NCBI GenBank assembly: GCA_028877265.1
Contig: JAPPGX010000191.1
Coordinates: 66,144-130,143 of the forward strand
DNA from: Acidobacteriota bacterium
GTDB lineage: Bacteria > Acidobacteriota > Vicinamibacteria > Marinacidobacterales > Marinacidobacteraceae
Length of the DNA: 64,000 bases
Direction: 5' to 3'
Shown here: one piece after another, positions 1 through 64,000 of the stretch
Layout of the letters: each line of letters opens with the position of its first letter
Position numbering within the stretch: position 1 is the stretch's first letter
Program-made: the position numbers and the translations under genes
The notes under the pieces: model-generated
Databases searched by the model: none
What the model was told of the DNA's origin: nothing
The model's input: only the letters and a program-made list of their open reading frames with translations

Positions 1-2
1 GG

Positions 3-920
3 GACTGGGTCGGTAACTCTGCCGCCGCCGTTCGGATCCGCGGCGAAATCGCGACTGCCGCGCTCTCCGACGATCCCGTTCTCGTGGAAGCCGAAGACGG
101 AACCGGCCGACGGCTGGCCGCCGAGCTGATCCACCGGCTGAGCCCCGGCTCGACCCCGCGTTCGGCCGAGAACTTTCTCGCCATCGAGGCTGGCGGCAGG
201 CCGACGGAAGAGCTTGGTCCACACGTTGAAGCGGTGCTCGAAAACCCGCCCGGGAACGGAAAAGGGTCGAGGGTGCGGACCCTCTATCTGAGCGGGGCGG
301 AACGGAGCGCGATCGGACGATTTGCCTCCGGGACGGCGGGCGTCGGAGCGCCTCCCCGCTTCCGCCTCATCGCATCAACCGCGCCACCCTCCGCCGTCGG
401 CGGCAACGGGCAAACCAGGCGGCCGCCGGTCACCGCGGACCCGCCGACGATCGTCATCCGGATCCCGCCCCTGCGGGAGCGAAAGATGGACATCTCCGCG
501 CTGGCGCTCAGGTTCTTCGCCGATGCCTGCGACCACGCGGGGGTGGGGCCTTACGGAATCTCCAGCCGGATGATCGCGGCCTACCACGACTACGACTGGC
601 CGGGAAACGTGGTCGAACTCCGGTCAGTCATCGAAAGCGCCGTCTCGACGGCTGCGCTTGCCCACTTCCGGGGCCGGGTCCTGCCGGACTCGTTCTGTGC
701 GATCGCCTTCGATGGAGACCGAAGCGGCAGATCGCTGAAGGAGATGATCCGGGACATGGAAAGGAGCATCCTGGAGAGCACGCTCCACCGGGTCGGCGGC
801 AACCAGGCGCACGCGGCTCGGATACTCCGGCTCAACACGACCACCCTCCACGAAAAACTCAAACGCTACGGGATGTTGCGCGCATTTCGGCACCGGGACC
901 TACCGTCGCCTCGTCAATGA
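3..920 (+). CDS. NtrC/bEBP-family (sigma-54 activator-like) transcriptional regulator. The 5' end lies outside the window and the AAA+ motifs are degenerate.
   Basis: Frame 3 is open from the window edge (DWVGNSAAAVRIRGEI...). Family blocks present are 'RLIASTA', 'IRIPPLRERKMDISALALRFF' and 'YDWPGNVVELRSVIE'. The C terminus carries a Fis-type HTH 'GGNQAHAARILRLNTTTLHEKLKRYG'. Confidence 0.7.
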   Translation, partial: DWVGNSAAAVRIRGEIATAALSDDPVLVEAEDGTGRRLAAELIHRLSPGSTPRSAENFLAIEAGGRPTEELGPHVEAVLENPPGNGKGSRVRTLYLSGAERSAIGRFASGTAGVGAPPRFRLIASTAPPSAVGGNGQTRRPPVTADPPTIVIRIPPLRERKMDISALALRFFADACDHAGVGPYGISSRMIAAYHDYDWPGNVVELRSVIESAVSTAALAHFRGRVLPDSFCAIAFDGDRSGRSLKEMIRDMERSILESTLHRVGGNQAHAARILRLNTTTLHEKLKRYGMLRAFRHRDLPSPRQ

Positions 921-978
921 AAAAGGTCGTGCTTCCCGTCCTGCTGCCGCCGGCGCCTGCCGATCGTGGACGGTCCGT

Positions 979-1419
979 TCAGGCCGCCTGACGGCGGAGC
1001 GCCCACCAGGTGACGATCGTCGAGGTGGCGAGGCTCAGCAGACCGCCGGTCAGGATGTCGATGGGAATGAGCGCCGCCGGCCAGTTGGCGATGGCGGCGA
1101 AGATGGGCACGCTGTAGGTGGCGTAGGCCGCGCAGCCCAGCACGAACGCGTTTTTCATCGCCCGCTGGAGGTTTCGCTCCCGGACTGCCGGTGCGATCGC
1201 CAGCTGGCTGTTCGCGAGCGAGATCAGCGCGAAGAACACCAGGAGGGCGACGATCTCGATGGCGCCCCAAGTGTCCATCGGCTTCCCGAAGCTCCAGTCG
1301 TTCCCGCTCGCCTCATGCAGACGCGCGTGCATCGCCACCGCCGGGGGCGACAGGCTCCAGGCCATGTCGATCACGGTGTAGACGACGAACGCGGAAAGGA
1401 AACGCGCGATCCTGCTCAT
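979..1419 (-). CDS. Small integral membrane protein, DUF2177-like
   Basis: I chose the internal ATG at 1419 (MSRIARFLSAFVVYTVIDMAWSL...) because GGAGG lies about 7 nt upstream. The protein has about four hydrophobic helices. The family assignment is from memory of DUF2177 N termini. Confidence 0.55.
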   Translation of the reverse strand: MSRIARFLSAFVVYTVIDMAWSLSPPAVAMHARLHEASGNDWSFGKPMDTWGAIEIVALLVFFALISLANSQLAIAPAVRERNLQRAMKNAFVLGCAAYATYSVPIFAAIANWPAALIPIDILTGGLLSLATSTIVTWWALRRQAA

Positions 1420-1446
1420 GTCACAACCTCCTGACCCAGGCTGCAC

Positions 1447-3162
1447 TCACCCGCCGCGCTTGATGACCACCCCCGCCAGCGCCCCGATGGACCGGCCGTC
1501 CTCGATCGCGACCTGGCCGTTGACCAGCACCCAGGGCATCCCGACCACCGGACCGTCGGGGTCCATGATGGTCGCGTTGTCCTCCACCCGGTCGTAGTCA
1601 AAGGCGACGACGTCGGCCTTGCAGCCGACCCGCAGGCAGCCGCGGTCCGTCATGCCCACGATGGCGGCCGGCAGACTCGTCGAAGAGCGGACCATGAAGG
1701 GCAGGGTGATGAGCCCGCGGTCCCGCGTGTAGTGGGCGATCTTGCGGGTGTAGCTCCCCCAGAAGCGGGGATGCCGCCCCGGGGTCGCTTCAAGCGCGAT
1801 GCCGGCATCCGTCGAGGTCGCCGTGTAGTCCTGCGCCATGTACATCTCCACATCGAACCGGTCCCCGGCGATCGGCCGGATCAGCACCCCGTGGAGCAGT
1901 TCGTCGTTTCCGGTGCGGGCGAAGTCGATCAGCGTCTCGGCGACGCTCCTGCCGCTGTCCGCCGCCACTGTGGCCACCGTCTTCCCGATCAGCGAGGGAT
2001 CCTCCGGGAAAAGGACGACGATCAGCCGGTCGGCGCCTCCGAACAGGTCGATCTGCTGCTCGAGGTCCATCATCAACTCGGCGCGGATGGCTTCGTCGGC
2101 GAGGTTCGCCTCCAGGTTTGCAAGGCTCAGCAGCCCCGGCGTCCGCCGCCACTTCGGGTCGTCGAGTCCACCGGAACGGTCCGTCCCCGGGGGCGCGAAA
2201 CCCCACACGGGGATCACCCCGACCGGTCCGCCGCCGAAGGTCTCGAAGGGGTACTGATCCAGGAAGACCTGGACCCCCTGCGCCCGCGCGAGGTTGATCG
2301 CCTGCACGTCCTTCGCGGAGTGCCCCCAGCTCGAGGGTCCCTTGGCCTTGATGTGGGTCCCGACGACCCGGATGCCGGTCTCGCGGCCAATCCGGATGGT
2401 CTCGGCCATGCCGTCGGTCCCGGTCAGGGTCGGCCCGTCCACGATGCTCGGCACCTGCCAGCGCGGCATCGGCGACTGGCTGCGCTGGTGCGAGTAGTAG
2501 AACCCGTCGTAGTCCGCGACCACGTGGGCGAGCGCGATGATCTCCTCGGTCTCCGAGAAGCGGGCCGGGCGGTATTCCGGGCCCGCCCCGAGGCCCCAGG
2601 CGCCGTCCTCCATTCCTTCCCGGACCAGCTCGGCCATCCGGGCGACTTCCTCGTCGGTCGCCGGCCGCTCGTGGTCGTCGCCCATCACTTGGAGACGGAC
2701 GGTCGAGTGGCCCACGACGGGCACCACGTTGAGTCCCACTCCTTGGCTCTCGTAGGCGGCGATCTCGTCGCGGATCGGCCAGATCGGGTTCCGGCCGTCA
2801 GCGCCCATCACCACCGTGGTGATCCCCTGGGCGACCAGGTTCAGCGCCTTCCTCTCCTCCATGTCGTCGCCGACGAGCGACCGGTCGGCGTGGGAGTGGA
2901 GGTCCACCCAGCCCGGGGACACATGGAGTCCACTCACGTCGATGGTGCGGGCCGCCTCGTGTCCCTCCTGCCCGGCGAGGCGTCCCACCGCCACGACCTC
3001 GTCGCCCCGAATGCCGACGTCCGCCCGGATGGCGGGGTTGCCGCTCCCGTCGAACACCATTCCTCCGACGAGCAGCAGGTCATAGGCGGGCTGGGCGAAC
3101 CCAGGCGCCGCCAGGAGGCTCGCGACCGCCGCAAACAGCGCACTTCCGAGGACTTTCTTCAT
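1447..3162 (-). CDS. N-acyl-D-amino-acid deacylase (D-aminoacylase) family amidohydrolase, secreted
   Basis: The ATG at 3162 is preceded by GGAGGA. A signal peptide MKKVLGSALFAAVASLLAAPGFAQ is present. Family blocks are 'LLLVGGMVFDGSGNP', 'DVGIRGDEVVAVG' and 'VSPGWVDLHSHAD', with a C-terminal 'ADVVAFD'. Confidence 0.8.
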   Translation of the reverse strand: MKKVLGSALFAAVASLLAAPGFAQPAYDLLLVGGMVFDGSGNPAIRADVGIRGDEVVAVGRLAGQEGHEAARTIDVSGLHVSPGWVDLHSHADRSLVGDDMEERKALNLVAQGITTVVMGADGRNPIWPIRDEIAAYESQGVGLNVVPVVGHSTVRLQVMGDDHERPATDEEVARMAELVREGMEDGAWGLGAGPEYRPARFSETEEIIALAHVVADYDGFYYSHQRSQSPMPRWQVPSIVDGPTLTGTDGMAETIRIGRETGIRVVGTHIKAKGPSSWGHSAKDVQAINLARAQGVQVFLDQYPFETFGGGPVGVIPVWGFAPPGTDRSGGLDDPKWRRTPGLLSLANLEANLADEAIRAELMMDLEQQIDLFGGADRLIVVLFPEDPSLIGKTVATVAADSGRSVAETLIDFARTGNDELLHGVLIRPIAGDRFDVEMYMAQDYTATSTDAGIALEATPGRHPRFWGSYTRKIAHYTRDRGLITLPFMVRSSTSLPAAIVGMTDRGCLRVGCKADVVAFDYDRVEDNATIMDPDGPVVGMPWVLVNGQVAIEDGRSIGALAGVVIKRGG

Positions 3163-3213
3163 GGCATTCCTCCGCTGGGGTGGGCCGGCCATCGTACCGG
3201 AGGGGACAGGCTG

Positions 3214-4581
3214 CTAAGCCCTGGCCCGCCGTGCCCCAACCCCGAGCGCCAACCCGGAAGCCAGGATCAGGGTTATCGCGGCCGGGAATCCGGCCCGGGC
3301 CGCGTTGCCGGCAGGTGCCGCAGGCTCGAAGCGGGGCACCTGGTCCCACTTCACCGCATCGATCGGCGCGGTGGCGAAGAAGTGCGGGAAGAAGTGGTCC
3401 TTGAGGCGTTCGTGGAAGCGGCGCACCGCGTCCTGGTAGTCGAGTTGGGCCGCAAGGTCGGTCCCGGCGAGGCGATCCAGCGCGAGCTGGGTAGCGAGGG
3501 GCGGGGCGAACAGGGACCACCTGCGAGCCCACGCATCCCTCTCGCGCAGCACCTCGCGGTAGGCCCGGGAGGCGTCGCGGGCGGCCTGGTCTCCCCGGTG
3601 ATTCATGGCGTAATACCAGCCCCACGTGAACACGTCCTCGGGAACGGCTTGGCCGCTCCACTCGGGGTAGTCCCGGTAGAACGACTCCATCGTCGCGCTG
3701 GGCGGCAGGTCCCAGGCCTCGTGGTATCCCTGGCGCTGCTGCACCGTCAGCTCCAGCGCTTCCGGAACGGGGTGAAGAACCGCGTTGGCGAGACTCAGGG
3801 CCGCCGGAGCCAGGATCGTGAGGACGACCCAGGTGCCCGCGAGGATCATGGCGTTGGCGGTCGATGACCGGTTTCCCATCGCGACTCCGAGGCAGAGGGC
3901 GAACCAGAAGATCGTGTGCAGCGCGACGAGCGCGAACATCCAGCCGGCCCGGCCGTCGAGGTCGATGCCGGCCATCAGCGCCCCGGCGGCCATCACCACC
4001 GCGGCGACCGCGCCGACGAGAATCGCGCGGGATGCGAGCTTCGCGGCCAGGAGCCTCCGGCGGGGTGCGAACAGGCGGACCAGGTTCCAGGTGCCGCCCT
4101 CCCGTTCGCCCGAGATCAGGTCGTAGCTGACCGCGATGATGAAGAGCGGCAGCAGCGCGATGAGGAGGAATGCAAGGTCCAGATAGCCGGCGGCGGCAAG
4201 CCGCGGGTTCACGGTCTCGTGCTCGTAGAGCTGCCCTTCGAGGGCCAGGAGACGGATCCGGAGGCTCTCCGTTTCCACCGCGGCCCGGCCCCGTGCCAGG
4301 GCGGAAACCGGCAGCGGGGGCTGCGGGGCGGGAAAGGCCACGTAGTAGAGCACCTCTCCCGCGTCGGTGGTCGGCGGATAGACCGAGAGGAGAAAGTCCA
4401 ACTGGTCGTCGTAGGCGGTCTCGGCCGCCGCCAACGAAGACCGGGCGACTTCCGCGTTCCGCCCGGCGCGCCACGCGCCGTAGATTCCCAGGACGAGCAG
4501 AAGGATGATCGCGGCCGCGGTCCCGGCCGACCGGGTCAGCCGCCGGAGGTCGAGCGCCAGCAGCCGCGCCCAGGCTCTCAC
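3214..4581 (-). CDS. ABC-2 type / DUF3526-like transporter permease
   Basis: The protein is multi-TM with a large periplasmic loop, and 'SGEREGGTWNL' resembles the ABC-2 permease E-x-E-x-GT block. The proposed GTG start at 4581 overlaps the upstream stop as GTGA. The ORF track allows earlier starts up to 4656. Confidence 0.65.
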   Translation of the reverse strand: MRAWARLLALDLRRLTRSAGTAAAIILLLVLGIYGAWRAGRNAEVARSSLAAAETAYDDQLDFLLSVYPPTTDAGEVLYYVAFPAPQPPLPVSALARGRAAVETESLRIRLLALEGQLYEHETVNPRLAAAGYLDLAFLLIALLPLFIIAVSYDLISGEREGGTWNLVRLFAPRRRLLAAKLASRAILVGAVAAVVMAAGALMAGIDLDGRAGWMFALVALHTIFWFALCLGVAMGNRSSTANAMILAGTWVVLTILAPAALSLANAVLHPVPEALELTVQQRQGYHEAWDLPPSATMESFYRDYPEWSGQAVPEDVFTWGWYYAMNHRGDQAARDASRAYREVLRERDAWARRWSLFAPPLATQLALDRLAGTDLAAQLDYQDAVRRFHERLKDHFFPHFFATAPIDAVKWDQVPRFEPAAPAGNAARAGFPAAITLILASGLALGVGARRARA

Positions 4582-6038
4582 GACGACCTCTCCGTTCCGA
4601 TCAGCGCCAGCCGTCTCCGCGCCAACCCGAGTCCGGTCAGCGGCAGGCCGATCCACAACCCGAGCGCGGCCAGGGAGACGGGACGGTCCGCCAGCGCTCC
4701 ACCGAGCGGCGGCGGCTCGGTCGCGAAGACGGGGAACTGCCCCCAGTGTTCGCGCGACAGCCGTTGCGCCCGGTCGTTCTCGTTCTGGATCTCGCGGATG
4801 TGGAGTTCGTTGAGACGCTGAATGATCGTGTAACGGTGCGCCTCGGCCTGGGCGAGGAACGCTTCCATCGCCTCCGGGCCGCTACCGGCGATGCCCATCG
4901 ACAGGTCCCGGGCCGCCAGGTACGGGGAGAGGAATCCCGACCATGCCATGACCCCGTTCTGGCGAAGATGACCCTTCACCAACTCCTGCCGGTGGTCCTC
5001 GAAGACCCGGCTGGTGAGTGCTTCCGATTCCCGGCTGAGCACCCCCCTCCAGTTCACCGGGAGGTCCTCGACGGCGCCGACCTGGTAGCGCTCCAGGTAC
5101 TCCTCCCGGAGCGCGTTGAAGAAGGGATCGTCCGGGCGGTGGCTATCCCCGACCTCGTTCAGCGCCTGCTCCACCTGAGCAGTGAGCTCGGCGCGCGAGG
5201 GAAGCGGATAGAGCGCTCCGGCGACGGAGGCCGCTACGCGGGGGGTGGCGACGCAGATCACCACCCACAGCGCGAGCAGTTGCGCGAGCGCGCTCCGCGA
5301 AGAGGTTCGGACGGCGGAAACGAGCACCGTGACGAGCACCCAGCCCGCGAGATAGATCCCGTAGATGCCGGCCAGGACGCCCAGCCGCGTGACGGAAGCG
5401 GGGCTGTCGAGCCCCGGCCCGGCCATGACGCCGACGGCCAGCGCGACCGGAAGCGTCGCCAGCGCCCCTACCGCTCCCGTGGCGAGAACCTTGCCCGCGA
5501 GGATCTGCGCCGGCGTCGCCCCCTGTGTCAGGAGGACGCCGAGCGTTCCCCCCTCTCGCTCGGCGCTGACCGCGGCGAAACCGGCGACAACCACCAGGAG
5601 CGGCAACAGGAGCGCGAGCACGCTCGCCGGGGTGAGGCGTCCGAAGCGCGTCATCCCGGTGGAATGACGCGCCTCGCCAAAGTTGGCCGTGTTCTGGCGA
5701 TGGCCTTCCAGGTAGATCGAGGTTCCCGCGTAATCGCTCACTCCGGGATCGACGAACTCGAGCGGCGCCTGTTCGCGAAAGACCAGGAACCCGTAGTGGA
5801 TGACCCGGTGCGGATGGCGTTCGGGCTGTTCCACCCACTGCCGATCGACCATCGCCTGGTAGCGGTCGCGCTGTTCGGTCGCGCCCGTGGCGTGATGCCG
5901 GGCGCCCACCACCGCGACCAGACCCAGGGCGATCACGAGCCCCAACAGGAACAGGACGGTGCCGTCCTGGCGAATCGCGCCCAACTGCCGTCGGGCGATG
6001 AGCAGGGTGTTGCGGAGGCCTTCCGGCGAGTTGCGCAT
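4578..6038 (-). CDS. ABC-2 type / DUF3526-like transporter permease
   Basis: The ATG at 6038 (MRNSPEGLRNTLLIARRQLG...) is preceded by GAGAGG. 'SAEREGGTLGVLLTQG' is an ABC-2 permease block. The protein is multi-TM and paralogous in architecture to the downstream gene. Confidence 0.7.
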   Translation of the reverse strand: MRNSPEGLRNTLLIARRQLGAIRQDGTVLFLLGLVIALGLVAVVGARHHATGATEQRDRYQAMVDRQWVEQPERHPHRVIHYGFLVFREQAPLEFVDPGVSDYAGTSIYLEGHRQNTANFGEARHSTGMTRFGRLTPASVLALLLPLLVVVAGFAAVSAEREGGTLGVLLTQGATPAQILAGKVLATGAVGALATLPVALAVGVMAGPGLDSPASVTRLGVLAGIYGIYLAGWVLVTVLVSAVRTSSRSALAQLLALWVVICVATPRVAASVAGALYPLPSRAELTAQVEQALNEVGDSHRPDDPFFNALREEYLERYQVGAVEDLPVNWRGVLSRESEALTSRVFEDHRQELVKGHLRQNGVMAWSGFLSPYLAARDLSMGIAGSGPEAMEAFLAQAEAHRYTIIQRLNELHIREIQNENDRAQRLSREHWGQFPVFATEPPPLGGALADRPVSLAALGLWIGLPLTGLGLARRRLALIGTERSS

Positions 6039-6417
6039 CGGTCCTCTCTTTCGGTCTGACGAGGGGGGAGCCGTGGTGTTGGTTACCGCCAGCCAAGTGG
6101 CGCGGAGTATTGCTCGCGCGGCCGCAGGGACAAAGGCGGTAGCGTCGTCCAACGGCCAGGCTCGCGCCGCCGGCCTGGAACGCCGGGTTCCCGAGCTACG
6201 AGGAATGGAGGCCGGCTGGCGCCGTCTCCCATCCCTCGTGCTCAAGGGGTCTCCGCAGAGCTATCGCTCTGCTTCGGAAACAGCCGGCACAGCGACGCGC
6301 TGGTAGAGAACGATCCCGCAGATCGACACCGCGCCGCGCACTGCGCGGTCGCGCAGCACGCGGCTGGTCAGAAGTCGGCGTTCCAGGCGCTCCGTCACCG
6401 TCCGGCGTCGGCGAGCC

Positions 6418-8862
6418 CTAGTGGAACCGCAGCGCGTAGCTCAGCCGGAACCCGCGACCCATCTCGGGGGCCCGGTCCTTGATGTACGACGTGTGGTTGC
6501 GATAGAGCTCGTTCGTCAGGTTGTAGCCCGAGAACGACAGGATGTGGGACAGGTGCTGCCGCGGCCAGACGTACGAGCCGCGCACGTTGACGACGGCATA
6601 GCCGTCGGTTTCGGTCTCGCCGCGGAACCCGTCGGTCTGCCGTCCCGCAAACTCCACCTGCGGGCTCAGCGTGAACCCGCCGTAGAGGATGTCGAGTTTC
6701 ACCGAGCCTCGGAGCGGCGGAATCCGCGGCAGCGCTTCATCGTTCGCTGTCAGCCGCGCGTCCACGTAGCCGATCCCGAGGGTCAACCAGGTCCGTCCGA
6801 CGAGCCGGGCGCCGGCCTCGGCGTCGAATCCGGCGAAGCGGCTGTCGCCCTGCAGGATGTCGAACACCGGCAGGTTGTCGATGACCGCATCCCTGCGGCT
6901 GCCGAAGATGAAGTTGTCGATCTCGTACGTGAAGAAGTTCAGGTCGCCACGGGTGCGGACCCCCCGGTGCCGCAGGCTCACGTCCAGTCCGATGGTGGAC
7001 TCGGCGTCGAGGTCCGGGTTGCCGATGTCGAACGAGAACGTGCCGGCGTGGGCGCCGAAGTTGTACAGCTCCTCGATGGCCGGGGCGCGGTGGGAGCGCG
7101 TCAGGTTGGCCACCAGCGCGTTTCCGGCGCCGAGATCCGCGTGGACTCCGACCGACGCCGACAGACCCGCGAAGCTGCGGTCGCGCACGTCGGGCGCCTC
7201 GGGCCGAGGCTCTTCCTCCTCGTGCCCGTGCTCCTCGTGTCCATGCTCCTCGTGCCCATGTTCCTCGTGCCCGTGCTCCTCTTCGTGCCCGTGCTCCTCT
7301 TCGTGCCCGGCTCCACTGCTCCGCGCCGCCACGGCGTAGTCATCGCGGTCGATCCGGGCGCCGAACTGCACTCGAAACCGCCCGAAGGTCAGTTCTTCGT
7401 AGGCGAAGGCCGCGAAGGAGCTCAGGTCGGTCCGCGGCGCCAGCGCCTCGGCTCCGGCCGCCTCGAAGTCCCGCACCTGCGCCCAGGCGCCGAATCTCCC
7501 CGACAGACGCTCCGTCTGCCGCTGGTCCACGTCGGCCCGGAAGATGTAGACCTGGTTGTCGTAGCGCGTGCCCACGCGCTCCTGCCCGGCCTCGGTCTCC
7601 AGCTCGTCATGTCCCCAGTCCACGACGCTCAGGCTGAGCCGTCCTCCCTCGATGACGCTGTTGTCGAGGTCCCTCACCCCGAAGTCGAAGCGCCCGGCGC
7701 GACGCTGCCAGTCGAGTTCGATATCGGTCGTGCCATGCATTTCCTCCTCGTGCTCGCCTTCGTGCTCGTCATGATGTTCGTCTTCGTGTCCGCCGTGCTC
7801 GTCTCCGTGGTCATCGTGGTGCACGTGGAACTCGCCGACGATCGGAACTCCATAGCGGCCGTCGTTCACCGTCACGCCGGCGCTGGTGAAGAACCGTTCG
7901 CCGGTCCAGCCGAGCCCGGCCTGCGCATGGGTCGCCTCGGTCGCGGAATTCTCGACGACCCCCGCGGGCGTGTCGTAGTCCTCCGTCCGCCGCGTGCTGC
8001 CGGAGGCCCAGTAGTGGACTCCGTTCTGCTGTGCGTGCTGCACGCTGACGTTCCCGCCCGCCTGCGCGTTCGGACTCCCCACGTCGGCGCTCAACTGCGC
8101 CCGCGTGCCTTCCGTCGGCGACGCCCGGTAGCTCTCCTGGGGCGTGATCACGTTGACGAGCCCGCCGACCGCGTTGGAGCCGTATAGCAATGTCGCCGGC
8201 CCGCGGACGATCTCGACGCGTTCCACGCCGTTGGGGTCGATGGCGACGCCATGGTCGCCGGACTCGCTCGACAGGTCTCCGGTGCGGACGCCGTCCTCCA
8301 GGATCATGACCCGGTCGCCGTCGAAGCCGCGGATGATCGGCCGGTTCGCTCCGGGACCGAAGCCGCGCACCGCAATGCCGGGCTCGTTCCGCAGGGCGTC
8401 GGCGAGATTCGTGGCCGACTCCTTGGCGATATCGAACGAGTCCATGGTGGTGACCGCGTTGAATGCCTCGAGCGCGGTCTCGGTGCCGTCCACCGAGGCG
8501 GTCACTGTCACGTCCTCGCGAACGGGTGAGAGACTGAGTTCGAAGTCCACCGTCGCCGTCCCGCCCGGAAGGACGGTGACCGTCTGCCGTCCCGCGGTGA
8601 GGAGCTCGCGTTGCGCGAGGACGTCGTAGGAGCCGGCCGGCACGCCGGCGATCGCGAACCTTCCCTGTCCGTCGGTCAACGCGAATTTGCCCGTGCCCAC
8701 GAAGAGGACGACCGCGCCGTGAACGGGGCCGTACTCCTCAAGAGTCACGGTGCCGCGAACCGCGCCGGTCTCCTGCGCCGCCACCGGCGCAGTCCCGAAG
8801 GCCGCCAGCAGGCCGGCTGCCAGGAAACAAGTCAGAAAAGAAGTGAATTTGGATCGGTACAT
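6418..8862 (-). CDS. TonB-dependent outer-membrane receptor with an N-terminal CarboxypepD_reg domain and two His/Glu-rich insertions
   Basis: A signal peptide is followed by 'GAVRGTVTLEE...GAVVLFVGTG...TDGQGRFAIAGVPAGSYDV', a carboxypeptidase-regulatory fold. The plug region reads 'IVRGPATLLYGSNAVGGLVNVIT'. The C terminus ends in the aromatic 'LSYALRFH'. GGGAGGA lies upstream of the ATG at 8862. Confidence 0.85.
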   Translation of the reverse strand: MYRSKFTSFLTCFLAAGLLAAFGTAPVAAQETGAVRGTVTLEEYGPVHGAVVLFVGTGKFALTDGQGRFAIAGVPAGSYDVLAQRELLTAGRQTVTVLPGGTATVDFELSLSPVREDVTVTASVDGTETALEAFNAVTTMDSFDIAKESATNLADALRNEPGIAVRGFGPGANRPIIRGFDGDRVMILEDGVRTGDLSSESGDHGVAIDPNGVERVEIVRGPATLLYGSNAVGGLVNVITPQESYRASPTEGTRAQLSADVGSPNAQAGGNVSVQHAQQNGVHYWASGSTRRTEDYDTPAGVVENSATEATHAQAGLGWTGERFFTSAGVTVNDGRYGVPIVGEFHVHHDDHGDEHGGHEDEHHDEHEGEHEEEMHGTTDIELDWQRRAGRFDFGVRDLDNSVIEGGRLSLSVVDWGHDELETEAGQERVGTRYDNQVYIFRADVDQRQTERLSGRFGAWAQVRDFEAAGAEALAPRTDLSSFAAFAYEELTFGRFRVQFGARIDRDDYAVAARSSGAGHEEEHGHEEEHGHEEHGHEEHGHEEHGHEEEEPRPEAPDVRDRSFAGLSASVGVHADLGAGNALVANLTRSHRAPAIEELYNFGAHAGTFSFDIGNPDLDAESTIGLDVSLRHRGVRTRGDLNFFTYEIDNFIFGSRRDAVIDNLPVFDILQGDSRFAGFDAEAGARLVGRTWLTLGIGYVDARLTANDEALPRIPPLRGSVKLDILYGGFTLSPQVEFAGRQTDGFRGETETDGYAVVNVRGSYVWPRQHLSHILSFSGYNLTNELYRNHTSYIKDRAPEMGRGFRLSYALRFH
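7210..7305 (-). repeat. In-frame tandem repeat inside the TonB receptor: four 15-nt units plus two 18-nt units encoding (HGHEE)4(HGHEEE)2
   Basis: The plus strand reads ctcctcgtgcccgtg / ctcctcgtgtccatg / ctcctcgtgcccatg / ttcctcgtgcccgtg / ctcctcttcgtgcccgtg / ctcctcttcgtgcccgg. The translated tract is GAGHEEEHGHEEEHGHEEHGHEEHGHEEHGHEEEE. Confidence 0.9.
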
Positions 8863-9067
8863 GGTTTGTCCTCCCGATTGCCTGCCCTCGGCAAGACGGT
8901 TCCGGCAGATGCCGTGCGTACCGCGGCGAACCTCGTTCTGAGGGCGTCCCGAACGGGGTCGGGGAACGCGGTGGCCGCGGGGGGACGCGCCCGGTCAGGC
9001 GACCGCTGGCGCGCGCCGGCCCGACGCCCGCCGCTTGGCGGCGGACGAGCACGGCGTGTTCTCGGAA

Positions 9068-9370
9068 CTACGCGGGAGGAGCGCGGGCGGGCTGGCGAAG
9101 GTAGAGCCGGGATCGGACCCGGACGACCTCGCGCGCTCGTTCAGGCGGATCCGCAGCATCGGCGAAGCCGATCTGCAACGAGCCGGAGAGCTCGGTGGCG
9201 GGCTGGTGTGGAGTCTGGCAGACCGCGCAGTGCTCATCGACGGAGTGCTCTTCGTGACAGAAGACCTCCGCCGCGGCGGCACCGGCCACCACCAACACCA
9301 GGAGAGCGATCCAGGCGCTCCAGCCAAGGCTGCGCCGGGCGAGCCTCGGGTGCGCGGTTCCTCGTCGCAT
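9068..9370 (-). CDS. Candidate small membrane-anchored Cys/His-motif protein (hypothetical, DUF2946-like in appearance)
   Basis: This 100-aa ORF has one N-terminal TM/signal anchor (WSAWIALLVLVVAGAAAA) followed by 'CHEEHSVDEHCAVCQTPH'. It lies upstream of, and on the same strand as, the His-rich TonB receptor. I did not check for an RBS, and the C-terminal half is low complexity. Confidence 0.35.
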   Translation of the reverse strand: MRRGTAHPRLARRSLGWSAWIALLVLVVAGAAAAEVFCHEEHSVDEHCAVCQTPHQPATELSGSLQIGFADAADPPERAREVVRVRSRLYLRQPARAPPA

Positions 9371-9572
9371 TGCTGTCGAATCGAACGGGCCAGTATACGG
9401 GCGACGAGTGTTTGCCGTAAGCCTCGTTTCGCCTCCGTCCCTGGATCATCGGTCTTCCACGTCCGGCCAAGACGCCACGCAGAACGCCTCGCAAAGGCGC
9501 AATTCGGCCGGGATCCATCTCCCGTCGGGCGCCGCCTGGGTTCTTGCCACGGGCTGCTAACGTCCACTCAAC

Positions 9573-12500
9573 ATGCTGGACCGACTCTCCGCCTGTCTCA
9601 CATTGCATCTGGTTTCCGGGTTTCTGGTGATTCCCTCGGGAGCGGCAATCGCGCAGCCCGTCCCGGTGGACTCCTCGCAGCTTGGCGGTCTCCAGTGGCG
9701 CACCATCGGGCCCGACGGGAACCGGCTGAGCGCCGCCGCTGGCGAGTGGGGCAACCCCGATGTCATCTACTTCGGCGCCGCGTCCGGGGGGATCTGGAAG
9801 ACCAGCGACCGGGGCGTCGCCTGGGAGCCGGTCTTCGACGACCAGGAGGCGGCTTCGATCAGCGCGCTCGCCGTTTCACCGTCCCATCCCGGCCAGGTGT
9901 GGGCCGGGACCGGCGAGACCTTCATCATCCGGCCGGCGCTCGCGATGGGGAACGGCATCTACCGTTCCACCGACGGCGGGCGGTCCTTCCATCACCGGGG
10001 CCTCGAGGCAACCGGGCGCATCGCCCGCATCCTGGTCCATCCCGAGGACCCGGACCTCGTCTACGCCTGCGCCCTGGGCCACTCCTATGCGCCGCAGCCG
10101 GAGCGCGGGGTCTATCGGACGCGGGACGGAGGCGCGAACTGGGACCTGGTGCTCCATGTGGACGAAGACACCGGTTGTTCCGACCTGGCGATGGACCTCC
10201 GCCATCCCGAGCGGCTGCTGGCCGGGATGTGGCAGCTCCAGATCGACACCGGCGGGCTCCGGAGCGGGGGGCCGGGCAGCGGGCTCTACCGCTCGCGCGA
10301 CGGGGGCGACTCCTGGGAACGAATTTCGGGCGCGAAGTCCGATTCCGCCGGAGGCCGGGGCCTGCCCGGCGGCGAAGACCATCCCATCGGCAAGGTCGCC
10401 GTGGGGATCGCCCCGAGCGACCCCGACCGCTGGTACGCCCTGATCGAGGACGAGAGTCCGGGCTTCTACCGCTCCGACGACGGCGGCGATTCCTGGCGCC
10501 TCATGATGACCCACCACGATCTCGCCGAACGGGCGCCCTACTACGTCCGGATCGCCGTGGATTCCGCGGACGCCAACCGCGTCTATTTCGCCTCGGTGCT
10601 CTTCAGTACCACCGTGGACGGCGGCCGCACGTTGATCGAGACCTCCTACCGCGCCGGCGGCGACAACCACGACGTCTGGGTGGATCCCTGGATGCCGGAG
10701 CGCATCCTGGTCGGGCACGACGGGGGCGGCAGCATCTCCGAGAACCGCGGCGCGAGCTGGCGCCGGGTCGTACCGCCGGTGGCCCAGATGTACCACGTCA
10801 CCGTGGACGACCGGATCCCCTACCGCGTCTACGGGAACCGCCAGGACGGCTACTCCTACCGGGGCCCCAGCCGGACCCCCGGCGGCGGAATCCCGCTCGG
10901 ACTCTGGGAGGGGGTCGGGGGCTGCGAGAGCGGCTGGGCTACCCCCGAACCCCACGACGACAACGTGGTCTGGTCGGGGTGTTACGACGGCGGGCTCGAG
11001 ATCTACGACGACCGCACGGGACACGTCCGTGACATCCGGGTCTGGCCGGAGGCGGGCTACGGCTGGGCGCCCGCGGACCTGAAGGTGCGCTGGCACTGGA
11101 ACTTCCCGATGGTCCTGTCGCGCCACGAACCGGGGACCACCTGGGTCGGCAGCCAGTTCGTGCACAAGAGCACGAACCGGGGCCAGTCGTGGGAGACCAT
11201 CAGCCCCGACCTGACCACGAACGACAAGTCGCGCCAGCAGGACTCCGGCGGCATCACCGTCGACAACCTCTACACCTTCGACGGCTCGGTGCTCTTCGCG
11301 CTCGCCGAGTCACCGGTCCAGGCGGGCCAGCTCTGGGCCGGAAGCGTGGACGGGAAGGTCCACGTCACCACCGACGGCGGGGAGACCTGGCTCGACCGCA
11401 GCGGGAACGTGCCGGAGCTCGACCAGGACGCCTGGATCAAGTTCATCGAGCCCTCGCACCACGATCCGGAGACCGCCTACCTGGCGGTGAGCTGGCACCA
11501 GTCGGGCGACTTCCGGCCGCACGTCTACCGCACCCGGAATCTCGGGGAGAGCTGGGAGCGCATCAGCGGCGGAATCCCCGAGTCCCCGTTCTCGTTCGTC
11601 CACGTGGTGCGGGAGGACCCGGGCCGCGCCGGCATCCTCTTCGCCGGCACCGACAACAAGGTCTGGGCCAGCCTCGACGACGGCGAATCCTGGTTCTCCC
11701 TCCAGCTCGACATGCCGCCGGCGCCCATCTACGGGATGGTCATCCAGGAACGCTTCCAGGACCTGGTGGTCGCGACCTACGGCCGCGGCTTCTACATCCT
11801 GGACGGTATCGGTCCGCTTCGGGATCTCGCCGAGGCGTCGAACGATCCGCTCCGGGTCTTCGATTCGCCGACCGCGTGGCGGTTCCTGCCGCGGCAGAGC
11901 ATCAAGTCGGAGCCGGGCAGCCTGGTGACCGGCCGGAACGCTCCCTATGGCGCTCCCATCTCCTGGTGGCTCGACGAGGATGCAGCTTCCGATCGGGCCG
12001 AAATCGCGATCGTGAACGCCGCAGGGGAGACCGTGCGAACGCTTCGCGGTCCCGGAGCCGCCGGGCTTTCACGGGTGTACTGGGACCTCCGCGGTGATAC
12101 CCCCGACCGGGCCACCCTCCGGACCCGGCCTCCCGACCGGGACTGGGTGGAAATGGGCGAGGACGGGCAGCGCCGGATCCGCACGTGGGACCTCGACATC
12201 TTCCCCGGTTACCGCGGTCTGCTTCAGCCACCCGGGTCCTACACTGCGCGGGTCACGGTGGGGGAGCACGCCGCGGAGACCACCCTGCGGGTGGAGGTCG
12301 ATCCCGCATCCGCCGCCACCCCCGACGACATCGGGGAGAAGTACGCGTTCCTGAACGCCATCCACGACCAGTTGAACGAACTGGCGGAGATGGTGGACGA
12401 GCTGGAGTGGGTGCGCCGCGAGATCGAGGGGCTCCGGGAGCGCCACGCCGGCGACGAGCGGTTCACCGCGCTGCTCGAAAGTGCGGGTGAGATCGCCGGC

Positions 12501-12791
12501 ACCGCGATCGCCATCGAGGGAAGGTTCTTCGACGTGGGGCTCACCGGAGCCCGCGAGGACGCTTTCCGGGCGCCGATGCGGCTCTACGGCCGCCTTGGCG
12601 CGCTCGCGAACGACGCCGGCTGGGACGGCGCCGACTTCGCGCCCACCGACCAGCAGCGCGAAGTCCACCGGGTTCTCACGGAGCGGTTCGAAACGGCCCG
12701 CGGGGAATACCGCCGGTTGATGGACGAACAGCTTCCGCCATTCTGGCGGGCGCTCGCCGAGGCGCGCGCAGGAGACGGCGGTCCGGATTAA
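9573..12791 (+). CDS. Secreted VPS10/sortilin-like BNR (Asp-box) repeat protein, the type often annotated as a glycosyl hydrolase
   Basis: The protein is 1072 aa with a signal-like N terminus. It carries repeated Asp-box motifs: 'WKTSDRGVAW', 'YRSTDGGRSF', 'YRTRDGGANW', 'YRSRDGGDSW', 'YRSDDGGDSW', 'TTDGGETW' and 'SLDDGESW'. Confidence 0.8.
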   Translation: MLDRLSACLTLHLVSGFLVIPSGAAIAQPVPVDSSQLGGLQWRTIGPDGNRLSAAAGEWGNPDVIYFGAASGGIWKTSDRGVAWEPVFDDQEAASISALAVSPSHPGQVWAGTGETFIIRPALAMGNGIYRSTDGGRSFHHRGLEATGRIARILVHPEDPDLVYACALGHSYAPQPERGVYRTRDGGANWDLVLHVDEDTGCSDLAMDLRHPERLLAGMWQLQIDTGGLRSGGPGSGLYRSRDGGDSWERISGAKSDSAGGRGLPGGEDHPIGKVAVGIAPSDPDRWYALIEDESPGFYRSDDGGDSWRLMMTHHDLAERAPYYVRIAVDSADANRVYFASVLFSTTVDGGRTLIETSYRAGGDNHDVWVDPWMPERILVGHDGGGSISENRGASWRRVVPPVAQMYHVTVDDRIPYRVYGNRQDGYSYRGPSRTPGGGIPLGLWEGVGGCESGWATPEPHDDNVVWSGCYDGGLEIYDDRTGHVRDIRVWPEAGYGWAPADLKVRWHWNFPMVLSRHEPGTTWVGSQFVHKSTNRGQSWETISPDLTTNDKSRQQDSGGITVDNLYTFDGSVLFALAESPVQAGQLWAGSVDGKVHVTTDGGETWLDRSGNVPELDQDAWIKFIEPSHHDPETAYLAVSWHQSGDFRPHVYRTRNLGESWERISGGIPESPFSFVHVVREDPGRAGILFAGTDNKVWASLDDGESWFSLQLDMPPAPIYGMVIQERFQDLVVATYGRGFYILDGIGPLRDLAEASNDPLRVFDSPTAWRFLPRQSIKSEPGSLVTGRNAPYGAPISWWLDEDAASDRAEIAIVNAAGETVRTLRGPGAAGLSRVYWDLRGDTPDRATLRTRPPDRDWVEMGEDGQRRIRTWDLDIFPGYRGLLQPPGSYTARVTVGEHAAETTLRVEVDPASAATPDDIGEKYAFLNAIHDQLNELAEMVDELEWVRREIEGLRERHAGDERFTALLESAGEIAGTAIAIEGRFFDVGLTGAREDAFRAPMRLYGRLGALANDAGWDGADFAPTDQQREVHRVLTERFETARGEYRRLMDEQLPPFWRALAEARAGDGGPD

Positions 12792-14518
12792 TGAGCGAAG
12801 AGCGCTCCCGTTTCGGATCCCGGAATCTCCTGGCGGGGGTCGCGCTGGCTGCCTACGGCTGGTTCGCCGCCGCCTACGGGCCCGACGGCTCGTTCCCCGG
12901 ATCGGACTTCGGTTCGCTCGCCTACGGACTCTCCCGGCAGGGCCTCTGGTTTCTTCCCATCGGGATCCTCATCCCGCTGGTGCTGCCCCGGATGCGAGGC
13001 GTCCTCACCGGTTTCTTCCTGGTTCTGTTTCCGTCGCTGTTGATCGGAGCCGTAATGACCGCGCTCGTGGTCGCGGCTCCGGACGCCGCTCCCTGGTTGG
13101 TGCTGGAGAGCTTCGACTTTCCGGAAGTGGCAACGCTGCTCGCGCCGTTGACCGGAATGTTCGTCGGCGCGCTGTTCGGCGCCGTCATCGCGCGGGGGCC
13201 CGGCTCGGCGCTGGTCCTCATTCCGGTGCTGGTCGCCATCGCCGCGGTCCTCCTCGCGAGCGTCGCCGTGCTGCTCCTGCTGATCACCGACCGGGTTGCG
13301 GTGACGGATCCCATCGGGCCTCCCGGGTCTCCGGACGGCCAGTACCGCGACGCCTTCGCCGACTTCTATCGGGACGGAGCGCCCGGCTCGCAGGCGGCGC
13401 TGAACGCGGCCACCTTCGCCGCCGGCTTTCGCCTGGCGCTTGCCGCCGTGGGCGTGGACCCGGGCGTGCGGCTCCACGCGGCCCCGGCCGGCGATGCGAT
13501 GGAAATCGCCGGCTCGATGCCGATTGCCCTTCCCGCGTTCGGCGGGCGTTTCCTGAACATCGCGGCGACCGCGGCGCCGACCGTCGAGGACGGCGAGTTC
13601 CGGGCCGCGTTCCGGTCCGTCCGGGTTGGAGGCATCGAGGCGCCGGCCGTGCTCGTCCGGTCCTCGTCCCGGATCCTCTCACGCTGGCTGCGCGGGAACA
13701 CTGCGGTGGCGGCGCTGCTGGCGCCCTTCGATGAGGTCCGGGTTGCGGACTCGACGATCGTGGTGCGCTGGCGGGAGAGGGAGGACACGGGTGCGGGAGT
13801 CCATTCGCGGGTGGGCGGTTACCTGACGCTGCTCGTCCGGGACGCCGATCTTCTCCGGGAGCAACCGGACCGGACCTCCGCGGTGCTCAGGCGCACGTTC
13901 GCGCTCGCCGCCGTCCGTTCGGTGGGGGGCGACCCGCTGGCCGAGAACCGGGCCGCCCTGCTCGCCCTCGGGGGGGCGTTCGGACATCCCTCGCTGCTCG
14001 ACCTGGCGCGCGTGCCCGGTGGAGGGGAGGAAGCGCGAGGACTCCTGGACCGCCTGCCGCTCAGTCTGCACGGGCGTCGCGACTGGGCGCGCCATTTCTT
14101 CCTGAGCGCCGGCATGGTGCAGGTGGCGCCCGACGGCGTTTCGGGCGGGGCCGGGCTCTTGAAGGAACAACTCGACGCCGCGGAGGGCGGGACCGGGTTT
14201 TCCTTTGCCGACCTGTTGATGGACGAGGCGGGGACCCGCTTCGGGCTCACCGCGACCGGCGATGTGGCGCGGGCGCGCTGGATGCAGGTGCGGCTCGCCA
14301 ACGGCGTCCGGGAAGACGACCTCGCGCCGACCGATGCCGGGTTGCCCGAAGGGCTCAGCGCCGCGCGGCTGGAAGCCGAATTCGGCGGGGTGGGGGGCGA
14401 GGGCTTCCGGGACGTCGAGGCGGAGATCGTGCGCCTGGTGGACGCCCTGCCGCTCTACCGGATGCAGATTCCGGGGGCGCCGGCCGGCATCGCTCCTCCT
14501 TCGGGTACCCTGCCTTAG
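12791..14518 (+). CDS. Hypothetical membrane protein with about 5-6 N-terminal TM helices and a roughly 400-aa soluble domain
   Basis: The ATG at 12791 overlaps the upstream TAA as TAATG. The N-terminal third is hydrophobic. The C-terminal block 'HGRRDWARHFFLSAGM...GGTGFSFADLLMDEAGTRFG' was not assignable by eye. Confidence 0.6.
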   Translation: MSEERSRFGSRNLLAGVALAAYGWFAAAYGPDGSFPGSDFGSLAYGLSRQGLWFLPIGILIPLVLPRMRGVLTGFFLVLFPSLLIGAVMTALVVAAPDAAPWLVLESFDFPEVATLLAPLTGMFVGALFGAVIARGPGSALVLIPVLVAIAAVLLASVAVLLLLITDRVAVTDPIGPPGSPDGQYRDAFADFYRDGAPGSQAALNAATFAAGFRLALAAVGVDPGVRLHAAPAGDAMEIAGSMPIALPAFGGRFLNIAATAAPTVEDGEFRAAFRSVRVGGIEAPAVLVRSSSRILSRWLRGNTAVAALLAPFDEVRVADSTIVVRWREREDTGAGVHSRVGGYLTLLVRDADLLREQPDRTSAVLRRTFALAAVRSVGGDPLAENRAALLALGGAFGHPSLLDLARVPGGGEEARGLLDRLPLSLHGRRDWARHFFLSAGMVQVAPDGVSGGAGLLKEQLDAAEGGTGFSFADLLMDEAGTRFGLTATGDVARARWMQVRLANGVREDDLAPTDAGLPEGLSAARLEAEFGGVGGEGFRDVEAEIVRLVDALPLYRMQIPGAPAGIAPPSGTLP

Positions 14519-14701
14519 CAGCCTGTGGACAAAGTCACGCGGCATTCGAACGCCGATGCATCCCGCCTGAACCGCGCCTCTACGAGGCGCTCTGCGTTGC
14601 GTTTCGGTCGGAATACACTCGGTATTCCTCCCTCACGCGCCTGGTCAGCCGGGCGCCTCGGCGTTCTCGGTACTCACGTCACTTCATCCACAGGCTGCTA
14701 A
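14515..14701. repeat. A 187-bp element bounded by 15-bp perfect inverted repeats (21 bp with 2 mismatches) with internal hairpins
   Basis: TTAGCAGCCTGTGGA at 14515-14529 is the reverse complement of TCCACAGGCTGCTAA at 14687-14701. Internal hairpins are gcgcctc-tac-gaggcgc (14574-14590) and ggaatac-actcg-gtattcc (14610-14628). Confidence 0.8.
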
Positions 14702-14753
14702 ACGCCATGAGGCTGATCGATCGAGCGCACCTCCCGGGAGACCGGGACCGCTG

Positions 14754-15857
14754 ATGGCCGACACGGCCTCGCTGCTCGACAGTTGGGAGAGCGAGGTCCA
14801 GGCGGCCTGGCTCTACCTGGTGCTCGCGGAGATCGAGACCGGAGAGAACAAGCGCCTCTTCGAAGCGCTCTCGGCGGACGCGCTGGAACAGAGCAAGTCG
14901 TGGGTCAAGGCGATCGAGGACGCGGGTGGTTCGCCTCCCGGCCCCTACGAGGCGCCCTTCCGGGTGCGGCTCGTGGGCACGCTGATCCGGCGGATCGGCC
15001 CGCGCTCGCTGCTGCCCGCGCTCGCCGCGCTGAAGGTGCGCGGCCTCTCCGTCTACCGGGCGGCGCCGTCGAGCCTCGAGGTGCTCATCGCGCAGGAGGC
15101 CGGTTCGAGCGTCCGCGCGGAGTCCCGCGATCACCTGCTGGGCGAAGAGCAGCGCCACCTCTACACCCGCGGGGCGGTCGCGCTTCACGCCGCGATCTTC
15201 GGGGCGAACGACGGGCTGGTGTCGAACACGGCCCTCATCCTGGCCGCGACGGGCGCCGGCGCCTCTCCGGGCACGGCGCTCCTCATCGGCGCCGCCGGAA
15301 TGGTGGCGGGCGCCGTTTCGATGGCCACCGGGGAGTACCTCGGGGTGCGCTCGCGGATCGAACTCTACGAGCGGCAGATCGCGCTCGAGGAGGAGGAGTT
15401 GCGGCTCTACCCGGACGACGAGGCCGAGGAGCTGGCGATGATCTTCGAGGCGCGTGGTCTCGAGCGCGAGGCCGCCCGCGATCTCGGCAAGCGCCTGATC
15501 AGCGAGCCCGCCCGCGCGCTCGATGTGCTGACGCGCGAGGAACTCGGCCTGAATCCGGACGATCTGGGTTCGCCCTGGGCATCGGCGCTGGCCTCGCTGC
15601 TGAGCTTCGGCGGCGGAGCGCTGGTCCCGCTGCTTCCCCTCGCGCTCCTCCCGGCGCTCGGTCTGGGCAGCGGCCCCGCACTGCTCGGAGCGGTGGCCCT
15701 GAGCGGGGTGGCGCTTTTCGTGTCGGGGGCGGCGACGAGCCTGTTCACGGGCCGTTCCGGCATTCGCAGCGGCTTTCGACTGGCCTCCGTGGGGCTTGCG
15801 CTCTCGGGTGTCCTTTACGGTCTCGGGCTCGTCGTCGGGGCGAGCCTCGGCGGCTGA
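14754..15857 (+). CDS. VIT1/CCC1-family iron/manganese transporter with an N-terminal ferritin-like domain
   Basis: 'HAAIFGANDGLVSNTALILAATGA' is the VIT family signature. The protein has a glutamate-rich cytosolic helix (EEEELRLYPDDEAEELA) and five TM segments. An N-terminal four-helix-like domain reads 'ESEVQAAWLYLVLAEIE'. Confidence 0.85.
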   Translation: MADTASLLDSWESEVQAAWLYLVLAEIETGENKRLFEALSADALEQSKSWVKAIEDAGGSPPGPYEAPFRVRLVGTLIRRIGPRSLLPALAALKVRGLSVYRAAPSSLEVLIAQEAGSSVRAESRDHLLGEEQRHLYTRGAVALHAAIFGANDGLVSNTALILAATGAGASPGTALLIGAAGMVAGAVSMATGEYLGVRSRIELYERQIALEEEELRLYPDDEAEELAMIFEARGLEREAARDLGKRLISEPARALDVLTREELGLNPDDLGSPWASALASLLSFGGGALVPLLPLALLPALGLGSGPALLGAVALSGVALFVSGAATSLFTGRSGIRSGFRLASVGLALSGVLYGLGLVVGASLGG

Positions 15858-15864
15858 GGGCGAC

Positions 15865-16749
15865 ATGTTCAGGGGACGAGCGTCTGGTGCGGCGCTCGCC
15901 GCCCTCACGCTCCTGCTGGCGCTCGCCACGGGATGCGGATCGGATGACGCTCCCGCGCCCACGGCTCCGCCGCCTCTGGAGCCGCCCCCGGTCGGGCCGC
16001 CGCCGAACACGCTCGATCTTCCCGACGACCCCGGACATTTCTTCCTGGAAGTCTGGGAGGGCCCGGGTTTCGTTCCCATCGAATACTCGCTGGGACGGCC
16101 GCCCCGCTACGCGGTGACCGTCGGGGGCGAGCTCTATAGCGAGGGGCCGACCATCCAGATCTTTCCCGGCCCGCTGCTGCCGAACATCCAGGTGGGGCGG
16201 CTCTCCGCGGAGGACTTGGCGGCGATCATCGAGGCGACCGCGTCGACCGGGATCTCCCAGCTCGGGGAGGTGAACATTCCCCAGCCCACCACGGGTCCCG
16301 TGATCGCCGACGCGCCGACCTACGAGGTGGTGCTGCGTGACCGGCAGGGTTCGCACCTGCTCCGCATCGAGGCCCTGGGCTCGATATCGCACACCGATCC
16401 CCGGGTGATCGCGGTCCGCGAACTGATGCAGCGCCTCGACGAGGCCATCGCCGACACCGAGGCCGAGGTCTACCTCGGCGAACGCGTGCAGGTGTACGTC
16501 AGCGAGGGTCCCATGCCTCCCGAGCCGTCGGTGCTGAACGAGCGGCCCTGGCCGCTTCCGGACCCGCCGCCCGGGGACGAGGATGCGGAGGGCTTCGAGT
16601 GCCGGGTGTACGGGGGACAGGTTGCCGCGGGTCTCCTCGAGATCTTCGCGGACGCCGACCATGGAACGCGGTGGGACTACCACGGCGCCCTTCACCAGAT
16701 CCTCGCCCGTTCCCTGCTGCCTCACGAGGAGGGGTGCCGCACTTCGTGA
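15865..16749 (+). CDS. Hypothetical lipoprotein
   Basis: The internal ATG at 15865 gives MFRGRASGAALAALTLLLALATGCGSDD, which contains a lipobox LATGC. It lies 7 nt after the VIT stop. No family was recognised. Confidence 0.6.
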   Translation: MFRGRASGAALAALTLLLALATGCGSDDAPAPTAPPPLEPPPVGPPPNTLDLPDDPGHFFLEVWEGPGFVPIEYSLGRPPRYAVTVGGELYSEGPTIQIFPGPLLPNIQVGRLSAEDLAAIIEATASTGISQLGEVNIPQPTTGPVIADAPTYEVVLRDRQGSHLLRIEALGSISHTDPRVIAVRELMQRLDEAIADTEAEVYLGERVQVYVSEGPMPPEPSVLNERPWPLPDPPPGDEDAEGFECRVYGGQVAAGLLEIFADADHGTRWDYHGALHQILARSLLPHEEGCRTS

Positions 16750-18266
16750 ACGGCGGCGCAAGCTTCCGGCGTGCGGCGGCCCTGCTGCTCGCGGCGGTGC
16801 TGTGGTCGGCTCCCGTTTCGGCGTTCCAGGAGTTCGACGCCGGGGAGTTCCACGCCTACGTCGAGCAGGCGGTCGCCGACTGGGACGCCACCGGTCTCGC
16901 GGTCGCCGTCGTCCGGGGGCAGGAACTGTTGTTCGCTCGCGGTTACGGCGTCCTCGAACTCGGCAAGCCCGACGCGGTGGACCCCGACACCCTGTTCTCG
17001 GTCGGCTCGACCACCAAGGCGATGACCGCGGCGACGCTCGGCATCCTCGTGGATGAGGGGAAGCTGGCCTGGGACGATCCGGTGCGCCGGCACATCCCCG
17101 AGTTCGAGGTTGACGATCCCTGGGTCAGCGAGGCGATGACCGTGCGCGACCTCCTGACGCACCGCGGCGGGCTGCCGAACACCGATCTCTTCTGGTACGG
17201 CCAGGACACCGACATGGACGAGATGCTGTCGCGGCTCCGCCACGTCGAGCCCGCCTACTCGATGCGGTCCGGGTTCATCTACCAGAACGTGATGTACGCG
17301 ACCGCCGGCGAGGTCGTGAAGCGCGTCTCCGGGATGCCGTGGCATGACTTCGTGGACTCGCGCATCTTCGACCGGCTGGGGATGGAGCGAACGGTGGCCC
17401 TGCTCGCGCTCACCCGGGGCCGCGGCAACGTGGCCTCGCCCCACCATGTGGTGGACGGCGAGACGGTGGTGATCGAGAACGCGCCGGTGGATTCGGTGGC
17501 CGCGGCGGGATCGGTCTGGAGTTCCGTCCGCGAGATGTCGCTCTGGCTGCGCATGCTCCTCGCGTCCGGAGTGGCGGCCGACGGCACGCGGATTCTCAGC
17601 GAAGCGGTGGTCGAGGAGATGTTCCGCCCCCAGGCGCTGGTGGACCGGGCCGGTTTCTACCCGACCCAGCAACTGACGAAGCCCAAGTGGGTGACCTACG
17701 GCCTCGGCTGGTTCCAGCAGGACTACGACGGAGAGGCTCTCGACTTCCACACCGGGAGCATCGACGGGATGGTGGCCATCGCCGGCCTGATCCGGGACGA
17801 GGGGATCGGCGTCTATGTCCTCGGCAACCGCGACCACGTGGAGGTGCGGCACGCGCTGATGCTGCGCGGTCTCGATTCCCTGCTGGGAAAGCCGTTCCGG
17901 GACTGGAGCGCGGAGCTGAAGGAGGTCTACGTCGGCCTGGCCGAAGCGCAGGAGAAGACGCTCGCCGCGCTGCAGGCGGCGCGGACGGAGGACTCGCGGT
18001 CCCACCTCGAGCCGTCCGCGTACGCCGGGACCTACCGCCACGAGGTGGGAGGCGAGATCGTGGTCCGCGCCGGGGAGGAAGGCATCCGCCTCGAGTACGG
18101 CCCGGGTCTTCAGGGGCCGCTCACCCACTGGAGCCACGAGACCTTCCGGGTAGCCTGGGACGCCCGCTGGCGCGGCGAGTTGCTGGTGACCTTTGACCTC
18201 GATTCCGCGGGGAATCCCGCCGGCCTTTCGCTCGGCGAAACGAGGTTCCGGCGCGTCGCGGAGTAG
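16746..18266 (+). CDS. Serine hydrolase of the beta-lactamase / penicillin-binding (class C-like) family, secreted
   Basis: The S-x-x-K motif sits in 'FSVGSTTKAMTAATLGILVDEGKL', and 'LLTHRGGLP' is also present. The proposed GTG start at 16746 overlaps the upstream TGA as GTGA and gives a signal peptide VNGGASFRRAAALLLAAVLWSAPVSA. Confidence 0.8.
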   Translation: MNGGASFRRAAALLLAAVLWSAPVSAFQEFDAGEFHAYVEQAVADWDATGLAVAVVRGQELLFARGYGVLELGKPDAVDPDTLFSVGSTTKAMTAATLGILVDEGKLAWDDPVRRHIPEFEVDDPWVSEAMTVRDLLTHRGGLPNTDLFWYGQDTDMDEMLSRLRHVEPAYSMRSGFIYQNVMYATAGEVVKRVSGMPWHDFVDSRIFDRLGMERTVALLALTRGRGNVASPHHVVDGETVVIENAPVDSVAAAGSVWSSVREMSLWLRMLLASGVAADGTRILSEAVVEEMFRPQALVDRAGFYPTQQLTKPKWVTYGLGWFQQDYDGEALDFHTGSIDGMVAIAGLIRDEGIGVYVLGNRDHVEVRHALMLRGLDSLLGKPFRDWSAELKEVYVGLAEAQEKTLAALQAARTEDSRSHLEPSAYAGTYRHEVGGEIVVRAGEEGIRLEYGPGLQGPLTHWSHETFRVAWDARWRGELLVTFDLDSAGNPAGLSLGETRFRRVAE

Positions 18267-18309
18267 CCTTGACGGCACTGTCGTTCCTTCCTATCCTGCT
18301 CGCACGAAG

Positions 18310-18462
18310 ATGAGGTCCAATACCAGTTTCTGGCAACGTCTTCCCGGCGCGAATCGCCCCGTCGTCAAGAAGATCGCCGGCGCGGCGTTCCTCTTCTTCC
18401 TGATCAAGGGCCTCGTCTGGCTCGGCGTGATTGCGGCCGGAGCGTGGGCCCTGACGCGGTAG
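18310..18462 (+). CDS. Candidate 50-aa single-pass membrane protein
   Basis: The ATG at 18310 gives MRSNTSFWQRLPGANRPVVKKIAGAAFLFFLIKGLVWLGVIAAGAWALTR. It sits between the hydrolase and heme oxygenase on the same strand. No homology was recognised. Confidence 0.35.
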   Translation: MRSNTSFWQRLPGANRPVVKKIAGAAFLFFLIKGLVWLGVIAAGAWALTR

Positions 18463-18478
18463 CCACGAGTTGTCGGCC

Positions 18479-19099
18479 ATGACCGGAGGACTCGCGGATC
18501 GCCTCAAGGCGGGGACCGCCGACCAGCACGCTGCGGCGGAGAACCACGTCTTCCAGCAAGACCTGGTCCGGGGCGAGGTTTCGCGCACGGCGCTCGTCGC
18601 GCACCAGTCCGCGATGCTCGATCTCGTCCGCCTGATCCACGCGCGCCTCCTCGCCCAGGGGCCGGACTGGCAGGACTTCGCCCAGGCCATGGGTGGCCAC
18701 GCCGGGAGGCTGGCCCACGATCTGGAGGAACTCGGCGGCGAATCTCAGGAACGGCCCTCCCGGGCGGTCATGGAGTTCGCCGGTGCGTTGGGCGGCGCGC
18801 GCTGGACTCCGGAAGCGACTCTCGCGGCCTTCTACGTGATCGAGGGCTCCATGAACGGCAACCGTTTCATCCGCCGCGTGCTCGTGGAGAACCGTCCGGA
18901 GCTGGCCGGTTGCCTGCGTTACTTCGATCCCTACGGTCAGGGTCAGCGGGCCCGCTGGAAGGAGTTCCGGAGCGCTATCGACAGGATCGGTGCGACGCTT
19001 TCCGACCCCGAGGCGGCGGTCCGCGCCGCGCGGGAGACGTTCACGCTGGCGGGAACGTTGGCGAGCGAGGCCCAGGCCGCGGACGCGGTAGCCGCCTGA
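18479..19099 (+). CDS. Heme oxygenase (biliverdin-producing) family protein
   Basis: 'LADRLKAGTADQHAAAENHVF' includes the proximal His region. 'FYVIEGSMNGNRFI' corresponds to the conserved YVxEGSxxGG block. The protein is about 200 aa. Confidence 0.7.
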   Translation: MTGGLADRLKAGTADQHAAAENHVFQQDLVRGEVSRTALVAHQSAMLDLVRLIHARLLAQGPDWQDFAQAMGGHAGRLAHDLEELGGESQERPSRAVMEFAGALGGARWTPEATLAAFYVIEGSMNGNRFIRRVLVENRPELAGCLRYFDPYGQGQRARWKEFRSAIDRIGATLSDPEAAVRAARETFTLAGTLASEAQAADAVAA

Positions 19100-19127
19100 G
19101 GCGCCAGGAGACGAAACCCGGGATCCG

Positions 19128-19472
19128 ATGGCCGACTGCTGGATCGCGCTGACGACCCTGTCGAGCCGGGAGCAGGCCGAGCAACTGGCTGAGGCGCTGG
19201 TGGCGGAACGCCTTGCCGCCTGCGTCAACGTGCTCGGACCGGTAGCGTCCATCTACCGGTGGGAGGGCAAGGTCGCGCGCGACGAAGAAGTTCTTCTCCT
19301 CATCAAGACCACGAAGACGGGCGTCGCACCGCTGCAGACACGGGTGCTCGAACTCCACCCCTACGACACCCCTGAATTCCTCGCCTTCGAGGTCGGCTCC
19401 GGCTCGGCCGGGTACCTGGACTGGGTGGTGGATTCGGTCGCATCGGCCAGGCCGGACGAAGCGGAACCCTGA
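19128..19472 (+). CDS. cutA: Divalent-cation tolerance protein CutA
   Basis: 'AEALVAERLAACVNVLGPVASIYRWEGKV..DEEVLLLIKTT' and 'LHPYDTPEFLAFEV' are classic CutA1 blocks. The protein is 114 aa. Confidence 0.85.
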   Translation: MADCWIALTTLSSREQAEQLAEALVAERLAACVNVLGPVASIYRWEGKVARDEEVLLLIKTTKTGVAPLQTRVLELHPYDTPEFLAFEVGSGSAGYLDWVVDSVASARPDEAEP

Positions 19473-19572
19473 CCCTGGGCCGCGCGGCGGCGCGCGCTGC
19501 CGCGCCCGGCGGCAACGCATTTGCGCCGGCCCCCCGCCGCGACCCATATTCAGTCTGCGGGAGGCGACGGAC

Positions 19573-22458
19573 ATGAGGCATGGTCGGACGGGGGCTCTTT
19601 CGGTATGGCCGCTTGCCGCGGCACTCGGTTGCGCGCTGCTGCCGGCGCTTGCCTGCACTCCGGACCAGGCCCCGCGAACGAGGCTGCTCATGGACGACGG
19701 GTGGCGCTTCTTTCGGGGCCGGGCGGAGGGATTCGTGCCGCTGCCTCAGGGGAATTCCGTCGAGACCTGGCGATTCCGGATGAGCGAGGCGGGGGAAGCG
19801 GAAGCGGAAACCCTGGCGGCGCCGGGGCTCGACGTCTCCGGTTGGCCGGAAGCGGCCCCGGGCGACGATGTGTTCGCGGGACAGCCGGGATTCGCCTGGT
19901 TCCGGGCGGAACTCGGTGCGCTGCCGCCGGGGCCCACCGGCCGGCCCCGGATCTACTTCCAGTCGGTGGACGACAACGCCACCGTGTACCTGAACGGCAA
20001 CCGTCTGGTGTACCACGAGGGTGCCGGGGCGCCCTTCGAGGTCACCCTGGACTCCGGTCAGGCCTGGAACCCGGGTGGGCCCAACGCGTTGGCGGTGCTG
20101 GTGGAGAACACCGGCGGCTCCGGCGGCATCGCGGGCGCCTCCTACTACAACCGGCCGGCCCATTGGCAAGACGACCCGGCAATGCGGTCGGCCCCTACGG
20201 CGGCGCCGGACTTCGACGACAGCGGCTGGGAGGAGGTCCGCGTTCCCCACGACTTCGTGGTGGGCGGCGAATTCGATCCCAGGGGGGCCGACAAGCCCGG
20301 CGGGAAGCGTCCCGGCTTCAACGAGCTCTGGTACGACCGGGACCATGGTTACAAGCCGAAGGGCGTCGGCTGGTACCGCCGGTCTTTCGACCTTCCGGCG
20401 GCCGACCGGGGAAAACGGATCTGGCTCGAGTTCGACGGGGTGTACCGGAACAGCGATGTGTGGGTGAACGGGGAGTGGCTCGGCCACCACTGGAGCGGCT
20501 ACACCGGGTTCCACTACGACATCACGGACGTGGCCGATTTCGGCGGCCGGAACGTCGTCGCGGTCCGCGCTGACGCGGACTGGGACGAGGGCTGGTGGTA
20601 CGAGGGCGGGGGCATCTACCGTCATGTCTGGCTGACCAAGCTGGACCCGCTGCACGTCGGGCGCTGGGGCACCTTCGTAACCACGCCGGAGGTGACGGAC
20701 GAATCGGCCCTGGTGCAGGTCGAGACCACCCTCGTCAATGACGGGGCCGTGCCGGCGGACGGCGCGCTCCGGATCGCGCTGATCGACGCGGAGGGCACCA
20801 CGGTCGCGACCACGGACACCACCGGCACTGTTCCCGCCCGGGGTGAGCTGGAGTTTCGCCAGGAGCTGGCGATCGAGGATCCGACGCTCTGGTCCCTGGA
20901 CGACCCCTACCTCTACACCGTGCAGACCACCGTGGAGGCGGGCGGACGGGTCACGGACCAGACCGGGACGCCGTTCGGCGTGCGGACGTTCCGCTTCGGC
21001 GGAGACGGTTTCTTCCTGAACGGCGAACACGTGAAGATCAACGGCGCCAACCTCCACACCGACTTTGCCGGGGTGGGAGTGGCCCTCCCGGACCGGATCA
21101 ACGTCTACCGGCTCGAGAAGCTCAGGGAGATGGGAGCGAACGCCATCCGCACCTCGCACAACCCGCCCGCGGCCGAGGTACTGGACGCGGCGGACCGGCT
21201 CGGGATGCTGGTGCTCGTCGAAAACCGACACATGGGCACTTCGGACGACGTGATCGGTGACGTCGAGAGCATGGTGCGGCGAGACCGGAACCATCCGAGC
21301 GTCATCGGCTGGAGCATGAACAACGAGGGCCTGCGGCAGGGTCCCGAGGTGGCCGGCGAGCAGCTGCGGGCGATGCACGCCGCGATCAAGCGGCTGGACC
21401 CCACCCGGCCCACGACGGGGAGCGTGGGTCCGCTGACCGGCGCCACTTCTCCCGACGAGATCGGGACGGAGCGGAATCTCATCAGCCTGGCGGAGGTCAT
21501 CGATGCCCGGGGGTTCGATCCGGCCAACTACGACGAGTACCACGCCGCCAACCCGGACCGGCCCATGCTGGCCCTCGAGGCCGGCTACGACCTCACCACC
21601 CGCGGGGTCTACGTGGACGACGAAGCCAGGGGCCACCACAGCTCCTATGACACCTCGGCAGCGGAGACGTGGGGACGGATCGCGGGGACCGACTACGTCT
21701 CGGGAGGTTTCGTCTGGAACGGAATGGATTACCGGGGCGAGCCGTTCCCCTTCGACTGGCCGGTCGTCACCGCCCAGTACGGCTTCATGGACACCTGCGG
21801 CTTCCCGAAGGACAACTACTACTACTACCGGTCCGCCTGGAGCTCGGACCCGCTCGTCCACCTGTTCCCGCACTGGAATGCGCCGCCCACCGCAGATGAC
21901 GGGACCGTGGAGGTCCGGTCCTTCAACAACTGCGAAGCCGTCGAACTGTTCCTCAACGGGGAGAGCCAGGGCCTGAAGGACCGCGAGCCCTACTCGGGCC
22001 TCTCGTGGGAGGTCCCGTGGGAGCCCGGGTCGCTCACGGCGACCTGTTACCGGGACGGGGAAGCCGTGGCGGAGACCCGGCGCGAGACCACCGGCGAGCC
22101 GGCCGGAATCGTGCTGGAGCCGGACCGGTCAACCATCCATGCGGATGGCGAAGACGTGTCGCTGGTCAAGGTCCTGATCGTGGATTCGGAGGGTCGGAAC
22201 GTCCCCACCGCCGGCAACGAGGTTCAGTTCCGGGTGGACGGACCGGGAGAGATCATCGGGGTGGGGAATGGCGATCCGTCGAGCCACGAGCCGGACCTGG
22301 CTGAGAGCCGCCGTGCGTTCAACGGCTTGGCCCTCGTCATCGTCCAGGCATCCAGGGAGCCCGGGACGATCCGCCTGATCGCGGAGTCGCCGGGGCTCGA
22401 GACCACCGCCGTCGAGATCACCGCGGCAACGGCGCCGATCCGCCCCCGCGTGCCGTAG
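19573..22458 (+). CDS. Glycoside hydrolase family 2 (beta-galactosidase/beta-glucuronidase-like) lipoprotein
   Basis: A lipobox is present in MRHGRTGALSVWPLAAALGCALLPALAC. Family blocks are 'VWVNGEWLGHHWSGYTGFHYDIT', 'NAIRTSHNPP' and 'WSMNNEG' (acid/base Glu region), followed by C-terminal Ig-like domains. Confidence 0.85.
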   Translation: MRHGRTGALSVWPLAAALGCALLPALACTPDQAPRTRLLMDDGWRFFRGRAEGFVPLPQGNSVETWRFRMSEAGEAEAETLAAPGLDVSGWPEAAPGDDVFAGQPGFAWFRAELGALPPGPTGRPRIYFQSVDDNATVYLNGNRLVYHEGAGAPFEVTLDSGQAWNPGGPNALAVLVENTGGSGGIAGASYYNRPAHWQDDPAMRSAPTAAPDFDDSGWEEVRVPHDFVVGGEFDPRGADKPGGKRPGFNELWYDRDHGYKPKGVGWYRRSFDLPAADRGKRIWLEFDGVYRNSDVWVNGEWLGHHWSGYTGFHYDITDVADFGGRNVVAVRADADWDEGWWYEGGGIYRHVWLTKLDPLHVGRWGTFVTTPEVTDESALVQVETTLVNDGAVPADGALRIALIDAEGTTVATTDTTGTVPARGELEFRQELAIEDPTLWSLDDPYLYTVQTTVEAGGRVTDQTGTPFGVRTFRFGGDGFFLNGEHVKINGANLHTDFAGVGVALPDRINVYRLEKLREMGANAIRTSHNPPAAEVLDAADRLGMLVLVENRHMGTSDDVIGDVESMVRRDRNHPSVIGWSMNNEGLRQGPEVAGEQLRAMHAAIKRLDPTRPTTGSVGPLTGATSPDEIGTERNLISLAEVIDARGFDPANYDEYHAANPDRPMLALEAGYDLTTRGVYVDDEARGHHSSYDTSAAETWGRIAGTDYVSGGFVWNGMDYRGEPFPFDWPVVTAQYGFMDTCGFPKDNYYYYRSAWSSDPLVHLFPHWNAPPTADDGTVEVRSFNNCEAVELFLNGESQGLKDREPYSGLSWEVPWEPGSLTATCYRDGEAVAETRRETTGEPAGIVLEPDRSTIHADGEDVSLVKVLIVDSEGRNVPTAGNEVQFRVDGPGEIIGVGNGDPSSHEPDLAESRRAFNGLALVIVQASREPGTIRLIAESPGLETTAVEITAATAPIRPRVP

Positions 22459-22696
22459 GGAACGCCGGTCTTCAGACCGGCACCGCTGCGCGAGAGCGCA
22501 GCGAAACCGCGACTCTGTACCGCGCGGTATGGCGCCCACGGCTTGGAACGCCGGCTTCAGCCGGCACAGCCCGCCGAAGGCGGGCGGCGAGACCTCATTC
22601 GCCGGGATGGCGCGGCTGCGCACGCCAATCCACCAGGGGTAGCGAAGAACCGCCCGCGGCCCTGCGGGCCGCTGTGCCGGCTGAAGCCGGCGTTCC
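22459..22696. repeat. Three copies of a roughly 26-nt REP-like hairpin unit. Copies 2 and 3 form a 26-bp perfect inverted repeat.
   Basis: Copy 1 is ggaacgccggtcttcagaccggcac (22459-22483). Copy 2 is ggaacgccggcttcagccggcacagc (22545-22570). Copy 3 (22671-22696) is the exact reverse complement of copy 2. The element lies between convergent gene ends at 22458 and 22754. Confidence 0.85.
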
Positions 22697-22753
22697 GGGC
22701 CGGCGCCACCATCACGACTAGGAACGTCTCACCCGGACGCTCCCCGGCCCCGT

Positions 22754-23719
22754 CTACTCCGCGATCCGCACCGCCGCGAGCTGCGCCCGGAGCTCCTCGT
22801 TCCCCGGCGCCTCCACGAACGTGTCGAACTCCAGGAAGTAGTTCCCCGGGTCGTAACCCACAAAGACGGTGACCCGGTCGCTCTCGCTGGTGATTCCGGT
22901 GCGGGAGCGGTAGCCCTCGGCCCTTTCGAGGTGCTCATGCCAGGGCGTCACGTCCTCCACGAAGAAGCTCACCGTCACCGCCTTGTCCTCGGTGAAGGAG
23001 TGCATGCCGCGGGTCGAATCCACCAGGCCGATGAATCCGGCGTAAGAGGTGCGCAGCCCCTTCACCCAGCCCTGGTCCAGGCTCTCGGGGAAGCCGAACG
23101 TCGTCTGGTACCAGTCGAGCATCTCGGGGATGTCCGGGTAGTAGAGCCAGACGATCATGGCCTCGAAACCCATTCCGGGCCCGGCCGCCGCCTCGTTCCC
23201 GCCGAGCGGCTCGGTAGTGTCCAGGATGGGCATCAGGTCCACGTTCTCGGCGTGGGGAAGGAAGCGCTCGAACTCCAGGATGTAGCCGCCGGGATCGAAG
23301 ACCGTGAAGCCGTGATGCGGAGCCTCGGGATCGGCCCCCTCCGCATCGAAGCGGCTCCGGAAGTTCGCGCCCGCGTCGTCGAGCCGCGCCTGCCAGTCCG
23401 CCAGCCGATCCGTGATGAGGGCGAAGGCCACCGTCTTCGGCTCGTCGGCGCTGTGCATCCCTTCGGCCTCGTCCACAAGCGTCAGATACGCGGACTCCGC
23501 GACCTGGAAGATCTTGGCGAACCCGAAGTCGGAGGCGAGCGGGAGTCCGAGCGTGTCGCGATAGAACGCCTCGGCCTCGGCCAGGTCGCTGTAGTAGAGG
23601 AAGGCGTTCTGGGCGAGGATCGGGGGCAGGGGTTCCGCCGGGTCCGCTGGCGCGTCGGCCGTTTCGGGCGGCGCCGAGCAGGCGGCGGCGAGGATCAGGG
23701 CAGGAAGAAGGCGATGCAT
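22754..23719 (-). CDS. VOC (glyoxalase/bleomycin-resistance/dioxygenase) superfamily lipoprotein with two tandem VOC domains
   Basis: A lipobox is present in MHRLLPALILAAACS. Repeated 'A..FY.DTLG(L/F)P' style N-terminal VOC strands occur twice (FYRDTLGLPL and WYQTTFGFPE), along with 'GYILEFERF' and 'NYFLEFDTF'. Confidence 0.65.
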   Translation of the reverse strand: MHRLLPALILAAACSAPPETADAPADPAEPLPPILAQNAFLYYSDLAEAEAFYRDTLGLPLASDFGFAKIFQVAESAYLTLVDEAEGMHSADEPKTVAFALITDRLADWQARLDDAGANFRSRFDAEGADPEAPHHGFTVFDPGGYILEFERFLPHAENVDLMPILDTTEPLGGNEAAAGPGMGFEAMIVWLYYPDIPEMLDWYQTTFGFPESLDQGWVKGLRTSYAGFIGLVDSTRGMHSFTEDKAVTVSFFVEDVTPWHEHLERAEGYRSRTGITSESDRVTVFVGYDPGNYFLEFDTFVEAPGNEELRAQLAAVRIAE

Positions 23720-23765
23720 GGCCCGGAAACTAACACCGGGCTTTCCACCCCGACAACGGGCTCCC

Positions 23766-25433
23766 TCAGGACGGCTTCTCCCAGAGGACCCGGCCTCCCA
23801 CGATCGTCATCTCCACCTCGATGCCGAGCACCGCTTCCGGATCCACGGCGCGCGGATCGTCCGAGAGCACCACCGCGTCGGCGAGCATCCCCGGCGCCAG
23901 CGTGCCCTTGACGTCTTCCTCCCGGGTCACGAAGGCGCCGTTCCGGGTGTAGCCGATCAGCGCCTCCTCCATGGAGATCGCCTCGTCCGGGCCGTACACC
24001 TCCCCGGACATGCCCTTGCGCGTGGTCGCGGCGTAAAGCCCCACCATCGGACCGATGGGAAGGATGTCGCTGGAAAGGACCATGAACACCCCCCGGTCCA
24101 TCGCCGAGCGGACCGGGTTGTTCCGTTCCACCCGGTAGCCGTCCAGGTATTCACGGTAGCGCCCCTCGAGGGTGTAGGTGAAGTTGGGCTGCTGGATGAT
24201 CAGGATCCCGAGGTCCGCCATCCGGTCCAGCGTCTCGTCGGACGGCGGCACGGTGAAGTGGTTCAGGGCGTGACGGTGGTCCGGCCGGGGCACCTCCGCC
24301 AGCGCTTCGGCGAAGGCGTCCACCGCCAGCTCGATCGCCGCGTCACCGATCGCGTGGAACGCGAACTGCCAGCCCATTGCGTGCGCCTCGCGGACGATCT
24401 CGCGGAACTCCGCCTCCGGACGCACGAGGCTGCCGCGGTAGGTCTCCTCGCCCCGGTAAGGCTCCTTGGTGAAGGCCGCCGGCCCGGTGAAGCCCCCGTC
24501 CACGAAGACCTTCAGCGGGCCCACCCGCAGACGCTCGTCGCCCTCGCCGCTCAGCCGGCCGAACGCCTCCATCGCCTCAGTCCCCGCCCAGCGGATCTGC
24601 ACGGCGGCGCGGGGCAGCTCTTCTCCGAACTCGGCGTAGACCGATTCCCATTCCCCGAAGCCCGAGGGCGCCACGCCGGCGTGCACGATGCTCGTGATTC
24701 CGAGGCGCAGCAGGTCGCGGAGCGCGCCGACGAAGCTCTCCCGGAGCTCCTCCGGCGTCGCGTCGGGGACGAGCCGGGAGACGAGGTCCTGCCGTTCCCG
24801 GATGACGCCGTTCAACTCGCCGTCGGGTCCGCGCTCGATGACCCCGCCGTCCGGCTGCGGCGTGCTCCGGTCCACGCCCGCGAGCGACAGCGCGAGGCTC
24901 GACGCCACCGCGCTGTGGCCGCCCGCCCGGGTGAGGATGACCGGGTTCTCGGGAGCGGCGGCGTCGAGGTCCGCCCGGAGCGGCCGCCGCTGCTCCCGGA
25001 CCTCGTCCTCCGACCAGCCGTAGCCGGTGATCCATTCGCCGGGCCCGAGTTCGTCGGCCTTGGCCGCCACCACGTCCTGGAGTTCCTCGATCGAGGAGAG
25101 GCCGCCGAGTGGGATGTGACGCCGCGCGCGGCCGCGGATGTGAATGTGCGCGTCGTTGAACCCGGGCATGGCGGTGCGTCCGGCCAGGTCGACTTCGCGG
25201 TCCACCGCATACTGGTCGCGGAGCTCGTCACCGCCCACGGCCAGTACCCTGCCGTCGCGTACGGCGAGCGCGGTCCCCGTCGTCTCCGCCTCGTCGAGCA
25301 CCAGGACGGTCCCGGAGTGGAGCAGCAGGTCGGCCGGTTCCGGGGAGCTGCAGGCCACTGGAGTGGCGGCGGCTACGCAACCGAGAGCGGCCAGCCGCAG
25401 CAGCGTGGAACCCGCTGCCGGTTTCCGCCTCAC
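23766..25433 (-). CDS. Amidohydrolase-3 family metal-dependent hydrolase, lipoprotein
   Basis: Blocks are 'PGFNDAHIHI' (HxH metal site), 'FAFHAIGDAAI', 'LSSDILP' and C-terminal 'ADAVVLSDDP'. The GTG start at 25433 overlaps the upstream stop as GTGA. Confidence 0.8.
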   Translation of the reverse strand: MRRKPAAGSTLLRLAALGCVAAATPVACSSPEPADLLLHSGTVLVLDEAETTGTALAVRDGRVLAVGGDELRDQYAVDREVDLAGRTAMPGFNDAHIHIRGRARRHIPLGGLSSIEELQDVVAAKADELGPGEWITGYGWSEDEVREQRRPLRADLDAAAPENPVILTRAGGHSAVASSLALSLAGVDRSTPQPDGGVIERGPDGELNGVIRERQDLVSRLVPDATPEELRESFVGALRDLLRLGITSIVHAGVAPSGFGEWESVYAEFGEELPRAAVQIRWAGTEAMEAFGRLSGEGDERLRVGPLKVFVDGGFTGPAAFTKEPYRGEETYRGSLVRPEAEFREIVREAHAMGWQFAFHAIGDAAIELAVDAFAEALAEVPRPDHRHALNHFTVPPSDETLDRMADLGILIIQQPNFTYTLEGRYREYLDGYRVERNNPVRSAMDRGVFMVLSSDILPIGPMVGLYAATTRKGMSGEVYGPDEAISMEEALIGYTRNGAFVTREEDVKGTLAPGMLADAVVLSDDPRAVDPEAVLGIEVEMTIVGGRVLWEKPS

Positions 25434-26029
25434 TGCTGGATTTCCACCTCGGCGGCCTCCCCGAGCCCGAGATAGATCCGGACCCGGACCAGTTCACTCC
25501 CCCGGACCCGGAAGAACGCGGCTCCCGGGATGTACCAACGGGTCCCGTCGTCGAGGCGGGTCGCGGCGATCGTGAACTGAGCCGCGATCAGCGGCCCTCC
25601 CCACGGCCCTTCCGCCTCGGCCCAGACGGTTTCGGAGACCTCGGTGGCGGTCGCCACCTCGGGACGGATGGAATGGTCCTTCCACTCTCCCAGCAGCCGG
25701 TCCACCAGCAGCCCGACCTTTTCGCGCCCCCAGTAGGTCGCGGATCCCCGCTGGTGGTCCCCGGCCGGACCCTGAATGTGGAGCGCGTCCTCCGCGTAGA
25801 GGGCGAGAAGCGCCGCCCGGCTCTCCTCGCTGCCGTCCAGAGCGTCCACCAGCCGGAACCACCGTTCCGCCAGTTCCCGCCCGCCGGGTTCGGCTTCGCC
25901 GTCCTGGGCGCTGCCGACTGCCGCGGGCGGCGCCCATCCCAGGGTCAGTAGCACGATTCCGGCCGCCAATCTCGGGAAAACGCGGGGCCGGCGACTCACG
26001 AATCGGAGCATACCGCCGCGCGCCGGCAA
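25430..26029 (-). CDS. Hypothetical secreted protein, possibly with an NTF2/SnoaL-like fold
   Basis: The ORF is about 195 aa with an N-terminal signal-like segment (AAGIVLLTLGWAPPAAVGSAQ). It is coupled to the downstream amidohydrolase. The start is ambiguous (26029 or 26011). The fold guess is weak. Confidence 0.5.
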   Translation of the reverse strand: MPARGGMLRFVSRRPRVFPRLAAGIVLLTLGWAPPAAVGSAQDGEAEPGGRELAERWFRLVDALDGSEESRAALLALYAEDALHIQGPAGDHQRGSATYWGREKVGLLVDRLLGEWKDHSIRPEVATATEVSETVWAEAEGPWGGPLIAAQFTIAATRLDDGTRWYIPGAAFFRVRGSELVRVRIYLGLGEAAEVEIQQ

Positions 26030-26039
26030 CCCAGTCCGT

Positions 26040-28982
26040 CTATCTGGCAGCGGCGCAACGGGCGATGAAGTGCTCCTGCTCGTCGCTCAGGGGCGGGTCT
26101 TCGGCACACCGCGTCAGCGTGACCGCCGCCTCGTCGAAACGGTCGAGTGCAGTGAGGGCCTCGGCGCGGAACCAGAGGGCCCGCGCCTCCTGGGCCCGGT
26201 GGGAACGGCCCACGCCGAGGTTCTCGGGATAGGTGAGCGCCCGGTCGAAGTGGCCGAGAGCCGCCTCGGCATCTCCGGCCTCGAGCGCCTGGCGGCCGAG
26301 TTCGACCTCGGCCCGCGAGAAGAGTTGCCACACCGTGGCGTCGCCCTCCCGGAAGTTGACCCGGGTCGCGTCCAGCATGGCGATCGTTTCCTCGAACCGG
26401 CCGGTGGCGTTCAGCGCCCGGGCCAGTTCGATGGTGACGTCGTGGCGGCGGCGAACGTCCGCCGGGACGATCCGCAGCGCCCGCACCGCGTCCGCCGGAC
26501 GTCCCTCGGCGAGCAGCAGCCGCGCGAGGTCCCGGTAGAGGGTCTGGTCGGCCGGCCGGGCCGCGATCGCCTGCCGGAGGCGGTTCTCGGCCTCGGCCGT
26601 CCGACCCGCGACCTTCCAGTGCACCATCCCGAGCGCCCGGTGGGCGGTCGAGAGGCCCGGGTCGAGAGCCGTCGCCGCCTCCCAGGCCGCGGTCGCCTCC
26701 TCGAAGCGGCCCAGTCCGGCCAACAGGTGGCCGAGGAGGAGGCGCGGGGTCGCCGACGCCGGAAGATGCTCCGCCGCGGACCGGAGCACCGGCAGGGACT
26801 CGGGACGCGAGGGGAAGGCGTAGTCGAGCGGCGCGGCGAGCGCTTCGTCGCGGTAGCGGCGAGCCGCTTCGCCGCTCGCCCACTCCGCCGCGTGGAACAG
26901 GAGCACCGGTCCGGGCTCGAACCCGCCGTCCCCGCGGAGGCCGTCGAGCACCTTGAGCGCCATGTCCCCGAGCCCAAGCTCGGCGAGGGTCACGAGCAGT
27001 TCGGTGAAGGCGAACTCCGGCTCCCCCGCGAGCGCCGTCATGGCCCTCGCGGCTTCGGCCCGCGCCGGGCCGCTGGCGGTGTGGAGGCGCACCGCCCAGG
27101 GAATGAGTTCGACGGTGCCCCGCTCGATCATGCGTCCGGCGAGGTCCGCGGCCCGTTCGCGGTCGCTGCCGCGAAGGTGCGCGAGCGGTAGCAGGTCGCG
27201 GCCACCGCGCCGCAGCGCCGGGACTGCTTCGGTGGCATTGCCCTGCCGGACCTTCACCCGGCCGATCAGGCGCCAGGCCGAGGCTTCGACGCCGGCGAGC
27301 TTGGTGGCCAGATAGGCCGAGTCCAGCGCGCCCGCATCGTCACCGAGCCGGTAGCCGGCGACCGCGTGGAGGAAGCGCGCGAAACCGTGCTCGGGGTCCG
27401 CGGCGGCGACCCCGGCCAGCCGGTCGGCCGCCCGCTCGTAGAGCCCGGCCTTCAGGTCGAGTGCGGCCAGTCCGACCGCGGCGTCCGCGTGGCCGGGCGC
27501 CAGCGCGAGCGCCCGCTCGTAGAGCCGGCGGGCCTCGGCGCGGTTCAGGTCCTTGTCGGCGCGTTCGGCGGCCTGGAACGCTTCCTCGGCGTTTGCCGGT
27601 TCGGTCGCCTCGACGAGCGGCGGTGGCTCCTCGACCGGGATCTCGAGCGGAGACCGATAGGCGAGGACACTTCCGCCGTCAGCGGTTACCGCGACTTCGA
27701 TCGAGGCCGCGGGTGGCCCCGGCCATTCGACGGTCGCGACCGCCTCCGGGACCAGGTCGACGGTCGTGGAGTGCGCCGTTCCGCCGCTGCTCAGCCGGAT
27801 GTCCGCTCCGGGCAGTGCTCTCGTGGCGAGGAACAGGAAGCGCGTCTCTCGATCGCCCTCGATCCGCTCGACCACCAGGTCGGGGGTCGCGTATTCGAAA
27901 CCCTCACCGAGCCCGAACACCGGCGTCCACTCTTCGCGCCAGAAGACCCGCTGGCCCGGATGGACCCAGGCGTAGTCCGACTGGGTGGGCAGGGGACCGC
28001 TCTGCACCTCGATGTAGGGGCCGTCCTCGTCCGTGAGGGCGCGCTGGTTCATCATGCCGTCGTCGCCTTGGCCCCACGTCCAGCCCTTCTTCCCGGGCAG
28101 CTCGCGATGGTCCGCGGTCTGGACGATGCCCCGGTCATCCCCCGAGTCGTAGGCGCCGAAGAAGTCGTGGACCGCCCGGTAGGCGAAGATCGAGGTCGGT
28201 TCGGGATAGTTGGGAAGCCGGGTCATGTCCACCCCGTTGTCTTCGGGGAACCGGTAGAAGGTGGTCCCGAAGTGGTCGGTGGCGAGGGACATCGGATAGA
28301 CGAAGCGCGTGCCGTCGCGCTGGGGGAAGGCGGTGTTGTTCCAGAAGTAGTAGGGATGGGGGAGATCGGTCGGGTTGAAGATGGTGATCTCCTGGTCGAG
28401 CCGGGCCGTTCCCGGGCGGAGCGTGAGGCGCACTTCCCAACCGGTGCGGAAGCTCTGCTCGATCTCGCCGATCACGAGCGTCGCCGAGCCGTCCTCGTTC
28501 TGGACTCCGGTGACGTTCACCGGCGAATAACTGGTCACGGTGTGGCCCTGCGGACCCCGGTTCCACTCAATGCCGCCCGAGATCCAGGCGCCCCGGAGCG
28601 CGATCAGGCCGGGCCGGATGACCCGGTTGTTGTAGAACATCTGTTCGTTCTCGCGCTTGTCGAGGACCCACTGGATGCGGCCCCCGATCTCGGGAAGACA
28701 GGCCACCTTCAGGTACTCGTTCTCGAGGAAGAACGCCCTCCAGGTGTGGTCGGCCCGTTCCGTGCCCAGGTTGTCCTGCATCGTGTAGGGATAGACGATG
28801 GAGTTGTCGGTCTCGCGGAACTGCGGGTTCGGATCGTCGGGAAGGAGCGCGTAGGTCGGGAGGGTGAGTTCGCCTTCCCAGACGCGGACCGGCTCCTGGG
28901 CCGCCGCGGAAACGGAAACGGCGGCAGCGAGAAACAGCGCCTTCAGCAGGGTCGGGGGGCGTGGAGCGAGCATGCGCGTCAC
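26040..28982 (-). CDS. DUF5107 domain protein with C-terminal TPR repeats
   Basis: 'FLENEYLKVACLPEIGGRIQWVLDKRENEQMFYNNRVIRPGLIALRGAWISGGIEWNRGPQGH' matches my memory of the DUF5107 core. The C-terminal 450 aa are Ala/Leu-rich TPR-like repeats. A signal peptide is present. Confidence 0.75.
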   Translation of the reverse strand: MTRMLAPRPPTLLKALFLAAAVSVSAAAQEPVRVWEGELTLPTYALLPDDPNPQFRETDNSIVYPYTMQDNLGTERADHTWRAFFLENEYLKVACLPEIGGRIQWVLDKRENEQMFYNNRVIRPGLIALRGAWISGGIEWNRGPQGHTVTSYSPVNVTGVQNEDGSATLVIGEIEQSFRTGWEVRLTLRPGTARLDQEITIFNPTDLPHPYYFWNNTAFPQRDGTRFVYPMSLATDHFGTTFYRFPEDNGVDMTRLPNYPEPTSIFAYRAVHDFFGAYDSGDDRGIVQTADHRELPGKKGWTWGQGDDGMMNQRALTDEDGPYIEVQSGPLPTQSDYAWVHPGQRVFWREEWTPVFGLGEGFEYATPDLVVERIEGDRETRFLFLATRALPGADIRLSSGGTAHSTTVDLVPEAVATVEWPGPPAASIEVAVTADGGSVLAYRSPLEIPVEEPPPLVEATEPANAEEAFQAAERADKDLNRAEARRLYERALALAPGHADAAVGLAALDLKAGLYERAADRLAGVAAADPEHGFARFLHAVAGYRLGDDAGALDSAYLATKLAGVEASAWRLIGRVKVRQGNATEAVPALRRGGRDLLPLAHLRGSDRERAADLAGRMIERGTVELIPWAVRLHTASGPARAEAARAMTALAGEPEFAFTELLVTLAELGLGDMALKVLDGLRGDGGFEPGPVLLFHAAEWASGEAARRYRDEALAAPLDYAFPSRPESLPVLRSAAEHLPASATPRLLLGHLLAGLGRFEEATAAWEAATALDPGLSTAHRALGMVHWKVAGRTAEAENRLRQAIAARPADQTLYRDLARLLLAEGRPADAVRALRIVPADVRRRHDVTIELARALNATGRFEETIAMLDATRVNFREGDATVWQLFSRAEVELGRQALEAGDAEAALGHFDRALTYPENLGVGRSHRAQEARALWFRAEALTALDRFDEAAVTLTRCAEDPPLSDEQEHFIARCAAAR

Positions 28983-29057
28983 CTCGTCTGGGCGGGAGAG
29001 GCTATACGGGTTCGGCGTCAGGGTTCTGTCGCAAGAGAGGACCCGGACGAATGTTCA

Positions 29058-29726
29058 TCAGGGGACCAGACGCAACGGGCGGAAGGCCTCCGGCACGTGG
29101 AAGCTGGGGCTGCCGGTCGGGGACCAGGCGGCGAAGACGGCGCCCGCTTCCGGGGCCTCGGGACCGCCGGGCCGCTTGATGCGGAAGACGTTGAAGCGGA
29201 TTTCGGTGCCGGGGGCGGGAGGACCGGAGAGATCGAGGCCGGCCCAGGGCAGGAACAGGGTTCCGACCCAGCGGTCCTTCGACGTCGCCACGGCCGTCCT
29301 CAAGCCGGTGACCGAGTACCCCCGATCCATCGGTCCGATGGGATCGGAAGCCGTCTCTCCCGGTCCGAGCCTCCTCAGATCGCAGACCACGTTCGCCGGG
29401 TTGAGCTCCACTTCGACGTAACGGCCGTCGCCGAGGGGATCGAGGAAGATCTCGACCACCTCCTCTTCCCAGAGCCGGTCGTCGCGCTCCGTCATGGTGA
29501 ACCACGGTGCGTCGTCCTCCGAGTCGAACCGCAGGTGGAGACCGTGCTCGTTCCAAAGCGCCCGGAACCGGGTCCGGTAGGGCTCGGGCCCCCACACGAC
29601 TTCCCGGGCGCGTTCCCACTCCGGGGCGTCCCCGGCGAGGAGGGAGGCGGCGCCCGCCGACGTATTTCGGGCTTCGTAGAAGGGTTGGGGCTGCCACCCG
29701 AGCATCAGCAGGATCAACGAGACCAT
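29058..29726 (-). CDS. Carbohydrate-binding family 9 (CBM9/DOMON-like) domain protein
   Basis: The protein is 222 aa with a signal anchor. Blocks 'YVEVELNPANVVCDL', 'FNVFRIKRP' and 'WSPTGSPSFHVPEAF' are as in CBM9-like proteins. It is the first gene of the minus-strand operon. Confidence 0.55.
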   Translation of the reverse strand: MVSLILLMLGWQPQPFYEARNTSAGAASLLAGDAPEWERAREVVWGPEPYRTRFRALWNEHGLHLRFDSEDDAPWFTMTERDDRLWEEEVVEIFLDPLGDGRYVEVELNPANVVCDLRRLGPGETASDPIGPMDRGYSVTGLRTAVATSKDRWVGTLFLPWAGLDLSGPPAPGTEIRFNVFRIKRPGGPEAPEAGAVFAAWSPTGSPSFHVPEAFRPLRLVP

Positions 29727-29921
29727 CGGTGCCGGGAATCGTTACTCAGTCTGCGTCTCGGTGACCGAAGGCCAGTGTGCAAAGAGTTGGAGTCGCCCGA
29801 TCCAATGGTCCGAATCCTCGGTCGGAACCACCGGCAGGAGTGGGTTCCAGTGGATCATCATGGAAATGTTTTTCAATGACTTGAGATCGTAACGGAGCCT
29901 TGCTGAAGCTCCGAGAACAGG

Positions 29922-29948
29922 GCATAAAATTTGCATATATGCATAAAA
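29922..29948. promoter_or_regulatory. Candidate operator/promoter core in an AT-rich divergent intergenic island: a 12-bp perfect palindrome flanked by direct repeats
   Basis: The site reads GCATAAAAtttGCATATATGCATAAAA. The palindrome TGCATATATGCA lies at 29932-29943, and the direct repeat GCATAAAA lies at 29922-29929 and 29941-29948. It sits between divergent starts at 29726 (-) and 30197 (+). Confidence 0.4.
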
Positions 29949-30196
29949 GTCACGAGATTCGCGTGGCCTGAACGGGAGTTCCAGAAGTTCCCGGAACGCC
30001 GCGTGGCGGGCGGTGTTCCATGGGGTGTTGACGGGCTTCGGATTTCGCTATCCGTCTACCTGGCTTCAGGAACGGAACCCGTCCCCCGGAATAAAACCGC
30101 TCGTTAGGGAAGACGCCCTTGTTCGGCGTCCCGAGTCCGGGAAAGCCTTGTCAGTTTCCAGCAGTTCTTCTGTTTCTCGAAGGGAGGAGGCGAACG

Positions 30197-33067
30197 ATGC
30201 GTTTCAGGAATAGACCAGTTCCAGCAGCTGTGGCGGCGGTGTCAGTCGTCGTCCTTCTCTTTCTTTCTGCGGCGCCGGAAGCGGGGGCGCAGGGAGCCGC
30301 GGCGCTCATGACCGGCACCGTGCAGGATGAGACCGGGGCGGTGCTGCCCGGGGCCACGGTGACCGCGACGAACCAGGAGAGCGGTGTACAGCGGGTAACC
30401 GTCACGGATGAGTTCGGGCGCTACCGGCTCCCCGCGCTGATTCCGGGCGTCTACCAGATCACCGGGCAGATCTCCGGTTTCGAGACGCTCACGATGACCG
30501 ACATCACGCTGCAGATCGGCCAGGAGGCGAGCCTCGACTTCACCCTCGGGGTCCGCTCGATCGAGGAGTCGGTCACCGTTACCGGAGCGTCGCCGTTGAT
30601 CGAGACCACGAAGTCGGAGATCGCTCAAGCGGTCACCGATCTCCAGATCCAGACCCTCCCGGTGAACACCCGCGAGTGGATCAACCTTGCGATGCTCGCC
30701 GCCGGCGTGAGCCAGGACAACATCCGGGGCTACTACAACAACGCCAACATCGGCGGCGGCTCGCGCTGGTACTCCAACGCCTTCGTGGTGGACGGGGTGC
30801 GGAACACCTGGGCGGAACAGGGAGAGCCGCGCCAGAACTTTCCGATGGATTCGATTGCGGAGTTCAGGGTCACCCAGTCGCTCTACAAGGCCGAGGAGGG
30901 ACTGGCCAGCGGCGGACTGCTCACCGCCGTGACGAAGTCGGGCACGAACACGCTGACCGGCAGCACCTTCCTCTACCTGCGCGACAAGGCGCTGAACGCG
31001 CTCGGCGAATTCGAGGACGAAAAGCCCGCCTTCAAGCGCTACCAGTTCGGAGGCAGCCTGGGCGGTCCCATCGTCGAGGACCGGACCCATTTCTTCTTCT
31101 CGTACGAGCGCACCGAGCTGGATCACTTCTTCACCGTGAACACCGGTGGCGCGCTGCCGGCGGAAGAGGGCACCTTCCCACGCGACGACTACCGGCAGAT
31201 GTACGTCCTTCGCTTCGACCACCTCTTCAACCCCTACCACTCCATGATGGTCCGCTATGCGCAGGAGGACGAGCGGCAGGAGGACATCGGGGCAGGCGGC
31301 ACCCGTCTGAAAGGCTCCGGCTTTACCCAGCACATCCCCCGCCGCGCCGTGGTCGGCACCTACTCGTGGATTCCGAACAACGATGCGCTGAACGAGTTCC
31401 GGGTCCAGTGGGCGTTCGCCGCCTACCAGATCTGGCCGGGCAGTTCCGCCGAGAACTTCACCGAGAACGGCATCTGGAGCGAGGCGCGCTTCAACGCGCT
31501 CGACCAGGTCATCATCCGGCCCAGCTCGCGTCGGGGCTTTTCCTGGGCCGACGTTGGGCCCGAGGTGCGTCTCCAGTTCCGCGACGACTTCTCCTACTTC
31601 GTGACGGGCCGGGGAGGCGAACACGCCATCAAGATGGGCGTGGACTACTCCTGGGTGGACTTCAGCGACGACTGGTCGGGGAACCCCCGCGGCACCTTCC
31701 GTTTCCCGACCGACGCGCCCTATGACCCCGGCAACCCGGAGACCCATCCCACCCTCTTCACCGCGTCCGGTCCCTTCGCTCTCCTCCGCGCGTTCCAGTA
31801 CGGCGGCTTTCCGGCCGAGTGGAACACCAACGTCAAGTCCGCCTACTACTCCGCGTACATCCAGGATGACTGGAAGCCCAATGACCGGATGACGCTGAAC
31901 CTCGGCCTCCGCTACGACCTCCAGACCGGCGTCTTCAACAAGGATCTGGACCGCTCCATCTCTCCTTTCATCGAGCCGGACGCGAGGGGCGACAACAACA
32001 ACTTCGGTCCCCGCTTCGGCTTCGCCTACGACCTTACGGGGGACGGCCGGTCGGTGATGCGCGGGGGCTACGGGCTCTACTACGACAACATCCGCACGTT
32101 GCCGCAGTTCGGTGAACGACGGAACTTCCAGTACATCAACCTGCAGATCCGGAACCCGGGGTATCCCGATCCGTTCGGCGGCCGGGACTTCCTCGAGTTC
32201 GCCTCCACCGCGGCCCCCGGGATCACCATTACCGACAACGGCTACGTGAACCCGTATTCCCACCAGGCGAACGTCAGCTTCACCCGGCAGATCAGTTCCG
32301 ACCTGGCCATGTCGGTGGACTTCAACTACACAAAGGGAAATGCGTACCGCTCGGTGCGGGACATCAACATCTTCCCCGGGCCGGGCCTCGCGCGCCCCAA
32401 CCCGGAGTACGCGCGCATCACGGAAGTCGGGAACCTCGGTGGGACGGAGTACAAGGCGATGTTCGTCCGCCTCGACAAGCGGTTCGCCGACAACTGGCAG
32501 TTGATGGCCTCCTACACCCTCTCGAAGTCGGACGACTATCCCGACGGTTTCCCCCAGGATCACACCAATGTGGATAACGACTGGGGGCCGGACAGCACCG
32601 ACCGGCGTCACCGGGCGGTGATCAGCGGCATCTGGATGCTTCCCTACGGCATCGAGTTGAGCGGTATTGCCGACATCCGGTCCGCTCGCCCGGTGAACAT
32701 CACCGCGGGCACCGACCTGAACGGAGATGCGATCAGCGGTGACCGGCCGCCGGGGGTGACCCGAAACCAGGGCTGCCGCGATCTCGATTTCGGCGCCGTC
32801 AACGCCTACCGGCAGTCGATCGGCCTCTCCGCGGTGAACGAAGGCGCCTTCGAATGCCCGAACTATTTCAACGTGGACTTTCGGCTGAGCAAGCGCTTCA
32901 ACATCGGGGGACCCCGGGATCTGGAACTCTTCGTCCAGGCGTTCAACCTGTTCAACCGTGCGCATTTCGCGATCCCGGTCGGTAACGTGCGTTCCGGCGC
33001 CTTCGGAACGTCGGTCAGCGCCGGGTTCCCGCGCCAGGTCGAGCTGGCGGCAAGGATCCATTTCTGA
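30197..33067 (+). CDS. Oar-like TonB-dependent receptor (CarboxypepD_reg domain plus a large beta-barrel)
   Basis: GGAGGAGG lies 7 nt upstream of the ATG at 30197. A signal peptide is present. 'GTVQDETGAVLPGATVTATNQESGVQRVTVTDEFGRYRLPALIPGVYQI' marks the N-terminal domain, and 'TPLIETT' type plug motifs follow. The C-terminal strand is 'RQVELAARIHF'. Confidence 0.85.
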   Translation: MRFRNRPVPAAVAAVSVVVLLFLSAAPEAGAQGAAALMTGTVQDETGAVLPGATVTATNQESGVQRVTVTDEFGRYRLPALIPGVYQITGQISGFETLTMTDITLQIGQEASLDFTLGVRSIEESVTVTGASPLIETTKSEIAQAVTDLQIQTLPVNTREWINLAMLAAGVSQDNIRGYYNNANIGGGSRWYSNAFVVDGVRNTWAEQGEPRQNFPMDSIAEFRVTQSLYKAEEGLASGGLLTAVTKSGTNTLTGSTFLYLRDKALNALGEFEDEKPAFKRYQFGGSLGGPIVEDRTHFFFSYERTELDHFFTVNTGGALPAEEGTFPRDDYRQMYVLRFDHLFNPYHSMMVRYAQEDERQEDIGAGGTRLKGSGFTQHIPRRAVVGTYSWIPNNDALNEFRVQWAFAAYQIWPGSSAENFTENGIWSEARFNALDQVIIRPSSRRGFSWADVGPEVRLQFRDDFSYFVTGRGGEHAIKMGVDYSWVDFSDDWSGNPRGTFRFPTDAPYDPGNPETHPTLFTASGPFALLRAFQYGGFPAEWNTNVKSAYYSAYIQDDWKPNDRMTLNLGLRYDLQTGVFNKDLDRSISPFIEPDARGDNNNFGPRFGFAYDLTGDGRSVMRGGYGLYYDNIRTLPQFGERRNFQYINLQIRNPGYPDPFGGRDFLEFASTAAPGITITDNGYVNPYSHQANVSFTRQISSDLAMSVDFNYTKGNAYRSVRDINIFPGPGLARPNPEYARITEVGNLGGTEYKAMFVRLDKRFADNWQLMASYTLSKSDDYPDGFPQDHTNVDNDWGPDSTDRRHRAVISGIWMLPYGIELSGIADIRSARPVNITAGTDLNGDAISGDRPPGVTRNQGCRDLDFGAVNAYRQSIGLSAVNEGAFECPNYFNVDFRLSKRFNIGGPRDLELFVQAFNLFNRAHFAIPVGNVRSGAFGTSVSAGFPRQVELAARIHF

Positions 33068-33206
33068 CGTTCTCGTCGATGCGGAGCGCTGGAGCCTGCC
33101 AGCCAGCGCTCCGCTCAAGCGCCCCCGACCCATCGGGGCGCGTATGATGGAGATTCGGCCGGCCGCGAACCTTGCGGATCGGCCTTCAGGCAAGGGAGAC
33201 GGACGG

Positions 33207-34916
33207 ATGAACAGAAAACGACTTTTTCTGACCATGGCGAGTGCGGGGTTGGGACTCGCGCTGCTGCTCGGACCGGTGCTCCATGAGCCCGCCGAAGGCG
33301 GCGGGATGAGCGTCAACGGGATGGTGGTGACTTCTCATCCGCTCGCCGCCCAGGCCGGGCTCCGGATGCTCCAGGCCGGCGGGAACGCCTTTGACGCGGC
33401 GGTGGCGAGCGCGGCCGTGAAGGCGGTCGTGGAACCCCTCATGTCCGGCCTCGGTGGCGTGGGCGGCTACGCGCTGATCCATGACGCCGAAAAGGGGGAG
33501 ATCCGGTCGGTGGACTTCATCGGTGCCGCGCCCGCAGCGGCCGAACCCGAGGCCTTCACTGCGGGCAGCCGTCTCTGGGACCGGACCCATCCCGCCCGCG
33601 ACAGCTTCCTGGCGCCGCTCGTTCCCGGAAATCTCGCTGGCTGGGCGGCGCTGCTCGAGGAATACGGCTCCATGTCCTGGGCGGAGGTCCTGGCTCCGGC
33701 GATCGAGTACGCCGAGGGTGGCTTCGCGGTGTCCCCGGCGGTTCACGGTCCATTCGGAAGCAGCGGTTTCGGCGCCGATGTCGCCCGCTATCCCTACGGC
33801 GCCAGCATCTTCTTCAAGGACGGGAAGCCTTGGCCCGTGGGCGAGGTCTTGAAGCAACCCGATCTGGCCAAGACCTTCAAGGCCATCGCCGCCGACGGGC
33901 CGGGGGCCTTTTATGGCGGGCCGATCGCGGAATCCGTCGTGAACTTCTTCCAGCAGAACGGGGGCATCCTCACCGTTGAGGACTTCGCGAACTACCGGGC
34001 GCGGTGGAGCGAGCCGCTCTCGACCACCTACCGCGGCTACACGGTGTACAGCAACCCCCCCGGCGGCTCGGGGATGACGATCCTGCAGACCCTGAACATC
34101 CTGGAGCAGTTCGACGTGCCGGCGCTCGAGCACAACTCCGAGGAGTTCGTCCATCTGGTTGCGGAAGCGATGAAGCTGGCCTTCGTGGACGAGGACACCT
34201 GGAACACCGGCAAGGACTACGCCGACATTCCGCTCGACCGGCTGCTCTCGAAGGAGTATGCGGAGCAGCAGGCGGCTCGGATCGATCTCTCCCGGGCACA
34301 GTTCCATGCGGCGGTCCGTCCCGAGAGCGACGCTCCCACCGCGGTGGAGCACACCACGCACCACACCGTGGTGGACAAGGACCACAACGTGGTGACGATC
34401 ACCCAGACGCTGATGCTCCCCGCCGGGGTGGTGGTGCCCGAGACCGGGGTCATATTCAACAACGGCATGTCCTACTTCAGCCTCGATCCGGAGAGCGTGA
34501 ACCTGATCGAAGGCGGCCAGCGCCCGCGCTTCGTGATGAGCCCGACGATCGTGACCCGCTACGACAAACCCTATTTCGCGCTCGGGTCGGCGGGCGGCTG
34601 GACGATTCCCCAGACGATCCTGCAGGTGCTGGTGCGGGCCCTCGACTACGACATGGACGCGGCGGCGGCGGTGGATGCGCCGCGTTTCGTTGTCCGCTAC
34701 CTGGCGAACTCGATTCCCTACATGGATGGGACCGACCTCGTGCTGGAGAAGGATTTCTCGGACGAGGTCCGGGAGGCGCTGAACGCCAAGGGGCACCGCC
34801 TCCGTGAGCCTCCCAACCGGATCGGGATGCTGAACGCGATCAGGATCTTCCCTGGCTCGGGAGTACTGTCCGGGGGGCCTGACAAGCGCCGCGAGGGGGC
34901 CGCGGCAGGCTGGTAG
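33207..34916 (+). CDS. ggt: Gamma-glutamyltransferase
   Basis: Blocks are 'SHPLAAQAGLRMLQAGGNAFDAAVA', the autoprocessing/catalytic Thr region 'EHTTHHTVVDKDHNVVTITQT', and 'GSAGGWTIPQT'. I chose the ATG at 33207, which precedes a signal-like N terminus. Confidence 0.85.
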   Translation: MNRKRLFLTMASAGLGLALLLGPVLHEPAEGGGMSVNGMVVTSHPLAAQAGLRMLQAGGNAFDAAVASAAVKAVVEPLMSGLGGVGGYALIHDAEKGEIRSVDFIGAAPAAAEPEAFTAGSRLWDRTHPARDSFLAPLVPGNLAGWAALLEEYGSMSWAEVLAPAIEYAEGGFAVSPAVHGPFGSSGFGADVARYPYGASIFFKDGKPWPVGEVLKQPDLAKTFKAIAADGPGAFYGGPIAESVVNFFQQNGGILTVEDFANYRARWSEPLSTTYRGYTVYSNPPGGSGMTILQTLNILEQFDVPALEHNSEEFVHLVAEAMKLAFVDEDTWNTGKDYADIPLDRLLSKEYAEQQAARIDLSRAQFHAAVRPESDAPTAVEHTTHHTVVDKDHNVVTITQTLMLPAGVVVPETGVIFNNGMSYFSLDPESVNLIEGGQRPRFVMSPTIVTRYDKPYFALGSAGGWTIPQTILQVLVRALDYDMDAAAAVDAPRFVVRYLANSIPYMDGTDLVLEKDFSDEVREALNAKGHRLREPPNRIGMLNAIRIFPGSGVLSGGPDKRREGAAAGW

Positions 34917-35001
34917 CCGCCCGGGACCGCCGGCCTCTCTCGTTTCCGGACCCGCGTCCTCTGAAATAGACTCGGCTCATGGGGCTCGGCAGAATGTCCC
35001 G

Positions 35002-36531
35002 GTGGGCTTGAGGAATCGCGTTCTCCTGGCGGCGATCCTTCTTGGCGGGGGATTTGTGTTTCCGGCGGCGGGCGGTTGCGCCCTGCGGTCGGGAGGTTCC
35101 CCCGACCTGGCGCAGGAGGCGGCCCCCGAACTGCCCTCCGACTTTGCCGAGAATCCAGCCAGCGGAGCCCGCCAGGCGCAGGAGTGGTGGCGGGCGTTCG
35201 CCGATCCCGCGCTCGACCACGTGGTCGAATCGGTACTGGACTCCAATTTCTCCGTGGCGGAAGCGGTAGCGCGGGTCGAGCAGGCCCGAACGCGGGCCCG
35301 GCTGGCCGACGCGGCGATCCTGCCCACGGTCGGAGCGAGCCTCACCGCGGAAACCTTCGACCTGCCCACGAACGCCGCGATCGGCGCCCAACTCGAGGAC
35401 CTCGGTCTCGATTTCCCGCTGCCCGACCGGCTGGGCTTCCCGACCTATACCCTGGGCGCGGACTTTGCCTACGAAGCGGATTTCTGGGGCCGCGTCCGGC
35501 ACACCGCACTCGCGGCGGGATCCGAACTGCTGGCCTCGGAGTTCGACCTGCGGGTCGCCCGCATCGGCATCCTCGCCGAGACGATCTCGGCCTACTTCGA
35601 AATCGGCCATCTCCGGCAACAACTCGCCATCGCTCGAGGGCACGTGGAACTGCTCGAGGAACGCGAGCGGCTGGTCGAGAGCCGCTACGAACGTGGGCTT
35701 GCCGTCTCGCTCGAACTGCACGGCGTGCGTCAGGCTCTCTCGAGCGCCCGGGCCGGCGTGCCGCAGGTCGAGAATCAACTCGCCGAGACCGAGTCGCGGC
35801 TCGCCGTGCTGCTGGGAGGCTACCGGGAGGATGTCGCGGCGATCCTTCCCGAATCCCTCTCCCCGGAATCTCCAGCCGAACCGGTGCCCGCAGGCATTCC
35901 GGCCGACCTCCTTTCGCAGCGCCCGGACGTGCAGGCCGCGGGTCACCGGCTGGAAGCCGCCGGACACACCGTCGAAGCCCGTCGGGCCGCGTTGATGCCG
36001 CAGCTTTCGCTCTCCGGATCCATTGGACTCCGGAGTACGGACGCCGGAGGCCTCTTCGACGTCAAGCAGTGGTTCACGAACCTCGCCGGCAACCTCCTTC
36101 GTCCGGTGTTCGACGGCGGCCGGCTCGCGAGCGGCGTGGAACTGGCCGAGGCCCGCTTCGACGAGTTGGCGGCGGCCTACGGCCGGACCATCGTTACCGC
36201 GGTCAACGAGGTGGAAGCGGCCCTGGCCACCCTCAGGAACGAAGGCCGGCGGCAGGAATCTCTCGCCGCGCAGCACGAGGAGGCCCGCGCCTCCGTCGAA
36301 GCTCAGTCCAGGCGCTATGAGGCGGGCATCAGCGGCTATGGCGATCTGCTCGATGCGAATGCCAGACTGCTGGATGCGGAATCGGCGCTCGCGGGTTCGG
36401 CGCGGAACCTGGCGCTCGCCCGCCTCGCCATCCACCGGGCTCTGGGGGGCGCCTGGACCGCCCCGGACGAGATGGCCAGCGCGCCGGCGAGCACGCCGGA
36501 TGCCCGCGCCAAAGGACCGGCCGACCGATGA
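35002..36531 (+). CDS. RND efflux outer-membrane factor lipoprotein (NodT family)
   Basis: A lipobox is present in LLGGGFVFPAAGGC. 'WWRAFADPALDHVVESVLDSNFSVAEAVARVEQAR' is the typical NodT N-terminal repeat. The second repeat reads 'LLSQRPDVQAAGHRLEAA'. Confidence 0.85.
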   Translation: MGLRNRVLLAAILLGGGFVFPAAGGCALRSGGSPDLAQEAAPELPSDFAENPASGARQAQEWWRAFADPALDHVVESVLDSNFSVAEAVARVEQARTRARLADAAILPTVGASLTAETFDLPTNAAIGAQLEDLGLDFPLPDRLGFPTYTLGADFAYEADFWGRVRHTALAAGSELLASEFDLRVARIGILAETISAYFEIGHLRQQLAIARGHVELLEERERLVESRYERGLAVSLELHGVRQALSSARAGVPQVENQLAETESRLAVLLGGYREDVAAILPESLSPESPAEPVPAGIPADLLSQRPDVQAAGHRLEAAGHTVEARRAALMPQLSLSGSIGLRSTDAGGLFDVKQWFTNLAGNLLRPVFDGGRLASGVELAEARFDELAAAYGRTIVTAVNEVEAALATLRNEGRRQESLAAQHEEARASVEAQSRRYEAGISGYGDLLDANARLLDAESALAGSARNLALARLAIHRALGGAWTAPDEMASAPASTPDARAKGPADR

Positions 36532-37745
36532 ATCGAACGAAGGGATTCATCCTGGCGGCGATCATCCTGCTGGGATCGTTCGGGATCGCAACCCTGCTGA
36601 TCGCGCAGCGGCCGGAGCCCGAGCGGCGCGAACCTCCCTCCCGGATTCCGTTCGTCGTCACGGCGCCCGCGGTCGCGGGTTCGGGGCCGATCCCGGTCCA
36701 CGGCGCCGGGACGGTCCGGCCCCGCGTCCAGGTGGAGGTGGCCGCCGGGGTGAGTGGACGGGTCGTCCGGGTTGATCCGGGCTTCGAGAGCGGCGGCCGG
36801 GTCAGCGAGGGTCAGGCGCTCTTCCGCCTCGACGACGCCGACTACCGCTTCCGGGTGGAGCAGGCCCGTTCCGGCGTCGCCGTACAGCAGGTGGAACTGC
36901 TGAAGGTCGAGGAGGAAGCGCGGATCGCCCGCGAGCAGTACGAAGCGTTCCAGAGCCGCCGTGGCGCCGCCGGGGACGCGGAAGCGAGTCCCCTGGCGCA
37001 CTGGGAGCCGCAGCTCGAGGCGGCGCGGGCCGGTGTGGAACGGGCCCGCGCGCTCCTCGCGGAAGCCGAACTCCTGCTCGCGCGAACCGAAGTTCGGGCG
37101 CCCTTCGACGCCGTGGTGCGCTCCGAGAGCGTCGGGGTCGGACAGTTCGTGACCGCAGGGGTCGGCGTCGGCCGGATTTACGCCTCCGATGCGGTCGAGA
37201 TCGTCGTCCCGCTGTCCGACGCCGATGCGGCGCTCGTCCCGGGTCTGTGGGACCTGAGGCCGGGAGTCGCGGATCGTCGGGCGGCGGCCCGGGTCACCGC
37301 GGACTACGGGACCGGCGCCTATGCCTGGGACGGGTACGTGGACCGGGTCGAGGCCGCACTGGATGAAACGACGCGCACCCTCGATGTGATCGTGCGCGTT
37401 CCGAACCCCTTCACGGGTGGTTCCCGGGTGCAAGCGGGAGAAGCGAGCGCGGACGCCGGATCCGCGCCGCCGCTCCTGATCGGCCAGTTCGCGAACGTCG
37501 AGATATCGGGGATCGCGCCGGAGGAGTACTTCCGGATCCGGCGGCTGGGGCTCCGGCCGGGCAACGAGGTCTGGGCGGTGGACGGCGAGGCGGTGACCAT
37601 CGTTCCGGTCCGCGTGCTGCAGCGCTTCGACGACACCGTCTACGTCACCGGCGGGCTGCAGGAAGGCCAGGAGGTAGTCCTGAGTGGCATTCAGTTCGCG
37701 ACCGAGGGACTGAGGGTGCGGACCGCCGCGAACCCGGACCCTTGA
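36528..37745 (+). CDS. RND efflux periplasmic adaptor (membrane fusion protein)
   Basis: The start overlaps the OMF stop as ATGA. An N-terminal TM anchor is followed by 'VSEGQALFRLDDADYR', a coiled-coil hairpin, 'TEVRAPFDAVV', and a beta-barrel/MPD ending 'VVLSGIQ'. Confidence 0.8.
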   Translation: MNRTKGFILAAIILLGSFGIATLLIAQRPEPERREPPSRIPFVVTAPAVAGSGPIPVHGAGTVRPRVQVEVAAGVSGRVVRVDPGFESGGRVSEGQALFRLDDADYRFRVEQARSGVAVQQVELLKVEEEARIAREQYEAFQSRRGAAGDAEASPLAHWEPQLEAARAGVERARALLAEAELLLARTEVRAPFDAVVRSESVGVGQFVTAGVGVGRIYASDAVEIVVPLSDADAALVPGLWDLRPGVADRRAAARVTADYGTGAYAWDGYVDRVEAALDETTRTLDVIVRVPNPFTGGSRVQAGEASADAGSAPPLLIGQFANVEISGIAPEEYFRIRRLGLRPGNEVWAVDGEAVTIVPVRVLQRFDDTVYVTGGLQEGQEVVLSGIQFATEGLRVRTAANPDP

Positions 37746-37854
37746 ACCTGCGGGACGTTGTAAGGCCCGGAGCGCAGGTCGATCGCCCGCAGTCGGATCC
37801 GCCGGGGTGGGGCGGAGGAGGAAGGACCTTGGGCGAGAATGCCGGTCAGGACGC

Positions 37855-38850
37855 ATGAGTGAAGACGTGCTCTCCCCGTTCCCGGAGGGTTGGTATTTCG
37901 TTACCACCCGGGGATCACTGGAGAAGGCGAGGCTCATCCAGAAGACCTGGATGGGAAAGGACATCGTCGTCTGGTGCGACGACGCCGGCGGAATCTCCGT
38001 GGCCGAGTCGGTCTGTCCTCACCTGGGGTCCGAACTGGGCCCCGCCGCCGGCGGCCGAGTGCGGGATGGCCGTCTCGTGTGTCCTTTTCACGGCTACGAG
38101 TTCGACGTCAGCGGGCAATGCGTCGCCACGCCCTTCGCCCCGCCGCCGAAGACCGCGAGGCTGAGGTCGTTCGAGACTCGGGAGGTCCTGGGCATCGTCT
38201 TCGCCTGGTGGGGAATCGACGGACGGCCCCCGCAGTGGAGCCTTCCCGAGGACCCGCCGGCCGGCGCCGACTGGTGCGAACCGGCGTTCCGGACTCTCCG
38301 GTTTCGGGGGCACCCCCAGGAAACGAGCGAGAACGCCGTGGACATGGCGCACCTCCGGTACGTGCACGGCTACGGCAACGTCGGCCGGGTCGGCAAGGTA
38401 ACGGTGGACGGCGCGTATCTGCGGAGCTGCTTTGATTTCAAGCGCACCCAGCGCATCGCCGGAGCCATCAATCTCACCTTCGACGTCTCCGCCACCGCGC
38501 ATGTCGTCGGACTCGGATACTCGCTCGTGGAGTTCCACGAGCGCTCCATTGGAATGGACGGACGCCTCTGGGTCCTTGCGACGCCCGTCGACGGCACGCT
38601 CATCGACCTGGTGCTGGTCGGACAGTTGCGAAGAATCCGGAAACCGAAGCGGCTGATCGTCGGGTTGCGGTTCCTGCCGCCTGCTCTCCGTACCGGGACC
38701 ATGAACAAGCTGATGCTGTTCTTCCAAAGGCACGACGTCATGCAGGACGTGGAGATCTGGAGCCGGAAGCGGTACCGGTCGCGCCCGAGCCTCAGCCGGG
38801 CCGACGGCGAGATCGGGTTGTACCGGCGCTACTGCAGGCAGTTCTACTAG
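37855..38850 (+). CDS. Rieske [2Fe-2S] non-heme-iron oxygenase (KshA / Neverland-like architecture)
   Basis: The Rieske motif is 'CPHLGSELG...(x19)...CPFHGYEF'. The mononuclear iron motif E-x3-D-x2-H-x4-H lies in 'ENAVDMAHLRYVHG'. The N terminus 'GWYFV' is typical for this class. I chose the ATG at 37855. Confidence 0.8.
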   Translation: MSEDVLSPFPEGWYFVTTRGSLEKARLIQKTWMGKDIVVWCDDAGGISVAESVCPHLGSELGPAAGGRVRDGRLVCPFHGYEFDVSGQCVATPFAPPPKTARLRSFETREVLGIVFAWWGIDGRPPQWSLPEDPPAGADWCEPAFRTLRFRGHPQETSENAVDMAHLRYVHGYGNVGRVGKVTVDGAYLRSCFDFKRTQRIAGAINLTFDVSATAHVVGLGYSLVEFHERSIGMDGRLWVLATPVDGTLIDLVLVGQLRRIRKPKRLIVGLRFLPPALRTGTMNKLMLFFQRHDVMQDVEIWSRKRYRSRPSLSRADGEIGLYRRYCRQFY

Positions 38851-38872
38851 CGCGGCCAGGCGCCCGCCTGGC

Positions 38873-40252
38873 TCAGGCGCTCCGGAACCGCCAGCCGTAC
38901 ATCACCCGGCCGTAGAAGTTGAACCACTTTCTGGCCTCCGGGTCCTCGAACGGATAGTCCGCGCCGAGCTGTCTCGCCGTGACGAGGCCGGACACGAAAC
39001 AGGTCTCCTGGCTGTTGACCAGGGTGTGCGCGCCACAGTGCCAACTCCGCCGCTTTCCCTGGACGAAGCGAAACAACTGGGTCAGGAAGGCGACGTGAGG
39101 CACGTCGTGCACGATGTGCTGAAACCACCACCTCTTGACGATCCTGCTCTCGTCGATACGGCTGATCGGGTTGTAGGTCACGAGACACGGCTTGTCCGAC
39201 GTGTTCGCCCAGGGCTGCTGGTTGTGCATGATGTAGGTGATCTCGTAGTTGTCGGGCCGCGCGCCGTACTGCTCGATGTGGTTGCTCCGGGTGGCGAGCG
39301 GCCTGGCCTCGTTGTCGGGGAGGACCGAGGCGTCCGAATGCACGACCGTGTGGTTGTGCAGTTCGCTTTCGTACCGGATCGAGGAGAGGAGCCAACCCTC
39401 CAGCCGCGTCGGCCTGTCGAGGAGCATCAGCGTCTGGTTCGCGTTGCACGCGAAGACGACTTCGTCGAAGGTTTCGGTCCTTCCGTCCTCGTCCTCCACG
39501 ACAACCTCGTTACGGCGCCGGTGGACCCTTCGCACCGGCCGGTTCAGATAGATCTTCTCGCGAAAGGCTGCGGACAGATCCCGGTAGATCCGCCGGGTGC
39601 CCTGATCCCAGGTCTGCATCGGCGTCGCGGTCTCGATGTCGAAGAAGTCCAGGTACCGCGAAAAGAGCGACGCCGGCATGTCGAACACGTTCGTCGCCAT
39701 CAGGAAGTTGACGAACATGGGCTTCAGGACCTTGTACCGGAAGTCCCCCGAGTACCTTCCCAGGTTCAGCAGCGCTCCCATGCTGACGTAGTTGAACGGG
39801 TTAAGGGAGCTGAGCAGCTTCGACCTCGAGACGTTGAGCCGGCCGAACCACTTCAGACGTCTCAGGAGACGCTGGAACTTCTGGATTTCCGGTTGCAGTT
39901 GCCTCCTGATGTCGGAGTCGAAGTCGTGGGCATAGATTCCGCCTCGATACTTCACGCTGTAGTTGAACCGCGTTTCGAGCAGCTCGATGCCGTGCTGTTG
40001 CATGAGCAGGACGAAGTGGTGGTATGCCGACGGTATGCACGCGGTGACCGAGATATCGAACGGCACCGTGCTGCCGTCGTCCTGCGGCATGTCCGCAGTG
40101 ATCGCATTGCCGCCGAGCTGCGCCTGCGCTTCGAAGAGCCGAAAATCGAAACGGTCCCGGTGGCGGTTGAGCGCCCACGCCGTCCCGAGCCCCGAGGCGC
40201 CCCCACCGACAATGGCAACCCTTCTCGGCGCGCCGCCCTTCGCTTCACCCAC
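38873..40252 (-). CDS. Rossmann-fold NAD(P)/FAD-dependent oxidoreductase (amine-oxidase/COG2907-like)
   Basis: The N-terminal dinucleotide motif is 'RVAIVGGGASGLGTAWAL...LFEAQAQLGGN'. The protein is 459 aa. The C-terminal 'WHCGAHTLVNSQETCFVSG' resembles the COG2907 tail. Confidence 0.7.
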   Translation of the reverse strand: MGEAKGGAPRRVAIVGGGASGLGTAWALNRHRDRFDFRLFEAQAQLGGNAITADMPQDDGSTVPFDISVTACIPSAYHHFVLLMQQHGIELLETRFNYSVKYRGGIYAHDFDSDIRRQLQPEIQKFQRLLRRLKWFGRLNVSRSKLLSSLNPFNYVSMGALLNLGRYSGDFRYKVLKPMFVNFLMATNVFDMPASLFSRYLDFFDIETATPMQTWDQGTRRIYRDLSAAFREKIYLNRPVRRVHRRRNEVVVEDEDGRTETFDEVVFACNANQTLMLLDRPTRLEGWLLSSIRYESELHNHTVVHSDASVLPDNEARPLATRSNHIEQYGARPDNYEITYIMHNQQPWANTSDKPCLVTYNPISRIDESRIVKRWWFQHIVHDVPHVAFLTQLFRFVQGKRRSWHCGAHTLVNSQETCFVSGLVTARQLGADYPFEDPEARKWFNFYGRVMYGWRFRSA

Positions 40253-40431
40253 ATTCCTACTCTACCTTTGGGGTGCGGCCGCCCCGTCCGCTCGCCGCCG
40301 CCGCAGTAGGCGGTCCGGGGACCCTGCCGACCCCTTGCCCGCCCGCTCCATCGACTAGACTCTGACCCGGACCATCCAGTGGCGGCGGATCGGTGGGGCT
40401 GTCGAGCCGCCTCGGCTGGAGGTTGAGCACC

Positions 40432-42450
40432 ATGAGCGAGGGCACCCGGTTTCCGATCCGAATCGCCGAGGAGTTGATCCTCCTCATGCTGGACGAGCAG
40501 AGCGGCTACCTCGAGATGGTTCCGAACTGGGACTTCTCCTGTGTCATGGCCGGGGCCGTGCTCGCCGACCTGGCCCTGGAGCGTCGCATCGAGACCGACC
40601 TGGAGCGGTTGTACCTGGTCGATCCCTCACCGACCGGAGATGAGTTGCTCGACCCGACGCTCAAGGACATCGCCGAATCCGACGAAAAATCGGACGCCCA
40701 GTTCTGGATCGAACGGAACACCCGCCAAGCCGACGAAATCGTCGCAGCCGCCCTCGAGCGCCTGGTGGAGCGGAACATCCTTACCCACGAGAGCGGCGGA
40801 TTCTGGGGGCTCTCGCGCTCTGTCGCCCGTTCAGGGACTTTTCCGACCCAGGCTGTCGCGACCCGCCGGGAATCCAAGGTGAGGGTCCTGAGCGTCATCC
40901 TGAACGACGAGATCCCGGACCCGCGGGACGCCATCCTGGTCGCGCTGATGCACACCTGCGGCGGCTTCAAGCTGCTGCTGGAGGAAGAGGACTACGAAGA
41001 GCGGCTCGCCCGCATCGAACTCGTCGCCAAGCTGGACCTCATCGGACGGACGGTCGCCGCCGCCGTGAAGGACAGCACGGCGAGGCCCAAGACCCGTCGC
41101 GTCGTTCAGACGAAGCCCATTCCCAAGCCTGGGTATCTCGTACTGCTACAGCGCGACTTCCTCTCCGGCAACATCTCGAAGGCGATGTACGGCATGTATC
41201 GAAAACACGGGCCGGTCGTCAGGATGCCCTTCAAGATCCGCGGCAAGCCCGTCGTTTCGTTGATGGGTGCCGATGTCAATCACTGGGTCAATCGGCACGG
41301 ACGGTTCTATCTCCGCTCGAAGGACTACATCGAAGGGCTGGAGCACGCGTTTGGCGCATCCCGGAGTCTCCCCGGAATGGATGGCGCCGAACACTATCGA
41401 ATGCGCAGGGAACTCCAGACTGCGTATTCCCGCGCCACGCTCGCGCAGCGGCTGCCGGAGCTGATCGACGACTGCCGGAAATCGCTGAGCCGTTGGAAGG
41501 AAGGGGATGTCTTCCGCGCCACCGAGAGCTTTCAGAACCACATCAGCAGTCAGATCTCCAATTTCGCGATGGGAGTGGATTGCAGCCACTATGTCGACGA
41601 ACTGTTGGCCTTTGAACACCGTGCACTGATAACGCGGGTCCAGGGCGCATTGCCGGATTTCATGCTGTCCACCCCAAGAATGAAACGGTATGGGAAGCGT
41701 GTCAGGGAACTCCAGGAGGCGATCACCGCGGGACACACGACGGCGCTGCGCAAGGGAAAGCCCCGGGATCTGGCCGACGCGATTCTCGATCTCCACAAGA
41801 GGGACCCGCAGTTCCTTCCCGAAACGGACCTCACCTTTCCCTTCGTGGCTTCCATGGTTGCGAGCATCTATCTCGGCAGCGGACTGGCCTTCACTGTTTA
41901 CAACATGGTTCGAAACCCGGACGTGTACGCGAGGGTCCGGAGCGAGGCCGAGTCGCTGTTCGGCAACGGTCGTGAACTTGCGGGAGATGACTTCAATCAC
42001 CAGAGCATCGACGTCACGGTGCGTCTCTGCATGGAATCCTCGCGTATGTACCCGGTGATTCCATGGCAGTTGAGAACGGTCATGAACGAGTGCATCGTCA
42101 GTGGTTACGAGATACCGCCGAAGACGATGTTGCTGATTTGCCAGACTGCGCCGCACTATGCCGAGGATCTGTACCGGGATCCGTTGAAGTTCGATATCGA
42201 TCGGTACTTGCCGGACCGGGCCGAGCATCTGCAACCGGGCGCCTATGCGCCCTACGGCCTGGGTACGCACATGTGCCTCGGCCACCGGTGGGTGGAACTT
42301 CAGATGGCCGTCAACGTCCTGCTCATCGCGCATCACCTGCAGCTCGAAGTGGTGCCCGGCAACTACAAGATGGGAATCAATCCGTTCCCGACCTTGGCCC
42401 CCAACAGGAAGCTGAAGTTCCGCGTCGCCGGGGTCCCGCGTCCCGTGTGA
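40432..42450 (+). CDS. Fusion protein: an N-terminal GPP34/GOLPH3-like domain joined to a C-terminal cytochrome P450
   Basis: GGAGG lies 10 nt upstream of the ATG at 40432. GPP34 blocks are 'IAEELILLMLDEQSGYL', 'VMAGAVLADLALERRI' and 'PDPRDAILVALMHTCG'. P450 blocks are the ExxR 'ESSR' followed by 'MYP' and the heme-Cys loop 'YAPYGLGTHMCLGHRW'. Confidence 0.8.
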   Translation: MSEGTRFPIRIAEELILLMLDEQSGYLEMVPNWDFSCVMAGAVLADLALERRIETDLERLYLVDPSPTGDELLDPTLKDIAESDEKSDAQFWIERNTRQADEIVAAALERLVERNILTHESGGFWGLSRSVARSGTFPTQAVATRRESKVRVLSVILNDEIPDPRDAILVALMHTCGGFKLLLEEEDYEERLARIELVAKLDLIGRTVAAAVKDSTARPKTRRVVQTKPIPKPGYLVLLQRDFLSGNISKAMYGMYRKHGPVVRMPFKIRGKPVVSLMGADVNHWVNRHGRFYLRSKDYIEGLEHAFGASRSLPGMDGAEHYRMRRELQTAYSRATLAQRLPELIDDCRKSLSRWKEGDVFRATESFQNHISSQISNFAMGVDCSHYVDELLAFEHRALITRVQGALPDFMLSTPRMKRYGKRVRELQEAITAGHTTALRKGKPRDLADAILDLHKRDPQFLPETDLTFPFVASMVASIYLGSGLAFTVYNMVRNPDVYARVRSEAESLFGNGRELAGDDFNHQSIDVTVRLCMESSRMYPVIPWQLRTVMNECIVSGYEIPPKTMLLICQTAPHYAEDLYRDPLKFDIDRYLPDRAEHLQPGAYAPYGLGTHMCLGHRWVELQMAVNVLLIAHHLQLEVVPGNYKMGINPFPTLAPNRKLKFRVAGVPRPV

Positions 42451-42517
42451 CCGCGGGGGCGCGTAACGGCGCGGCCGACCCCGGAGTGTTTCTCAGGACT
42501 CGCTTCCACACGTATCG

Positions 42518-45500
42518 ATGAGTTCCGATCCAGGCAACCACGCGGAACCCCGTGGACCGATCGCCTACATGGCGAGCAACGGCGTGGCGTCCAACTTGCT
42601 GATGTTCGGCATCCTCGCGGTGGGCCTCGTGTCGCTGACCGGCCTCGAGCAGCAAGCGTGGCCCACGGTGCCTTTCAACCAGTTCGAGATCTCGGTGCCG
42701 TTCCCGGGCGCAACGCCCCAAGAGGTGGAGGAGGCCATCGTCGTCAAGATCGAGGATGAGGTCAGGGGATTGGCGGAGGTGAAGACGGTCCGGTCCGTAG
42801 CGGCCCCGGGAATGGCGTCCGTCAGGGTCGAAGTCAACTCCGGTACGGACATGGGCGCGAAGAGGGACGAAATCGAGTCGGCGGTCGCGCGGATTCAGAC
42901 CTTCCCGGGTGGGGCCGAGCGGCCCCAGATCCGTGAAATGACGAACGCCCAGAGCATGATGCGTCTCGTCCTCTACGGCGACGTTCCAGAGCGCTCGCTG
43001 AAGGAGCTCGCCCACCGGATCGAAGACGATCTCGCGTCGCTCCCGAACGTGTCCCTGGTCGAGACCAGCGGGGTGCGCAACTACGAGATCTCGATCGAAG
43101 TGCCGCTCGAGCGGCTGCGGGCCCTTGGGCTCACGCTGACCGACATCGCCAACACGGTTCGCCGCGGTTCCCTGGACCTGTCGGCGGGCAGCATCGATAC
43201 CGCGCAATCCCGGGTGCGGATTCGGACCCTCGGCCAGAGCTACGACCAGCAGGACTTCGAGGACATCGTCGTCCTCGGCCGCGCCGACGGCACGGTGGTG
43301 CGCCTGGGTGAGATTGCCGAGGTGCGCGACGGCTTCCACGACTCAGGTTTGCTGGTGCGGTACCAGGGCGAGCCAGCCGTGTTCGTCGAGGTTTCGCGAG
43401 CCGATGGCGAGAGGGTGATGGACGTGGCGCGCGCCGTTCGGGAACACGTCGCGAACGAGATAGCGCCCTCGCTCCCGGACGGCATGGGCATCGACATCTG
43501 GAACGACGACTCTTCGGTCTTCTCGGAACGTGCCCTCCTTCTCCTCAAGAATGGAGCCTTGGGGCTGTTGCTGGTCCTGATCGCGCTGGGTCTGTTTCTC
43601 CAGCTTCGGCTGGCGTTCTGGGTCGCCGTCGGCCTCGGCGTTTCCGCGATCGGCGCCCTGGCCGCCATGATGGTGTTCGACATCCCGCTCCACGAGATTT
43701 CGCTCTTCGCCTTCGTGCTCGCCATCGGCATCGTCGTGGACGATGCGATCGTCGTGTCGGAGCACATCCACGAGGAACGAAAGCGCGGCACGCCGGGACT
43801 CGCGGCGGCGATCCGGGGCGCGCGACGCATCAAGGTGCCGCTGGTCTTCGCGGTGCTGACGACCATCGTGGCGTTCCTTCCGCTGCTCTTCATACCCGCG
43901 GGGTTCGGAGAGGTGTGGAAGGCACTGCCGATCGTCGCTATTGCCACGCTGCTCTTTTCGCTGGTCGAATCGCTCCTGGTGCTGCCCAATCATCTGTCCC
44001 ATCATCTGCACGGCCCGGATTGGGCGCCCCGGACGGGCATGGAGCGGTTCGTCGCCCGGATCCAGAATCGGGTCGATTCCTGGTTGAACCGCTTCATCCA
44101 GGGACCCGTGGACCGCGGGATCCAGTTGGCGACGGACTGGCCCGGGGTGACGGTTTCGGCGGCCGTTGCGCTGCTCGTCCTGAGCATTTCCCTTCTTCCG
44201 GCCGGCATCGTTCCCACCACCTTCGCGACGAAGGTCGAAGGCGACTTCGCGATCGCCACCCTTGAGATGCCGGAAGGAACGACCGCGCCGCAAACGTACG
44301 CCGTGGCGCAACACCTGGAATCGGCCGGCCGCCGGGCCGTCGAGCGGCTCTCCCAAAGCCGGCCCGCTGACGCGCCTCCCCTCTTGTCCGGAGTTACGGT
44401 CGTCGTCGGCCAGCGGTCGCGGCTCGAAACCGGAGGCCTCAATCCCTCGCCCACTTTGAACCCGGAAGCCAATGTCGCGACCATCGAGTTCAAGCTCCTG
44501 AGCGCCCAGCTGCGGAGCATCACTTCGGGAGACGTCGTGCAGGCATGGCGCGAGGAGGTGGGTGTCCTGCCTCAGGTACGCGCGGTCACCTTCATCAGCG
44601 AGATCTACACATTGGGCAACCCCGTCGAGGCGGCGCTGTCCCACCCGGATCCGGAACGCCTCAACGAGATCGCGAATTCCACCGTCGCCGGCCTCGGCAG
44701 GGTCGGAGGCGTCTTCGACATACGCTCGGATCACACTCCCGGGATCCCGGAAGTCCAGGTGGGACTACTTCCCGAAGCGCGCACCCTGGGCCTCACGCTG
44801 GATGATCTTGCCCGGCAGACGCGAGCGGCCTTCTTCGGTGAGGAGGCCGTGCGGGTGCAGCGGGGACGTGACGAAGTTCGGGTCTACGTCCGGTTACCCG
44901 AGGAGCAACGGAACGCGATCACCGACGTCGAGAGTTACCGGCTCCGGACGCCAACTGGCGCCGACGTGCCGGTCAGCCGCGTGGCTTCGCTGAGTTCGGG
45001 CACCTCGCCGCCGGCCATCCGGCGCCAGGACGGCCAGCGGATTGTGACCGTTACCGCGGATGTCGATCCGAGTGTGACTTCCGCCGCGACCGCCAACGAC
45101 ATTCTGGAGAACACCATCCTGGCGGGGCTCATCGCGGAGAACCCGGAACTGACCTATACCTTCGGAGGGGAACAGCAACAACAGCTCGACTCCCTGGGCG
45201 GTCTCTATCGCGGATTCGTGATCGCGCTGCTCCTGATCTTCGCGCTGCTGGCCATTCCCCTGCGCTCCTACACGAAACCGTTCATTGTCATGGCCATCAT
45301 CCCGTTCGGGTTCGTCGGGGTGATCCTGGGTCACTGGATGCTGGGGGTCGCCGTGAGCGCGGAGTCCTTCGTCGGGATCTTCGGGTTGGCCGGCGTGGTC
45401 GTCAACGACTCCCTGGTGATGATCGATTTCACCGACCAGAAGCTCCGGGACGGCATCCCGGTGCGAACCGCGATCATCGAGGGCGCGAAGGGACGCTTCC

Positions 45501-45721
45501 GCCCGATCATGCTGACTTCCCTGACGACCTTCCTGGGTTTCACCCCCCTGATTCTCGAGGACGCGATTCAGGCGCAGTTCTTTGTTCCCTTCTCCGCCTC
45601 GATCGGTTGCGGCATTCTCTTCACCACGGTGATCATCATGTTTCTGGTGCCCGCGCTTTCCTCGATCCACCTGCGCCTTGGCTCGGCCCGGCAACAACTG
45701 GCCGCCGAGGGTTCCGGTTGA
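42518..45721 (+). CDS. RND efflux permease (AcrB/HAE-like inner-membrane transporter)
   Basis: The protein is 1067 aa. Blocks are 'ASNLLMFGILAVGLVSL', the TM4 block 'LAIGIVVDDAIVVSEHI', and the second half-repeat 'AGVVVNDSLVMIDF'. It lies 67 nt downstream of the P450 gene on the same strand. Confidence 0.85.
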   Translation: MSSDPGNHAEPRGPIAYMASNGVASNLLMFGILAVGLVSLTGLEQQAWPTVPFNQFEISVPFPGATPQEVEEAIVVKIEDEVRGLAEVKTVRSVAAPGMASVRVEVNSGTDMGAKRDEIESAVARIQTFPGGAERPQIREMTNAQSMMRLVLYGDVPERSLKELAHRIEDDLASLPNVSLVETSGVRNYEISIEVPLERLRALGLTLTDIANTVRRGSLDLSAGSIDTAQSRVRIRTLGQSYDQQDFEDIVVLGRADGTVVRLGEIAEVRDGFHDSGLLVRYQGEPAVFVEVSRADGERVMDVARAVREHVANEIAPSLPDGMGIDIWNDDSSVFSERALLLLKNGALGLLLVLIALGLFLQLRLAFWVAVGLGVSAIGALAAMMVFDIPLHEISLFAFVLAIGIVVDDAIVVSEHIHEERKRGTPGLAAAIRGARRIKVPLVFAVLTTIVAFLPLLFIPAGFGEVWKALPIVAIATLLFSLVESLLVLPNHLSHHLHGPDWAPRTGMERFVARIQNRVDSWLNRFIQGPVDRGIQLATDWPGVTVSAAVALLVLSISLLPAGIVPTTFATKVEGDFAIATLEMPEGTTAPQTYAVAQHLESAGRRAVERLSQSRPADAPPLLSGVTVVVGQRSRLETGGLNPSPTLNPEANVATIEFKLLSAQLRSITSGDVVQAWREEVGVLPQVRAVTFISEIYTLGNPVEAALSHPDPERLNEIANSTVAGLGRVGGVFDIRSDHTPGIPEVQVGLLPEARTLGLTLDDLARQTRAAFFGEEAVRVQRGRDEVRVYVRLPEEQRNAITDVESYRLRTPTGADVPVSRVASLSSGTSPPAIRRQDGQRIVTVTADVDPSVTSAATANDILENTILAGLIAENPELTYTFGGEQQQQLDSLGGLYRGFVIALLLIFALLAIPLRSYTKPFIVMAIIPFGFVGVILGHWMLGVAVSAESFVGIFGLAGVVVNDSLVMIDFTDQKLRDGIPVRTAIIEGAKGRFRPIMLTSLTTFLGFTPLILEDAIQAQFFVPFSASIGCGILFTTVIIMFLVPALSSIHLRLGSARQQLAAEGSG

Positions 45722-45758
45722 CGGGGCGGGCGGACGAAGAGCCCGTCGGGGCGCCGGG

Positions 45759-46814
45759 CTAGCCCGAAAGGGGCCGGCGCGCCACGAAACAGTAGAGCGG
45801 GGTGAAGATCCCCGTCTTGCCCCCCGCGACGTAAGCGTCCGCGGTCCGGTCCAGGAGAGCCACCACCTCCGCCGAGCCCCTCGGGAACGCACCGAAGAAC
45901 TCGGCCAGCCGGACTCCCCACCGCAGCGCCTTGCGGCCCATCGGAATCCGGCGGAACGCGCTGCCGGGCAACCCGCGGAGGGTTTCCATGGGCTGATACC
46001 ACGGCGTGTCCTGACGGTGCCCGTCGGCGGCGAGGTCCTCACCCTCCAGGACTTCGAATCCTGCGGTTGCGAGCGCCCGGTTGACCTCCCCGAACGTCGC
46101 AATGTCCTTGAGCGCGATGCCGTGCATGAGCTCCTGCTTGATGGCGCGGTGCCGGTCGTCCCCCGGGTCGTACAGGTCCGTCATGCACATTTCCTGGCCC
46201 CAGAAGAGGGCTCCAGGTTTCAGCACTCGGTAGATCTCGGCGAACGCGCCCGCCTTGTCGTCCGCGTGGCAGGTTGATTCGATCGCGTAGCCGCGGTCGA
46301 AGGTCCGGTCCGCGATCGCGCTCATGTCCATGAAGCTGCACTGGAGACAGTCGGTCTGGCCGGCGAGCCCCGCGGCCTCGTTCAAGCGCCTTGCGTTGTT
46401 GCACTGGACTTCGCTGGCGTTGATTCCGACAACGCGGACTCCAACCTCCCTCGCCACGCGGCGCATCGGACCGCCGATCCCGCATCCGACATCCACGACG
46501 GTCATGCCCGGACGCAGTTCGAGCCTGGACATCATGAGTCTCTGGTGCCGGATCTTGGAGTCCTCCAGGCTTTCGCCGGGCGACAGCGGCGCAAAGTGCA
46601 GGGACTCTCCCCAACCCATGACCATGAACTCGGTGCAAAGGTCGTAGTACTCCTTGACGGTCCGCGTGTGGTCGTACCCCCCGTCGGCATCCCCCCGGGG
46701 GGATGCCCTGTCGGTCCATCCTTCGAAGTCCCGCACGCGGTTCGTGACGTTTGATCCGCCGAACGCAGTTCTCAACCCATCGGATAGCCCACGGATTTGT
46801 CCGGTGAACTTCAC
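45759..46814 (-). CDS. Sterol 24-C-methyltransferase (ERG6/SMT) family SAM-dependent methyltransferase
   Basis: Blocks, compared with ERG6/SMT1 from memory: 'EYYDLCTEFMVMGWGESLHFAP' (SMT region I, YEYGWGxSFHF); SAM motif 'VVDVGCGIGGP'; 'YAIESTCHA' (ERG6 YAIEATCHA); 'IYRVLKPGA'; 'PWYQPM'; and the C-terminal 'YVAGGKTGIFTPLYCFVARRP' (ERG6 LVAGGKSKLFTPMMLFVARKP). The start at 46814 is GTG. Confidence 0.85.
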   Translation of the reverse strand: MKFTGQIRGLSDGLRTAFGGSNVTNRVRDFEGWTDRASPRGDADGGYDHTRTVKEYYDLCTEFMVMGWGESLHFAPLSPGESLEDSKIRHQRLMMSRLELRPGMTVVDVGCGIGGPMRRVAREVGVRVVGINASEVQCNNARRLNEAAGLAGQTDCLQCSFMDMSAIADRTFDRGYAIESTCHADDKAGAFAEIYRVLKPGALFWGQEMCMTDLYDPGDDRHRAIKQELMHGIALKDIATFGEVNRALATAGFEVLEGEDLAADGHRQDTPWYQPMETLRGLPGSAFRRIPMGRKALRWGVRLAEFFGAFPRGSAEVVALLDRTADAYVAGGKTGIFTPLYCFVARRPLSG

Positions 46815-47147
46815 GGCGTGTTCTGGCCCGGTTCCGGCTCTCGCAGGCCACCCGGACGTGCGAAACCGGTTCTTCGCACCGGGGGCCGTTGAAGACGGGG
46901 CCCCGCGGGTCGCGGTTCCGCCAGCGGTCGCGGGGACGCACGGCGGATAGCCGCCACGTCAGCCGGCACCCGGACTTCCCTCCCCCCCAAGACAGTGGAT
47001 AGTCTAGTGGAGGCGTTGCGGACCCCGGGAGCACGCCGAAGGAGATGGACGGATGCGCAGGAAACGCCAACTCTCGCTGTTTCCGGCCGTATCCGGGGTG
47101 CTCTCTGGACGCCCGGACCACCGCCGCGAAGGAGCCGCTGCCGGTTG

Positions 47148-48851
47148 GTGACGTTTCGCTATCTCCTTGTTGCGGGCCTCCTCGGGTTCGCCGGTTGTGC
47201 GCCGGGGCCGGCGGAAACCCGTTTCGAGGTTTCCTTCCCGGCGGAGCTTCACGAAGGACCGATCACCGGCAGGGCCTACGTGGTCATCGGGACCGAGCCG
47301 GACATCGCGGCGATCCGGCAGCGGAGCCTCGGTCACCAGCCGGTGTCCGCCGCGCGCGGCGTCCCGTTCTTCGCGGTGGACGTCGAGGGGCTGGCGTCCG
47401 GCCAACCCGCGGTGATCGACGGTTCCACCCTGGGATACCCGGTTGAGCGCCTCGCCGAACTCCCCGCCGGGGACTACTACGTGCAGGCGCTCCTCGTCCC
47501 GTACACCGAGTTTCACCGCGCCGACGGGCACGTGATCTGGGCCCACCGGGACGAGTGGGAAGGGCAGCACTTCAACTGGGCCCCCGGCACCCTGCTCAGC
47601 GACGCGGAGAGAGTCCGGCTCGATCCGGCGAGCGGCTTCTCCTTCCGCCTGCGCCTCGTCGAGGAACTTCCCGAGATCGAGGTGCCGCCCGACGACATGT
47701 GGGTGCGGCGGGTGAAATTCGAGAGCCCGATGCTCAGCGAGTTCTGGGGCCAACCGGTCTATCTCGGAGCCACCGTGCTGCTTCCGGAGGGATACGACTC
47801 GCATCCGGACACCTGGTACCCAACGGTGTATCAGCAGGGCCATTTCAGCCTCGACCCGCCGTTCGGGTTTTCGGCGGACCCGGTGGAGGAATCGGCAGCC
47901 GCCCGCGCCGCAAGGCTCGAACGCGGGGTCGAGAACGGTTTCGAGTTCTTCGAGTCCTGGCGGTCTCCAGGCTTCCCGCGGATGGTCGCGGTCACCTTCC
48001 AGCACCCGACCCCTTATTTCGACGACTCCTACGCGGTGAATTCGGCCAACAACGGCCCCTACCAGGACGCCCTCATGACCGAGTTGATCCCTTACCTCGA
48101 GGAGCGGTTCCGGATGATCCCGGAGGGGTGGGCGCGCCTGCTCACCGGCGGATCCACCGGCGGATACGAAGCGCTCGCCCTCCAGGCGCACCGGCCGACC
48201 GACTTCGGGGGCGCCTGGGTCTTCTATCCGGATCCCATCGACTTCCGGCGGTTCTTCCTGATCAACATCTACGAGGACGAGAACGCGTTTCGCGCGCCCG
48301 GCTGGAGTGACGGGCAACTCGCTCCCGAGCGCTACGCGTTCCGCGACGATGACGGCCAGCCGCTGCAGAGCATCCGCGAGCTGAGTCGACTGGCGTCCGT
48401 CCTCGGCAGCCGCGGGAGGTCGACCGACTATCTGGAAGCTTGGGAAGCGTCCTTCGGGCCCGTCGGCGAGGACGGCTACCCCCGTCCTCTCTGGGACAAG
48501 CGGACCGGTGTCATCGACCGCGAGGTGGCGCGCTACTGGCGGGAGAACGGCTACGACCTCCGCCACTACCTCGAGACGAACTGGGGAGAGATCGGCCCCG
48601 ACCTGGTGGGCAAACTCCACTTCATCTGCGGGGACATGGACAACTACTACTTCAACCACCCGGTCTATCTCATCGAGGAATTCCTGGAGGCCACCGAGAG
48701 CCCCCACTACGGCGGTTCGTTCCGCTACGGGCGGCCCAACAAGGGACACGGCTGGACGCCGATCACGAACGCGGAGCTGTTCCGGGAAATGGCGGCGCAC
48801 CTGACGCGGAACGCGCCGCCGGGCGCCGACACCCGCGGGTGGAAGTACTGA
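47148..48851 (+). CDS. Esterase-like alpha/beta-hydrolase lipoprotein (putative esterase / enterochelin-esterase-like)
   Basis: The proposed GTG start at 47148 gives VTFRYLLVAGLLGFAGC, which contains a lipobox. A G-x-S-x-G nucleophile elbow lies in 'LLTGGSTGGYEALALQ'. The family call is tentative. Confidence 0.5.
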   Translation: MTFRYLLVAGLLGFAGCAPGPAETRFEVSFPAELHEGPITGRAYVVIGTEPDIAAIRQRSLGHQPVSAARGVPFFAVDVEGLASGQPAVIDGSTLGYPVERLAELPAGDYYVQALLVPYTEFHRADGHVIWAHRDEWEGQHFNWAPGTLLSDAERVRLDPASGFSFRLRLVEELPEIEVPPDDMWVRRVKFESPMLSEFWGQPVYLGATVLLPEGYDSHPDTWYPTVYQQGHFSLDPPFGFSADPVEESAAARAARLERGVENGFEFFESWRSPGFPRMVAVTFQHPTPYFDDSYAVNSANNGPYQDALMTELIPYLEERFRMIPEGWARLLTGGSTGGYEALALQAHRPTDFGGAWVFYPDPIDFRRFFLINIYEDENAFRAPGWSDGQLAPERYAFRDDDGQPLQSIRELSRLASVLGSRGRSTDYLEAWEASFGPVGEDGYPRPLWDKRTGVIDREVARYWRENGYDLRHYLETNWGEIGPDLVGKLHFICGDMDNYYFNHPVYLIEEFLEATESPHYGGSFRYGRPNKGHGWTPITNAELFREMAAHLTRNAPPGADTRGWKY

Positions 48852-48911
48852 CCGGCGGTCGTCCGCCGTTCGGGCTGAGACTGCGGCTCCCCGGAGCGTC
48901 GGTTCCAGAGC

Positions 48912-50171
48912 ATGCGTGAGGCCGGACCGGACCGGGCCTTCCGGCGGTTGCGGCTGCTCCTGGCGGCGCTCCTCTTCGTCGGCTACGCGGGCTACTACCT
49001 CGGCCGGGTCACGGTTCCGGTGGCGCTGCCCCTCATCGGCGAAGCCTTCGGTTACTCGAACACCGAGGTCGGCCTGATCCTCTCCGTGTATTTCGCGGTG
49101 TACGCCGCCTCGAAACTCGTGAACGGTTTCCTGGGCGACCGGATCGGCGGCAAGGCGATGTTCTTCATCGGACTGTTCGGGTCCGTCCTGATGAATGCGG
49201 CCTTCGGTTTCGGCCGGGAGCTCTTCCTTTTCGTCGCGATCTGGGGGGTCAACGCCTATTTCCAGACGATGGGCTGGCTCGCCGTCATGCCGATCATGGC
49301 CCGCTGGTACCCGAGCCGCGAGAGCGGCCGCGTGATGGGCTTCATGTCGATCAGCTATCAACTCGGCGACTTCCTCGCCCGGGCCTCGGCCGCGGTGCTG
49401 ATCGTGGCGCTCGGATGGTCGGGACTCTTCTGGGCGCACGCCGTCCTGCTCGCCCTGTTCGGCCTGGCGCTCTTCCGTCTCATCAGACCCGAGCCGCCGT
49501 CGGCAACCTATCCGGCCGGGCTGCGGGAGGCGCAGCCGGAGCCGGCGGCTCCGGGAGCCGAACGGAGCCGATCGCGCCACCGGATGCTCACGAGTCCGGC
49601 CTTCTGGATCCTGTGCACGAGCTACGTCCTCCTTTCCGTCGTCCGTTACAGCTTCTGGGGCTGGTCCGTGGACTATCTGGTCCAGGCCGGTGCCGGGATC
49701 GGCGCGGCGGCCGCGACGTCCGCCCTCTTCCCGCTGCTCGGCTCGGCCGGATCGATCACCGCGGGGTGGGTCTCGGACCGGCTGGGTGCTCGCCGGGGGC
49801 CGGTGCTCGCCGTCATGTGCGCGGTGCTGACCCTTTCCATCTACGTCTTCAGCCGCCTGCCGGTCGCGGAGGGGCCCTGGCTCGCGGCCGCCCTTGGGCT
49901 CGTGGGCTTCACGCTCTACGGCCCGTATTCGCTGATGTCGGGGGCCATGGTCATGGACTTCGGGGGGACGGAGGCCTCGGCCTCCGCTTCGGGCATCGTG
50001 GACGGGATCGGGGCGGCCGGGGCCGTCTTCGCGGGAGTCGGGATGGGGTACCTGATCGATGCCTATGGCTGGGACGGCGCGTTTGGCATCATCGTGGCGA
50101 TGGCTTCGGTCGCGACCGTCCTGAACGCTCTGCTCTGGAGCCATAGGCCGCTGCGCGCGGAGCGCGGCTGA
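48912..50171 (+). CDS. MFS transporter (organophosphate:Pi antiporter-like)
   Basis: The protein has 12 hydrophobic segments. 'GYAGYYLGRVTVPVALPLI' and 'KLVNGFLGDRIGGK' (the MFS D-R-x-G-R-K loop) resemble GlpT/UhpC-type carriers. Confidence 0.75.
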   Translation: MREAGPDRAFRRLRLLLAALLFVGYAGYYLGRVTVPVALPLIGEAFGYSNTEVGLILSVYFAVYAASKLVNGFLGDRIGGKAMFFIGLFGSVLMNAAFGFGRELFLFVAIWGVNAYFQTMGWLAVMPIMARWYPSRESGRVMGFMSISYQLGDFLARASAAVLIVALGWSGLFWAHAVLLALFGLALFRLIRPEPPSATYPAGLREAQPEPAAPGAERSRSRHRMLTSPAFWILCTSYVLLSVVRYSFWGWSVDYLVQAGAGIGAAAATSALFPLLGSAGSITAGWVSDRLGARRGPVLAVMCAVLTLSIYVFSRLPVAEGPWLAAALGLVGFTLYGPYSLMSGAMVMDFGGTEASASASGIVDGIGAAGAVFAGVGMGYLIDAYGWDGAFGIIVAMASVATVLNALLWSHRPLRAERG

Positions 50172-50186
50172 TCCGGGGGAACGAAC

Positions 50187-51200
50187 ATGCAGGCATCACG
50201 CTGGCTGAATGCGGTGGACACCCACACCGAGGGAGAGCCCACCCGGATCATCACCGGCGGGGTCGGCCATCTGGCCGGCGACTCGGTTTCCGCGAAGCGG
50301 GACTCCTTCCGGCGCCACCTCGACCATCTGCGCACCGCGCTCGTCGCGGAGCCCCGCGGACACAAGGACATGTTCGGATGCGTGCTGACCGAGCCGGCGG
50401 GTCCGGACGCCGAGTTCGGCATGTTCTTCATGGACAACGGCGGCTACCAGGACATGTGCGGTCACGCGACCATCGGGGTTTCGACGGCGCTCGTCGAACT
50501 GGGGATGGCTCCCGGTGAGGGCCCGCGCCGCCGCATCCGGTTCGAGACCCCGGCCGGACCCGTCGAGTCCGTGGTGGCGGTCGAAGACGGGCGGGCCGTC
50601 TCGGTCACATTCCGCGGCGTCCCCTCGTTCGTGGCGCACCTGAACGCCTCCCTGCCGGCGCCCGGGTTCGGCGATCTGAAGGTCGACGTCGCCTACGGTG
50701 GCAACTGGTTCGTCTTCGTGGACGCCGGCGAGCTGGGACTCGAGGTTTCACTCCGGAACATCCGCGAGGTCGTGGATCTGGGGATGCGGGCGCGGGAAGC
50801 CGCGAACCGGATCCTGCCGGTCCGCCATCCGGAAATCCCCGGGAGCGACCACATCAACATCGCCACCGTGCTGGCGCGCCCGGAGAACCCCGCGGCGACC
50901 TATCGGAACGTGCACGTCTTCGGGCCGCGTCAGTTCGACCGCTCCCCCGGCGGCACCGGCAACTGCGCCCGCCTGGCGGTGCTGCATCGGAAAGGAGAGC
51001 TGGGCCCGAAGCGCTCGGTACGCATCGAGAGCGTGACCGGCGGGACGTTCGTGGCGCGGATGCTTGGGGAGACCCGGGTTGGGGACCGGCAGGCCGTCGT
51101 GCCGGAAATCACGGGCTCCGCGCACGTCACCGGGTTCCACCAGTTCCCGCTGGATCCCCGCGACCGCCTGGGTCACGGGTTCTCGACGGAATCGGTGTAA
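50187..51200 (+). CDS. Proline racemase / 4-hydroxyproline epimerase superfamily protein with a non-canonical second catalytic position
   Basis: Blocks are 'AVDTHTEGEPTRIITGG', the first catalytic Cys in 'YQDMCGHATIG', and a second site reading 'DRSPGGTGNCARLA' instead of the canonical DRSPCGTG. Confidence 0.8.
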   Translation: MQASRWLNAVDTHTEGEPTRIITGGVGHLAGDSVSAKRDSFRRHLDHLRTALVAEPRGHKDMFGCVLTEPAGPDAEFGMFFMDNGGYQDMCGHATIGVSTALVELGMAPGEGPRRRIRFETPAGPVESVVAVEDGRAVSVTFRGVPSFVAHLNASLPAPGFGDLKVDVAYGGNWFVFVDAGELGLEVSLRNIREVVDLGMRAREAANRILPVRHPEIPGSDHINIATVLARPENPAATYRNVHVFGPRQFDRSPGGTGNCARLAVLHRKGELGPKRSVRIESVTGGTFVARMLGETRVGDRQAVVPEITGSAHVTGFHQFPLDPRDRLGHGFSTESV

Positions 51201-51222
51201 CCGTCGAGCGACCCCGGCGGAC

Positions 51223-52011
51223 TTAACCGGGCTCTTCGACGAGGGACAACGTCAGCTCCGCGAACGGCTCCTCCCGCACACTCGCGGGCAGTTCCTGAAT
51301 GAGGCCGATCGGTTCATGGGGTGTGACATCGGCGTTCCGGGCGGTGAACGTCGCCCCGCTGTCGGTCCCCGAGTCGTAGCCGATCAGCTCCACCCCGATT
51401 CGTTCCATCCAGCATCCACCGGCTTCCATCAGGGGCATCCCGCTCACCCCGACGAACCAGTCGGGGCTGGGTGCGATCATCGAGACCAGAGTCATCAGCG
51501 GGTGTTCTGCCGTCGCCTCGAAGATCAGCCCGACCGATCCCGGCGACGGGAAGGAGGCCTCCGAGCCTCTCACGCAGGTGGTGCTCCCACCGCGATCCGC
51601 CTCCGCGTCGATTTCCCGGCAGAGCGAGGACACGCTGCCGGTCTCAGCCATGTTCTCGATGCCCGGAGTGGCAATGCCGCCGGAACTCCAGAACGAAACC
51701 TCCGGCGCGTGGGCTGCCCCGGCCACGCGGGAAAAGTGCGCTCCCGACGGGAAGGGCGGCTGGTTGCCGTGCGAGGACGCATTCCAGACGGCCCGGAACG
51801 TCACCGCGTAGGTCGCTGAATCCGGGCACTCGGGTTCGGGTTCCGGCATCGGCGTCGGAGCCGGCGAAGGCGGAGCCGGGGGCGCAGGCGCCGGGGGAGG
51901 CGTCGGCGCCGGCGTGGAAGGTGCATCGGACCCGCACGCCAGCGCGAACAGAGCGAGGACGAGACAGGCGAACGCGCCAAGGCGGGAAGTGCGCGTGACT
52001 GACGGGAGCAT
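51223..52011 (-). CDS. Spondin_N domain lipoprotein with a Pro/Ala-rich linker
   Basis: The ATG at 52011 gives MLPSVTRTSRLGAFACLVLALFALACG, which contains a lipobox. A linker PSTPAPTPPPAPAPPAPPSPAPTPMPEPEPE follows. Spondin_N blocks are 'YAVTFRAVWNASSH', 'AHFSRVAGAAH' and 'SMIAPSPDWFVGVSG'. Confidence 0.7.
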   Translation of the reverse strand: MLPSVTRTSRLGAFACLVLALFALACGSDAPSTPAPTPPPAPAPPAPPSPAPTPMPEPEPECPDSATYAVTFRAVWNASSHGNQPPFPSGAHFSRVAGAAHAPEVSFWSSGGIATPGIENMAETGSVSSLCREIDAEADRGGSTTCVRGSEASFPSPGSVGLIFEATAEHPLMTLVSMIAPSPDWFVGVSGMPLMEAGGCWMERIGVELIGYDSGTDSGATFTARNADVTPHEPIGLIQELPASVREEPFAELTLSLVEEPG

Positions 52012-52071
52012 CCCCCGCCACGGTAGCGCAGCGCCCGACGGATTCACCGAGCAGCCCCGTCCGCGCGCCGG

Positions 52072-54018
52072 TCAGCGGATCAGGAAGGGGAGTTCTCCGA
52101 CTGCCGAGCGATTGCGGCTGGCGTCGGTGACCCGGATCACCGCGGTGTATCTCCCGGCCCGGAGCGGCCCGGTCTGGAGCGGCAGCATGATGGGCGTCCC
52201 TTCCAGGCGACGCGGATCGAGATCGAAGCGTCCCGGCCGTTCGGCCTCGACGGCAACGTCGCCGATCGCGTTCCGGATCTCGTAGGCCACCCGCACCTGG
52301 GAGACCGGATCCTCGTTCCCCGGAAAGATGAAGAAGGCCACCCGGGCATCCTCCGCCTGCGCGAACGTGGCGACGGGCCTCACCGGCGGGCCGACCGCTT
52401 CCGGTGCGTGAGCCTCGGCGACGAAAGGAAAGACGCTCGAGAGCGAGAAGGTTTCTCCGAATCCGGTGGGGATGACCAACGCGGACGACCCCGCGTGCAC
52501 CCTTTCTCCTCCCCGCTCCACCACCAGCTCGAGCCGGTGTTCTCCGGATGGCAACTCCGCGGGCGTTGAAACCCAGAAACGCCGGATGTCCACCCGCCCG
52601 GCCGCCTCGCTCAGGACCGCCCCGCCGGGCCCCACCACGCGCAGCCGCACCTCGGCCGGCTCTTCCAGGTATGACTCCGGCAGTGCGGCGGCGAGCACCC
52701 CGAAGGCGCCGTGTGGACTGGGGTTCAGCAGGTATGCGTAGGTGTTCAGATCCTCCGGGAAGGCGTAGTCGTAGTCGCCGCGCGCGGCCGCTTCGACCAC
52801 GTCGCCGCGGCGCCGCGCGAAATAGCCCGGTCGGGCGATGACCCGCAGGTCGGGCCGATCCCGTACCCGGACCTCGATCTGCCGGTACTCGCCGTCCAGT
52901 TCCGTCTTCGTCGGTGAAAACGACAGGAGGTAGTAGAGCTGGTTCTGGATGCCGATTCGGTTCAGGGCGACGGCGAAGTTGGTCTGGTTCGGGAAGTAGG
53001 TGCCCCCGGTCGCCACCGCGAGGGAGGCGGTGCCGCCCTCCATCGGGACGTTGGCCGCCGCATCCATGCGCGTCAAGGGGTGGTCGTCCGGCTCGACCGG
53101 CAGGGGATTCCCCATCACGTCGAAGGCGTTCAGCGCAGGATTCAGGATGTTGTTTTCGAAGCCGTACACCCCCGCGAGATTCACCGCGTAGAGCGTCGCA
53201 TTGGCGTGGTTCAACTGGAGGATCGCATCCCGGAGCGAGTTCGTTTCGTCGAGGGCGCGCCGTCCCGGGAACTCATCCACCTCGGTTCCGGCGATCTCGC
53301 CGACGACCTGGCGTGGATCCGCAAAGGTCTGGAGGTCCATGGACAGGAACACCACGATCTTGCGGCCTTCCACCCTCTCGAGCGCTTCCGCGAGCGCGAA
53401 GAGCATGCGGAACGAGTCGCGGGCGTCGATTTCGGGACCGACGGGACTCTGGTAGGTGCCCGGCACGATCCGCCGCACGTTGGCCAGCGTCTGTTCCTTT
53501 CCGGAATAGAACTCCTGGAGAACCCGGACGGTGTGCGCGAACTCCAGGATCATGGTTTCGTCGCCGTCCACCATGTGCTGGGACACGAATTCCTCGAGGC
53601 CCCGCTTGGCGCGCCGCAGGTTCACGGGGTCGGCGCCGCGACGGTTGAAGACGATCACGAACCGGCGGGGCGACGCGTTGCCGGCGTCGTCCGCCTCGAG
53701 TTCCGGCGCCGGGGGCGGGACATCGTCCGGGACGGCCTCCCCGAGTTCGTAGCGTTCCCAGTCCACGACGTCGAGGCTCGCTACGCGCTGCTCCTCTCCG
53801 TCCTCGAACAGTTCGAAATCCCCGGGGCTCAGACCGGGAACGGGGTTCCCGTCGCCGTCGAGCACCAGTACGTCCACGATGACCCGGGTGGCGGCGGCCC
53901 GGAACCGGAAGGTCTGGCCGGCCGCCGCGGCGGCAGCAAGGACGGCCCCGAGGACGATCAGCCCGCAAGCGAGTCTCGTCCCTCGGAGGGTCTTCACCGA
54001 GTCGGGTTTCCGGAGCAT
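52072..54018 (-). CDS. VWA domain protein, TIGR03436 (Acidobacteria-type VWFA-related) family, with a long C-terminal extension
   Basis: The ATG at 54018 is followed by a signal. 'VIVDVLVLDGDGNPVPGLSPGDFELFEDGEEQRV' is the family's N-terminal Ig-like module. The VWA core includes 'FVIVFNRRG', 'KIVVFLSMD' and 'NATLYAVNL'. Confidence 0.75.
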   Translation of the reverse strand: MLRKPDSVKTLRGTRLACGLIVLGAVLAAAAAAGQTFRFRAAATRVIVDVLVLDGDGNPVPGLSPGDFELFEDGEEQRVASLDVVDWERYELGEAVPDDVPPPAPELEADDAGNASPRRFVIVFNRRGADPVNLRRAKRGLEEFVSQHMVDGDETMILEFAHTVRVLQEFYSGKEQTLANVRRIVPGTYQSPVGPEIDARDSFRMLFALAEALERVEGRKIVVFLSMDLQTFADPRQVVGEIAGTEVDEFPGRRALDETNSLRDAILQLNHANATLYAVNLAGVYGFENNILNPALNAFDVMGNPLPVEPDDHPLTRMDAAANVPMEGGTASLAVATGGTYFPNQTNFAVALNRIGIQNQLYYLLSFSPTKTELDGEYRQIEVRVRDRPDLRVIARPGYFARRRGDVVEAAARGDYDYAFPEDLNTYAYLLNPSPHGAFGVLAAALPESYLEEPAEVRLRVVGPGGAVLSEAAGRVDIRRFWVSTPAELPSGEHRLELVVERGGERVHAGSSALVIPTGFGETFSLSSVFPFVAEAHAPEAVGPPVRPVATFAQAEDARVAFFIFPGNEDPVSQVRVAYEIRNAIGDVAVEAERPGRFDLDPRRLEGTPIMLPLQTGPLRAGRYTAVIRVTDASRNRSAVGELPFLIR

Positions 54019-54386
54019 GGACAGTCTGCCCGCGGCCCTATTCCGGGGCGGAGCTCGGCGCCGGCAGCACGGTGCAGCCGCTGCATCCCGGGACCCGGAC
54101 CTGCAGGACTCCGGATTCTCTCTCGCCGGCCTCCGTTTCTCCAACACGCCGCACGAACGTCAGGCGGTACCAGACCCGGTGGCGGGCTTCGATGCAGTCG
54201 AGCGGCCGCCGGAACCCGGTGGCGCGGGCGAAGTAGAGCCCGCCGGTTGCAGCCGCCAAGCCGGAAAGGATGTCGTCCTCCCTGCGGGGCGAGACGGTTC
54301 GGACACGGCTTTCATGGGAGGTGGAGGAAAAGGCCCGGAACGGGTTCGACTCGTCGCGTTCGGCCGTCAGGATGCGCTACTCGTGG

Positions 54387-55559
54387 TCAGTTGGGGACCA
54401 CGTGACCCGGGCGGACGACCACCCGCAGACCGGGAATCTTGCGCACCCGGACTTCGTGGGCTTGATAGCGGCCGGGGACGTTGCTGCCGAAGGGCTCGAA
54501 GCTGAGTTCGTACCAGAGCCGGTTCGAGTACTCGATGTCCTCCAGGATTCGGGCGAAATCGGTCGCCCTGGCGGTGTAAGTTCCGCCGGTGTCGGAAGCG
54601 AGGGAAGAGAGGAAATCATCGCCAGGCCGATCGAAAGCGTTCATTCTCCGGCCGGACAGCGAAGCGGATGAGTTTCGCACTCGGCGTGCTGTTATCCCGC
54701 GGCCATCCCCATAGTCCCTCATCGGACCGGAGTACTCGTCCCGATTGGACACGAGAATGCCTTCCTCCTGGCGCCGCGCCCCTTCGAGATGGATCGTGTA
54801 GAGGGAGGCGTTCGCCGCGCTGAAGACGTGAGCGAGCATGCTTGGAGCGTCATCCGAGCCTGCCTTGGACGAGGGAAAGTCCGCCCAGCCCCAGGGCGCT
54901 ACCGGTTCGAGATCGCCTCCCGGAGTTCCGACAAAGGTGCTGAGGCTCCCTGAGAAGACCACGACCACTTTCCTGCCCGGAAGCTCGCGGAGGCGCTCGG
55001 CGAGCGCGGAGAACATGAAAACAGCGTCTGCGGTGTCCTCGGCGGGCCCGAGGGCACTCCGGAAACCCATCGCGGGGATGTTCTCCACCTCGGGAAGCAG
55101 GTCGCCGGGCCCCCGCCGCCAACCACGGGTGATTCGCGGCGCCGCGGCGAAATCGATGACGAGCGCTTGGTCCCGACTGCGGAAGCGTGTCGATACGAAC
55201 TCGGCCAGTCCATCCTTCACGCGCCGGAGTTGGGCCGGCAGGGCGCCACGCCGGTTGACGACGAAGACGAAACGGCGGGGGCCCACGTCGGCCTCGACCA
55301 TCCTGGCGTCGGAGACCGGACGGACCCGCTCTCCGATGATGACCTCGAAGTCCCCGCGGTTCAGTCCGCGCACCGGGTTCCCATCCTGGTCGAGCACCAG
55401 CGCGTCCACCATGACCCGCGCCTCTTCAGGGGGCGGGACGGCGAGGGCGGACGACGCCGCGAGCAGAACCGCGACCAGCGCGCCCGGGGCGACACGGGAT
55501 CGTCGCGAGCCGCCCGCCCGCGAGCCGGTATTGGCAAGTACCACCTGTTTCTTCGGCAT
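54387..55559 (-). CDS. VWA domain protein, TIGR03436 family (shorter paralog)
   Basis: The start is the ATG at 55559 (MPKKQVVL...). Blocks are 'VMVDALVLDQDGNPVRGLNRGDFEVIIGERV', 'FVFVVNRRG', 'KVVVVFSGS' and 'NASLYTIHL', with the C-terminal 'VRVRKIPGLRVVVRPGHV' as in its neighbour. Confidence 0.75.
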   Translation of the reverse strand: MPKKQVVLANTGSRAGGSRRSRVAPGALVAVLLAASSALAVPPPEEARVMVDALVLDQDGNPVRGLNRGDFEVIIGERVRPVSDARMVEADVGPRRFVFVVNRRGALPAQLRRVKDGLAEFVSTRFRSRDQALVIDFAAAPRITRGWRRGPGDLLPEVENIPAMGFRSALGPAEDTADAVFMFSALAERLRELPGRKVVVVFSGSLSTFVGTPGGDLEPVAPWGWADFPSSKAGSDDAPSMLAHVFSAANASLYTIHLEGARRQEEGILVSNRDEYSGPMRDYGDGRGITARRVRNSSASLSGRRMNAFDRPGDDFLSSLASDTGGTYTARATDFARILEDIEYSNRLWYELSFEPFGSNVPGRYQAHEVRVRKIPGLRVVVRPGHVVPN

Positions 55560-55949
55560 GGGAGCGACCTCCGTCCGGATCACGACGCGAAGAACATGTC
55601 CGGACCCGCAGATCCGGGCGTAACGGGATGTCACGTCCTTGCAATTTCGTTGCCACGAGCGCCGGCCTGGAGCGCCGGACTCTGGCCGGCATCGCGGCGA
55701 CAGGCCGCGAAACGCACCCCGCCACGGACCCGTGTGACGCGAGCCTCGGAGCGCCAGCCTCCGGCTGGCATCGCCGACCGCAGGGAGGCGAAACAAGCGC
55801 CGCCACCGATCCAGGTGGCGTGAGCCCGACCGCACGCGGCGCACCGCCGCCCGAGAGAAGCCGAGCGGCGCCCATCAGGCTGAACGCAGCGCCGCGAGCA
55901 CTGGTTTCGCGCTCCCGCGCGATGCCGGCCGGAGGCCGGCGCTCCGAGC

Positions 55950-58304
55950 TCAGATCCTGAACAAATAGTTCAGCTTGACCGAGAGGCTGCGGTTCCGCAC
56001 GAAGAACATGTCGGACCACTCGTCGACTTCCGTGTAGACGAGGAAGAAGTCGGTGCCCGGTTTCGGGATCCAGTTGAAGCGGACGTTCGAGGCCAGATCG
56101 CCCGTCGTGTTGTTGTACTGGAAGAGGCCGAGGAGGATCAGGTCGTTGCGGAGGGCGAGCTGCATCCGGGTGGAAACGAGATGGGTGTCGAGGTCCCCGC
56201 GCGGCAGCCGGATCCGGTTGTAGGCGTAGTTGCCGCGCAGCCCGAAGTTCTTGTTGATCCGGTAGTTGCCCCCGAGCCGCCAGAGGTCCCGCGTGCCGCC
56301 CCAGAAACCGCCGAACTCGTAGCTCGCGCGGACCGATGCGTAGCGGCGCCGGTAGGTGTTGAGCGAGAACTGCATCCTTCGGAACGGGTATTCCCCGGCA
56401 GGGACGACCACGTCGCTGATCGAGTAGTCGTAGGTGGTGAACTCGTACTGGTCGGTCACTTCTACCGAGATTTCGTCGCCGCTCTCGAAGGTGGCGCGGC
56501 TGGTCAGGCTGGCGCGCCGCGTTTCCAGGACGTTCTCGAGGTTCAGGGTGTTGTTCAGGCTCGCCTGCAGGTGGACCTGCCGGAGCCGCGGGACCTCGGG
56601 ACGGGGCGAGACTCGCGCCTGAAGGTACGTCTTGCGCATCCCCTTCCGCTGCACGAAGCCGATTCCGGGGTCGAAGTTCTCTCCGATCTCGATGAACTTG
56701 ACCGTGCCTCCCAGCAGGTCGTCGTTGTAGTCCAGCCGACCGGTGGCGAGCCCCGTGCTGCTCTGCCCGGTCTCCTCGAACACCTGCGCCCAGATGCCCT
56801 CGAAGCTCCACGCATCGCGAAAATGGAGGCTCGTGTCCAGCCCGGCCACCCGGTTGAAGGCGCCGTCGCTGCTCCGGTCGGTGAAGACCGCGCCGATCGT
56901 GGAGCGGGAGAAGATGTCCCGCCGCACCCTGGCGACGGTGAAACGCTCGGCGACGGAGTTCTCGGTGGCGCCGGTCGACATTCCCATCAGACCCACGGTG
57001 TAGGCGCCCTGGCGTCCGGAGAGCCGGGCGCCGCCCGTGATCGGGACTGCGTGGCCGTCGTCGGAGAGCCCGATCCGCCGGGTGAACACGATGTCGGCGT
57101 CACGCCGCTCGCTGAAGGTGAAGTTGCGCTGGCCCTCGAGGAAGATCTGCCGTTTCTCGGGAAAACGAAGCGAGAACCGGGTGAAGTTGATCTGGAGGTC
57201 GTCCACCTCCTCCTGGGCGAAGTCGGTGTTCCAGGTGAAGTCCGCGGTGAGGCCGGGAGTCACGCCCCACTTGAGGTCGAGTCCGCCGTCGCTGCGCCCC
57301 CGGTCGCCGGTCCACTCCCCGCCTCCGTTCACCTGGCCGAGCGCGTAAGGCCGGATCTCCACGTGGCGGCCGGGCTGGATTCCTTCGATTCCCCGGAGCT
57401 TGCCGAGTTCGGCCGGCCGGTACCAGGTGGAGTCGTTGGGGACGAAGGGCCAGTAGACCTCCTCGGTCTTCACGGGGATGTTCCGCTTGAAGCCGACTCC
57501 GAACACCACCTCCTGGCCCGGCAGGTGGCGCCGGAAGCGGAGGGACTTGAACGGGATCCGGATTTCGGCTGTCCAGCCGCCGGGGATCGTCTGCCCGCGC
57601 GACTCCCAGACCGCGTCCCAGTTCATGTTGCGGGTCTCCGGCCCCTGGCCGTTCTGGCTCATGTCGAACAGGATGCCGTTCGCGTTGGTCGCCAGGAAGA
57701 TGGCGCTGCGCTGGTCGTTGTAGGCGTCCAGCATGACGGCCACCGCGTCGTCGCTCCCGATGTTCTCGTCGCGGAACATCGTGCGCGGACGGCTGTCCTC
57801 GGCGGAGCGCCGCGCGTGCGCCGTCTCGTGCCCCTCGTCCATGTTCTCGCCGACCGTGCAATAGAACCCGAAGTAGAGGTTCTCGTCGTCGTAGGCGACG
57901 CGCACGATGGTCCGTTCCGTGGAGGGCAGCCCCTCGTCGGTTTCCTGTTCGTAGAAGTCGCCGATCGGACGGGCGCGTTCCCAGACCGCCTCGTCCAGCC
58001 AGCCGTCCATCTCGATGGGTTCCCGGACCCGTTCGGCGTGGATCTCCCACGTCCGGGCTCTGAGGGCCCGGACCCGTTCCTCCCGGGTCATGCGGCGGAG
58101 TTCCGCGCCGCTCGGCGACGTTGCCGGAGGCGCCGGCAGACTGGCGGCGACGGACGAACGGCCAGAGGCGGTACTGCCCTGCAGCCGGTCGCCCTGCGGG
58201 TCGTCCCTGTCCTGGCCGGCGCCGGCCGCAGCCAGTCCGAGCGCCACGATTGCCGACGCGCCAGCACGCCGGGTGCGCACCGTTACCGGTCCTTCGTGGG
58301 ACAC
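55950..58304 (-). CDS. DUF5916 / CBM9-domain outer-membrane-like protein
   Basis: 'IEMDGWLDEAVWERARPIGDFYEQETDEGLPSTERTIVRVAYDDENLYFGF' is a CBM9-like N terminus. The long C-terminal beta-rich region ends in the aromatic 'KLNYLFRI'. The start at 58304 is GTG. Confidence 0.7.
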   Translation of the reverse strand: MSHEGPVTVRTRRAGASAIVALGLAAAGAGQDRDDPQGDRLQGSTASGRSSVAASLPAPPATSPSGAELRRMTREERVRALRARTWEIHAERVREPIEMDGWLDEAVWERARPIGDFYEQETDEGLPSTERTIVRVAYDDENLYFGFYCTVGENMDEGHETAHARRSAEDSRPRTMFRDENIGSDDAVAVMLDAYNDQRSAIFLATNANGILFDMSQNGQGPETRNMNWDAVWESRGQTIPGGWTAEIRIPFKSLRFRRHLPGQEVVFGVGFKRNIPVKTEEVYWPFVPNDSTWYRPAELGKLRGIEGIQPGRHVEIRPYALGQVNGGGEWTGDRGRSDGGLDLKWGVTPGLTADFTWNTDFAQEEVDDLQINFTRFSLRFPEKRQIFLEGQRNFTFSERRDADIVFTRRIGLSDDGHAVPITGGARLSGRQGAYTVGLMGMSTGATENSVAERFTVARVRRDIFSRSTIGAVFTDRSSDGAFNRVAGLDTSLHFRDAWSFEGIWAQVFEETGQSSTGLATGRLDYNDDLLGGTVKFIEIGENFDPGIGFVQRKGMRKTYLQARVSPRPEVPRLRQVHLQASLNNTLNLENVLETRRASLTSRATFESGDEISVEVTDQYEFTTYDYSISDVVVPAGEYPFRRMQFSLNTYRRRYASVRASYEFGGFWGGTRDLWRLGGNYRINKNFGLRGNYAYNRIRLPRGDLDTHLVSTRMQLALRNDLILLGLFQYNNTTGDLASNVRFNWIPKPGTDFFLVYTEVDEWSDMFFVRNRSLSVKLNYLFRI

Positions 58305-58308
58305 CGCA

Positions 58309-59307
58309 CTAGTTGTCGGGCCCGGCGCTCACGTTCCCGGCGCTGCTCGCGAACCGGGTGGCGATCTCGGCGAGCCAGGGCTCGATGGCGCGGTAGAGGG
58401 TGTTGCGGCAGTGGAAGCGGTACAGGTAGGTCTTGCCGTCCACCAGGTTGTAGATCACCCACTCCAGATAGTCGGCGAGCTGGGTTTCCACCGAGTAGAG
58501 CACCGCGATCCCGCGGCCGTCGTCGAGGATGTCGTGGCGGAGCATCCGGTAGTTCTCGCCGAGGCTCTCGGCGGCCGCGCTGTAGAAGCCCTCGAGCGTC
58601 GTCCCGGGTTCCGCGTTGGCGACGGTGACCTCGAGGGTCGCGTGCACCGTGGTGCCGTCGGTATCCACCGCGAGCGGTCCGCTCCGGAAGCCGACGAAGA
58701 GCGTTTCGCCGGGTTCGCGGAGAAAGTGGGAGCGCGTCCAGCTCTGCGGGTACCCCAGGGCGAGATCGAACTCCGGATCCTCGTATACGTCGAAATAGTC
58801 GGCGGACTCGATGGAAAAGCCCTCGTACATGCGGTCAAGAGTCGGCCCGTAGGCCTGGACGCTCCGCGCCTCGCCGGTGGCGAAGACTCCGTAGAGGAGT
58901 CCTTCCCGCTCGATGAGGAGCAGTCGCCCGGATTGCGGCCGCCGTTCCCACTCGAAGGTCCAGAGAAAGCCCTCCTCCGAACCGATCCGCACCGGCTCCT
59001 CCGAGAGCACGATCTGTTCGCCGATGTAGAACCGGTCCGCGACCTCCCGGAGCGTCTGGTCCGCCGGGGCCGGACCGGCCATGACCTGCACCTGGATTCC
59101 GTCCCGCTCCGGGACGTCCACCGAAGGACCGCTGAAGGTGGTCATCCGGTAGCCGCCCTGCTGGTTGGCGGCCGAGGTCCATCCCTGCGGAAGGGGCAGG
59201 GACACGGCGATGTCGGGCACGTACACGGTGATGAGGCGCGGCTGGCCGGTTGGCAGGCAGGAGAGCGAAAGGGTCGTCCCGAGCGCCAGGACCAGGAAAC
59301 CGGCCAT
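58309..59307 (-). CDS. Hypothetical lipoprotein
   Basis: The ATG at 59307 gives MAGFLVLALGTTLSLSC, which contains a lipobox, and GAGGGGG lies upstream. The ORF track allows a start at 59364. The gene ends 4 nt before the DUF5916 start. No family was recognised. Confidence 0.55.
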   Translation of the reverse strand: MAGFLVLALGTTLSLSCLPTGQPRLITVYVPDIAVSLPLPQGWTSAANQQGGYRMTTFSGPSVDVPERDGIQVQVMAGPAPADQTLREVADRFYIGEQIVLSEEPVRIGSEEGFLWTFEWERRPQSGRLLLIEREGLLYGVFATGEARSVQAYGPTLDRMYEGFSIESADYFDVYEDPEFDLALGYPQSWTRSHFLREPGETLFVGFRSGPLAVDTDGTTVHATLEVTVANAEPGTTLEGFYSAAAESLGENYRMLRHDILDDGRGIAVLYSVETQLADYLEWVIYNLVDGKTYLYRFHCRNTLYRAIEPWLAEIATRFASSAGNVSAGPDN

Positions 59308-59577
59308 CCCCCTCACGCCGGGGAAACCGGTTCGCGAAAGGCCGGTGCCGAGTGTGGTCATCACCGACCACCTGTGGCGAGTGCATCACGCCATCCATTC
59401 GCGGCGCAAGGCGCCGCGGGGGAGGGGTTTCCCCTCCCCGCGAAAAAGGATGGCGCGGATCGCGGAGCGAACCGCGCCATCACCCGTGGGAGGGGCGCCC
59501 CGCGCCTGAAACCCTCCGGCGGATGCGGCGTGTGCATCACGTCGAGTGTCACGCGGGGTGCTCTTTTCACGGGTGGC

Positions 59578-61038
59578 TTATTCCAACCGGTAGTTCGGCG
59601 CTTCCTTGGTCACCACGATGTCGTGCGCGTGGCTCTCCCGGTGCCCGGCGCCGGTCACCTGGACGAAATCCTCGTACTCCATCAACTCCCGAATGTTGCG
59701 GCAGCCGGTGTAGCCCATGCCGGAGCGCAGGCCCCCGATGAGCTGTTCCACGACTCCGGCGAGCGGTCCCTTGGTCGGCACCCGGCCCTCGATGCCCTCC
59801 GGCACCAGCTTCGAGGCCGGCCGGCCGGCCTGGTAGTAGCGGTCGGCCGACTCGCCGCTCATGGCGCCGAGCGACCCCATCCCGCGATAGCTCTTGAAGG
59901 TGCGTCCCTGGTAGAGGATCGTCTCGCCGGGGCTCTCGTCGCTGCCGGCGAGCAGGTTGCCGGCCATGACGCATTCCGCCCCGGCGGCGATCGCCTTCAC
60001 GATGTCCCCGCTGAAGCGGATCCCACCGTCGGCGATGACCGGCACTTCGGCGGCCGTGCGCACCTGCCGGATAGCCGAGAACTGAGGCATTCCGGTCCCC
60101 GCCACCACCCGCGTGGTGCAGATCGAGCCGGGGCCCATGCCGACCTTCACCCCATCGGCGCCGGCTTCCTTGAGGTCGCGCGCCGCTTCGGGGGTGGCGA
60201 TGTTCCCGGCCACCACGTCCACCGTATCGGGAAGCGCCGCCTTGAGCCGCCGCACCGTTTCGAGTCCGCTTTCGGTGTGGCCGTGGGCGGTGTCCATCAC
60301 GATCGCGTCCACCTGGCGCTCGGCCAGCAGCTCGGCGCGGGCGATCGCGCCATCCCCGACCCCCACGGCGGCGGCGCAGCGGAGCCTGCCCAGCTCGTCC
60401 TTGGTGGCGTTGGGATAGGCCATCGCCTTCTGGATGTCCTTGACGGTCAGGAGCCCGGCCAGCGCCCCCCGGTCGTCCAGCACCGGCAGCTTCTCCACCC
60501 GGTGCTCGTGGAGAATGGCCTTGGCCTCTTCGAGCGTGGTCCCGAGCGGTGCCGTGTGGAGCGGCGCCCGGGTCATGAGTTCGCGGACCCGGAGGTCGTA
60601 GCGGGATTCGAAACGCAGATCCCGGCTGGTCAGGATGCCCACCAGCCGGCCGTCCTCGATCACGGGGAGCCCGGAGATGCCGTGCCGCTGCATCAGCTCG
60701 AGAGCGGCCGCGATGGGGGCGTCGGGAGGGACCGTCACCGGATCCACGACCATGCCGCTCTCCGAGCGCTTCACCTTGGCCACCTCGGCGGCCTGCGCCT
60801 CGGCCGAGAGGTTGCGGTGGATGACCCCGATGCCTCCGAGCTGGGCGATGGCGATCGCGAGGCGGGCTTCCGTGACCGTGTCCATCGCGGCGCTCACCAG
60901 GGGGATCGCGAGGCCGATGTGGCGGCTGAACCGGGTGCCGAGGTCCGCTTCGGCCGGGAGCACGTCCGAATAGCGCGGACGCAGCAGGACGTCGTCGAAG
61001 GTCAGGGCCGGGCGCGGCAGGTTGGGCAGCTCGGTCAT
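59578..61038 (-). CDS. guaB: Inosine-5'-monophosphate dehydrogenase
   Basis: Blocks are '[17 protein letters not shown]', tandem CBS domains, the catalytic loop '[23 protein letters not shown]', and 'GMGSLGAM'. Confidence 0.95.
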
Positions 61039-61045
61039 TGGGGTC

Positions 61046-63832
61046 TCACGCGGCGTGGCACTTCTTGTACTTCTTCCCGCTGCCGCAGGGACACGGGTCG
61101 TTCCTCCCCACCTTCTTCTGGCCGCTCTTCACCTGGACGAGGCGGCCGCCCGCCGGCGCGGCGGCGGGCGCCGGAGCTCCCTCGGGAGCCTGCAGACCGC
61201 CGCCGCCAGCCCCTACCGCGGCGAGGCCGGCGCCCGCGTTCGAACCCGCTCCGCTGAACGTAAGCGGCCGCCTCGCCGGCGCGGGCGGTTTCGGGGCGGG
61301 GGCCGCCCGGACCGCCTTGAGCACGAACAGGAGGCGGACCGTTTCCCGCTCGATCCGGTCCCACATCTCCTCGAACAGAACGAAGGACTCCTTCTTGTAT
61401 TCGATCAGCGGGTTGCGCTGGCCGTAGCCGCGGAGTCCGATGCCCTGCTTGAGGTGGTCCATCGCGTAGAGATGGTCCTTCCACTGCGCATCCAGGATGT
61501 GGAGCATGATGTAGCGCTCCTGGATCCGCATCAGTTCGGCGCCGATCTCCGCTTCCTTCTCCGCGTAGCGGGCGGGCACCGCCTCCTCGAGCAGCGACTT
61601 CATCTCATCCCGGCCCAGTTCATTGAACGCGTGTCCGTCCGGCGACTCCGGGATGAAGCCGTACTGGCCGCGGATGCCTTCCTGGAGACCCGGGTAGTCC
61701 CACTCGTCCGGGTCCGTCTCGGTCGAGAGCCAGGTGTCGATGAGCGAATCGGCGGCGACCGCGGCGAGGTCGAGGACGTAGTCGCGCTGGTCCTGCCCTT
61801 CCAGGATGCGGCGGCGGAGGCCGTAGATCGCAACCCGCTGCTTGTTCATCACGTCGTCGTATTCGAGGAGGTGCTTGCGGTAGGCGAAGTTCTGCGCCTC
61901 GACCTGCTTCTGCGCGCGCTCGATGGCCCGCGTCACCATCCCGGCCTCCACCGGAACGCCTTCCTCCATCCCCAGACGCTGCATCAGTCCGCTCATCCGG
62001 TCGCTGCCGAAGATCCGCATCAGGTCGTCCTCGAGCGAGAGGAAGAAGCGGGAACTGCCGGGGTCCCCCTGGCGGCCGGCGCGGCCCCGGAGCTGGTTGT
62101 CGATCCGGCGGGCCTCGTGGCGCTCGGTGCCCACGATGTGGAGGCCGCCGAGCGCGACCACGTCGTCGTGGGCCGCCTTCGTTTCGTCCCGCGCCCGGGA
62201 CACCGCGCCTTCCCAGACCGCGGCCTCGGCCTCGGCCCAGTCCACCCCTTCCTTGCGGAGACGCGCCTTGGCGATTTCGTCCGGGTTCCCGCCGAGCAGG
62301 ATGTCCGTCCCGCGGCCCGCCATGTTCGTCGAGATCGTCACGGAGCCGCTCCGTCCCGCCTGGGCCACGATCTCGGCCTCTTTCTGGTGGTACTTGGCGT
62401 TCAGCACCACGTGCTGAACCTGCTGGCGCTTCAGCACCCGGGAGAGCCGCTCGCTCTTCTCGATCGAAGTGGTGCCGACGAGGATGGGACGGCCGCGCTG
62501 CTGCTCGGCCTTGATCTCCTCGGCGATGGCGTTCAGCTTCTCCCGCTCGGTCCGGTACACGACGTCCGCATGCTCCACCCGCACCAGATCGCGGTTCGTC
62601 GGGATCGGGACGACTTCGAGGTCGTAGATCTTCTCGAACTCCGCCGCCTCCGTCTCGGCGGTTCCGGTCATGCCCGCCAGCTTTCCGTACATGCGGAAGT
62701 AGTTCTGGAAGGTGATGGTGGCGAGCGTCTGGTTCTCCCGCTCGATCTTGACGTTTTCCTTGGCTTCGACCGCCTGGTGGAGGCCGTCGGACCAGCGCCG
62801 TCCCGGCATCAGGCGTCCGGTGAACTCGTCCACGATGACGACCTGGCCGTCCTTCACCGTGTAGTCCTTCTCCCGCTTGTAGAGAGCGTGGGCCCGGAGC
62901 GCCTGCAGCAGGTGATGGAGAAGCGTCATCTGGGCCGGGTCGTAGAGGTTGTCGACGTGCAGGAGTTCCTCGGCCTTCGGCACTCCCTCCTCGGTCAGGG
63001 TGACGGAGCGCGACTTCTCGTCCACCGTGAAGTCGAGCTCGCGGCGGAGTCTCGGAATGATCCGGTCCACCGTGTAGTACAGGTCGGTGGAGTCCTCGGC
63101 GGGGCCGCTGATGATGAGGGGGGTCCGCGCCTCGTCGATGAGGATCGAATCCACCTCGTCCACGATCGCGTAGTGGAAGAGCCGCTCCACCTGCTTGCCG
63201 TCGCGGTCGCGTTCGGTGCGCGGGTAGGTGCGATGGACGAAGTTCTCGGCGCGGAACTTCATGTTGTCCCGCAGGTAGTCGAAACCGAACTCGTTGTTGG
63301 TCCCGTAGGTGATGTCGGCCCCGTAGGCCGCGCGCCGCTCCTCGTCGCTCAGGTCGTGCTGGATCACACCGACGCTGAGGCCCAGGAACTTGTAGAGGCG
63401 GCCCATCCACTCCGAGTCGCGGCGCGCGAGGTAGTCGTTCACGGTGACCACGTGGACGCCCTTGCCGGAGAGCGCGTTCAGGACCGCCGGGAGGGTCGCC
63501 ACCAGCGTCTTGCCCTCGCCGGTCTTCATTTCGGCGATGCGGCCCCGGTGCAGGATGGCGCCGCCCAGGAGTTGCACGTCGAAGTGGCGCATTCCCAGCG
63601 TACGCCGGGCGCCTTCCCGGCACACGGCGAACACGTCGGCCATCAGCTCCTCAAGGGGCTCACCGTTCTCCGCGCGGGTGCGGAGCCCCGCGATCCGGCC
63701 GGCGAGTTCCGGATCCTCGAGTTCCTGCAGCTCGGGCTCGAGCGCGCCGACTTCGGCGACCCACGACCGGAGCCGTTTCAGTTCCCGGTCGGATTTCTTC
63801 CCGACGATCTTGGTCAGGACGTTCTGAAACAC
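61046..63832 (-). CDS. secA: Preprotein translocase ATPase SecA
   Basis: Blocks are '[14 protein letters not shown]' (Walker A), '[23 protein letters not shown]', '[10 protein letters not shown]', and the C-terminal zinc motif '[13 protein letters not shown]'. The start at 63832 is GTG. Confidence 0.95.
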
Positions 63833-63958
63833 GCGTCGGAGCCGGGTAAACCGGATGAATTTAGCATTTGGGGAGGGTCAGAGAGGTGGGCGTTTCCACC
63901 TGTGCTCGCCCCCGATCAGCTTCAGGTGCTCTCGTCGGTGCGCCATTCGGGGGGAAAG

Positions 63959-63988
63959 TGTGAAAGGGGGGCTGGCCCCCCTTTCACA
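63959..63988. other. Strong GC hairpin (13-bp stem) upstream of secA
   Basis: tgtgaaaggggggc (63959-63972) is the reverse complement of gcccccctttcaca (63975-63988). Neither strand is followed by a U-tract. Confidence 0.6.
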
Positions 63989-64000
63989 AGAAGACAGCGC

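What the first reader, a model, noticed from the sequence alone, without database searches (positions are those of the whole stretch)
6418..8862. TonB-dependent receptor with two long His/Glu/Asp-rich insertions, a probable metal-capturing (Zn/Ni/Co-type) receptor
Seen: two insertions lie in the barrel region.
- 'FHVHHDDHGDEHGGHEDEHHDEHEGEHEEEMHG' is encoded at about 7735-7830.
- 'GAGHEEEHGHEEEHGHEEHGHEEHGHEEHGHEEEE' is encoded at about 7210-7305.

Together they carry 23 His residues.

Established: His-rich extracellular loops occur in zinc-piracy receptors such as ZnuD, and His/acidic clusters are typical divalent-metal ligands.

Inference: this receptor binds free or weakly chelated divalent metal at the cell surface. 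An unusual CarboxypepD_reg N-terminal domain is also present. I saw no Zur or Fur box upstream.
Basis: partly seen in the sequence, partly recalled or inferred. Interest (0 to 1): 0.55.

Follow-up and report, generated by a model that had tools for sequence, protein, structure and literature searches.

The report
ZnuD-like metal receptor with leader peptide

Summary
Window 6418-8862, minus strand, encodes an 814-aa TonB-dependent receptor. It has two His/Glu/Asp tracts, aa 345-377 and 517-551, with 11 His each (22 in total, not 23).

The closest known protein by sequence, profile and fold is the zinc receptor ZnuD. All four ligands of ZnuD's buried zinc site align to D203, H204, E420 and H605, and these columns are almost invariant in 84 relatives. 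Both tracts fall in extracellular loops (L3 and L6), at the positions of ZnuD's surface-exposed loops. The tracts vary in length: L6 ranges from 6 to 65 aa across the family, and tract 2 is a 15-nt tandem repeat. They look like accessory capture antennae rather than the core site.

Upstream (9370-9068) is a 100-aa ORF with the hallmarks of the arrest peptide CruR: a membrane anchor, CxxC, a 44-aa spacer and RAPP just before the stop. It is followed by a C-rich 205-nt spacer. A matching ORF precedes 50 of 75 related receptors. Downstream are two permeases 39% identical to the Zur-regulated ZnuH and ZnuI of Caulobacter.

Zinc is the most likely substrate. Copper is not excluded.

The parts
6418..8862 (-). 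TonB-dependent receptor gene, 814 aa, ZnuD-like
   Evidence: ORF. Pfam Plug, barrel and CarboxypepD_reg. Best NCBIfam, PDB and fold match is ZnuD.
8533..8760 (-). N-terminal CarboxypepD_reg domain (aa 35-110), which ZnuD lacks
   Evidence: Pfam PF13620, 3e-11. Present in all 120 best homologues.
8497..8517 (-). TonB box EDVTVTA (aa 116-122)
   Evidence: Read from the sequence. E116, T119, V120, T121 and A122 are invariant in 49 sequences.
8251..8256 (-). Codons for D203-H204 at the plug apex, aligned to ZnuD zinc ligands D99-H100
   Evidence: Alignment to 4rdr with chain offset +14. D or E in 82 of 84 relatives and H in 83 of 84.
7726..7848 (-). Extracellular loop L3 (aa 339-379), containing His/Asp/Glu tract 1 (7732-7830)
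   Evidence: AF2 strand map. Aligns with ZnuD L3 cluster 1. Indels among close relatives fall here.
7603..7605 (-). Codon for E420, aligned to ZnuD zinc ligand E340
   Evidence: E in 83 of 84 relatives.
7177..7329 (-). Extracellular loop L6 (aa 512-562), containing His/Glu tract 2 (7210-7314)
   Evidence: AF2 strand map. Lies at the position of ZnuD residues 431-478, which include the surface epitope 430-459. Loop length is 6-65 aa across the family.
7214..7309 (-). 15-nt coding tandem repeat, 5.9 copies, encoding (HGHEE)n within tract 2
   Evidence: TRF. Repeat-unit indels occur in relatives 83-98% identical.
7048..7050 (-). Codon for H605, aligned to ZnuD zinc ligand H499
   Evidence: H in 83 of 84 relatives.
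9068..9370 (-). Upstream ORF, 100 aa, CruR-like arrest/sensor peptide: membrane anchor, C38-H39-x2-H42-x4-H47-C48-x2-C51 (CHEEHSVDEHCAVC), a 44-aa spacer, and R96-A-P-P99 one residue before the stop
   Evidence: Weak DUF2946 hit. Conserved in 50 of 75 related loci with a 43-44 aa spacer. Background control.
9218..9229 (-). CxxC codons of the upstream ORF (aa 48-51)
   Evidence: Invariant in 48 of 48 distinct upstream ORFs.
9074..9085 (-). RAPP arrest motif of the upstream ORF (aa 96-99)
   Evidence: RAPP in 30 and RGPP in 18 of 48 upstream ORFs, 1-6 residues before the stop. The motif's function is described in PMC9426467 and PMC12992588.
8863..9067 (-). 205-nt C-rich intergenic spacer between the upstream ORF and the receptor; candidate Rho-utilisation region
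   Evidence: C exceeds G by up to 20 points from about 9240 to 8926. No hairpin terminator. No Rfam family.
4578..6038 (-). ABC-2/DUF3526 permease, orthologue of Caulobacter ZnuH
   Evidence: Pfam. 39% identity to C. vibrioides ZnuH, E 2e-88.
3214..4656 (-). Second ABC-2/DUF3526 permease, orthologue of Caulobacter ZnuI; longest ORF shown, and the true start is probably about 20 codons further in
   Evidence: Pfam. 39% identity to ZnuI, E 1e-79. The L027 gene call is 461 aa.
1447..3192 (-). Exported amidohydrolase-family metallohydrolase, same orientation; whether it belongs to the unit is uncertain
   Evidence: Pfam and NCBIfam. The same position is occupied in the 87%-identical locus L027.

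Best explanation

Proposed mechanism:
- Two flexible, strongly acidic, His-rich extracellular loops (L3 and L6) act as low-affinity capture antennae.
- They pass the ion to a buried four-ligand site made of D203 and H204 at the plug apex, E420 on strand 7, and H605 in the loop after strand 13.
- TonB, engaged through the EDVTVTA box, then remodels the plug and releases the ion into the periplasm.

The antennae are evolutionarily labile. They expand and contract by repeat slippage and are absent in many relatives, so they tune capture rather than define function.

Expression is probably controlled after transcription starts by the 100-aa upstream ORF. When the metal is scarce, the ribosome stalls on RAPP and shields the C-rich spacer from Rho, so the receptor is transcribed. 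When the metal is plentiful, it binds the nascent His-flanked CxxC motif, stalling is relieved, and Rho terminates before the receptor gene.

In this lineage two ZnuH/ZnuI-like ABC-2 permeases are co-transcribed.

What is shown here: the domain architecture, loop topology, ligand conservation, upstream-ORF hallmarks and their conservation, and permease orthology. What is inferred: the identity of the metal, the capture role of the loops, and the stalling/Rho mechanism.
For: ZnuD is the best hit in every comparison:
- NCBIfam: 224 bits for ZnuD, against 53 bits for the copper-receptor model.
- PDB by sequence: 2.9e-32.
- PDB by family profile: 4.2e-49.
- Foldseek: 1.4e-26.

ZnuD's zinc ligands D99, H100, E340 and H499 (PMC4557270) align to D203, H204, E420 and H605. 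These are invariant in 49 close homologues and present in 82-83 of 84 relatives down to 38% identity.

Tract 1 aligns to ZnuD's cadmium-binding cluster 1. Both tracts sit in extracellular loops.

The mature protein has no Cys and only 4 Met, so it has hard or borderline ligands only.

His content of L3 and L6 co-varies across the family (Spearman 0.58), and so does the Asp-versus-Glu flavour (0.66, n=19).

The upstream ORF has CxxC, a 44-aa spacer and RAPP; Bordetella CruR has a 45-aa spacer (PMC9426467). Such an ORF is present upstream of 50 of 75 relatives. Of 54 motif matches among 8061 six-frame segments, 50 are these upstream ORFs. A C>G bubble spans the ORF's 3' half and the spacer.

The permeases are 39% identical to ZnuH and ZnuI. 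The znuGHI promoter binds Zur and is induced by zinc depletion (PMC4176598).
Against: No metal binding or transport was measured, and the assignment of zinc rests on homology.

The only characterised CruR responds to copper and barely to zinc. CruR-headed operons described so far are copper-related.

The score against the curated ZnuD model is far below its cutoff (224 against 950 bits) and identity to ZnuD is about 20%.

No Zur box was found.

The ZnuG-type ATPase is missing from the whole 64-kb window. The permease pair accompanies only 4 of 84 family loci.

Many relatives have no His in L3 (25 of 84) or only a 6-aa L6 (27 of 84), so the tracts are not needed for the basic function.

The AF2 model is mediocre (mean pLDDT 58.8, plug below 40). 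Topology therefore rests on the strand map and on homology, not on coordinates.
Confidence: 0.55

Rival explanations
1. It is a copper (Cu2+) uptake receptor. The CruR-like upstream ORF senses copper as in Bordetella, and the His/carboxylate loops and the D/H/E/H site bind Cu(II) rather than Zn(II).
For: The upstream ORF has all the CruR hallmarks. The only characterised CruR is copper-specific. CruR-headed operons are enriched in copper genes. His and carboxylate ligands suit Cu(II). One relative (L001) has PepSY_TM and MerC genes nearby. OprC is the second-best structural match.
Against: The receptor belongs to neither known copper receptor family. It scores 53 bits against a cutoff of 472 for the OprC model. 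It has no CxxxM-HxM site and no methionine track. The published CrtA family is described as separate from all receptors of known structure, ZnuD included. The buried ligand set is exactly ZnuD's zinc set. The downstream permeases match a zinc-regulated system. The upstream ORFs here carry extra conserved His around the CxxC; the paper's description of the DUF2946 logo does not mention conserved His.
Confidence: 0.25
2. It is a nickel/cobalt receptor or a broad-spectrum divalent-cation receptor, as the first reader also allowed.
For: Long His-rich tracts bind Ni2+ and Co2+ well (general coordination chemistry). A related locus (L002) has a neighbouring receptor-CobN-ExbB cluster that is also headed by a CruR-like upstream ORF.
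Against: No Ni/Co-specific gene, riboswitch or regulator is found near the gene. No characterised Ni/Co receptor appears among the sequence or fold matches.
Confidence: 0.08
3. The two tracts are neutral low-complexity expansions produced by replication slippage in tolerant surface loops. They may serve surface variation but have no role in metal capture. The receptor works through its buried site alone.
For: Tract 2 is a 15-nt tandem repeat. All indels among relatives 83-98% identical lie in the two tracts. L6 ranges from 6 to 65 aa, and 25 of 84 relatives have no His in L3.
Against: Wherever the loops expand, the expansions use metal-ligand residues (His with Asp or Glu), and L3 is acidic across the whole family. 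His content and Asp/Glu flavour of the two separate loops co-vary. ZnuD's equivalent cluster binds metal in the crystal. The correlations are not corrected for phylogeny.
Confidence: 0.12
4. It is a haem or haemoprotein receptor that clamps haem iron between the plug-apex His and the His that lies between FRAP-like and NPNL-like boxes.
For: Haem-receptor models are the next NCBIfam hits (164 and 155 bits). ShuA, ChuA and PhuR are among the PDB matches. H605 lies between HRAP and NPDL, which resemble the FRAP/NPNL boxes of haem receptors (sequence; the box names are from my own knowledge).
Against: Both haem models score far below their cutoffs (about 320 bits). The extra carboxylate ligands D203 and E420 are conserved; in ZnuD they make a pocket sized for a single ion, and ZnuD does not bind haem. 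His-rich acidic loops and a metal-sensing upstream ORF have no counterpart in haem systems.
Confidence: 0.03

Closest known systems
ZnuD (Neisseria meningitidis zinc receptor; PDB 4RDR/4RDT/4RVW; NCBIfam NF038289)
   Same: Plug plus 22-strand barrel. Best sequence, profile and fold match. All four buried zinc ligands are conserved. A His/Asp/Glu cluster sits in L3 at the aligned position. A second surface-exposed loop lies where tract 2 sits.
   Different: About 20% identity, and 224 bits against a cutoff of 950. It has an extra N-terminal CarboxypepD_reg domain. L3 lacks ZnuD's Cys pair and helix and is a continuous His/acidic tract. It has a second long His/Glu tract in L6. No Zur box is present; a CruR-like upstream ORF takes its place. 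The host is an environmental Acidobacteriota lineage, not a mucosal pathogen.
CruR (Bordetella pertussis Bp2923, DUF2946), the copper-responsive upstream ORF ahead of the receptor CrtA/BfrG
   Same: A small exported or anchored peptide encoded first in the operon. Invariant CxxC. RAPP near the C-terminus. A fixed spacer (44 aa here, 45 in CruR). A long C-rich spacer before a TonB-dependent receptor gene.
   Different: Below the Pfam threshold (18.6 against 23.7 bits). Found in Acidobacteriota, a phylum not among those listed for CruR homologues. The CxxC is flanked by conserved His and Asp. The downstream receptor is ZnuD-like, not CrtA or OprC. No PepSY_TM gene follows it in the window. The metal sensed is unknown.
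Caulobacter crescentus znuK / znuGHI locus (Zur regulon)
   Same: A TonB-dependent receptor sits next to two ABC-2/DUF3526 permeases, in the same H-then-I order, each 39% identical to the window's pair.
   Different: The receptor is not a ZnuK orthologue: a ZnuK-like receptor matches only over the plug, at 27% identity. The ZnuG ATPase gene is absent from the window. There is no Zur box. The permease pair accompanies only a few members of this receptor family.
OprC / NosA (ionic copper receptor)
   Same: A metallophore-independent metal-ion receptor with the buried site at a similar depth and a surface track of low-affinity ligands. It is the second-best structural match.
   Different: OprC uses a CxxxM-HxM site and a methionine track for Cu(I). 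This protein has no Cys and 4 Met in its mature part, and uses His and carboxylates.

Membership tests
TonB-dependent transporter superfamily | N-terminal plug plus C-terminal beta-barrel domains | tested here: met
   Pfam Plug 3.5e-25 and barrel 8.4e-29. The AF2 model has 22 strands.
TonB-dependent transporter superfamily | TonB box ahead of the plug | tested here: met
   EDVTVTA at aa 116-122, invariant in 49 homologues. The consensus is recalled from my own knowledge.
ZnuD (NF038289) | Score at or above the curated NCBIfam cutoff (950 bits) | tested here: not met
   224 bits. It is the best family, but far below the cutoff of this narrow model.
ZnuD (functional/structural type) | Buried zinc site Asp99, His100, Glu340, His499 | tested here: met
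   Aligned to D203, H204, E420 and H605. The chain offset of +14 was verified with cluster 1 numbering. Conserved in 82-83 of 84 relatives.
ZnuD (functional/structural type) | His/Asp/Glu-rich clusters in extracellular loop 3 | tested here: met
   Tract 1 aligns with 241-HSHEYDDCHAD-251 and lies between strands 5 and 6.
ZnuD (functional/structural type) | Repression by Zur through a Zur box in the promoter | tested here: inconclusive
   No match to proteobacterial Zur consensus sequences in the window or in 80 loci. The Zur motif of Acidobacteriota is unknown.
ZnuD (functional/structural type) | Binds and imports Zn2+ | not testable with these tools
   Needs biochemistry or genetics.
CruR / DUF2946 upstream regulatory ORF | Pfam PF11162 gathering score (23.7 bits) | tested here: not met
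   18.6 bits, E 0.0034 for the window ORF. 20 of 41 family members hit at E<=0.1, best 1.7e-4.
CruR / DUF2946 upstream regulatory ORF | Invariant CXXC motif | tested here: met
   C48-A-V-C51, invariant in 48 of 48 distinct upstream ORFs.
CruR / DUF2946 upstream regulatory ORF | RAPP-type arrest motif a few residues before the stop | tested here: met
   RAPP at aa 96-99 of 100. In the family, RAPP occurs 30 times and RGPP 18 times, 1-6 residues before the stop.
CruR / DUF2946 upstream regulatory ORF | Fixed spacing of about 45 residues (within 1-2) between CXXC and RAPP | tested here: met
   44 residues in the window. Across the family it is 44 in 39 ORFs and 43 in 9. The published value is 45.
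CruR / DUF2946 upstream regulatory ORF | N-terminal export signal or membrane anchor | tested here: met
   Judged by inspection only: an Arg-rich N-terminus followed by WSAWIALLVLVVAGAAAA. No predictor was run.
CruR / DUF2946 upstream regulatory ORF | First gene of the operon, followed by a long C>G intergenic region and then a receptor gene | tested here: met
   205-nt spacer, family median 125 nt. C exceeds G by up to 20 points.
CruR / DUF2946 upstream regulatory ORF | Metal-relieved ribosome stalling and Rho-dependent termination | not testable with these tools
   Needs toeprinting, reporter fusions and bicyclomycin.
OprC/NosA copper receptor (TIGR01778) | CxxxM-HxM copper site and methionine track; model cutoff 472 bits | tested here: not met
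   52.8 bits. The only Cys is in the signal peptide, and the Met residues are at 140, 186, 375 and 801. The site is defined in PMC8610252.
CrtA (BfrG) copper receptor family | Conserved site Y130, W265, E337, Q356, H358, R395; usually followed by a PepSY_TM gene | not tested
   No CrtA sequence was available for alignment. No PepSY_TM gene follows the receptor in the window. The published CrtA cluster is said to be separate from the clusters of all solved receptors.
Caulobacter ZnuGHI-type ABC-2 system | Two DUF3526 permeases orthologous to ZnuH and ZnuI | tested here: met
   39% identity each, E 2e-88 and 1e-79. ZnuH and ZnuI carry DUF3526.
Caulobacter ZnuGHI-type ABC-2 system | Adjacent ZnuG ATPase gene | tested here: not met
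   No ABC ATPase was found anywhere in the 64-kb window by tblastn at E<=1e-3. It is present in the related loci L002 and L039.
Haem/haemoglobin receptors (TIGR01785/TIGR01786) | Score at or above the curated cutoffs (about 317-324 bits) | tested here: not met
   155 and 164 bits.

The most novel reading that the evidence does not exclude
The upstream ORF may be a zinc-responsive relative of CruR. It would be a nascent-chain metal sensor in which the invariant CxxC is joined by conserved flanking His and Asp (H-x2-H-x2-D-x-D-C-x2-C-x-L-x-H), giving a Cys2His2-like zinc site. It would control a ZnuD-type zinc receptor by arrest-peptide and Rho attenuation in place of Zur. That would extend metal-sensing arrest peptides beyond copper and into Acidobacteriota. 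It would also describe a large, unannotated class of receptor leaders, found upstream of 50 of 75 relatives sampled here. The mirror reading is that ZnuD-like receptors with an intact D/H/E/H site actually import copper in these bacteria. That reading is equally unexcluded and would also be new.
Probability: 0.3. Interest if true: 0.7.

Novelty: new variant of a known kind. Interest (0 to 1): 0.45.

Why it matters
Almost all knowledge of metal-ion uptake across the outer membrane without a metallophore comes from a few pathogens (ZnuD, OprC, CrtA).

This locus shows that a large environmental family, with thousands of homologues in metagenomes, keeps ZnuD's exact zinc-ligand set. The family also freely grows and loses His-rich capture loops, which makes it a natural experiment on what such loops contribute.

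It also links two topics that have been studied apart. A ZnuD-type receptor is here preceded by a CruR-type arrest peptide rather than a Zur box. If the peptide senses zinc, arrest-peptide metal sensing is more general than copper. If it senses copper, the substrate assumed for ZnuD-like receptors needs revisiting. Either answer can be tested directly with reporter fusions and in-vitro translation.

Tried and rejected
- **Zur and Fur boxes.** I scanned 260 nt upstream of the upstream ORF or receptor in the window and 80 loci with proteobacterial consensus sequences and for AT-rich palindromes. Nothing recurred.
- **Promoter and terminator scan of 8800-9700.** No sites were found. By eye, TTACGG-17 nt-TATACT lies about 20 nt before the upstream ORF's ATG, but this is untested.
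- **Rfam on the leader.** Only noise. The spacer folds with z = -1.84, which is not remarkable.
- **Orthology to Caulobacter ZnuK.** Rejected: a ZnuK-like receptor from Phenylobacterium matches only over the plug (27% identity, 3e-07).
- **A ZnuG-type ATPase in the window.** None found.
- **Conserved neighbours across 84 loci.** Nothing beyond the upstream ORF recurs. The best recurrent neighbour is a DsbA/thioredoxin-like gene in 6 loci.
- **Zur-box 19-mer scan of genomes.** Its main use was to fetch the Caulobacter locus. Other hits carried no ZnuHI genes.
- **AF2 with 49 close homologues.** Only the barrel was usable (pLDDT about 75); the plug was below 40. No coordinates were available, so ligand distances could not be measured.
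- **Literature.** No paper in the library mentions DUF3526.


Full report
**1. The observation**

The ORF at 6418-8862 is real, but it lies on the minus strand. It has 814 codons and an ATG start, with GGGAGGA seven bases upstream.

- Tract 1 is aa 345-377, window 7732-7830.
- Tract 2 is aa 517-551, window 7210-7314.

Each holds 11 His, so the total is 22 rather than 23. Outside the tracts His makes up 1.9% of residues. The chance of 11 or more His in 33 residues at that rate is about 1e-11.

Pfam finds a CarboxypepD_reg domain (35-110), a Plug (134-234) and a TonB-dependent barrel (403-782). EDVTVTA at 116-122 is a TonB box and is invariant in homologues. The CarboxypepD_reg domain is present in all 120 best homologues, so it is normal for this lineage and not unusual. 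The nearest named relatives are Acidobacteriota MAG proteins.

**2. What the receptor is**

ZnuD is the best match by every method:

| Method | Result |
|---|---|
| NCBIfam | ZnuD 224 bits; haem models 155-164; copper model 53 |
| PDB, sequence search | ZnuD 4rdr, 2.9e-32; next hits about 1e-16 |
| PDB, profile of 49 homologues | ZnuD 4.2e-49 |
| Foldseek with the AF2 model | ZnuD 1.4e-26; OprC next |

The ZnuD structure paper names Asp99, His100, Glu340 and His499 as the buried high-affinity zinc site (PMC4557270). The PDB chain numbering is offset by +14 from the paper's numbering. I checked this against the paper's own "241-HSHEYDDCHAD-251". With that offset the four ligands align to D203, H204, E420 and H605.

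These four positions are invariant in 49 homologues of 61-88% identity. In 84 receptors down to 38% identity they read D or E in 82, H in 83, E in 83 and H in 83. The score is far below the curated ZnuD cutoff of 950 bits. I therefore call the protein ZnuD-like, not ZnuD.

**3. Topology of the tracts**

The AF2 model has a mean pLDDT of 58.8. The barrel is at about 75, and the plug and both tracts are below 50. It gives 22 barrel strands joined by periplasmic turns of 2-7 residues.

Tract 1 lies between strands 5 and 6, which is L3. Tract 2 lies between strands 11 and 12, which is L6. The parity can be checked independently of the count from the N-terminus:
- E420 is near the top of strand 7 and H605 is in the loop after strand 13. 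Both are homologues of ligands on the extracellular side.
- Four strands separate E420 from tract 2, and two strands separate tract 2 from H605.
- Both numbers are even, so tract 2 is on the extracellular side.

Tract 1 aligns with ZnuD's L3 cluster 1, which holds two cadmium sites in the crystal. Tract 2 occupies the stretch equivalent to ZnuD residues 431-478, which includes the surface epitope 430-459. The ZnuD paper calls the His499 loop "loop 6". By my strand count that loop is the one after L6. Either way it is extracellular.

**4. The tracts are labile accessories**

Tract 2 is a 15-nt tandem repeat of 5.9 copies at 7214-7309. Among proteins 83-98% identical to the query, every indel lies in one of the two tracts, often as whole repeat units.

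Across 84 relatives:
- L3 is always acidic, but its His count runs from 0 to 11, and 25 relatives have none.
- L6 runs from a 6-residue turn (27 loci) to 65 residues with 16 His.
- His richness of the two loops co-varies (Spearman 0.58).
- Where both loops are rich, their Asp-versus-Glu flavour also co-varies (0.66, n=19).

These correlations are not corrected for phylogeny. The pattern fits capture antennae under shared selection, as proposed for ZnuD's clusters and in parallel with OprC's methionine track for Cu(I). It also shows that the conserved core is the buried site.

**5.

A 710-nt gap separates the receptor from a divergent Sortilin/BNR gene. In that gap, on the receptor's strand, is a 100-aa ORF at 9370-9068:

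MRRGTAHPRLARRSLGWSAWIALLVLVVAGAAAAEVFCHEEHSVDEHCAVCQTPHQPATELSG...RQPARAPPA-stop.

It scores weakly against Pfam DUF2946 (E 0.0034, below threshold). DUF2946 is the family of CruR from Bordetella pertussis. CruR is an upstream ORF whose nascent peptide senses copper through CXXC. Copper relieves a ribosome stall on a C-terminal RAPP and so allows Rho-dependent termination before the receptor gene. Its CXXC-to-RAPP spacing is 45 residues and is conserved to within 1-2 residues (PMC9426467). RAPP and RGPP are the strongest known arrest cores and are enriched in small ORFs upstream of TonB-receptor genes (PMC12992588).

The window ORF shows every hallmark:
- an Arg-rich N-terminus followed by a hydrophobic anchor;
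- CxxC at aa 48-51;
- a 44-residue spacer;
- RAPP at aa 96-99, one residue before the stop;
- a 205-nt spacer in which C exceeds G by up to 20 points, starting in the ORF's 3' half.

**6. Conservation of the upstream ORF**

I fetched 80 related loci from metagenomes and added three loci found by protein look-up. Of the 75 loci with at least 400 nt upstream, 50 carry an ORF matching CxxC, 43-44 aa, R[AG]PP, 1-6 aa, stop. In each case it sits immediately upstream on the receptor's strand.

As a control, I counted the motif in all six frames of all loci (836 kb, 8061 segments). It occurs 54 times. Fifty of these are the upstream ORFs. One of the other four (L002) lies just upstream of a second receptor gene; the remaining three were not examined.

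The spacer sequence is not conserved (21% mean column identity), but its length is fixed: 44 aa in 39 ORFs and 43 in 9. Half of the members hit DUF2946 weakly, with a best E of 1.7e-4. Public copies of these ORFs are unannotated hypothetical proteins with no Pfam domain.

The published CruR survey lists Proteobacteria and a few Planctomycetes, Firmicutes and Deinococcus. The receptors it describes downstream are of the OprC and CrtA types.

The ORFs here have a feature that the description of the DUF2946 logo does not mention: conserved His and Asp around the CxxC. The consensus is H-x2-H-x2-D-x-D-C-x-[VIL]-C-x-L-x-H-x-P, with a median of 3 His within 25 residues.

**7.

Two ABC-2/DUF3526 permease genes (6038-4578 and 4656-3214) and an exported amidohydrolase (3192-1447) follow on the same strand.

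I used the published Zur-box 19-mer of Caulobacter znuK/znuGHI to fetch the Caulobacter vibrioides locus. The two permeases are 39% identical to ZnuH (2e-88) and ZnuI (1e-79), in the same order. ZnuH and ZnuI also carry DUF3526.

In Caulobacter, znuGHI is bound by Zur, derepressed 12- to 38-fold in a zur mutant, and induced by zinc depletion.

Three limits apply:
- The ZnuG-type ATPase is absent from the whole window, although it is present in related loci L002 and L039.
- The receptor is not a ZnuK orthologue.
- Only 4 of 84 family loci have the permease pair.

Beyond the upstream ORF, the neighbourhood of the family is not conserved.

**8. Which metal**

For zinc:
- the exact ZnuD ligand set is conserved;
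- His and carboxylate loops resemble those of ZnuD and ZnuA;
- the ZnuHI-like genes are co-oriented with the receptor;
- the mature protein has no Cys and no Met track (0 Cys, 4 Met);
- the upstream ORF has a Cys2His2-like surround.

For copper:
- the only characterised CruR is copper-specific, with little response to zinc;
- CruR operons are copper-related;
- Cu(II) also favours His and carboxylate ligands.

Nickel and cobalt have no specific support. Haem is unlikely, because D203 and E420 fill the pocket as in ZnuD, which does not bind haem. No Zur or Fur box and no known riboswitch is present, so the upstream ORF is the only candidate regulator seen.

My estimates are: zinc about 0.55, copper about 0.25, and other or broad specificity for the rest.

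**9. Verdict**

The interpretation, a surface metal-capturing receptor of ZnuD type, is supported.

The receptor itself is a variant of a known kind. The more interesting result is the pairing of a ZnuD-like receptor with a CruR-type arrest peptide across a large environmental family. This raises a directly testable question about which metal the peptide senses.

Noticed in passing
window 9068-9370 (-), and the spacer 8863-9067: A conserved 100-aa upstream ORF with CxxC, a 44-aa spacer and RAPP before the stop (CruR-like arrest peptide), followed by a C-rich spacer ahead of the receptor. Public copies are annotated only as hypothetical proteins.
   Followed up: yes
window 3214-6038 (-): Two DUF3526/ABC-2 permeases orthologous to the Zur-regulated ZnuH and ZnuI of Caulobacter. 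No ABC ATPase gene is found anywhere in the 64-kb window, and the same ATPase-less layout occurs in the 87%-identical locus L027.
   Followed up: partly
L002 5809-9101 (-): In a related genome, a second CxxC-44-RGPP upstream ORF (8823-9101) heads a different CarboxypepD_reg receptor, followed by a 1598-aa CobN-like chelatase and ExbB. It is divergent from the ZnuD-like unit, so two uORF-led receptor operons sit back to back.
   Followed up: partly
window 9573-15857 (+): A divergent gene string encodes a 1072-aa Sortilin/BNR protein, a 575-aa protein with no family, and a VIT1-family (iron/manganese transporter-like) protein at 14754-15857. The same string flanks the receptor in L027.
   Followed up: no
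L087/L088 and four other loci, e.g. L088 6545-7930 (+): A DsbA/Thioredoxin_4-like gene follows the receptor on the same strand in 6 of 84 loci. It is the only recurrent downstream neighbour in the wider family.
   Followed up: partly
L3 and L6 of family members, e.g. L001, L052, L056, L034, L039: Within a lineage the two separate loops use the same repeat flavour: HDDD-type in some and HEEE-type in others. The L6 of L001 reaches 65 aa with 16 His.
   Followed up: partly
window 1447-3192 (-): An exported amidohydrolase-superfamily metallohydrolase is co-oriented directly after the permeases. It is conserved at the same position in L027, and an amidohydrolase also lies downstream in L001.
   Followed up: no
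window 84-920 (+) and 979-1446 (-): The C-terminal part of a sigma-54-type activator (AAA lid plus Fis-type HTH) lies at the window's start, next to a DUF2177 membrane protein. A DUF2177 gene also lies near the locus in L027.
   Followed up: no

What the first reader, a model, noticed from the sequence alone, without database searches (positions are those of the whole stretch)
14515..14701. A 187-bp inverted-repeat-bounded structured element between a gene stop and the VIT1 iron-transporter start
Seen: 15-bp perfect terminal inverted repeats are present (TTAGCAGCCTGTGGA and TCCACAGGCTGCTAA). They extend to 21 bp with 2 mismatches. The left repeat overlaps the TAG stop of the upstream gene. The right repeat ends 6 nt before a small uORF and 52 nt before the VIT ATG. 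Inside the element are two hairpins, gcgcctc/gaggcgc (14574-14590, followed by a T-containing tract) and ggaatac/gtattcc (14610-14628, in locally AT-richer sequence).

Inference offers three options:
1. A MITE-like non-autonomous element.
2. A long-range stem that insulates or terminates the upstream operon.
3. A cis-regulatory leader (riboswitch or attenuator) for the metal exporter.

I could not match it to the yybP-ykoY (Mn) or NiCo riboswitch consensus from memory.
Basis: partly seen in the sequence, partly recalled or inferred. Interest (0 to 1): 0.5.

Follow-up and report, generated by a model that had tools for sequence, protein, structure and literature searches.

The report
Hairpin-shaped miniature transposon beside iron-transporter gene
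The 187-bp inverted-repeat element is one copy of a previously undescribed, multi-copy miniature transposon (MITE) of marine Acidobacteria. It landed in the last codons of the upstream gene, and it is not a riboswitch or a conserved leader of the iron-transporter gene.

Summary
In detail: window 14515-14701 is a 187-nt imperfect palindrome with 15-nt perfect termini. It folds far better than shuffled sequence.

It is an insertion. Six relatives with the same gene order (Sortilin/BNR gene, 578-aa gene, VIT1) have 4 nt (CGGT or CGGG) exactly where the window has these 187 nt.

The termini recur in at least 120 8-kb blocks of public genomes, mostly Vicinamibacteria MAGs. Most complete copies are 187 nt or 187 plus multiples of 18 nt.

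Elements of 1.4-1.5 kb with the same termini encode a DUF772 + DDE transposase. It is IS1182/IS5-like but scores below NCBIfam cut-offs.

So this is a non-autonomous MITE. The riboswitch or leader reading is refuted, and nothing supports a terminator.

Unusual features:
- The whole-length hairpin covaries: 17 of 65 pairs show compensatory changes.
- Wobble pairs favour one strand.
- Orthologous copies diverge less than their coding flanks.
- No clean target duplication is visible.
- An 18-nt micro-repeat nests inside many copies.

Verdict: a new member of a known kind, of moderate interest.

The parts
14515..14701 (-). Complete 187-bp foldback MITE. The strand given is the one on which the hairpin is better paired.
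   Evidence: The blastn alignments to relatives break exactly at 14514 and 14702. Covariance model R1 scores 216.7 bits on the - strand and 53.1 bits on the + strand. 24 other copies are exactly 187 nt long.
14515..14539 (+). Left terminal inverted repeat: a YTAR tetranucleotide (TTAG) followed by CAGCCTGTGGA....
   Evidence: The same terminus bounds the IS copies in L076, L123 and L032.
14677..14701 (-). Right terminal inverted repeat. It ends CTAA on the + strand.
14516..14518 (+). TAG inside the left terminus. It now serves as the stop codon of the upstream 575-aa gene.
   Evidence: In 16 of 48 gene ends near family members, the element's terminal TAG or TAA is the stop.
14574..14590 (.). 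Side hairpin (helix 5 of the consensus structure). It is the most variable helix and the one with the most covariation.
   Evidence: 4 of its 6 pairs show changes on both sides.
14610..14628 (.). Apical hairpin GGAATAC/GTATTCC, nearly invariant across copies.
   Evidence: helix 4.
12791..14518 (+). Upstream gene of unknown function with no Pfam hit. The insertion shortened it by three codons.
14702..14753 (+). Former last three codons and TGA stop (14708-14710) of the upstream gene, plus the original spacer of about 40 nt before VIT1.
   Evidence: Alignments A1 and A2. It diverges about 20% between the window and L055.
14754..15857 (+). VIT1/CCC1-family transporter gene. It is a neighbour of the element, not part of it.
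   Evidence: Pfam PF01988, E-value 8.9e-56.
9462..9560 (+). Decayed half copy of the same family. It ends ...CCACGGGCTGCTAA, 12 nt before the Sortilin-like gene's ATG.
   Evidence: blastn at 70-76% identity to many copies; alignment A4.
3206..3217 (+). Solo 12-nt terminus ACAGGCTGCTAA. Its TAG on the - strand is the stop of the ABC-2 gene 3214-4656.
   Evidence: My own rough composition-based estimate is about 0.006 chance matches to this 12-mer in the window.

Best explanation
Window 14515-14701 is a non-autonomous transposon (MITE) of foldback type.

What it is. It has no coding capacity. It carries the roughly 20-nt terminal inverted repeats (YTAG-CAGCCTGTGGAnnAAGT) of a group of 1.4-1.5-kb insertion sequences. 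Their transposase has a DUF772 domain and a DDE_Tnp_1 domain and is IS1182/IS5-like. The MITE is presumably moved in trans by that transposase.

What happened here. In an ancestor of a sub-clade of marine, apparently sponge-associated Vicinamibacteria (habitat inferred from MAG names), the element inserted 9 nt before the stop codon of the gene upstream of VIT1. It replaced 4 nt, removed three codons, and supplied a new TAG stop from its own terminus. The spacer between the two genes grew from about 40 to 235 nt.

The hairpin. The element's whole length is kept as a hairpin. I infer that this serves the element itself, by bringing the two ends together as a hairpin or cruciform for the transposase. 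I do not think it serves VIT1 regulation.

Shown: the insertion polymorphism, the copy number, the shared termini with transposase-bearing elements, and the covariation.

Inferred: mobilisation in trans, the reason for hairpin maintenance, and any effect on VIT1 expression.
For: 1. Insertion polymorphism.
- Six related loci (L001-L006; VIT1 72-97% identical) keep the same gene order but have 4 nt where the window has 187 nt.
- Five other genomes carry the element at the identical site: L055, L057, L044/L119 and L061, the last with an internal deletion.

2. Multi-copy family.
- 79 inward-facing terminus pairs were found, 73 of them 500 bp or shorter. 24 are exactly 187 nt, with median identity 89%.
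- The covariance model finds about 115 family members in 1 Mb of fetched loci.
- The fetched blocks alone hold 12-17 complete copies in each of four Vicinamibacteria or Ca. Marinacidobacterium chromosomes.

3. Autonomous partners.
- Elements in L076, L123 and L032 have the same termini and are flanked TTAG/TTAG.
- They encode DUF772 + DDE transposases. The best NCBIfam match is IS1182.
- A 45%-identical plasmid homologue in Sphingobium has the same end architecture, CTAA-CAGG...GACGAAGTC.

4. No coding signal. Variable columns show no codon periodicity.

5. Hairpin maintained.
- 65 consensus pairs; 98.9% of cells are paired.
- 17 pairs show changes on both sides, against at most 7 with the partner slid by 1-3 columns. 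0 of 500 shuffles reach the observed value.

6. Other insertions of the family are polymorphic between relatives. These include L002 11124-11328, absent from the window, and L055 391-577, whose empty site is at window 18262-18267.
Against: - No clean target-site duplication. The element is flanked by TTAG...CTAA, which is an inverted arrangement, where relatives have CGGT or CGGG. Across copies, position 4 of the terminal tetranucleotide behaves as part of the inverted repeat.
- No transposase with these termini lies in the 64-kb window, so current mobility in this genome is not shown.
- Only about 20 nt at each end resemble the autonomous elements. The interior has no visible IS origin.
- Orthologous copies diverge 1.6-4% while 300-nt flanks diverge 4-9%. 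Purely selfish, decaying DNA would not be expected to do this.
Confidence: 0.93

Rival explanations
1. A cis-regulatory leader (riboswitch or attenuator) that senses metal and controls the VIT1 exporter.
For: The position is suggestive: the element lies directly upstream of a metal-transporter gene and is highly structured.
Against: - The element is absent upstream of VIT1 in six close relatives, which have a spacer of only about 40-70 nt.
- There is no Rfam match in the element even at E-value 10.
- The same element lies beside many unrelated genes, in both orientations.
- The better-paired strand is antisense to VIT1.
Confidence: 0.02
2. A MITE that the host has co-opted as a structural RNA or DNA element. 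Possible roles are a barrier or processing site between the upstream gene and VIT1, an mRNA-stabilising hairpin, or a protein-binding palindrome in the manner of REP/BIME or Correia elements. This adds to the MITE origin rather than replacing it.
For: - Orthologous copies diverge 1.6-2.7%, against 4.3-8% in the flanks and about 20% in the adjacent dead sequence.
- The hairpin covaries.
- The stem is very stable: -95 to -116 kcal/mol as RNA.
Against: - There is no T-run and no terminator-like or promoter-like site.
- Orientation relative to flanking genes is not biased: 14 versus 8.
- One ortholog (L061) has lost the centre of the element along with the spacer.
- The conservation could come from gene conversion among the many copies.
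Confidence: 0.2
3. A family of small RNA genes transcribed from the strand complementary to the window's + strand.
For: - All 24 copies of 187 nt fold about 21 kcal/mol better on that strand.
- One-sided changes give G-U on that strand 17 times and A-C 3 times in the 22 copies used to build the model. In 15 further copies, counting all changes, the figures are 13 versus 8.
Against: - No promoter-like or terminator-like sites were found.
- Much of the asymmetry is inherited from the common ancestor of the copies.
- G-T wobbles also stabilise single-stranded DNA hairpins, so a transposition intermediate explains the asymmetry equally well.
- Copies carry 18-nt insertions at many positions.
Confidence: 0.07

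Closest known systems
Bacterial MITEs derived from DDE insertion sequences, such as Correia elements of Neisseria and other IS-derived MITEs (from my own knowledge)
   Same: - Size of about 100-400 bp, with terminal inverted repeats shared with an autonomous IS.
- No ORF and many copies per genome.
- Insertion polymorphism between relatives.
- Frequent location at gene ends or between genes.
- Ability to fold into a hairpin.
   Different: - The palindrome spans the whole length and is maintained by compensatory changes.
- There is no clean direct target duplication.
- The interior is unrelated to the parent IS.
- Copies host a nested 18-nt micro-repeat.
IS1182 family, IS5-related, including IS1272 of staphylococci
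   Same: - The presumed mobilising transposase has a DUF772 N-terminal domain and a DDE_Tnp_1 domain. Its best NCBIfam match is IS1182.
- IS1272 is reported to insert without target duplications, at and in place of inverted-repeat structures (PMC5678879). That recalls the missing duplication and the 4-nt replacement seen here.
   Different: - The scores are below the NCBIfam cut-offs: 216 bits against 270 for IS1182, and 104 against 140 for IS5_4.
- Only 4 nt are replaced here, not a whole stem-loop of 21-85 bp.
- The three autonomous copies do show TTAG on both sides.
IS5 group of the IS5 family, with a 4-bp target of the YTAR type (from my own knowledge; no paper in the held library contained both 'IS5 family' and 'YTAR')
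   Same: The elements are flanked by tetranucleotides of the form YTAR: TTAG, CTAG, CTAA or TTAA.
   Different: In the MITE copies the two tetranucleotides are mostly inverted rather than direct. Read from the outside inward they are TTAG 74, CTAG 40, TTAA 10 and CTAA 7. A true 4-bp duplication would not give this pattern.
REP/BIME and ERIC-type intergenic palindromes (from my own knowledge)
   Same: They are repeated, structured, intergenic elements that tolerate either orientation and can affect mRNA.
   Different: REPs are about 35 nt and are linked to RAYT (HUH) transposases. This family has DDE-type terminal repeats and a DDE partner. I did not look for RAYT genes.

Membership tests
MITE (miniature inverted-repeat transposable element) | Small size (tens to a few hundred bp) with terminal inverted repeats | tested here: met
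   187 bp. The arms are 15 nt perfect and 25 nt at 88%.
MITE (miniature inverted-repeat transposable element) | No transposase or other coding capacity | tested here: met
   The only ORF, 58 aa on the + strand, shows no codon-position periodicity across 22 copies: 18, 23 and 25 variable columns by position.
MITE (miniature inverted-repeat transposable element) | Multiple dispersed copies with unrelated flanks | tested here: met
   At least 120 genome blocks contain the terminus. 73 terminus pairs of 500 bp or less have different flanks, and about 115 covariance-model hits were found. Within the window itself there is one full copy, one half copy and one solo terminus.
MITE (miniature inverted-repeat transposable element) | Presence/absence polymorphism at orthologous sites | tested here: met
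   The window, L055, L057, L044/L119 and L061 are filled; L001-L006 are empty. Four further orthologous filled/empty cases were found.
MITE (miniature inverted-repeat transposable element) | An autonomous element with matching termini that encodes a transposase | tested here: met
   L076, L123 and L032 are intact or nearly so. L024, L009 and L056 are partial. None lies in the window.
MITE (miniature inverted-repeat transposable element) | Target-site duplication flanking the element | tested here: inconclusive
   Empty sites always hold exactly 4 nt. In the window they are CGGT against TTAG...CTAA. Only 12 of 69 copies have identical direct tetranucleotides, 7 of those palindromic.
IS1182 family (for the partner transposase) | Transposase reaches the NCBIfam NF033551 cut-off | tested here: not met
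   215.8 bits (L123) and 116.9 bits (L076), against a cut-off of 270. IS1182 is the best-scoring family but the scores are below threshold.
IS1182 family (for the partner transposase) | DUF772 N-terminal domain plus DDE_Tnp_1 catalytic domain | tested here: met
   PF05598 at E-value 1e-17 and PF01609 at 1.8e-15 in L123.
Riboswitch (yybP-ykoY, NiCo or other Rfam family) | Match to a curated covariance model | tested here: not met
   cmscan of 13500-16000 at E-value up to 10 gave no hit inside the element.
Riboswitch (yybP-ykoY, NiCo or other Rfam family) | Conserved upstream of orthologous genes | tested here: not met
   Absent in L001-L006.
Intrinsic terminator | GC-rich stem followed by a T-run | tested here: not met
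   No terminator-like site on either strand in 14300-14900.

The most novel reading that the evidence does not exclude
The family reveals an unusual transposition mode for IS1182/IS5-like DDE elements. In this mode the element is recognised as a strand-specific hairpin or cruciform, which would explain the whole-length covariation and the G-T wobble bias. It would integrate by replacing 4 bp with its own YTAG termini instead of duplicating the target. Fixed copies would additionally be kept intact by selection or conversion, making them quasi-domesticated structural elements in sponge-symbiont genomes.
Probability: 0.2. Interest if true: 0.6.

Novelty: new member of a known kind. Interest (0 to 1): 0.35.

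Why it matters
For annotation:
- The structured 187 nt upstream of VIT1 should not be read as a metal-sensing leader.
- The 'uORF' is debris from the upstream gene.
- The TAG stop of the upstream gene is donated by a transposon end.

More broadly, this is an abundant and apparently undescribed MITE family in marine Vicinamibacteria:
- The MAG names suggest sponge and coral hosts.
- Partner insertion sequences occur in Bryobacterales and Rhodothermales MAGs, and short elements with the same termini occur in Planctomycetota MAGs.
- The family is therefore a marker of mobile-element traffic and of recent genome change in these uncultured lineages.

Three features make it a useful natural data set for how IS1182/IS5-like transposases choose and process ends and targets: the covarying whole-length hairpin, the missing target duplication, and the nested 18-nt micro-repeat. 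Two full-text searches of the held papers for related terms found nothing describing this family.

Tried and rejected
- Rfam scan of 13500-16000 at E-value 10: only two chance hits, both inside the VIT1 gene and none in the element.
- Promoter and terminator scan of 14300-14900: none found.
- Coding test of the 58-aa ORF inside the element: no codon periodicity.
- Reading the recurring GGCTGCTAA 9-mer (four exact copies in the window) as a promoter -10 motif. I dropped this once the copies at 9552 and 3209 proved to be remnants of the same repeat family.
- A simple 4-bp (YTAR) duplication model and a TA-duplication model for the flanks: neither fits all filled/empty comparisons.
- Orientation bias relative to flanking genes, as a test of an mRNA-level role: 14 versus 8, not significant.
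- Terminus hits in Firmicutes, Chlamydiia and similar genomes: no homologous transposase lies next to them. I treated them as the roughly 17 chance matches I estimated for an 18-base pattern in 596 Gb.
- Literature searches for a described MITE of this kind: none found.
- A preprint on insertion-sequence insertions without target duplications proved not to bear on this case.
- I did not use the metagenome scan, the structure tools or the two remaining large protein searches. The question was already settled without them.
Full report
**1. The observation**

Window 14515-14529 reads TTAGCAGCCTGTGGA, and 14687-14701 is its exact reverse complement. The arms extend to 25 nt at 88% complementarity.

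The TAG at 14516-14518 ends the ORF 12791-14518. The VIT1-family gene (Pfam PF01988, E-value 8.9e-56) starts at 14754.

More importantly, the entire 187 nt folds into one long branched hairpin.
- As RNA in 256-nt context, the + strand gives -121.3 kcal/mol (z -6.4). The - strand gives -143.6 kcal/mol (z -9.35). No shuffle does as well.
- With DNA parameters the z-scores are -7.8 and -9.9.

**2. It is an insertion**

I searched for homologues of the VIT1 protein and fetched the DNA around six of them, at 72-97% identity.

All six keep the local gene order: a Sortilin/BNR gene, then a gene of about 578 aa with no known domain, then VIT1. In all six, only about 40-70 nt separate the middle gene from VIT1.

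Alignments A1 and A2 and blastn show that homology to the window breaks exactly at 14514 and resumes at 14702. Where the window has 187 nt, the relatives have 4 nt: CGGT in three and CGGG in two.

In the relatives the upstream protein ends ...PSGTLPGTP*. In the window it ends ...PSGTLP*. The element therefore landed 9 nt before the original stop. It removed three codons and supplied a TAG from its own terminus.

That ORF is debris, not a designed feature.

**3. It is one copy of a large family**

Most hits lie in MAGs of class Vicinamibacteria, including Candidatus Marinacidobacterium. Many of the MAG names suggest sponge or coral sources; that habitat is my inference from the names.

Counts:
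- Pairing inward-facing termini gave 79 pairs, 73 of them 500 bp or shorter.
- 24 elements are exactly 187 nt, with median pairwise identity 89%.
- A covariance model built from 22 independent copies finds about 115 members in the roughly 1 Mb of fetched loci.
- Four chromosomes hold 12-17 complete copies each in the fetched blocks alone.
- In the window the model finds the single full copy, at 216.7 bits on the - strand and 53.1 on the + strand.
- blastn adds a decayed half copy at 9462-9560, and a pattern search adds a solo 12-nt terminus at 3206-3217.

Five other genomes carry the element at exactly the window's site: L055, L057, L044/L119 and L061. L061 has an internal deletion. The insertion is therefore shared by a sub-clade whose flanks are 91-95% identical to the window. 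It is absent from the sister lineages L005, L006 and L001-L004.

**4. Autonomous partners**

Clustering ORFs across the fetched loci found one protein that recurs immediately inside the terminus. It has a DUF772 domain and a DDE_Tnp_1 domain.

Its best NCBIfam family is IS1182, at 215.8 bits against a cut-off of 270. The next best is IS5_4, at 103.8 against 140.

Three copies, intact or nearly so, are bounded by the same termini and each is flanked by TTAG on both sides. They are 1.4-1.5 kb long:
- L076, from a Vicinamibacteria chromosome.
- L123, from a Bryobacterales MAG.
- L032, from a Rhodothermales MAG.

These transposases are only 41-50% identical to one another, so the terminus is conserved across a deep IS clade.

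A plasmid homologue in Sphingobium indicum (45% identical) has the same end architecture: CTAA-CAGGCCGTTGACGAAGTC at one end and GACTTCGTCACCGCGCTG-CTAG at the other.

Only about 20 nt at each end of the 187-bp element resemble these insertion sequences. Both of its ends look like the left IS end (CAGCCTGTGG rather than CAGCCCGTGG). I infer a foldback origin from that.

Terminus hits in Firmicutes and other phyla have no such transposase nearby. I regard them as chance matches.

**5. What it is not**

It is not a riboswitch or leader. It is absent upstream of orthologous VIT1 genes, Rfam gives no match, the family sits next to unrelated genes in both orientations, and the better-folding strand is antisense to VIT1.

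It is not a recognisable intrinsic terminator or promoter.

It is not coding. The 58-aa ORF on the + strand stays open in all copies, but variable columns show no codon periodicity.

**6. Unusual properties of the family**

(a) The hairpin is maintained along its whole length.
- RNAalifold predicts 65 pairs, 17 of them with compensatory double changes.
- 98.9% of cells are paired. 0 of 500 shuffles reach the observed values. Sliding the partners by 1-3 columns gives at most 7 such pairs.

(b) Pairing is strand-biased.
- All 24 copies of 187 nt fold about 21 kcal/mol better on the strand complementary to the window's + strand.
- Among 22 independent copies, one-sided departures from Watson-Crick pairs are G-U on that strand 17 times and A-C 3 times.
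- In 15 further copies not used for the model, counting all changes, the split is 13 versus 8. The bias is therefore real but partly inherited from the common ancestor.
- Orientation relative to neighbouring genes is not biased: 14 versus 8. That argues against a role in host mRNAs. It favours a property of the element's own single-stranded form, either DNA or its own RNA.

(c) Orthologous copies diverge less than their surroundings.
- In seven of nine orthologous pairs the element diverges less than either flank: 1.6-4.1% against 3.3-9.3% in the 300-nt flanks, which are mostly coding.
- The 52-nt dead tail next to the window's copy differs by about 20% from L055.
- Two of the nine pairs are exceptions. 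In one the element equals one flank (3.7%) and in the other it exceeds both (15.4% against 11-13%).
- Selection and ectopic gene conversion are both possible explanations. I cannot separate them.

(d) The flanks are odd.
- Empty sites always hold exactly 4 nt in place of tetranucleotide + core + tetranucleotide. This holds in five orthologous comparisons and two paralogous ones.
- Read from the outside inward, the tetranucleotides are TTAG 74, CTAG 40, TTAA 10 and CTAA 7. Position 4 therefore behaves as part of the inverted repeat rather than as a duplicated target.
- In the window, TTAG...CTAA replaces CGGT.
- Neither a 4-bp duplication nor a TA duplication fits every case.
- For IS1272, an IS1182-family member, insertion without target duplication and with replacement of inverted-repeat targets has been reported (PMC5678879). 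The resemblance is suggestive, not demonstrated.
- In 16 of 48 gene ends near family members, the element's terminal TAG or TAA serves as the stop codon. The window's copy does the same.

**7. Mechanism and consequence at this locus**

Shown:
- The element inserted into the last codons of the upstream gene.
- The coding damage is minimal, at three residues.
- The spacer before VIT1 grew from about 40 to 235 nt and now contains a stem of roughly -95 kcal/mol (+ strand RNA).

Inferred:
- The element was mobilised in trans by the DUF772 + DDE transposase.
- In relatives the short spacer suggests that the upstream gene and VIT1 are co-transcribed. The stem might therefore affect read-through or mRNA processing, but nothing in the sequence shows it.
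- One ortholog (L061) has lost the element's centre and the spacer without losing VIT1.

**8. Verdict**

The finding is a genuine, well-delimited feature and its first-listed interpretation (MITE) is correct. It is a new member of a known kind.

The family-level properties in section 6 and the nested 18-nt repeat are the interesting parts. They are leads rather than results.

Confidence that this is a MITE: 0.93. Interest: moderate (0.35).

Noticed in passing
L008 3705-3758; L025 6006-6227, L091 4957-5197 and L085 5253-5512; many other loci: An 18-nt unit, CCCCACCGGGAG(A/G)ACTGG, is inserted in either orientation at several positions inside copies of the MITE, sometimes three times in tandem. 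It explains much of the length series 187, 205, 223, 241, 260; a separate ~100-nt module adds to the longest copies (277-331 nt). It is present, absent or inverted between orthologous copies that differ by only 2-4%. It occurs 187 times in 1 Mb of fetched loci, 122 of them inside MITEs, and not at all in the window (one 3-mismatch chance hit). It looks like a very small mobile repeat.
   Followed up: partly
window 22529-22712: A second long inverted repeat with 59-nt arms at 78% complementarity lies in the intergenic stretch 22425-22748. L002 has only about 80 nt at the corresponding place. Short pieces at 22457-22492 match modules nested in long copies of the MITE family. It is probably another MITE family.
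   Followed up: partly
window 55669-55945: A third inverted-repeat element has 28-nt arms at 93% complementarity, 221 nt apart. Part of it (55664-55724) matches a module found inside a composite MITE copy, L014 1051-1432.
   Followed up: no
window 6180-6288: About 100 nt match, at 70-75% identity, the extra module (CCGAGCCAAGAGGGATGGGGGCCGGG...) that is nested in the 277-331-nt copies of the MITE. It is therefore an independent repeat family.
   Followed up: no
window 3193-9572: A 6.4-kb block holds two ABC-2 membrane genes and a TonB-dependent receptor. It lies between the amidohydrolase and Sortilin-like genes, which are adjacent in L002 and L003. The block is bounded by a solo MITE terminus (3206-3217) and a decayed half MITE (9462-9560), both in the same orientation. 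L001 has different content at this spot, including an AbiEii/DUF6088 pair. The position is a variable hotspot.
   Followed up: partly
window 18262-18267: This is the empty site (CTAC) for another member of the family, which is present in the orthologous position of L055 (391-577, flanked CTAG/CTAG).
   Followed up: yes
L002 11124-11328: In a relative, a 205-bp member of the family sits at the start of the gene downstream of VIT1, right after its ATG. It is absent from the window, L001, L003 and L005. The same neighbourhood was therefore hit independently.
   Followed up: yes
L009 and L123 (Bryobacterales), L024, L032 and L056 (Rhodothermales), L021 and L062 (Planctomycetota): The same 15-20-nt termini occur in MAGs of other orders and phyla. 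In Bryobacterales and Rhodothermales they bound transposase-bearing elements whose transposases are only 41-50% identical to one another. In the Planctomycetota MAGs they bound short elements of 166-181 bp. The MITE itself is abundant only in Vicinamibacteria. This suggests old horizontal spread of the IS clade.
   Followed up: partly
window 7211-7304: Tandem 15-nt repeats (CTCCTCGTGCCCGTG-like) lie inside the TonB-dependent receptor ORF on the opposite strand. They probably encode a short repetitive peptide segment.
   Followed up: no

Follow-up and report, generated by a model that had tools for sequence, protein, structure and literature searches.

Gene clusters for sterol biosynthesis have been described in sponge symbionts (Kelly et al. 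2022, PMC9531527; Brown et al. 2023, PMC10070321). In methanotrophs, bstA, the gene of an MMPL-family transporter, adjoins sdmAB and osc, and its product binds sterols (PMC10942540). A fusion of a GPP34 domain with a cytochrome P450 has been reported as exclusive to sponge symbionts, occurring in many phyla and in several copies per genome, and GPP34 genes, including the long forms, are expressed in metatranscriptomes of Aplysina aerophoba (PMC11706023). Among bacterial sterol methyltransferases (SMTs), at least three are entered under 'No activity' for desmosterol and 24-methylenecholesterol (Brown and Welander 2025).

The seven-gene cluster described here lies in a 64,000-nucleotide stretch of an Acidobacteriota contig (JAPPGX010000191.1), hereafter the window, and is, as judged from sequence comparisons, one copy of a cassette exchanged horizontally among sponge-dwelling bacteria of at least eight phyla. 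The cassette probably modifies a sterol and moves the product out of the cytoplasmic membrane. It brings together two puzzles from the literature, a bacterial sterol methyltransferase classed as "inactive" and a GPP34-P450 fusion known only from sponge symbionts. The initial annotation knew of no described system with this combination of genes. The fusion protein and the SMT clade have in fact each been published, but not as one module, and a literature search found the parts separately and no description of the cassette as one unit.

Organization of the gene cluster

The ORFs, coordinates and domains of the seven genes agree with the initial annotation, and comparison of the seven proteins with Pfam returned the Pfam families given in Table 1. 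Third-position GC is 0.81-0.87 across all seven ORFs, supporting them as real genes. Public gene calls place three starts downstream of the ORF openings: 37855 instead of 37807 for the Rieske gene, 40432 within the ORF at 40393-42450 for the GPP34-P450 gene, and 42569 instead of 42518 for the RND gene.

Table 1. Features of the cluster in window coordinates
Feature	Position	Strand	Family matches or length
Outer-membrane factor (OMF), NodT/TolC type, of a tripartite pump	35002-36531	+	Pfam OEP, TIGR01845
Periplasmic adaptor / membrane-fusion protein (MFP)	36528-37745	+	Pfam HlyD_3, TIGR01730
KshA-type Rieske non-haem-iron oxygenase	37855-38850	+	Pfam Rieske + KshA_C
FAD flavoprotein, amine-oxidase family (LkcE-like)	38873-40252	-	Pfam Amino_oxidase, NAD_binding_8
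Divergent intergenic region between flavoprotein and GPP34-P450 genes, presumed promoters	40253-40431	.	179 nt
GPP34-cytochrome P450 fusion ('GPP34_L')	40432-42450	+	Pfam GPP34 + p450
GPP34 domain of fusion	about 40462-41070	+	
P450 domain of fusion	about 41119-42384	+	
AcrB-type (HAE1-like) RND permease	42518-45721	+	Pfam ACR_tran
Divergent SMT-family enzyme, Region I FMVMGWGESLHF	45759-46814	-	Sterol_MT_C + methyltransferase domains

The ATG of the MFP gene at 36528 overlaps the OMF stop codon in an ATGA, as originally described, and 4,772 nt lie between the MFP stop and the RND start, in agreement with the separation of about 4.8 kb first given. The ORF coordinates likewise confirm that the P450 stop is 67 nt upstream of the RND start (118 nt by the public gene call) and that the RND and SMT stops are 37 nt apart. 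The flavoprotein gene is divergent from the GPP34-P450 gene. The shared orientation of the P450 and RND genes, which the initial annotation proposed to be co-transcribed, holds in the window but not as a general rule, the two genes being divergent in the Gammaproteobacteria loci. A scan for promoters and terminators gave no match above chance, and the 179-nt intergenic region contains no sigma-70-like match. The cluster encodes no redox partner for the P450 or the Rieske protein.

Conservation and spread

A survey of 80 GTDB genome loci found through the SMT has identified GPP34-P450 in 67, an RND-superfamily transporter in 76, the KshA-type Rieske protein in 54 and the LkcE-like flavoprotein in 37. 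These loci belong to Acidobacteriota, Gemmatimonadota, Gamma- and Alphaproteobacteria, Chloroflexota, Dadabacteria, Thermodesulfobacteriota and Bacteroidota. A second survey of 80 metagenome loci started from the P450, and every one of the 80 matches to the fusion is of sponge metagenome origin. The Rieske gene occurs in 28 of the 34 loci that reach 15 kb or more, a transporter in 26, the SMT in 19 and the flavoprotein in 13. Thus, the conservation that the initial annotation had proposed to look for exists: the SMT, GPP34-P450, Rieske, flavoprotein and transporter genes occur together in most of the 80 genome loci in eight phyla, and also in sponge metagenome contigs reached from the P450.

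Cassette proteins are 45-92% identical between phyla, implying horizontal transfer. The SMT clade is tight, with 67-96% identity across phyla, and the flavoprotein is 79-99% identical in all of the 120 homologue clusters listed, whose named members come from several phyla. Since its identity is at least 79% in these 120 clusters, the flavoprotein is the most conserved cassette protein. The cross-phylum identities of the SMT (67-85%), the RND permease (82-92%) and the flavoprotein (at least 79%) suggest that this transfer occurred under purifying selection. The cassette was also seen in at least one coral MAG.

The transporter

The OMF (OEP, 151 bits) and the MFP (HlyD_3, 51 bits) pass generic efflux models of NCBIfam, TIGR01845 with 285 bits (cut-off 210) and TIGR01730 with 152 bits (cut-off 95), respectively. 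The RND permease gives a full-length ACR_tran match of 512 bits, and its closest solved relatives are drug pumps (236 bits). These matches raise the possibility of an ordinary multidrug efflux pump with enzyme genes inserted into its operon by chance. However, the permease falls far short of all named models of multidrug pumps (396 bits where 1250 is the cut-off), and its gene is kept beside the SMT gene at high identity in three or four phyla. The AcrB-type permease is 82-92% identical across Acidobacteriota, Gemmatimonadota, Gammaproteobacteria and one Rhodothermales MAG, and its gene converges on the SMT gene in every case, the median gap being 36 nt. An MMPL-type transporter gene takes this place in Chloroflexota, Alphaproteobacteria and Dadabacteria, where it is located directly upstream of the SMT gene on the same strand with a median gap of 21-47 nt. 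MMPL and AcrB-type RND proteins therefore replace each other at one position beside the SMT, and the transporter directly adjoins the SMT in 68 of the 80 SMT loci. The pump is thus tied to the enzymes, as the initial annotation considered possible, and a chance insertion is highly improbable. In Vicinamibacterales-type loci the OMF accompanies the cassette at 86-100% identity; an OMF is found in 12 of 21 Acidobacteriota loci, and in Bryobacterales loci (L016, L018, L020) an MFP directly adjoins the cassette RND.

Linkage to sterol synthesis

Neither a cyclase nor a squalene epoxidase was found in the window by Pfam comparison of the other large ORFs or by a six-frame scan for cyclase motifs, in agreement with the initial annotation. 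The missing cyclase turns up in relatives. In a contig of an Aplysina aerophoba symbiont (MPMZ01000005.1; L165), cassette genes flank a complete sterol-synthesis core in the order flavoprotein (78% identical)–MMPL–SdmB–SdmA–ERG24–CYP51-like P450–squalene epoxidase-cyclase fusion–canonical SMT–Rieske remnant (64%)–window-clade SMT (69%)–GPP34-P450. A further copy of this block (L152) has a 69%-identical window-clade SMT beside a canonical SMT and the cyclase. This arrangement supports a sterol as the substrate of the cassette. Among the best 120 matches listed, the cyclase was not placed on any Vicinamibacterales chromosome, and no squalene-hopene cyclase or carotenoid gene is present in the approximately 160 loci examined.

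The divergent methyltransferase

The SMT matches Sterol_MT_C (59 bits) and class-I methyltransferase domains in Pfam. [quoted passage not shown] Other substitutions are Y81M, E82V and Y83M, and position 249 is Ile. The clade lacks Phe-89 of the GWGxxFHF motif, a residue conserved in all functional SMTs, and residues 81, 82, 83 and 89 of Region I are replaced, of which residue 81 makes a side-chain contact. The proteins named A. aerophoba 10000835 '2 of 2', Chromatiales '2 of 2' and Nitrospira '2 of 2', which are among those listed as inactive, are probably members of this clade; the assignment is based on gene order in L152/L165 and percent identity to ERG6 for the A. aerophoba protein, and on percent identity to ERG6 only for the other two. 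The membership in the sterol methyltransferase family that was first proposed therefore stands, but within a divergent clade, a probable member of which is listed as inactive on the two standard substrates.

Inactivity of a probable clade member on desmosterol and 24-methylenecholesterol, together with the replaced Region I residues, raises the possibility that the same cassette methylates, oxidizes and exports another lipid, such as a squalene-type triterpene, a hopanoid, a carotenoid or an unusual fatty acyl chain. Botryococcus SMT-like enzymes methylate squalene and botryococcene, MMPL transporters move many kinds of lipid, and the flavoprotein is similar to LkcE and to a fatty-acid isomerase. 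However, the cassette genes in L165 flank a sterol core and not a hopanoid or carotenoid core, neither squalene-hopene cyclase nor carotenoid genes accompany the cassette in the loci examined, the SMT keeps its Sterol_MT_C domain and nearly all of the conserved residues, and both the Rieske protein and the P450 have steroid-acting enzymes as their closest relatives. A non-sterol substrate is therefore unlikely.

The oxidative enzymes

The Rieske protein matches Rieske (58 bits) and KshA_C (87 bits) with the full profile covered, and its translation contains the cluster motif CPH...CPFH and the iron motif DMAHLRYVH. Its closest solved relatives are KshA proteins (89 bits). SdmA, one of the functions considered in the initial annotation, is ruled out for this protein by a score of 37 bits against a cut-off of 600 and by 27% identity to an SdmA-like protein. 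The flavoprotein matches Amino_oxidase (67 bits) and also NAD_binding_8; among solved structures it is closest to LkcE (98 bits across the full length) and next to a fatty-acid isomerase, neither of which is related to sterols. The fusion protein matches GPP34 (117 bits) and p450 (124 bits). Its P450 domain carries both the Cys-ligand loop, YGLGTHMCLG, and an ExxR motif, and its closest solved relatives are CYP46A1, CYP170A1 and CYP51. The I-helix reads A-S-x-Y-L-G compared with A-G-H-E-T in CYP46A1, is invariant in 11 orthologues and lacks the usual acid-alcohol pair.

In a published interpretation, the fusion is secreted, binds PI4P and acts as an effector that arrests the maturation of phagosomes in sponge cells, a view under which its neighbours would be functionally unrelated; the restriction to sponge symbionts and the expression in hospite (PMC11706023) are consistent with this, as are the genuine GPP34 domain and the origin of every metagenome match in sponge samples. 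However, no signal peptide was found in the fusion, and the fused haem-thiolate enzyme depends on a cofactor and, probably, on redox partners in the cytoplasm. In most loci the fusion adjoins Rieske, SMT, flavoprotein and lipid-type transporter genes, and in L165 it adjoins the sterol-synthesis core; sterols, methyltransferases, RND and MMPL proteins are absent from that report. A weak 25-bit alignment places Ala at the position of Arg-90 of GOLPH3, a residue of the PI4P pocket. An effector role is accordingly very doubtful.

Steroid catabolism typically employs KshA-type oxygenases and P450s that hydroxylate the side chain, sterol-synthesis genes are absent from the window and host sterols surround the symbionts, so that the cassette might instead take up or break down host steroids, as a carbon source or for detoxification of membrane-active sponge sterols, with the pump expelling the products. 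However, C-methylation is a biosynthetic step, RND and MMPL proteins are exporters, KstD, Hsa, beta-oxidation and Mce-type uptake genes are absent from the conserved set, and the L165 cassette lies within a biosynthetic cluster. Use of host steroids in this manner is improbable.

A plausible role of the cassette

The conserved neighbourhood, the non-random association of the pump and the sterol core in L165/L152 support the initial annotation in its reading of a module that modifies and transports a sterol lipid. The best characterized relatives of the Rieske protein (KshA), the P450 (CYP46A1, CYP51) and the SMT (Sterol_MT_C) act on steroids. Against this reading stand the relatives of the flavoprotein, the absence of the acid-alcohol pair from the P450, the loss of Phe-89 from the SMT clade, the listed inactivity of its probable members, the lack of redox-partner genes in the cluster and of sterol-synthesis genes in the window, and the AcrB type of the permease, best known for drug efflux.

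A sterol of the inner membrane, perhaps host-derived or, in genomes that encode a squalene epoxidase-cyclase / CYP51 / ERG24 / SdmAB pathway, perhaps made by it, would be oxidized by the KshA-type Rieske oxygenase and by the GPP34-P450, whose GPP34 domain may tether it to the membrane or a lipid. The LkcE-like flavoprotein would process the oxidized sterol further, and the divergent SMT, with a side-chain pocket unlike that of C-24 methyltransferases, would C-methylate it, although these steps may follow another order. The RND-superfamily transporter would then remove the product from the membrane, presumably outwards. In the window version, the tripartite AcrB-type pump could pass it through the outer membrane, and an MMPL-type exporter may serve instead in certain other bacteria, among them those classified as having a single membrane.

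Comparison with known systems

In hpn clusters, a lipid-moving RND-superfamily protein, HpnN, is likewise encoded with triterpenoid-tailoring genes. However, the window RND scores 28 bits and the cassette MMPLs 63-108 bits with HpnN models whose cut-offs are 750-1100, and no squalene-hopene cyclase lies near the cassette. The KshAB / CYP125 clusters of Actinobacteria also combine a KshA-family Rieske protein with a steroid-type P450, but the cassette has no KshB reductase, KstD, Hsa or beta-oxidation gene. Unlike them, it has a methyltransferase and exporters, suggesting a biosynthetic logic. The bstABC-sdmAB-osc locus of Methylococcus capsulatus (PMC10942540) resembles the cassette in having an RND-superfamily (MMPL) gene beside sterol-tailoring genes and in the outward movement of sterol from the inner membrane, which is proposed for the cassette, and in L165 an MMPL gene also adjoins sdmB. 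The cassette MMPLs, however, score 17 bits where BstA orthologues would need 1400 and so are not orthologues of it, neither BstB nor BstC is among the Pfam/NCBIfam annotations of conserved neighbouring genes, and the window has an AcrB-type tripartite pump where the bst locus has an MMPL.

GPP34_L (Microbiome 2025, PMC11706023) is identical in architecture to the window fusion. It is read there as a secreted PI4P-binding anti-phagocytosis effector, whereas here it is a predicted sterol enzyme; that report notes only a P450 close to short GPP34 genes, without connecting the fusion to sterol or to SMT, Rieske or transporter genes. The sponge-symbiont sterol clusters (PMC9531527, PMC10070321) are like the cassette in hosts, phylum range, horizontal transfer, purifying selection and the SMT gene. 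Their descriptions name only cyclase, CYP51, ERG24, SdmAB, SMT and related genes, without the GPP34-P450, the KshA-type Rieske protein, the LkcE-like flavoprotein or the RND/MMPL transporters. Unlike these clusters, the window cassette stands alone without the biosynthetic core, whereas in L165/L152 cassette and sterol cluster form one contiguous block with the gene order of Brown's JGIcombinedJ30088_10000835 (PMC10070321).

Organization of the cassette in the window

Seven open reading frames (ORFs) occupy positions 35002-46814 of the window, as the initial annotation had placed them, and their codon-position GC pattern is that of real genes in a window of 68% GC. They encode an outer-membrane factor (OMF), an adaptor (MFP), a KshA-type Rieske protein, an LkcE-like flavoprotein (minus strand), a GPP34-P450 fusion, an AcrB-type RND permease and a divergent SMT (minus strand). 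Pfam analysis bears out the domains named there: OEP, HlyD, Rieske with KshA_C, Amino_oxidase/NAD_binding_8 and ACR_tran are all matched, GPP34 and p450 are found in a single polypeptide, and Sterol_MT_C occurs with class-I methyltransferase domains. The ATGA overlap of the OMF and MFP genes, the 4.8-kb separation of MFP from RND and the 37-nt convergent gap between RND and SMT all follow from the coordinates, as does a P450-RND gap of 67 nt, which becomes 118 nt with the public gene call. The public calls on the matching ENA contig (ERZ23495471; ROBB21-1_SAMN13943213, scaffold_1041) agree with the ORFs save for later starts of Rieske (37855), P450 (40432) and RND (42569). That contig, of 63,465 bases, is the only one found with the exact SMT protein; the 64,000-base window either stems from a different assembly of this organism or runs past the end of the record. 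A scan of 34.7-47.2 kb yielded no promoters and 6 terminator-like sites where 7.1 were expected, and such a scan is uninformative for a 68% GC genome.

The flanking genes are ordinary and encode TonB-dependent receptors, a gamma-glutamyltranspeptidase, an esterase, an MFS transporter, proline racemase, SecA and IMPDH. GC content is 0.63-0.66 over a stretch containing a TonB-dependent receptor gene, the gamma-glutamyltranspeptidase gene and the cassette, versus 0.68-0.74 elsewhere, and third-position GC is slightly lower in the cassette genes (0.81-0.87 vs 0.87-0.92); both fit acquisition of the cassette by horizontal transfer. The block of esterase-like gene (divergent from SMT), MFS transporter and proline racemase lies beside the cassette only in Vicinamibacterales-type loci, at 82-96% identity, a lone 82% esterase match being partial. 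A Spondin_N protein, a eukaryote-like domain scoring 136 bits, is encoded 4.4 kb from SMT, and Spondin_N genes recur beside the cassette in Acidobacteriota and Gammaproteobacteria loci.

Conservation of the cassette among sponge symbionts

Homologues of the window SMT number more than 2,000. Each of the best 120 shares at least 68% identity with it, and the names of their sources range over Acidobacteria, Bryobacterales, Gemmatimonadota, Rhodospirillaceae and Chloroflexi. A scan with one genome per GTDB species gave 582 relatives, of which the best 80 (67-85% identity, all MAGs) were studied as SMT-centred loci by tblastn with the window proteins and by clustering of all locus ORFs, co-location being defined as a distance of at most 10 kb from SMT. 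Many of these MAGs bear sponge or coral symbiont bin names (SB06xx_bin, APA_bin, RHO_bin, COS_bin, Plut). The neighbourhood proved to be conserved: GPP34-P450 is co-located in 67 of the 80 loci, the KshA-type Rieske gene in 54, the flavoprotein gene in 37 and an RND-superfamily transporter gene in 76. The full order OMF-MFP-Rieske-flavoprotein-P450-RND-SMT is found in four loci (L006, L007, L009 and L010) at 82-100% protein identity, and a Porites lutea MAG (L008) has the same seven-gene order with a diverged or partial flavoprotein gene. A closed long-read symbiont chromosome, OZ220713.1, is one that carries the full arrangement. By its gene order the window would belong to a Vicinamibacterales-like symbiont. 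Genes outside the cassette set vary from phylum to phylum.

Metagenome contigs searched with an alignment of 11 fusion proteins yielded 80 P450-centred loci. All 80 come from metagenomes of Petrosia, Sarcotragus or Aplysina, some Ga0209xxx samples being assumed to be sponge. The prefix LXNJ denotes Petrosia ficiformis, LXNI Sarcotragus foetidus, and MKWU, JGIcombinedJ30088 and Ga0209021 Aplysina aerophoba; Brown et al. pair LXNJ and LXNI with these two species, and the remaining Ga0209xxx prefixes are taken to denote samples of this kind. Rieske is present in 28 of the 34 loci that measure 15 kb or more, an RND-superfamily transporter in 26, SMT in 19 and the flavoprotein in 13. Duplicated members also occur: one Dehalococcoidia locus has a second SMT-family gene, and in a Versatilivorator MAG two GPP34-P450 genes flank SMT.

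Exchange of the transporter type

The RND-superfamily transporter gene directly adjoins SMT in 68 of the 80 SMT-centred loci, and its type tracks phylum. An AcrB-type permease, 82-92% identical to that of the window, converges on SMT with a median gap of 36 nt in Acidobacteriota (20/21 loci), Gemmatimonadota (7/7), Gammaproteobacteria (3/3) and one Rhodothermales MAG. In Chloroflexota (40/43), an 827-aa MMPL protein is encoded directly upstream of SMT on the same strand with a median gap of 21 nt, and a second MMPL type is found in Alphaproteobacteria, Dadabacteria and Thermodesulfobacteriota. Such a swap of transporter subfamily at one position is hard to explain unless transport belongs to the function of the module. 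This speaks against the alternative that the pump is a drug pump lying there by coincidence. The window has a tripartite HAE1-type set of permease, adaptor and outer-membrane factor genes on the same strand, with OMF and MFP above NCBIfam curated cut-offs for efflux components. The set is not contiguous, as three enzyme genes lie between adaptor and permease, and the permease is full length yet scores far below each named drug-pump model.

HpnN does not fit the window RND permease (28-29 bits vs cut-offs of 752 and 1100). The cassette MMPL proteins are HAE3/HpnN-like and are orthologues of neither BstA (17 bits vs a cut-off of 1400) nor HpnN (63-108 bits vs 752). Ten of the 43 Chloroflexota cassette loci also contain an MFS transporter gene and an LppX/LprAFG-type lipoprotein gene, a combination similar to P55/LprG, which exports lipids in mycobacteria. 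In three loci of two phyla, the second MMPL type is accompanied by an unannotated ORF (about 441-584 aa, no Pfam match) that may encode an accessory component of that transporter.

Linkage to a sterol-synthesis core

Neither a cyclase nor a squalene epoxidase was found in the window when its remaining large ORFs were searched with Pfam and all six frames were scanned for cyclase motifs. The cyclase missing there is present in relatives. Two P450-centred loci (L116 and L152) encode a 1,220-aa squalene epoxidase-oxidosqualene cyclase fusion, and the full neighbourhood was obtained from contigs encoding this fusion, which is 1,140-1,220 aa long. In L165, an Aplysina aerophoba symbiont contig (MPMZ01000005.1), and in L152, a metagenome copy of the same block, the fusion gene lies beside cassette genes. 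The L165 cassette genes bracket a complete de novo sterol core (see the table), and this is the strongest argument for sterol as the substrate of the cassette. The competing proposal, that the cassette acts on a non-sterol lipid, is less likely. In the window organism, sterol may come from a pathway encoded elsewhere in its genome or be taken from the host.

Coordinates and order of features in the window and in related loci
Locus	Feature	Position (strand)	Remarks
L165	gene 1, flavoprotein		78% identical to that of the window
L165	gene 2, MMPL		54% identical to the alphaproteobacterial type
L165	gene 3, SdmB-like		
L165	gene 4, SdmA-like		
L165	gene 5, ERG24		
L165	gene 6, CYP51-like P450		
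L165	gene 7, epoxidase-cyclase fusion	10001-13426	
L165	gene 8, canonical SMT		FFEFGWGQSFHF, Gly at position 225
L165	gene 9, remnant of KshA-type Rieske gene	15013-15294	94 aa, 64% identical
L165	gene 10, window-clade SMT		69% identical
L165	gene 11, GPP34-P450		44% identical
L152	epoxidase-cyclase fusion	15054-18716 (-)	
L166	Rieske remnant	7687-7986	between two SMT genes
Window	stretch of lower GC	~28000-46000	
Window	A-S-x-Y-L-G of the P450	41830-41860 region	residues ~477-482
Window	esterase-like gene, MFS transporter, proline racemase	46995-51200 (+)	
Window	Spondin_N protein	51223-52047 (-)	
L007	Spondin_N	4850-5668	
L027/L030	Spondin_N		
L082	Spondin_N	16590-17594	Big_1 + Spond_N gene directly after GPP34-P450
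L083	Spondin_N	20-649	
L038	second SMT-family gene	14420-15436 (-)	
L022	two GPP34-P450 genes	7462-9489; 14838-16865	
L033	MFS transporter and lipoprotein	12260-14487	
L037	MFS transporter and lipoprotein	12080-13543	
L039	MFS transporter and lipoprotein	3926-4702	
L097, L102, L103, L142	MFS transporter and lipoprotein		
L019	unannotated ORF	18722-20047	
L022	unannotated ORF	3257-4828	
L070	unannotated ORF	5025-6779	

The Rieske remnants (94-99 aa) lie between the two SMT genes in L165 and L166 and correspond to the C-terminus of the window protein, suggesting the decay of a once complete cassette copy in the A. aerophoba symbiont cluster. The listed homologue clusters of the epoxidase-cyclase fusion are at least 72% identical, the few named ones including Nitrospira, Acidimicrobiia and Rhodospirillales. 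One contig of 1,593,361 bp among the best 120 matches holds both a flavoprotein homologue and the epoxidase-cyclase fusion; no Vicinamibacterales chromosome is among the best 120 matches listed, which has no bearing on the absence of the cyclase. A TPR protein encoded beside the L165 flavoprotein has no detectable likeness to BstC. With Gly225 and with Phe at both 81 and 83, the canonical SMT of L152 matches the propylating 'Ap_sym_SMT' (Gly249, which is Gly225 in its own numbering).

The GPP34-P450 fusion

The Cys-ligand loop (YGLGTHMCLG) and the ExxR motif (ESSR) of the P450 domain are intact and invariant in 11 orthologues. The best solved P450 relatives are CYP46A1 (cholesterol 24-hydroxylase, 77 bits), then CYP170A1, CYP51 and CYP24A1. 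An assignment as CYP51 is rejected: the score to solved CYP51 is 68 bits, below that to CYP46A1, and L152 and L165 have a separate CYP51-like gene. In the I-helix, A-S-I-Y-L aligns, with only moderate alignment confidence here, to A-G-H-E-T of CYP46A1, so that Tyr-Leu stands in place of the acid-alcohol pair (A/G-G-x-D/E-T). A P450 without this pair may not be an ordinary oxygen-activating hydroxylase. A-S-x-Y-L-G is invariant in 11 of 11 orthologues from five phyla, a sequence pattern that hints at non-standard P450 chemistry.

The GPP34 domain matches the full Pfam profile with 117 bits. Trp-81 and Arg-90 of GOLPH3 are PI4P-pocket residues; a 25-bit alignment to 3KN1/9QPQ, too weak to be decisive, places Val at W81, with a Trp two residues on, and Ala at R90. 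With GPP34 and P450 in one polypeptide and all 80 metagenome matches derived from sponges, the fusion belongs to GPP34_L, a set of 656 proteins reported to be exclusive to sponge symbionts and expressed in hospite (PMC11706023). The same study has proposed that GPP34_L is secreted as an effector, binding PI4P and blocking the maturation of phagosomes; the words sterol, methyltransferase, RND, MMPL and efflux do not occur in it. This effector hypothesis is in keeping with the sponge-restricted distribution and the full-length GPP34 domain; on the other side stand the intact P450 ligand loop and the finding of no signal peptide on the fusion protein.

The Rieske protein and the flavoprotein

The Rieske protein has intact ligands, with the cluster motif CPH...CPFH and the iron motif DMAHLRYVH in its translation. 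KshA_C is matched over profile positions 2-207 of 207 with 87 bits, and KshA is the best solved relative. This relationship would suit the less likely alternative of a cassette for steroid catabolism. A gene for a partner reductase (KshB in KshA systems) or a ferredoxin is found neither in the window cluster nor in the conserved gene set. SdmA, named in the initial annotation among sterol-acting Rieske oxygenases, is ruled out for this protein, which scores 37 bits against a cut-off of 600 in the Rieske domain only. It is 27% identical to the SdmA-like protein of L152, of which the L165 copy scores 410 bits.

The flavoprotein is the most conserved cassette member, being at least 79% identical in all 120 homologue clusters listed, some of whose source names are Bacteroidetes, Gammaproteobacteria, Defluviicoccus, Rhodospirillaceae, Halieaceae and Acidobacteriota. 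It matches LkcE over its full length (98 bits), followed by fatty-acid double-bond isomerase. In tuberculostearic-acid synthesis, an exomethylene-making methyltransferase is paired with an FAD oxidoreductase that reduces the exomethylene group. By analogy, the flavoprotein would be a side-chain reductase. An AlphaFold model of it was discarded (pLDDT 42, from a 20-sequence alignment with all members at least 79% identical to the query).

A divergent clade of the sterol methyltransferase family

The window SMT matches Sterol_MT_C with 59 bits (cut-off 21.7), together with Methyltransf_11/25 and CMAS. Alignment to ERG6 has shown that it keeps DxGxGxxGP of Region II, Glu195 of Region III and Gly217 of Region IV, and that, of the 25 residues which functional SMTs have in common, it retains 24, among them the SAM site, His90 and Glu195; the ERG6 numbering used here agrees with the published one. 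Region I reads FMVMGWGESLHF instead of FYEYGWGSSFHF (Y81M, E82V, Y83M and F89L) and departs from the sterol-binding motif (Y/F)E(Y/F/W)GWGxSFHF. Position 249 is Ile. Leu89 is invariant within the tight clade around the window SMT, and GWGxxFHF is conserved in all functional SMTs (preprint 10.64898/2025.12.19.695621). In a search of 50%-identity representatives, the next-nearest clusters (52-54% identical) also carry a ...SLHFAPL signature, and the bulk of the family, at most 46% identical to the window SMT, has the canonical motif. A GWGxx-HF motif is present in 85 of 150 family representatives, with Phe at position 89 in 79 of the 85. As judged from these sequences, the side-chain pocket of the window clade differs systematically, in keeping with another substrate or another site of methylation.

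Bacterial SMTs from sponge metagenomes are active in vitro (Brown et al. 2023, PMC10070321). In the A. aerophoba cluster JGIcombinedJ30088_10000835 of that study, the SMTs encoded by genes 9 and 11 are 35.16% and 42.36% identical to ERG6, gene 12 is an epoxidase-cyclase fusion and genes 13-16 are ERG11, ERG24, sdmA and sdmB; Supplementary Table 4 designates gene 11 as '1 of 2' and gene 9 as '2 of 2'. The supplementary alignment of Brown and Welander 2025 places 'A. aerophoba ...10000835 2 of 2', 'Chromatiales 2 of 2' and 'Nitrospira 2 of 2' under 'No activity'. The clade SMT of L152 is 69% identical to that of the window and 35-36% identical to ERG6, and it occupies the position of gene 9. Gene order and percent identity thus indicate that a member of the clade has very probably been assayed already and found inactive on desmosterol and 24-methylenecholesterol. 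The Region I and III peptides of the clade were searched for and not found in the supplements of both Brown papers, where the alignment figure consists of unreliable machine-read cells, so the link to '2 of 2' rests on gene order and percent identity rather than on a sequence match. Nor do the identifiers of the tested A. aerophoba genes come up in the cluster and contig records found for JGI homologues.

A plausible model for sterol tailoring and export

A model of sterol tailoring and export accommodates these observations and, taken as a whole, seems somewhat favoured. The GPP34-tethered P450 and the Rieske oxygenase would act first and oxidise a sterol in the inner membrane. Processing by the flavoprotein and methylation by the divergent SMT would follow, and the RND-superfamily transporter would then extract the product. 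In the window organism, MFP and OMF would let the product cross the outer membrane, and so it would probably arrive at the surface of the cell or in the sponge mesohyl. MMPL would do the equivalent job in Chloroflexota, with the MFS transporter and LprG-like lipoprotein as a possible addition in 10 of 43 loci. Export is preferred to import because of the established direction of RND/MMPL transport.

There is also a slim chance that the window SMT clade is not an inactive C-24 enzyme but methylates another site or a pre-modified sterol, and that with GPP34-P450, Rieske protein and flavoprotein it makes 'sponge-specific' unconventional sterols delivered to the host by RND/MMPL transporters. As an example within this same improbable reading, methylation at C-26 of codisterol-type products of the canonical SMT would give aplysterol-type or 26-methyl sterols. 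If it were true, some sterane biomarkers that are currently taken as evidence of early animals could stem from bacteria, and GPP34-P450, a hallmark of sponge symbiosis, would act as a sterol enzyme and not as an effector of phagocytosis.

Three published lines meet here: bacterial SMTs in the debate on sponge biomarkers, transferred sterol clusters and the GPP34-P450 effector proposal. If the reading of the cassette as a sterol-tailoring and export module is right, the 'inactive' SMT clade gains a setting that can be tested, with a substrate, partner enzymes and an exporter, and four or five more proteins, non-homologous to eukaryotic ones, become candidates for sterol tailoring and transport. 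For a protein known from hundreds of symbiont genomes, it would also set a metabolic role against the phagosome-evasion model, and it would suggest that symbionts of many phyla hand modified sterols to their host. Such a hand-over bears on which organisms make unconventional sponge sterols and, through this, on the reading of Neoproterozoic steranes.

Comparison with known systems

All parts of the cassette are from known families and two have been published singly; full-text literature searches found no paper that joins the elements as one unit. Horizontally transferred ERG24-CYP51-LSS clusters, often with SMT, have been described in Ircinia symbionts of 10 phyla (Kelly et al. 2022, PMC9531527). 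Sterol-tailoring genes beside an RND-superfamily transporter gene are likewise a known design, with a precedent in bstA(MMPL)-sdmAB-osc of methanotrophs (PMC10942540). As far as the literature searched shows, what is new beyond these systems is the cassette as a unit, its spread among sponge symbionts of at least eight phyla, the exchange of one transporter type for another, its physical fusion with the sterol-synthesis core, and the new reading that follows for GPP34_L and for the 'inactive' SMT clade.
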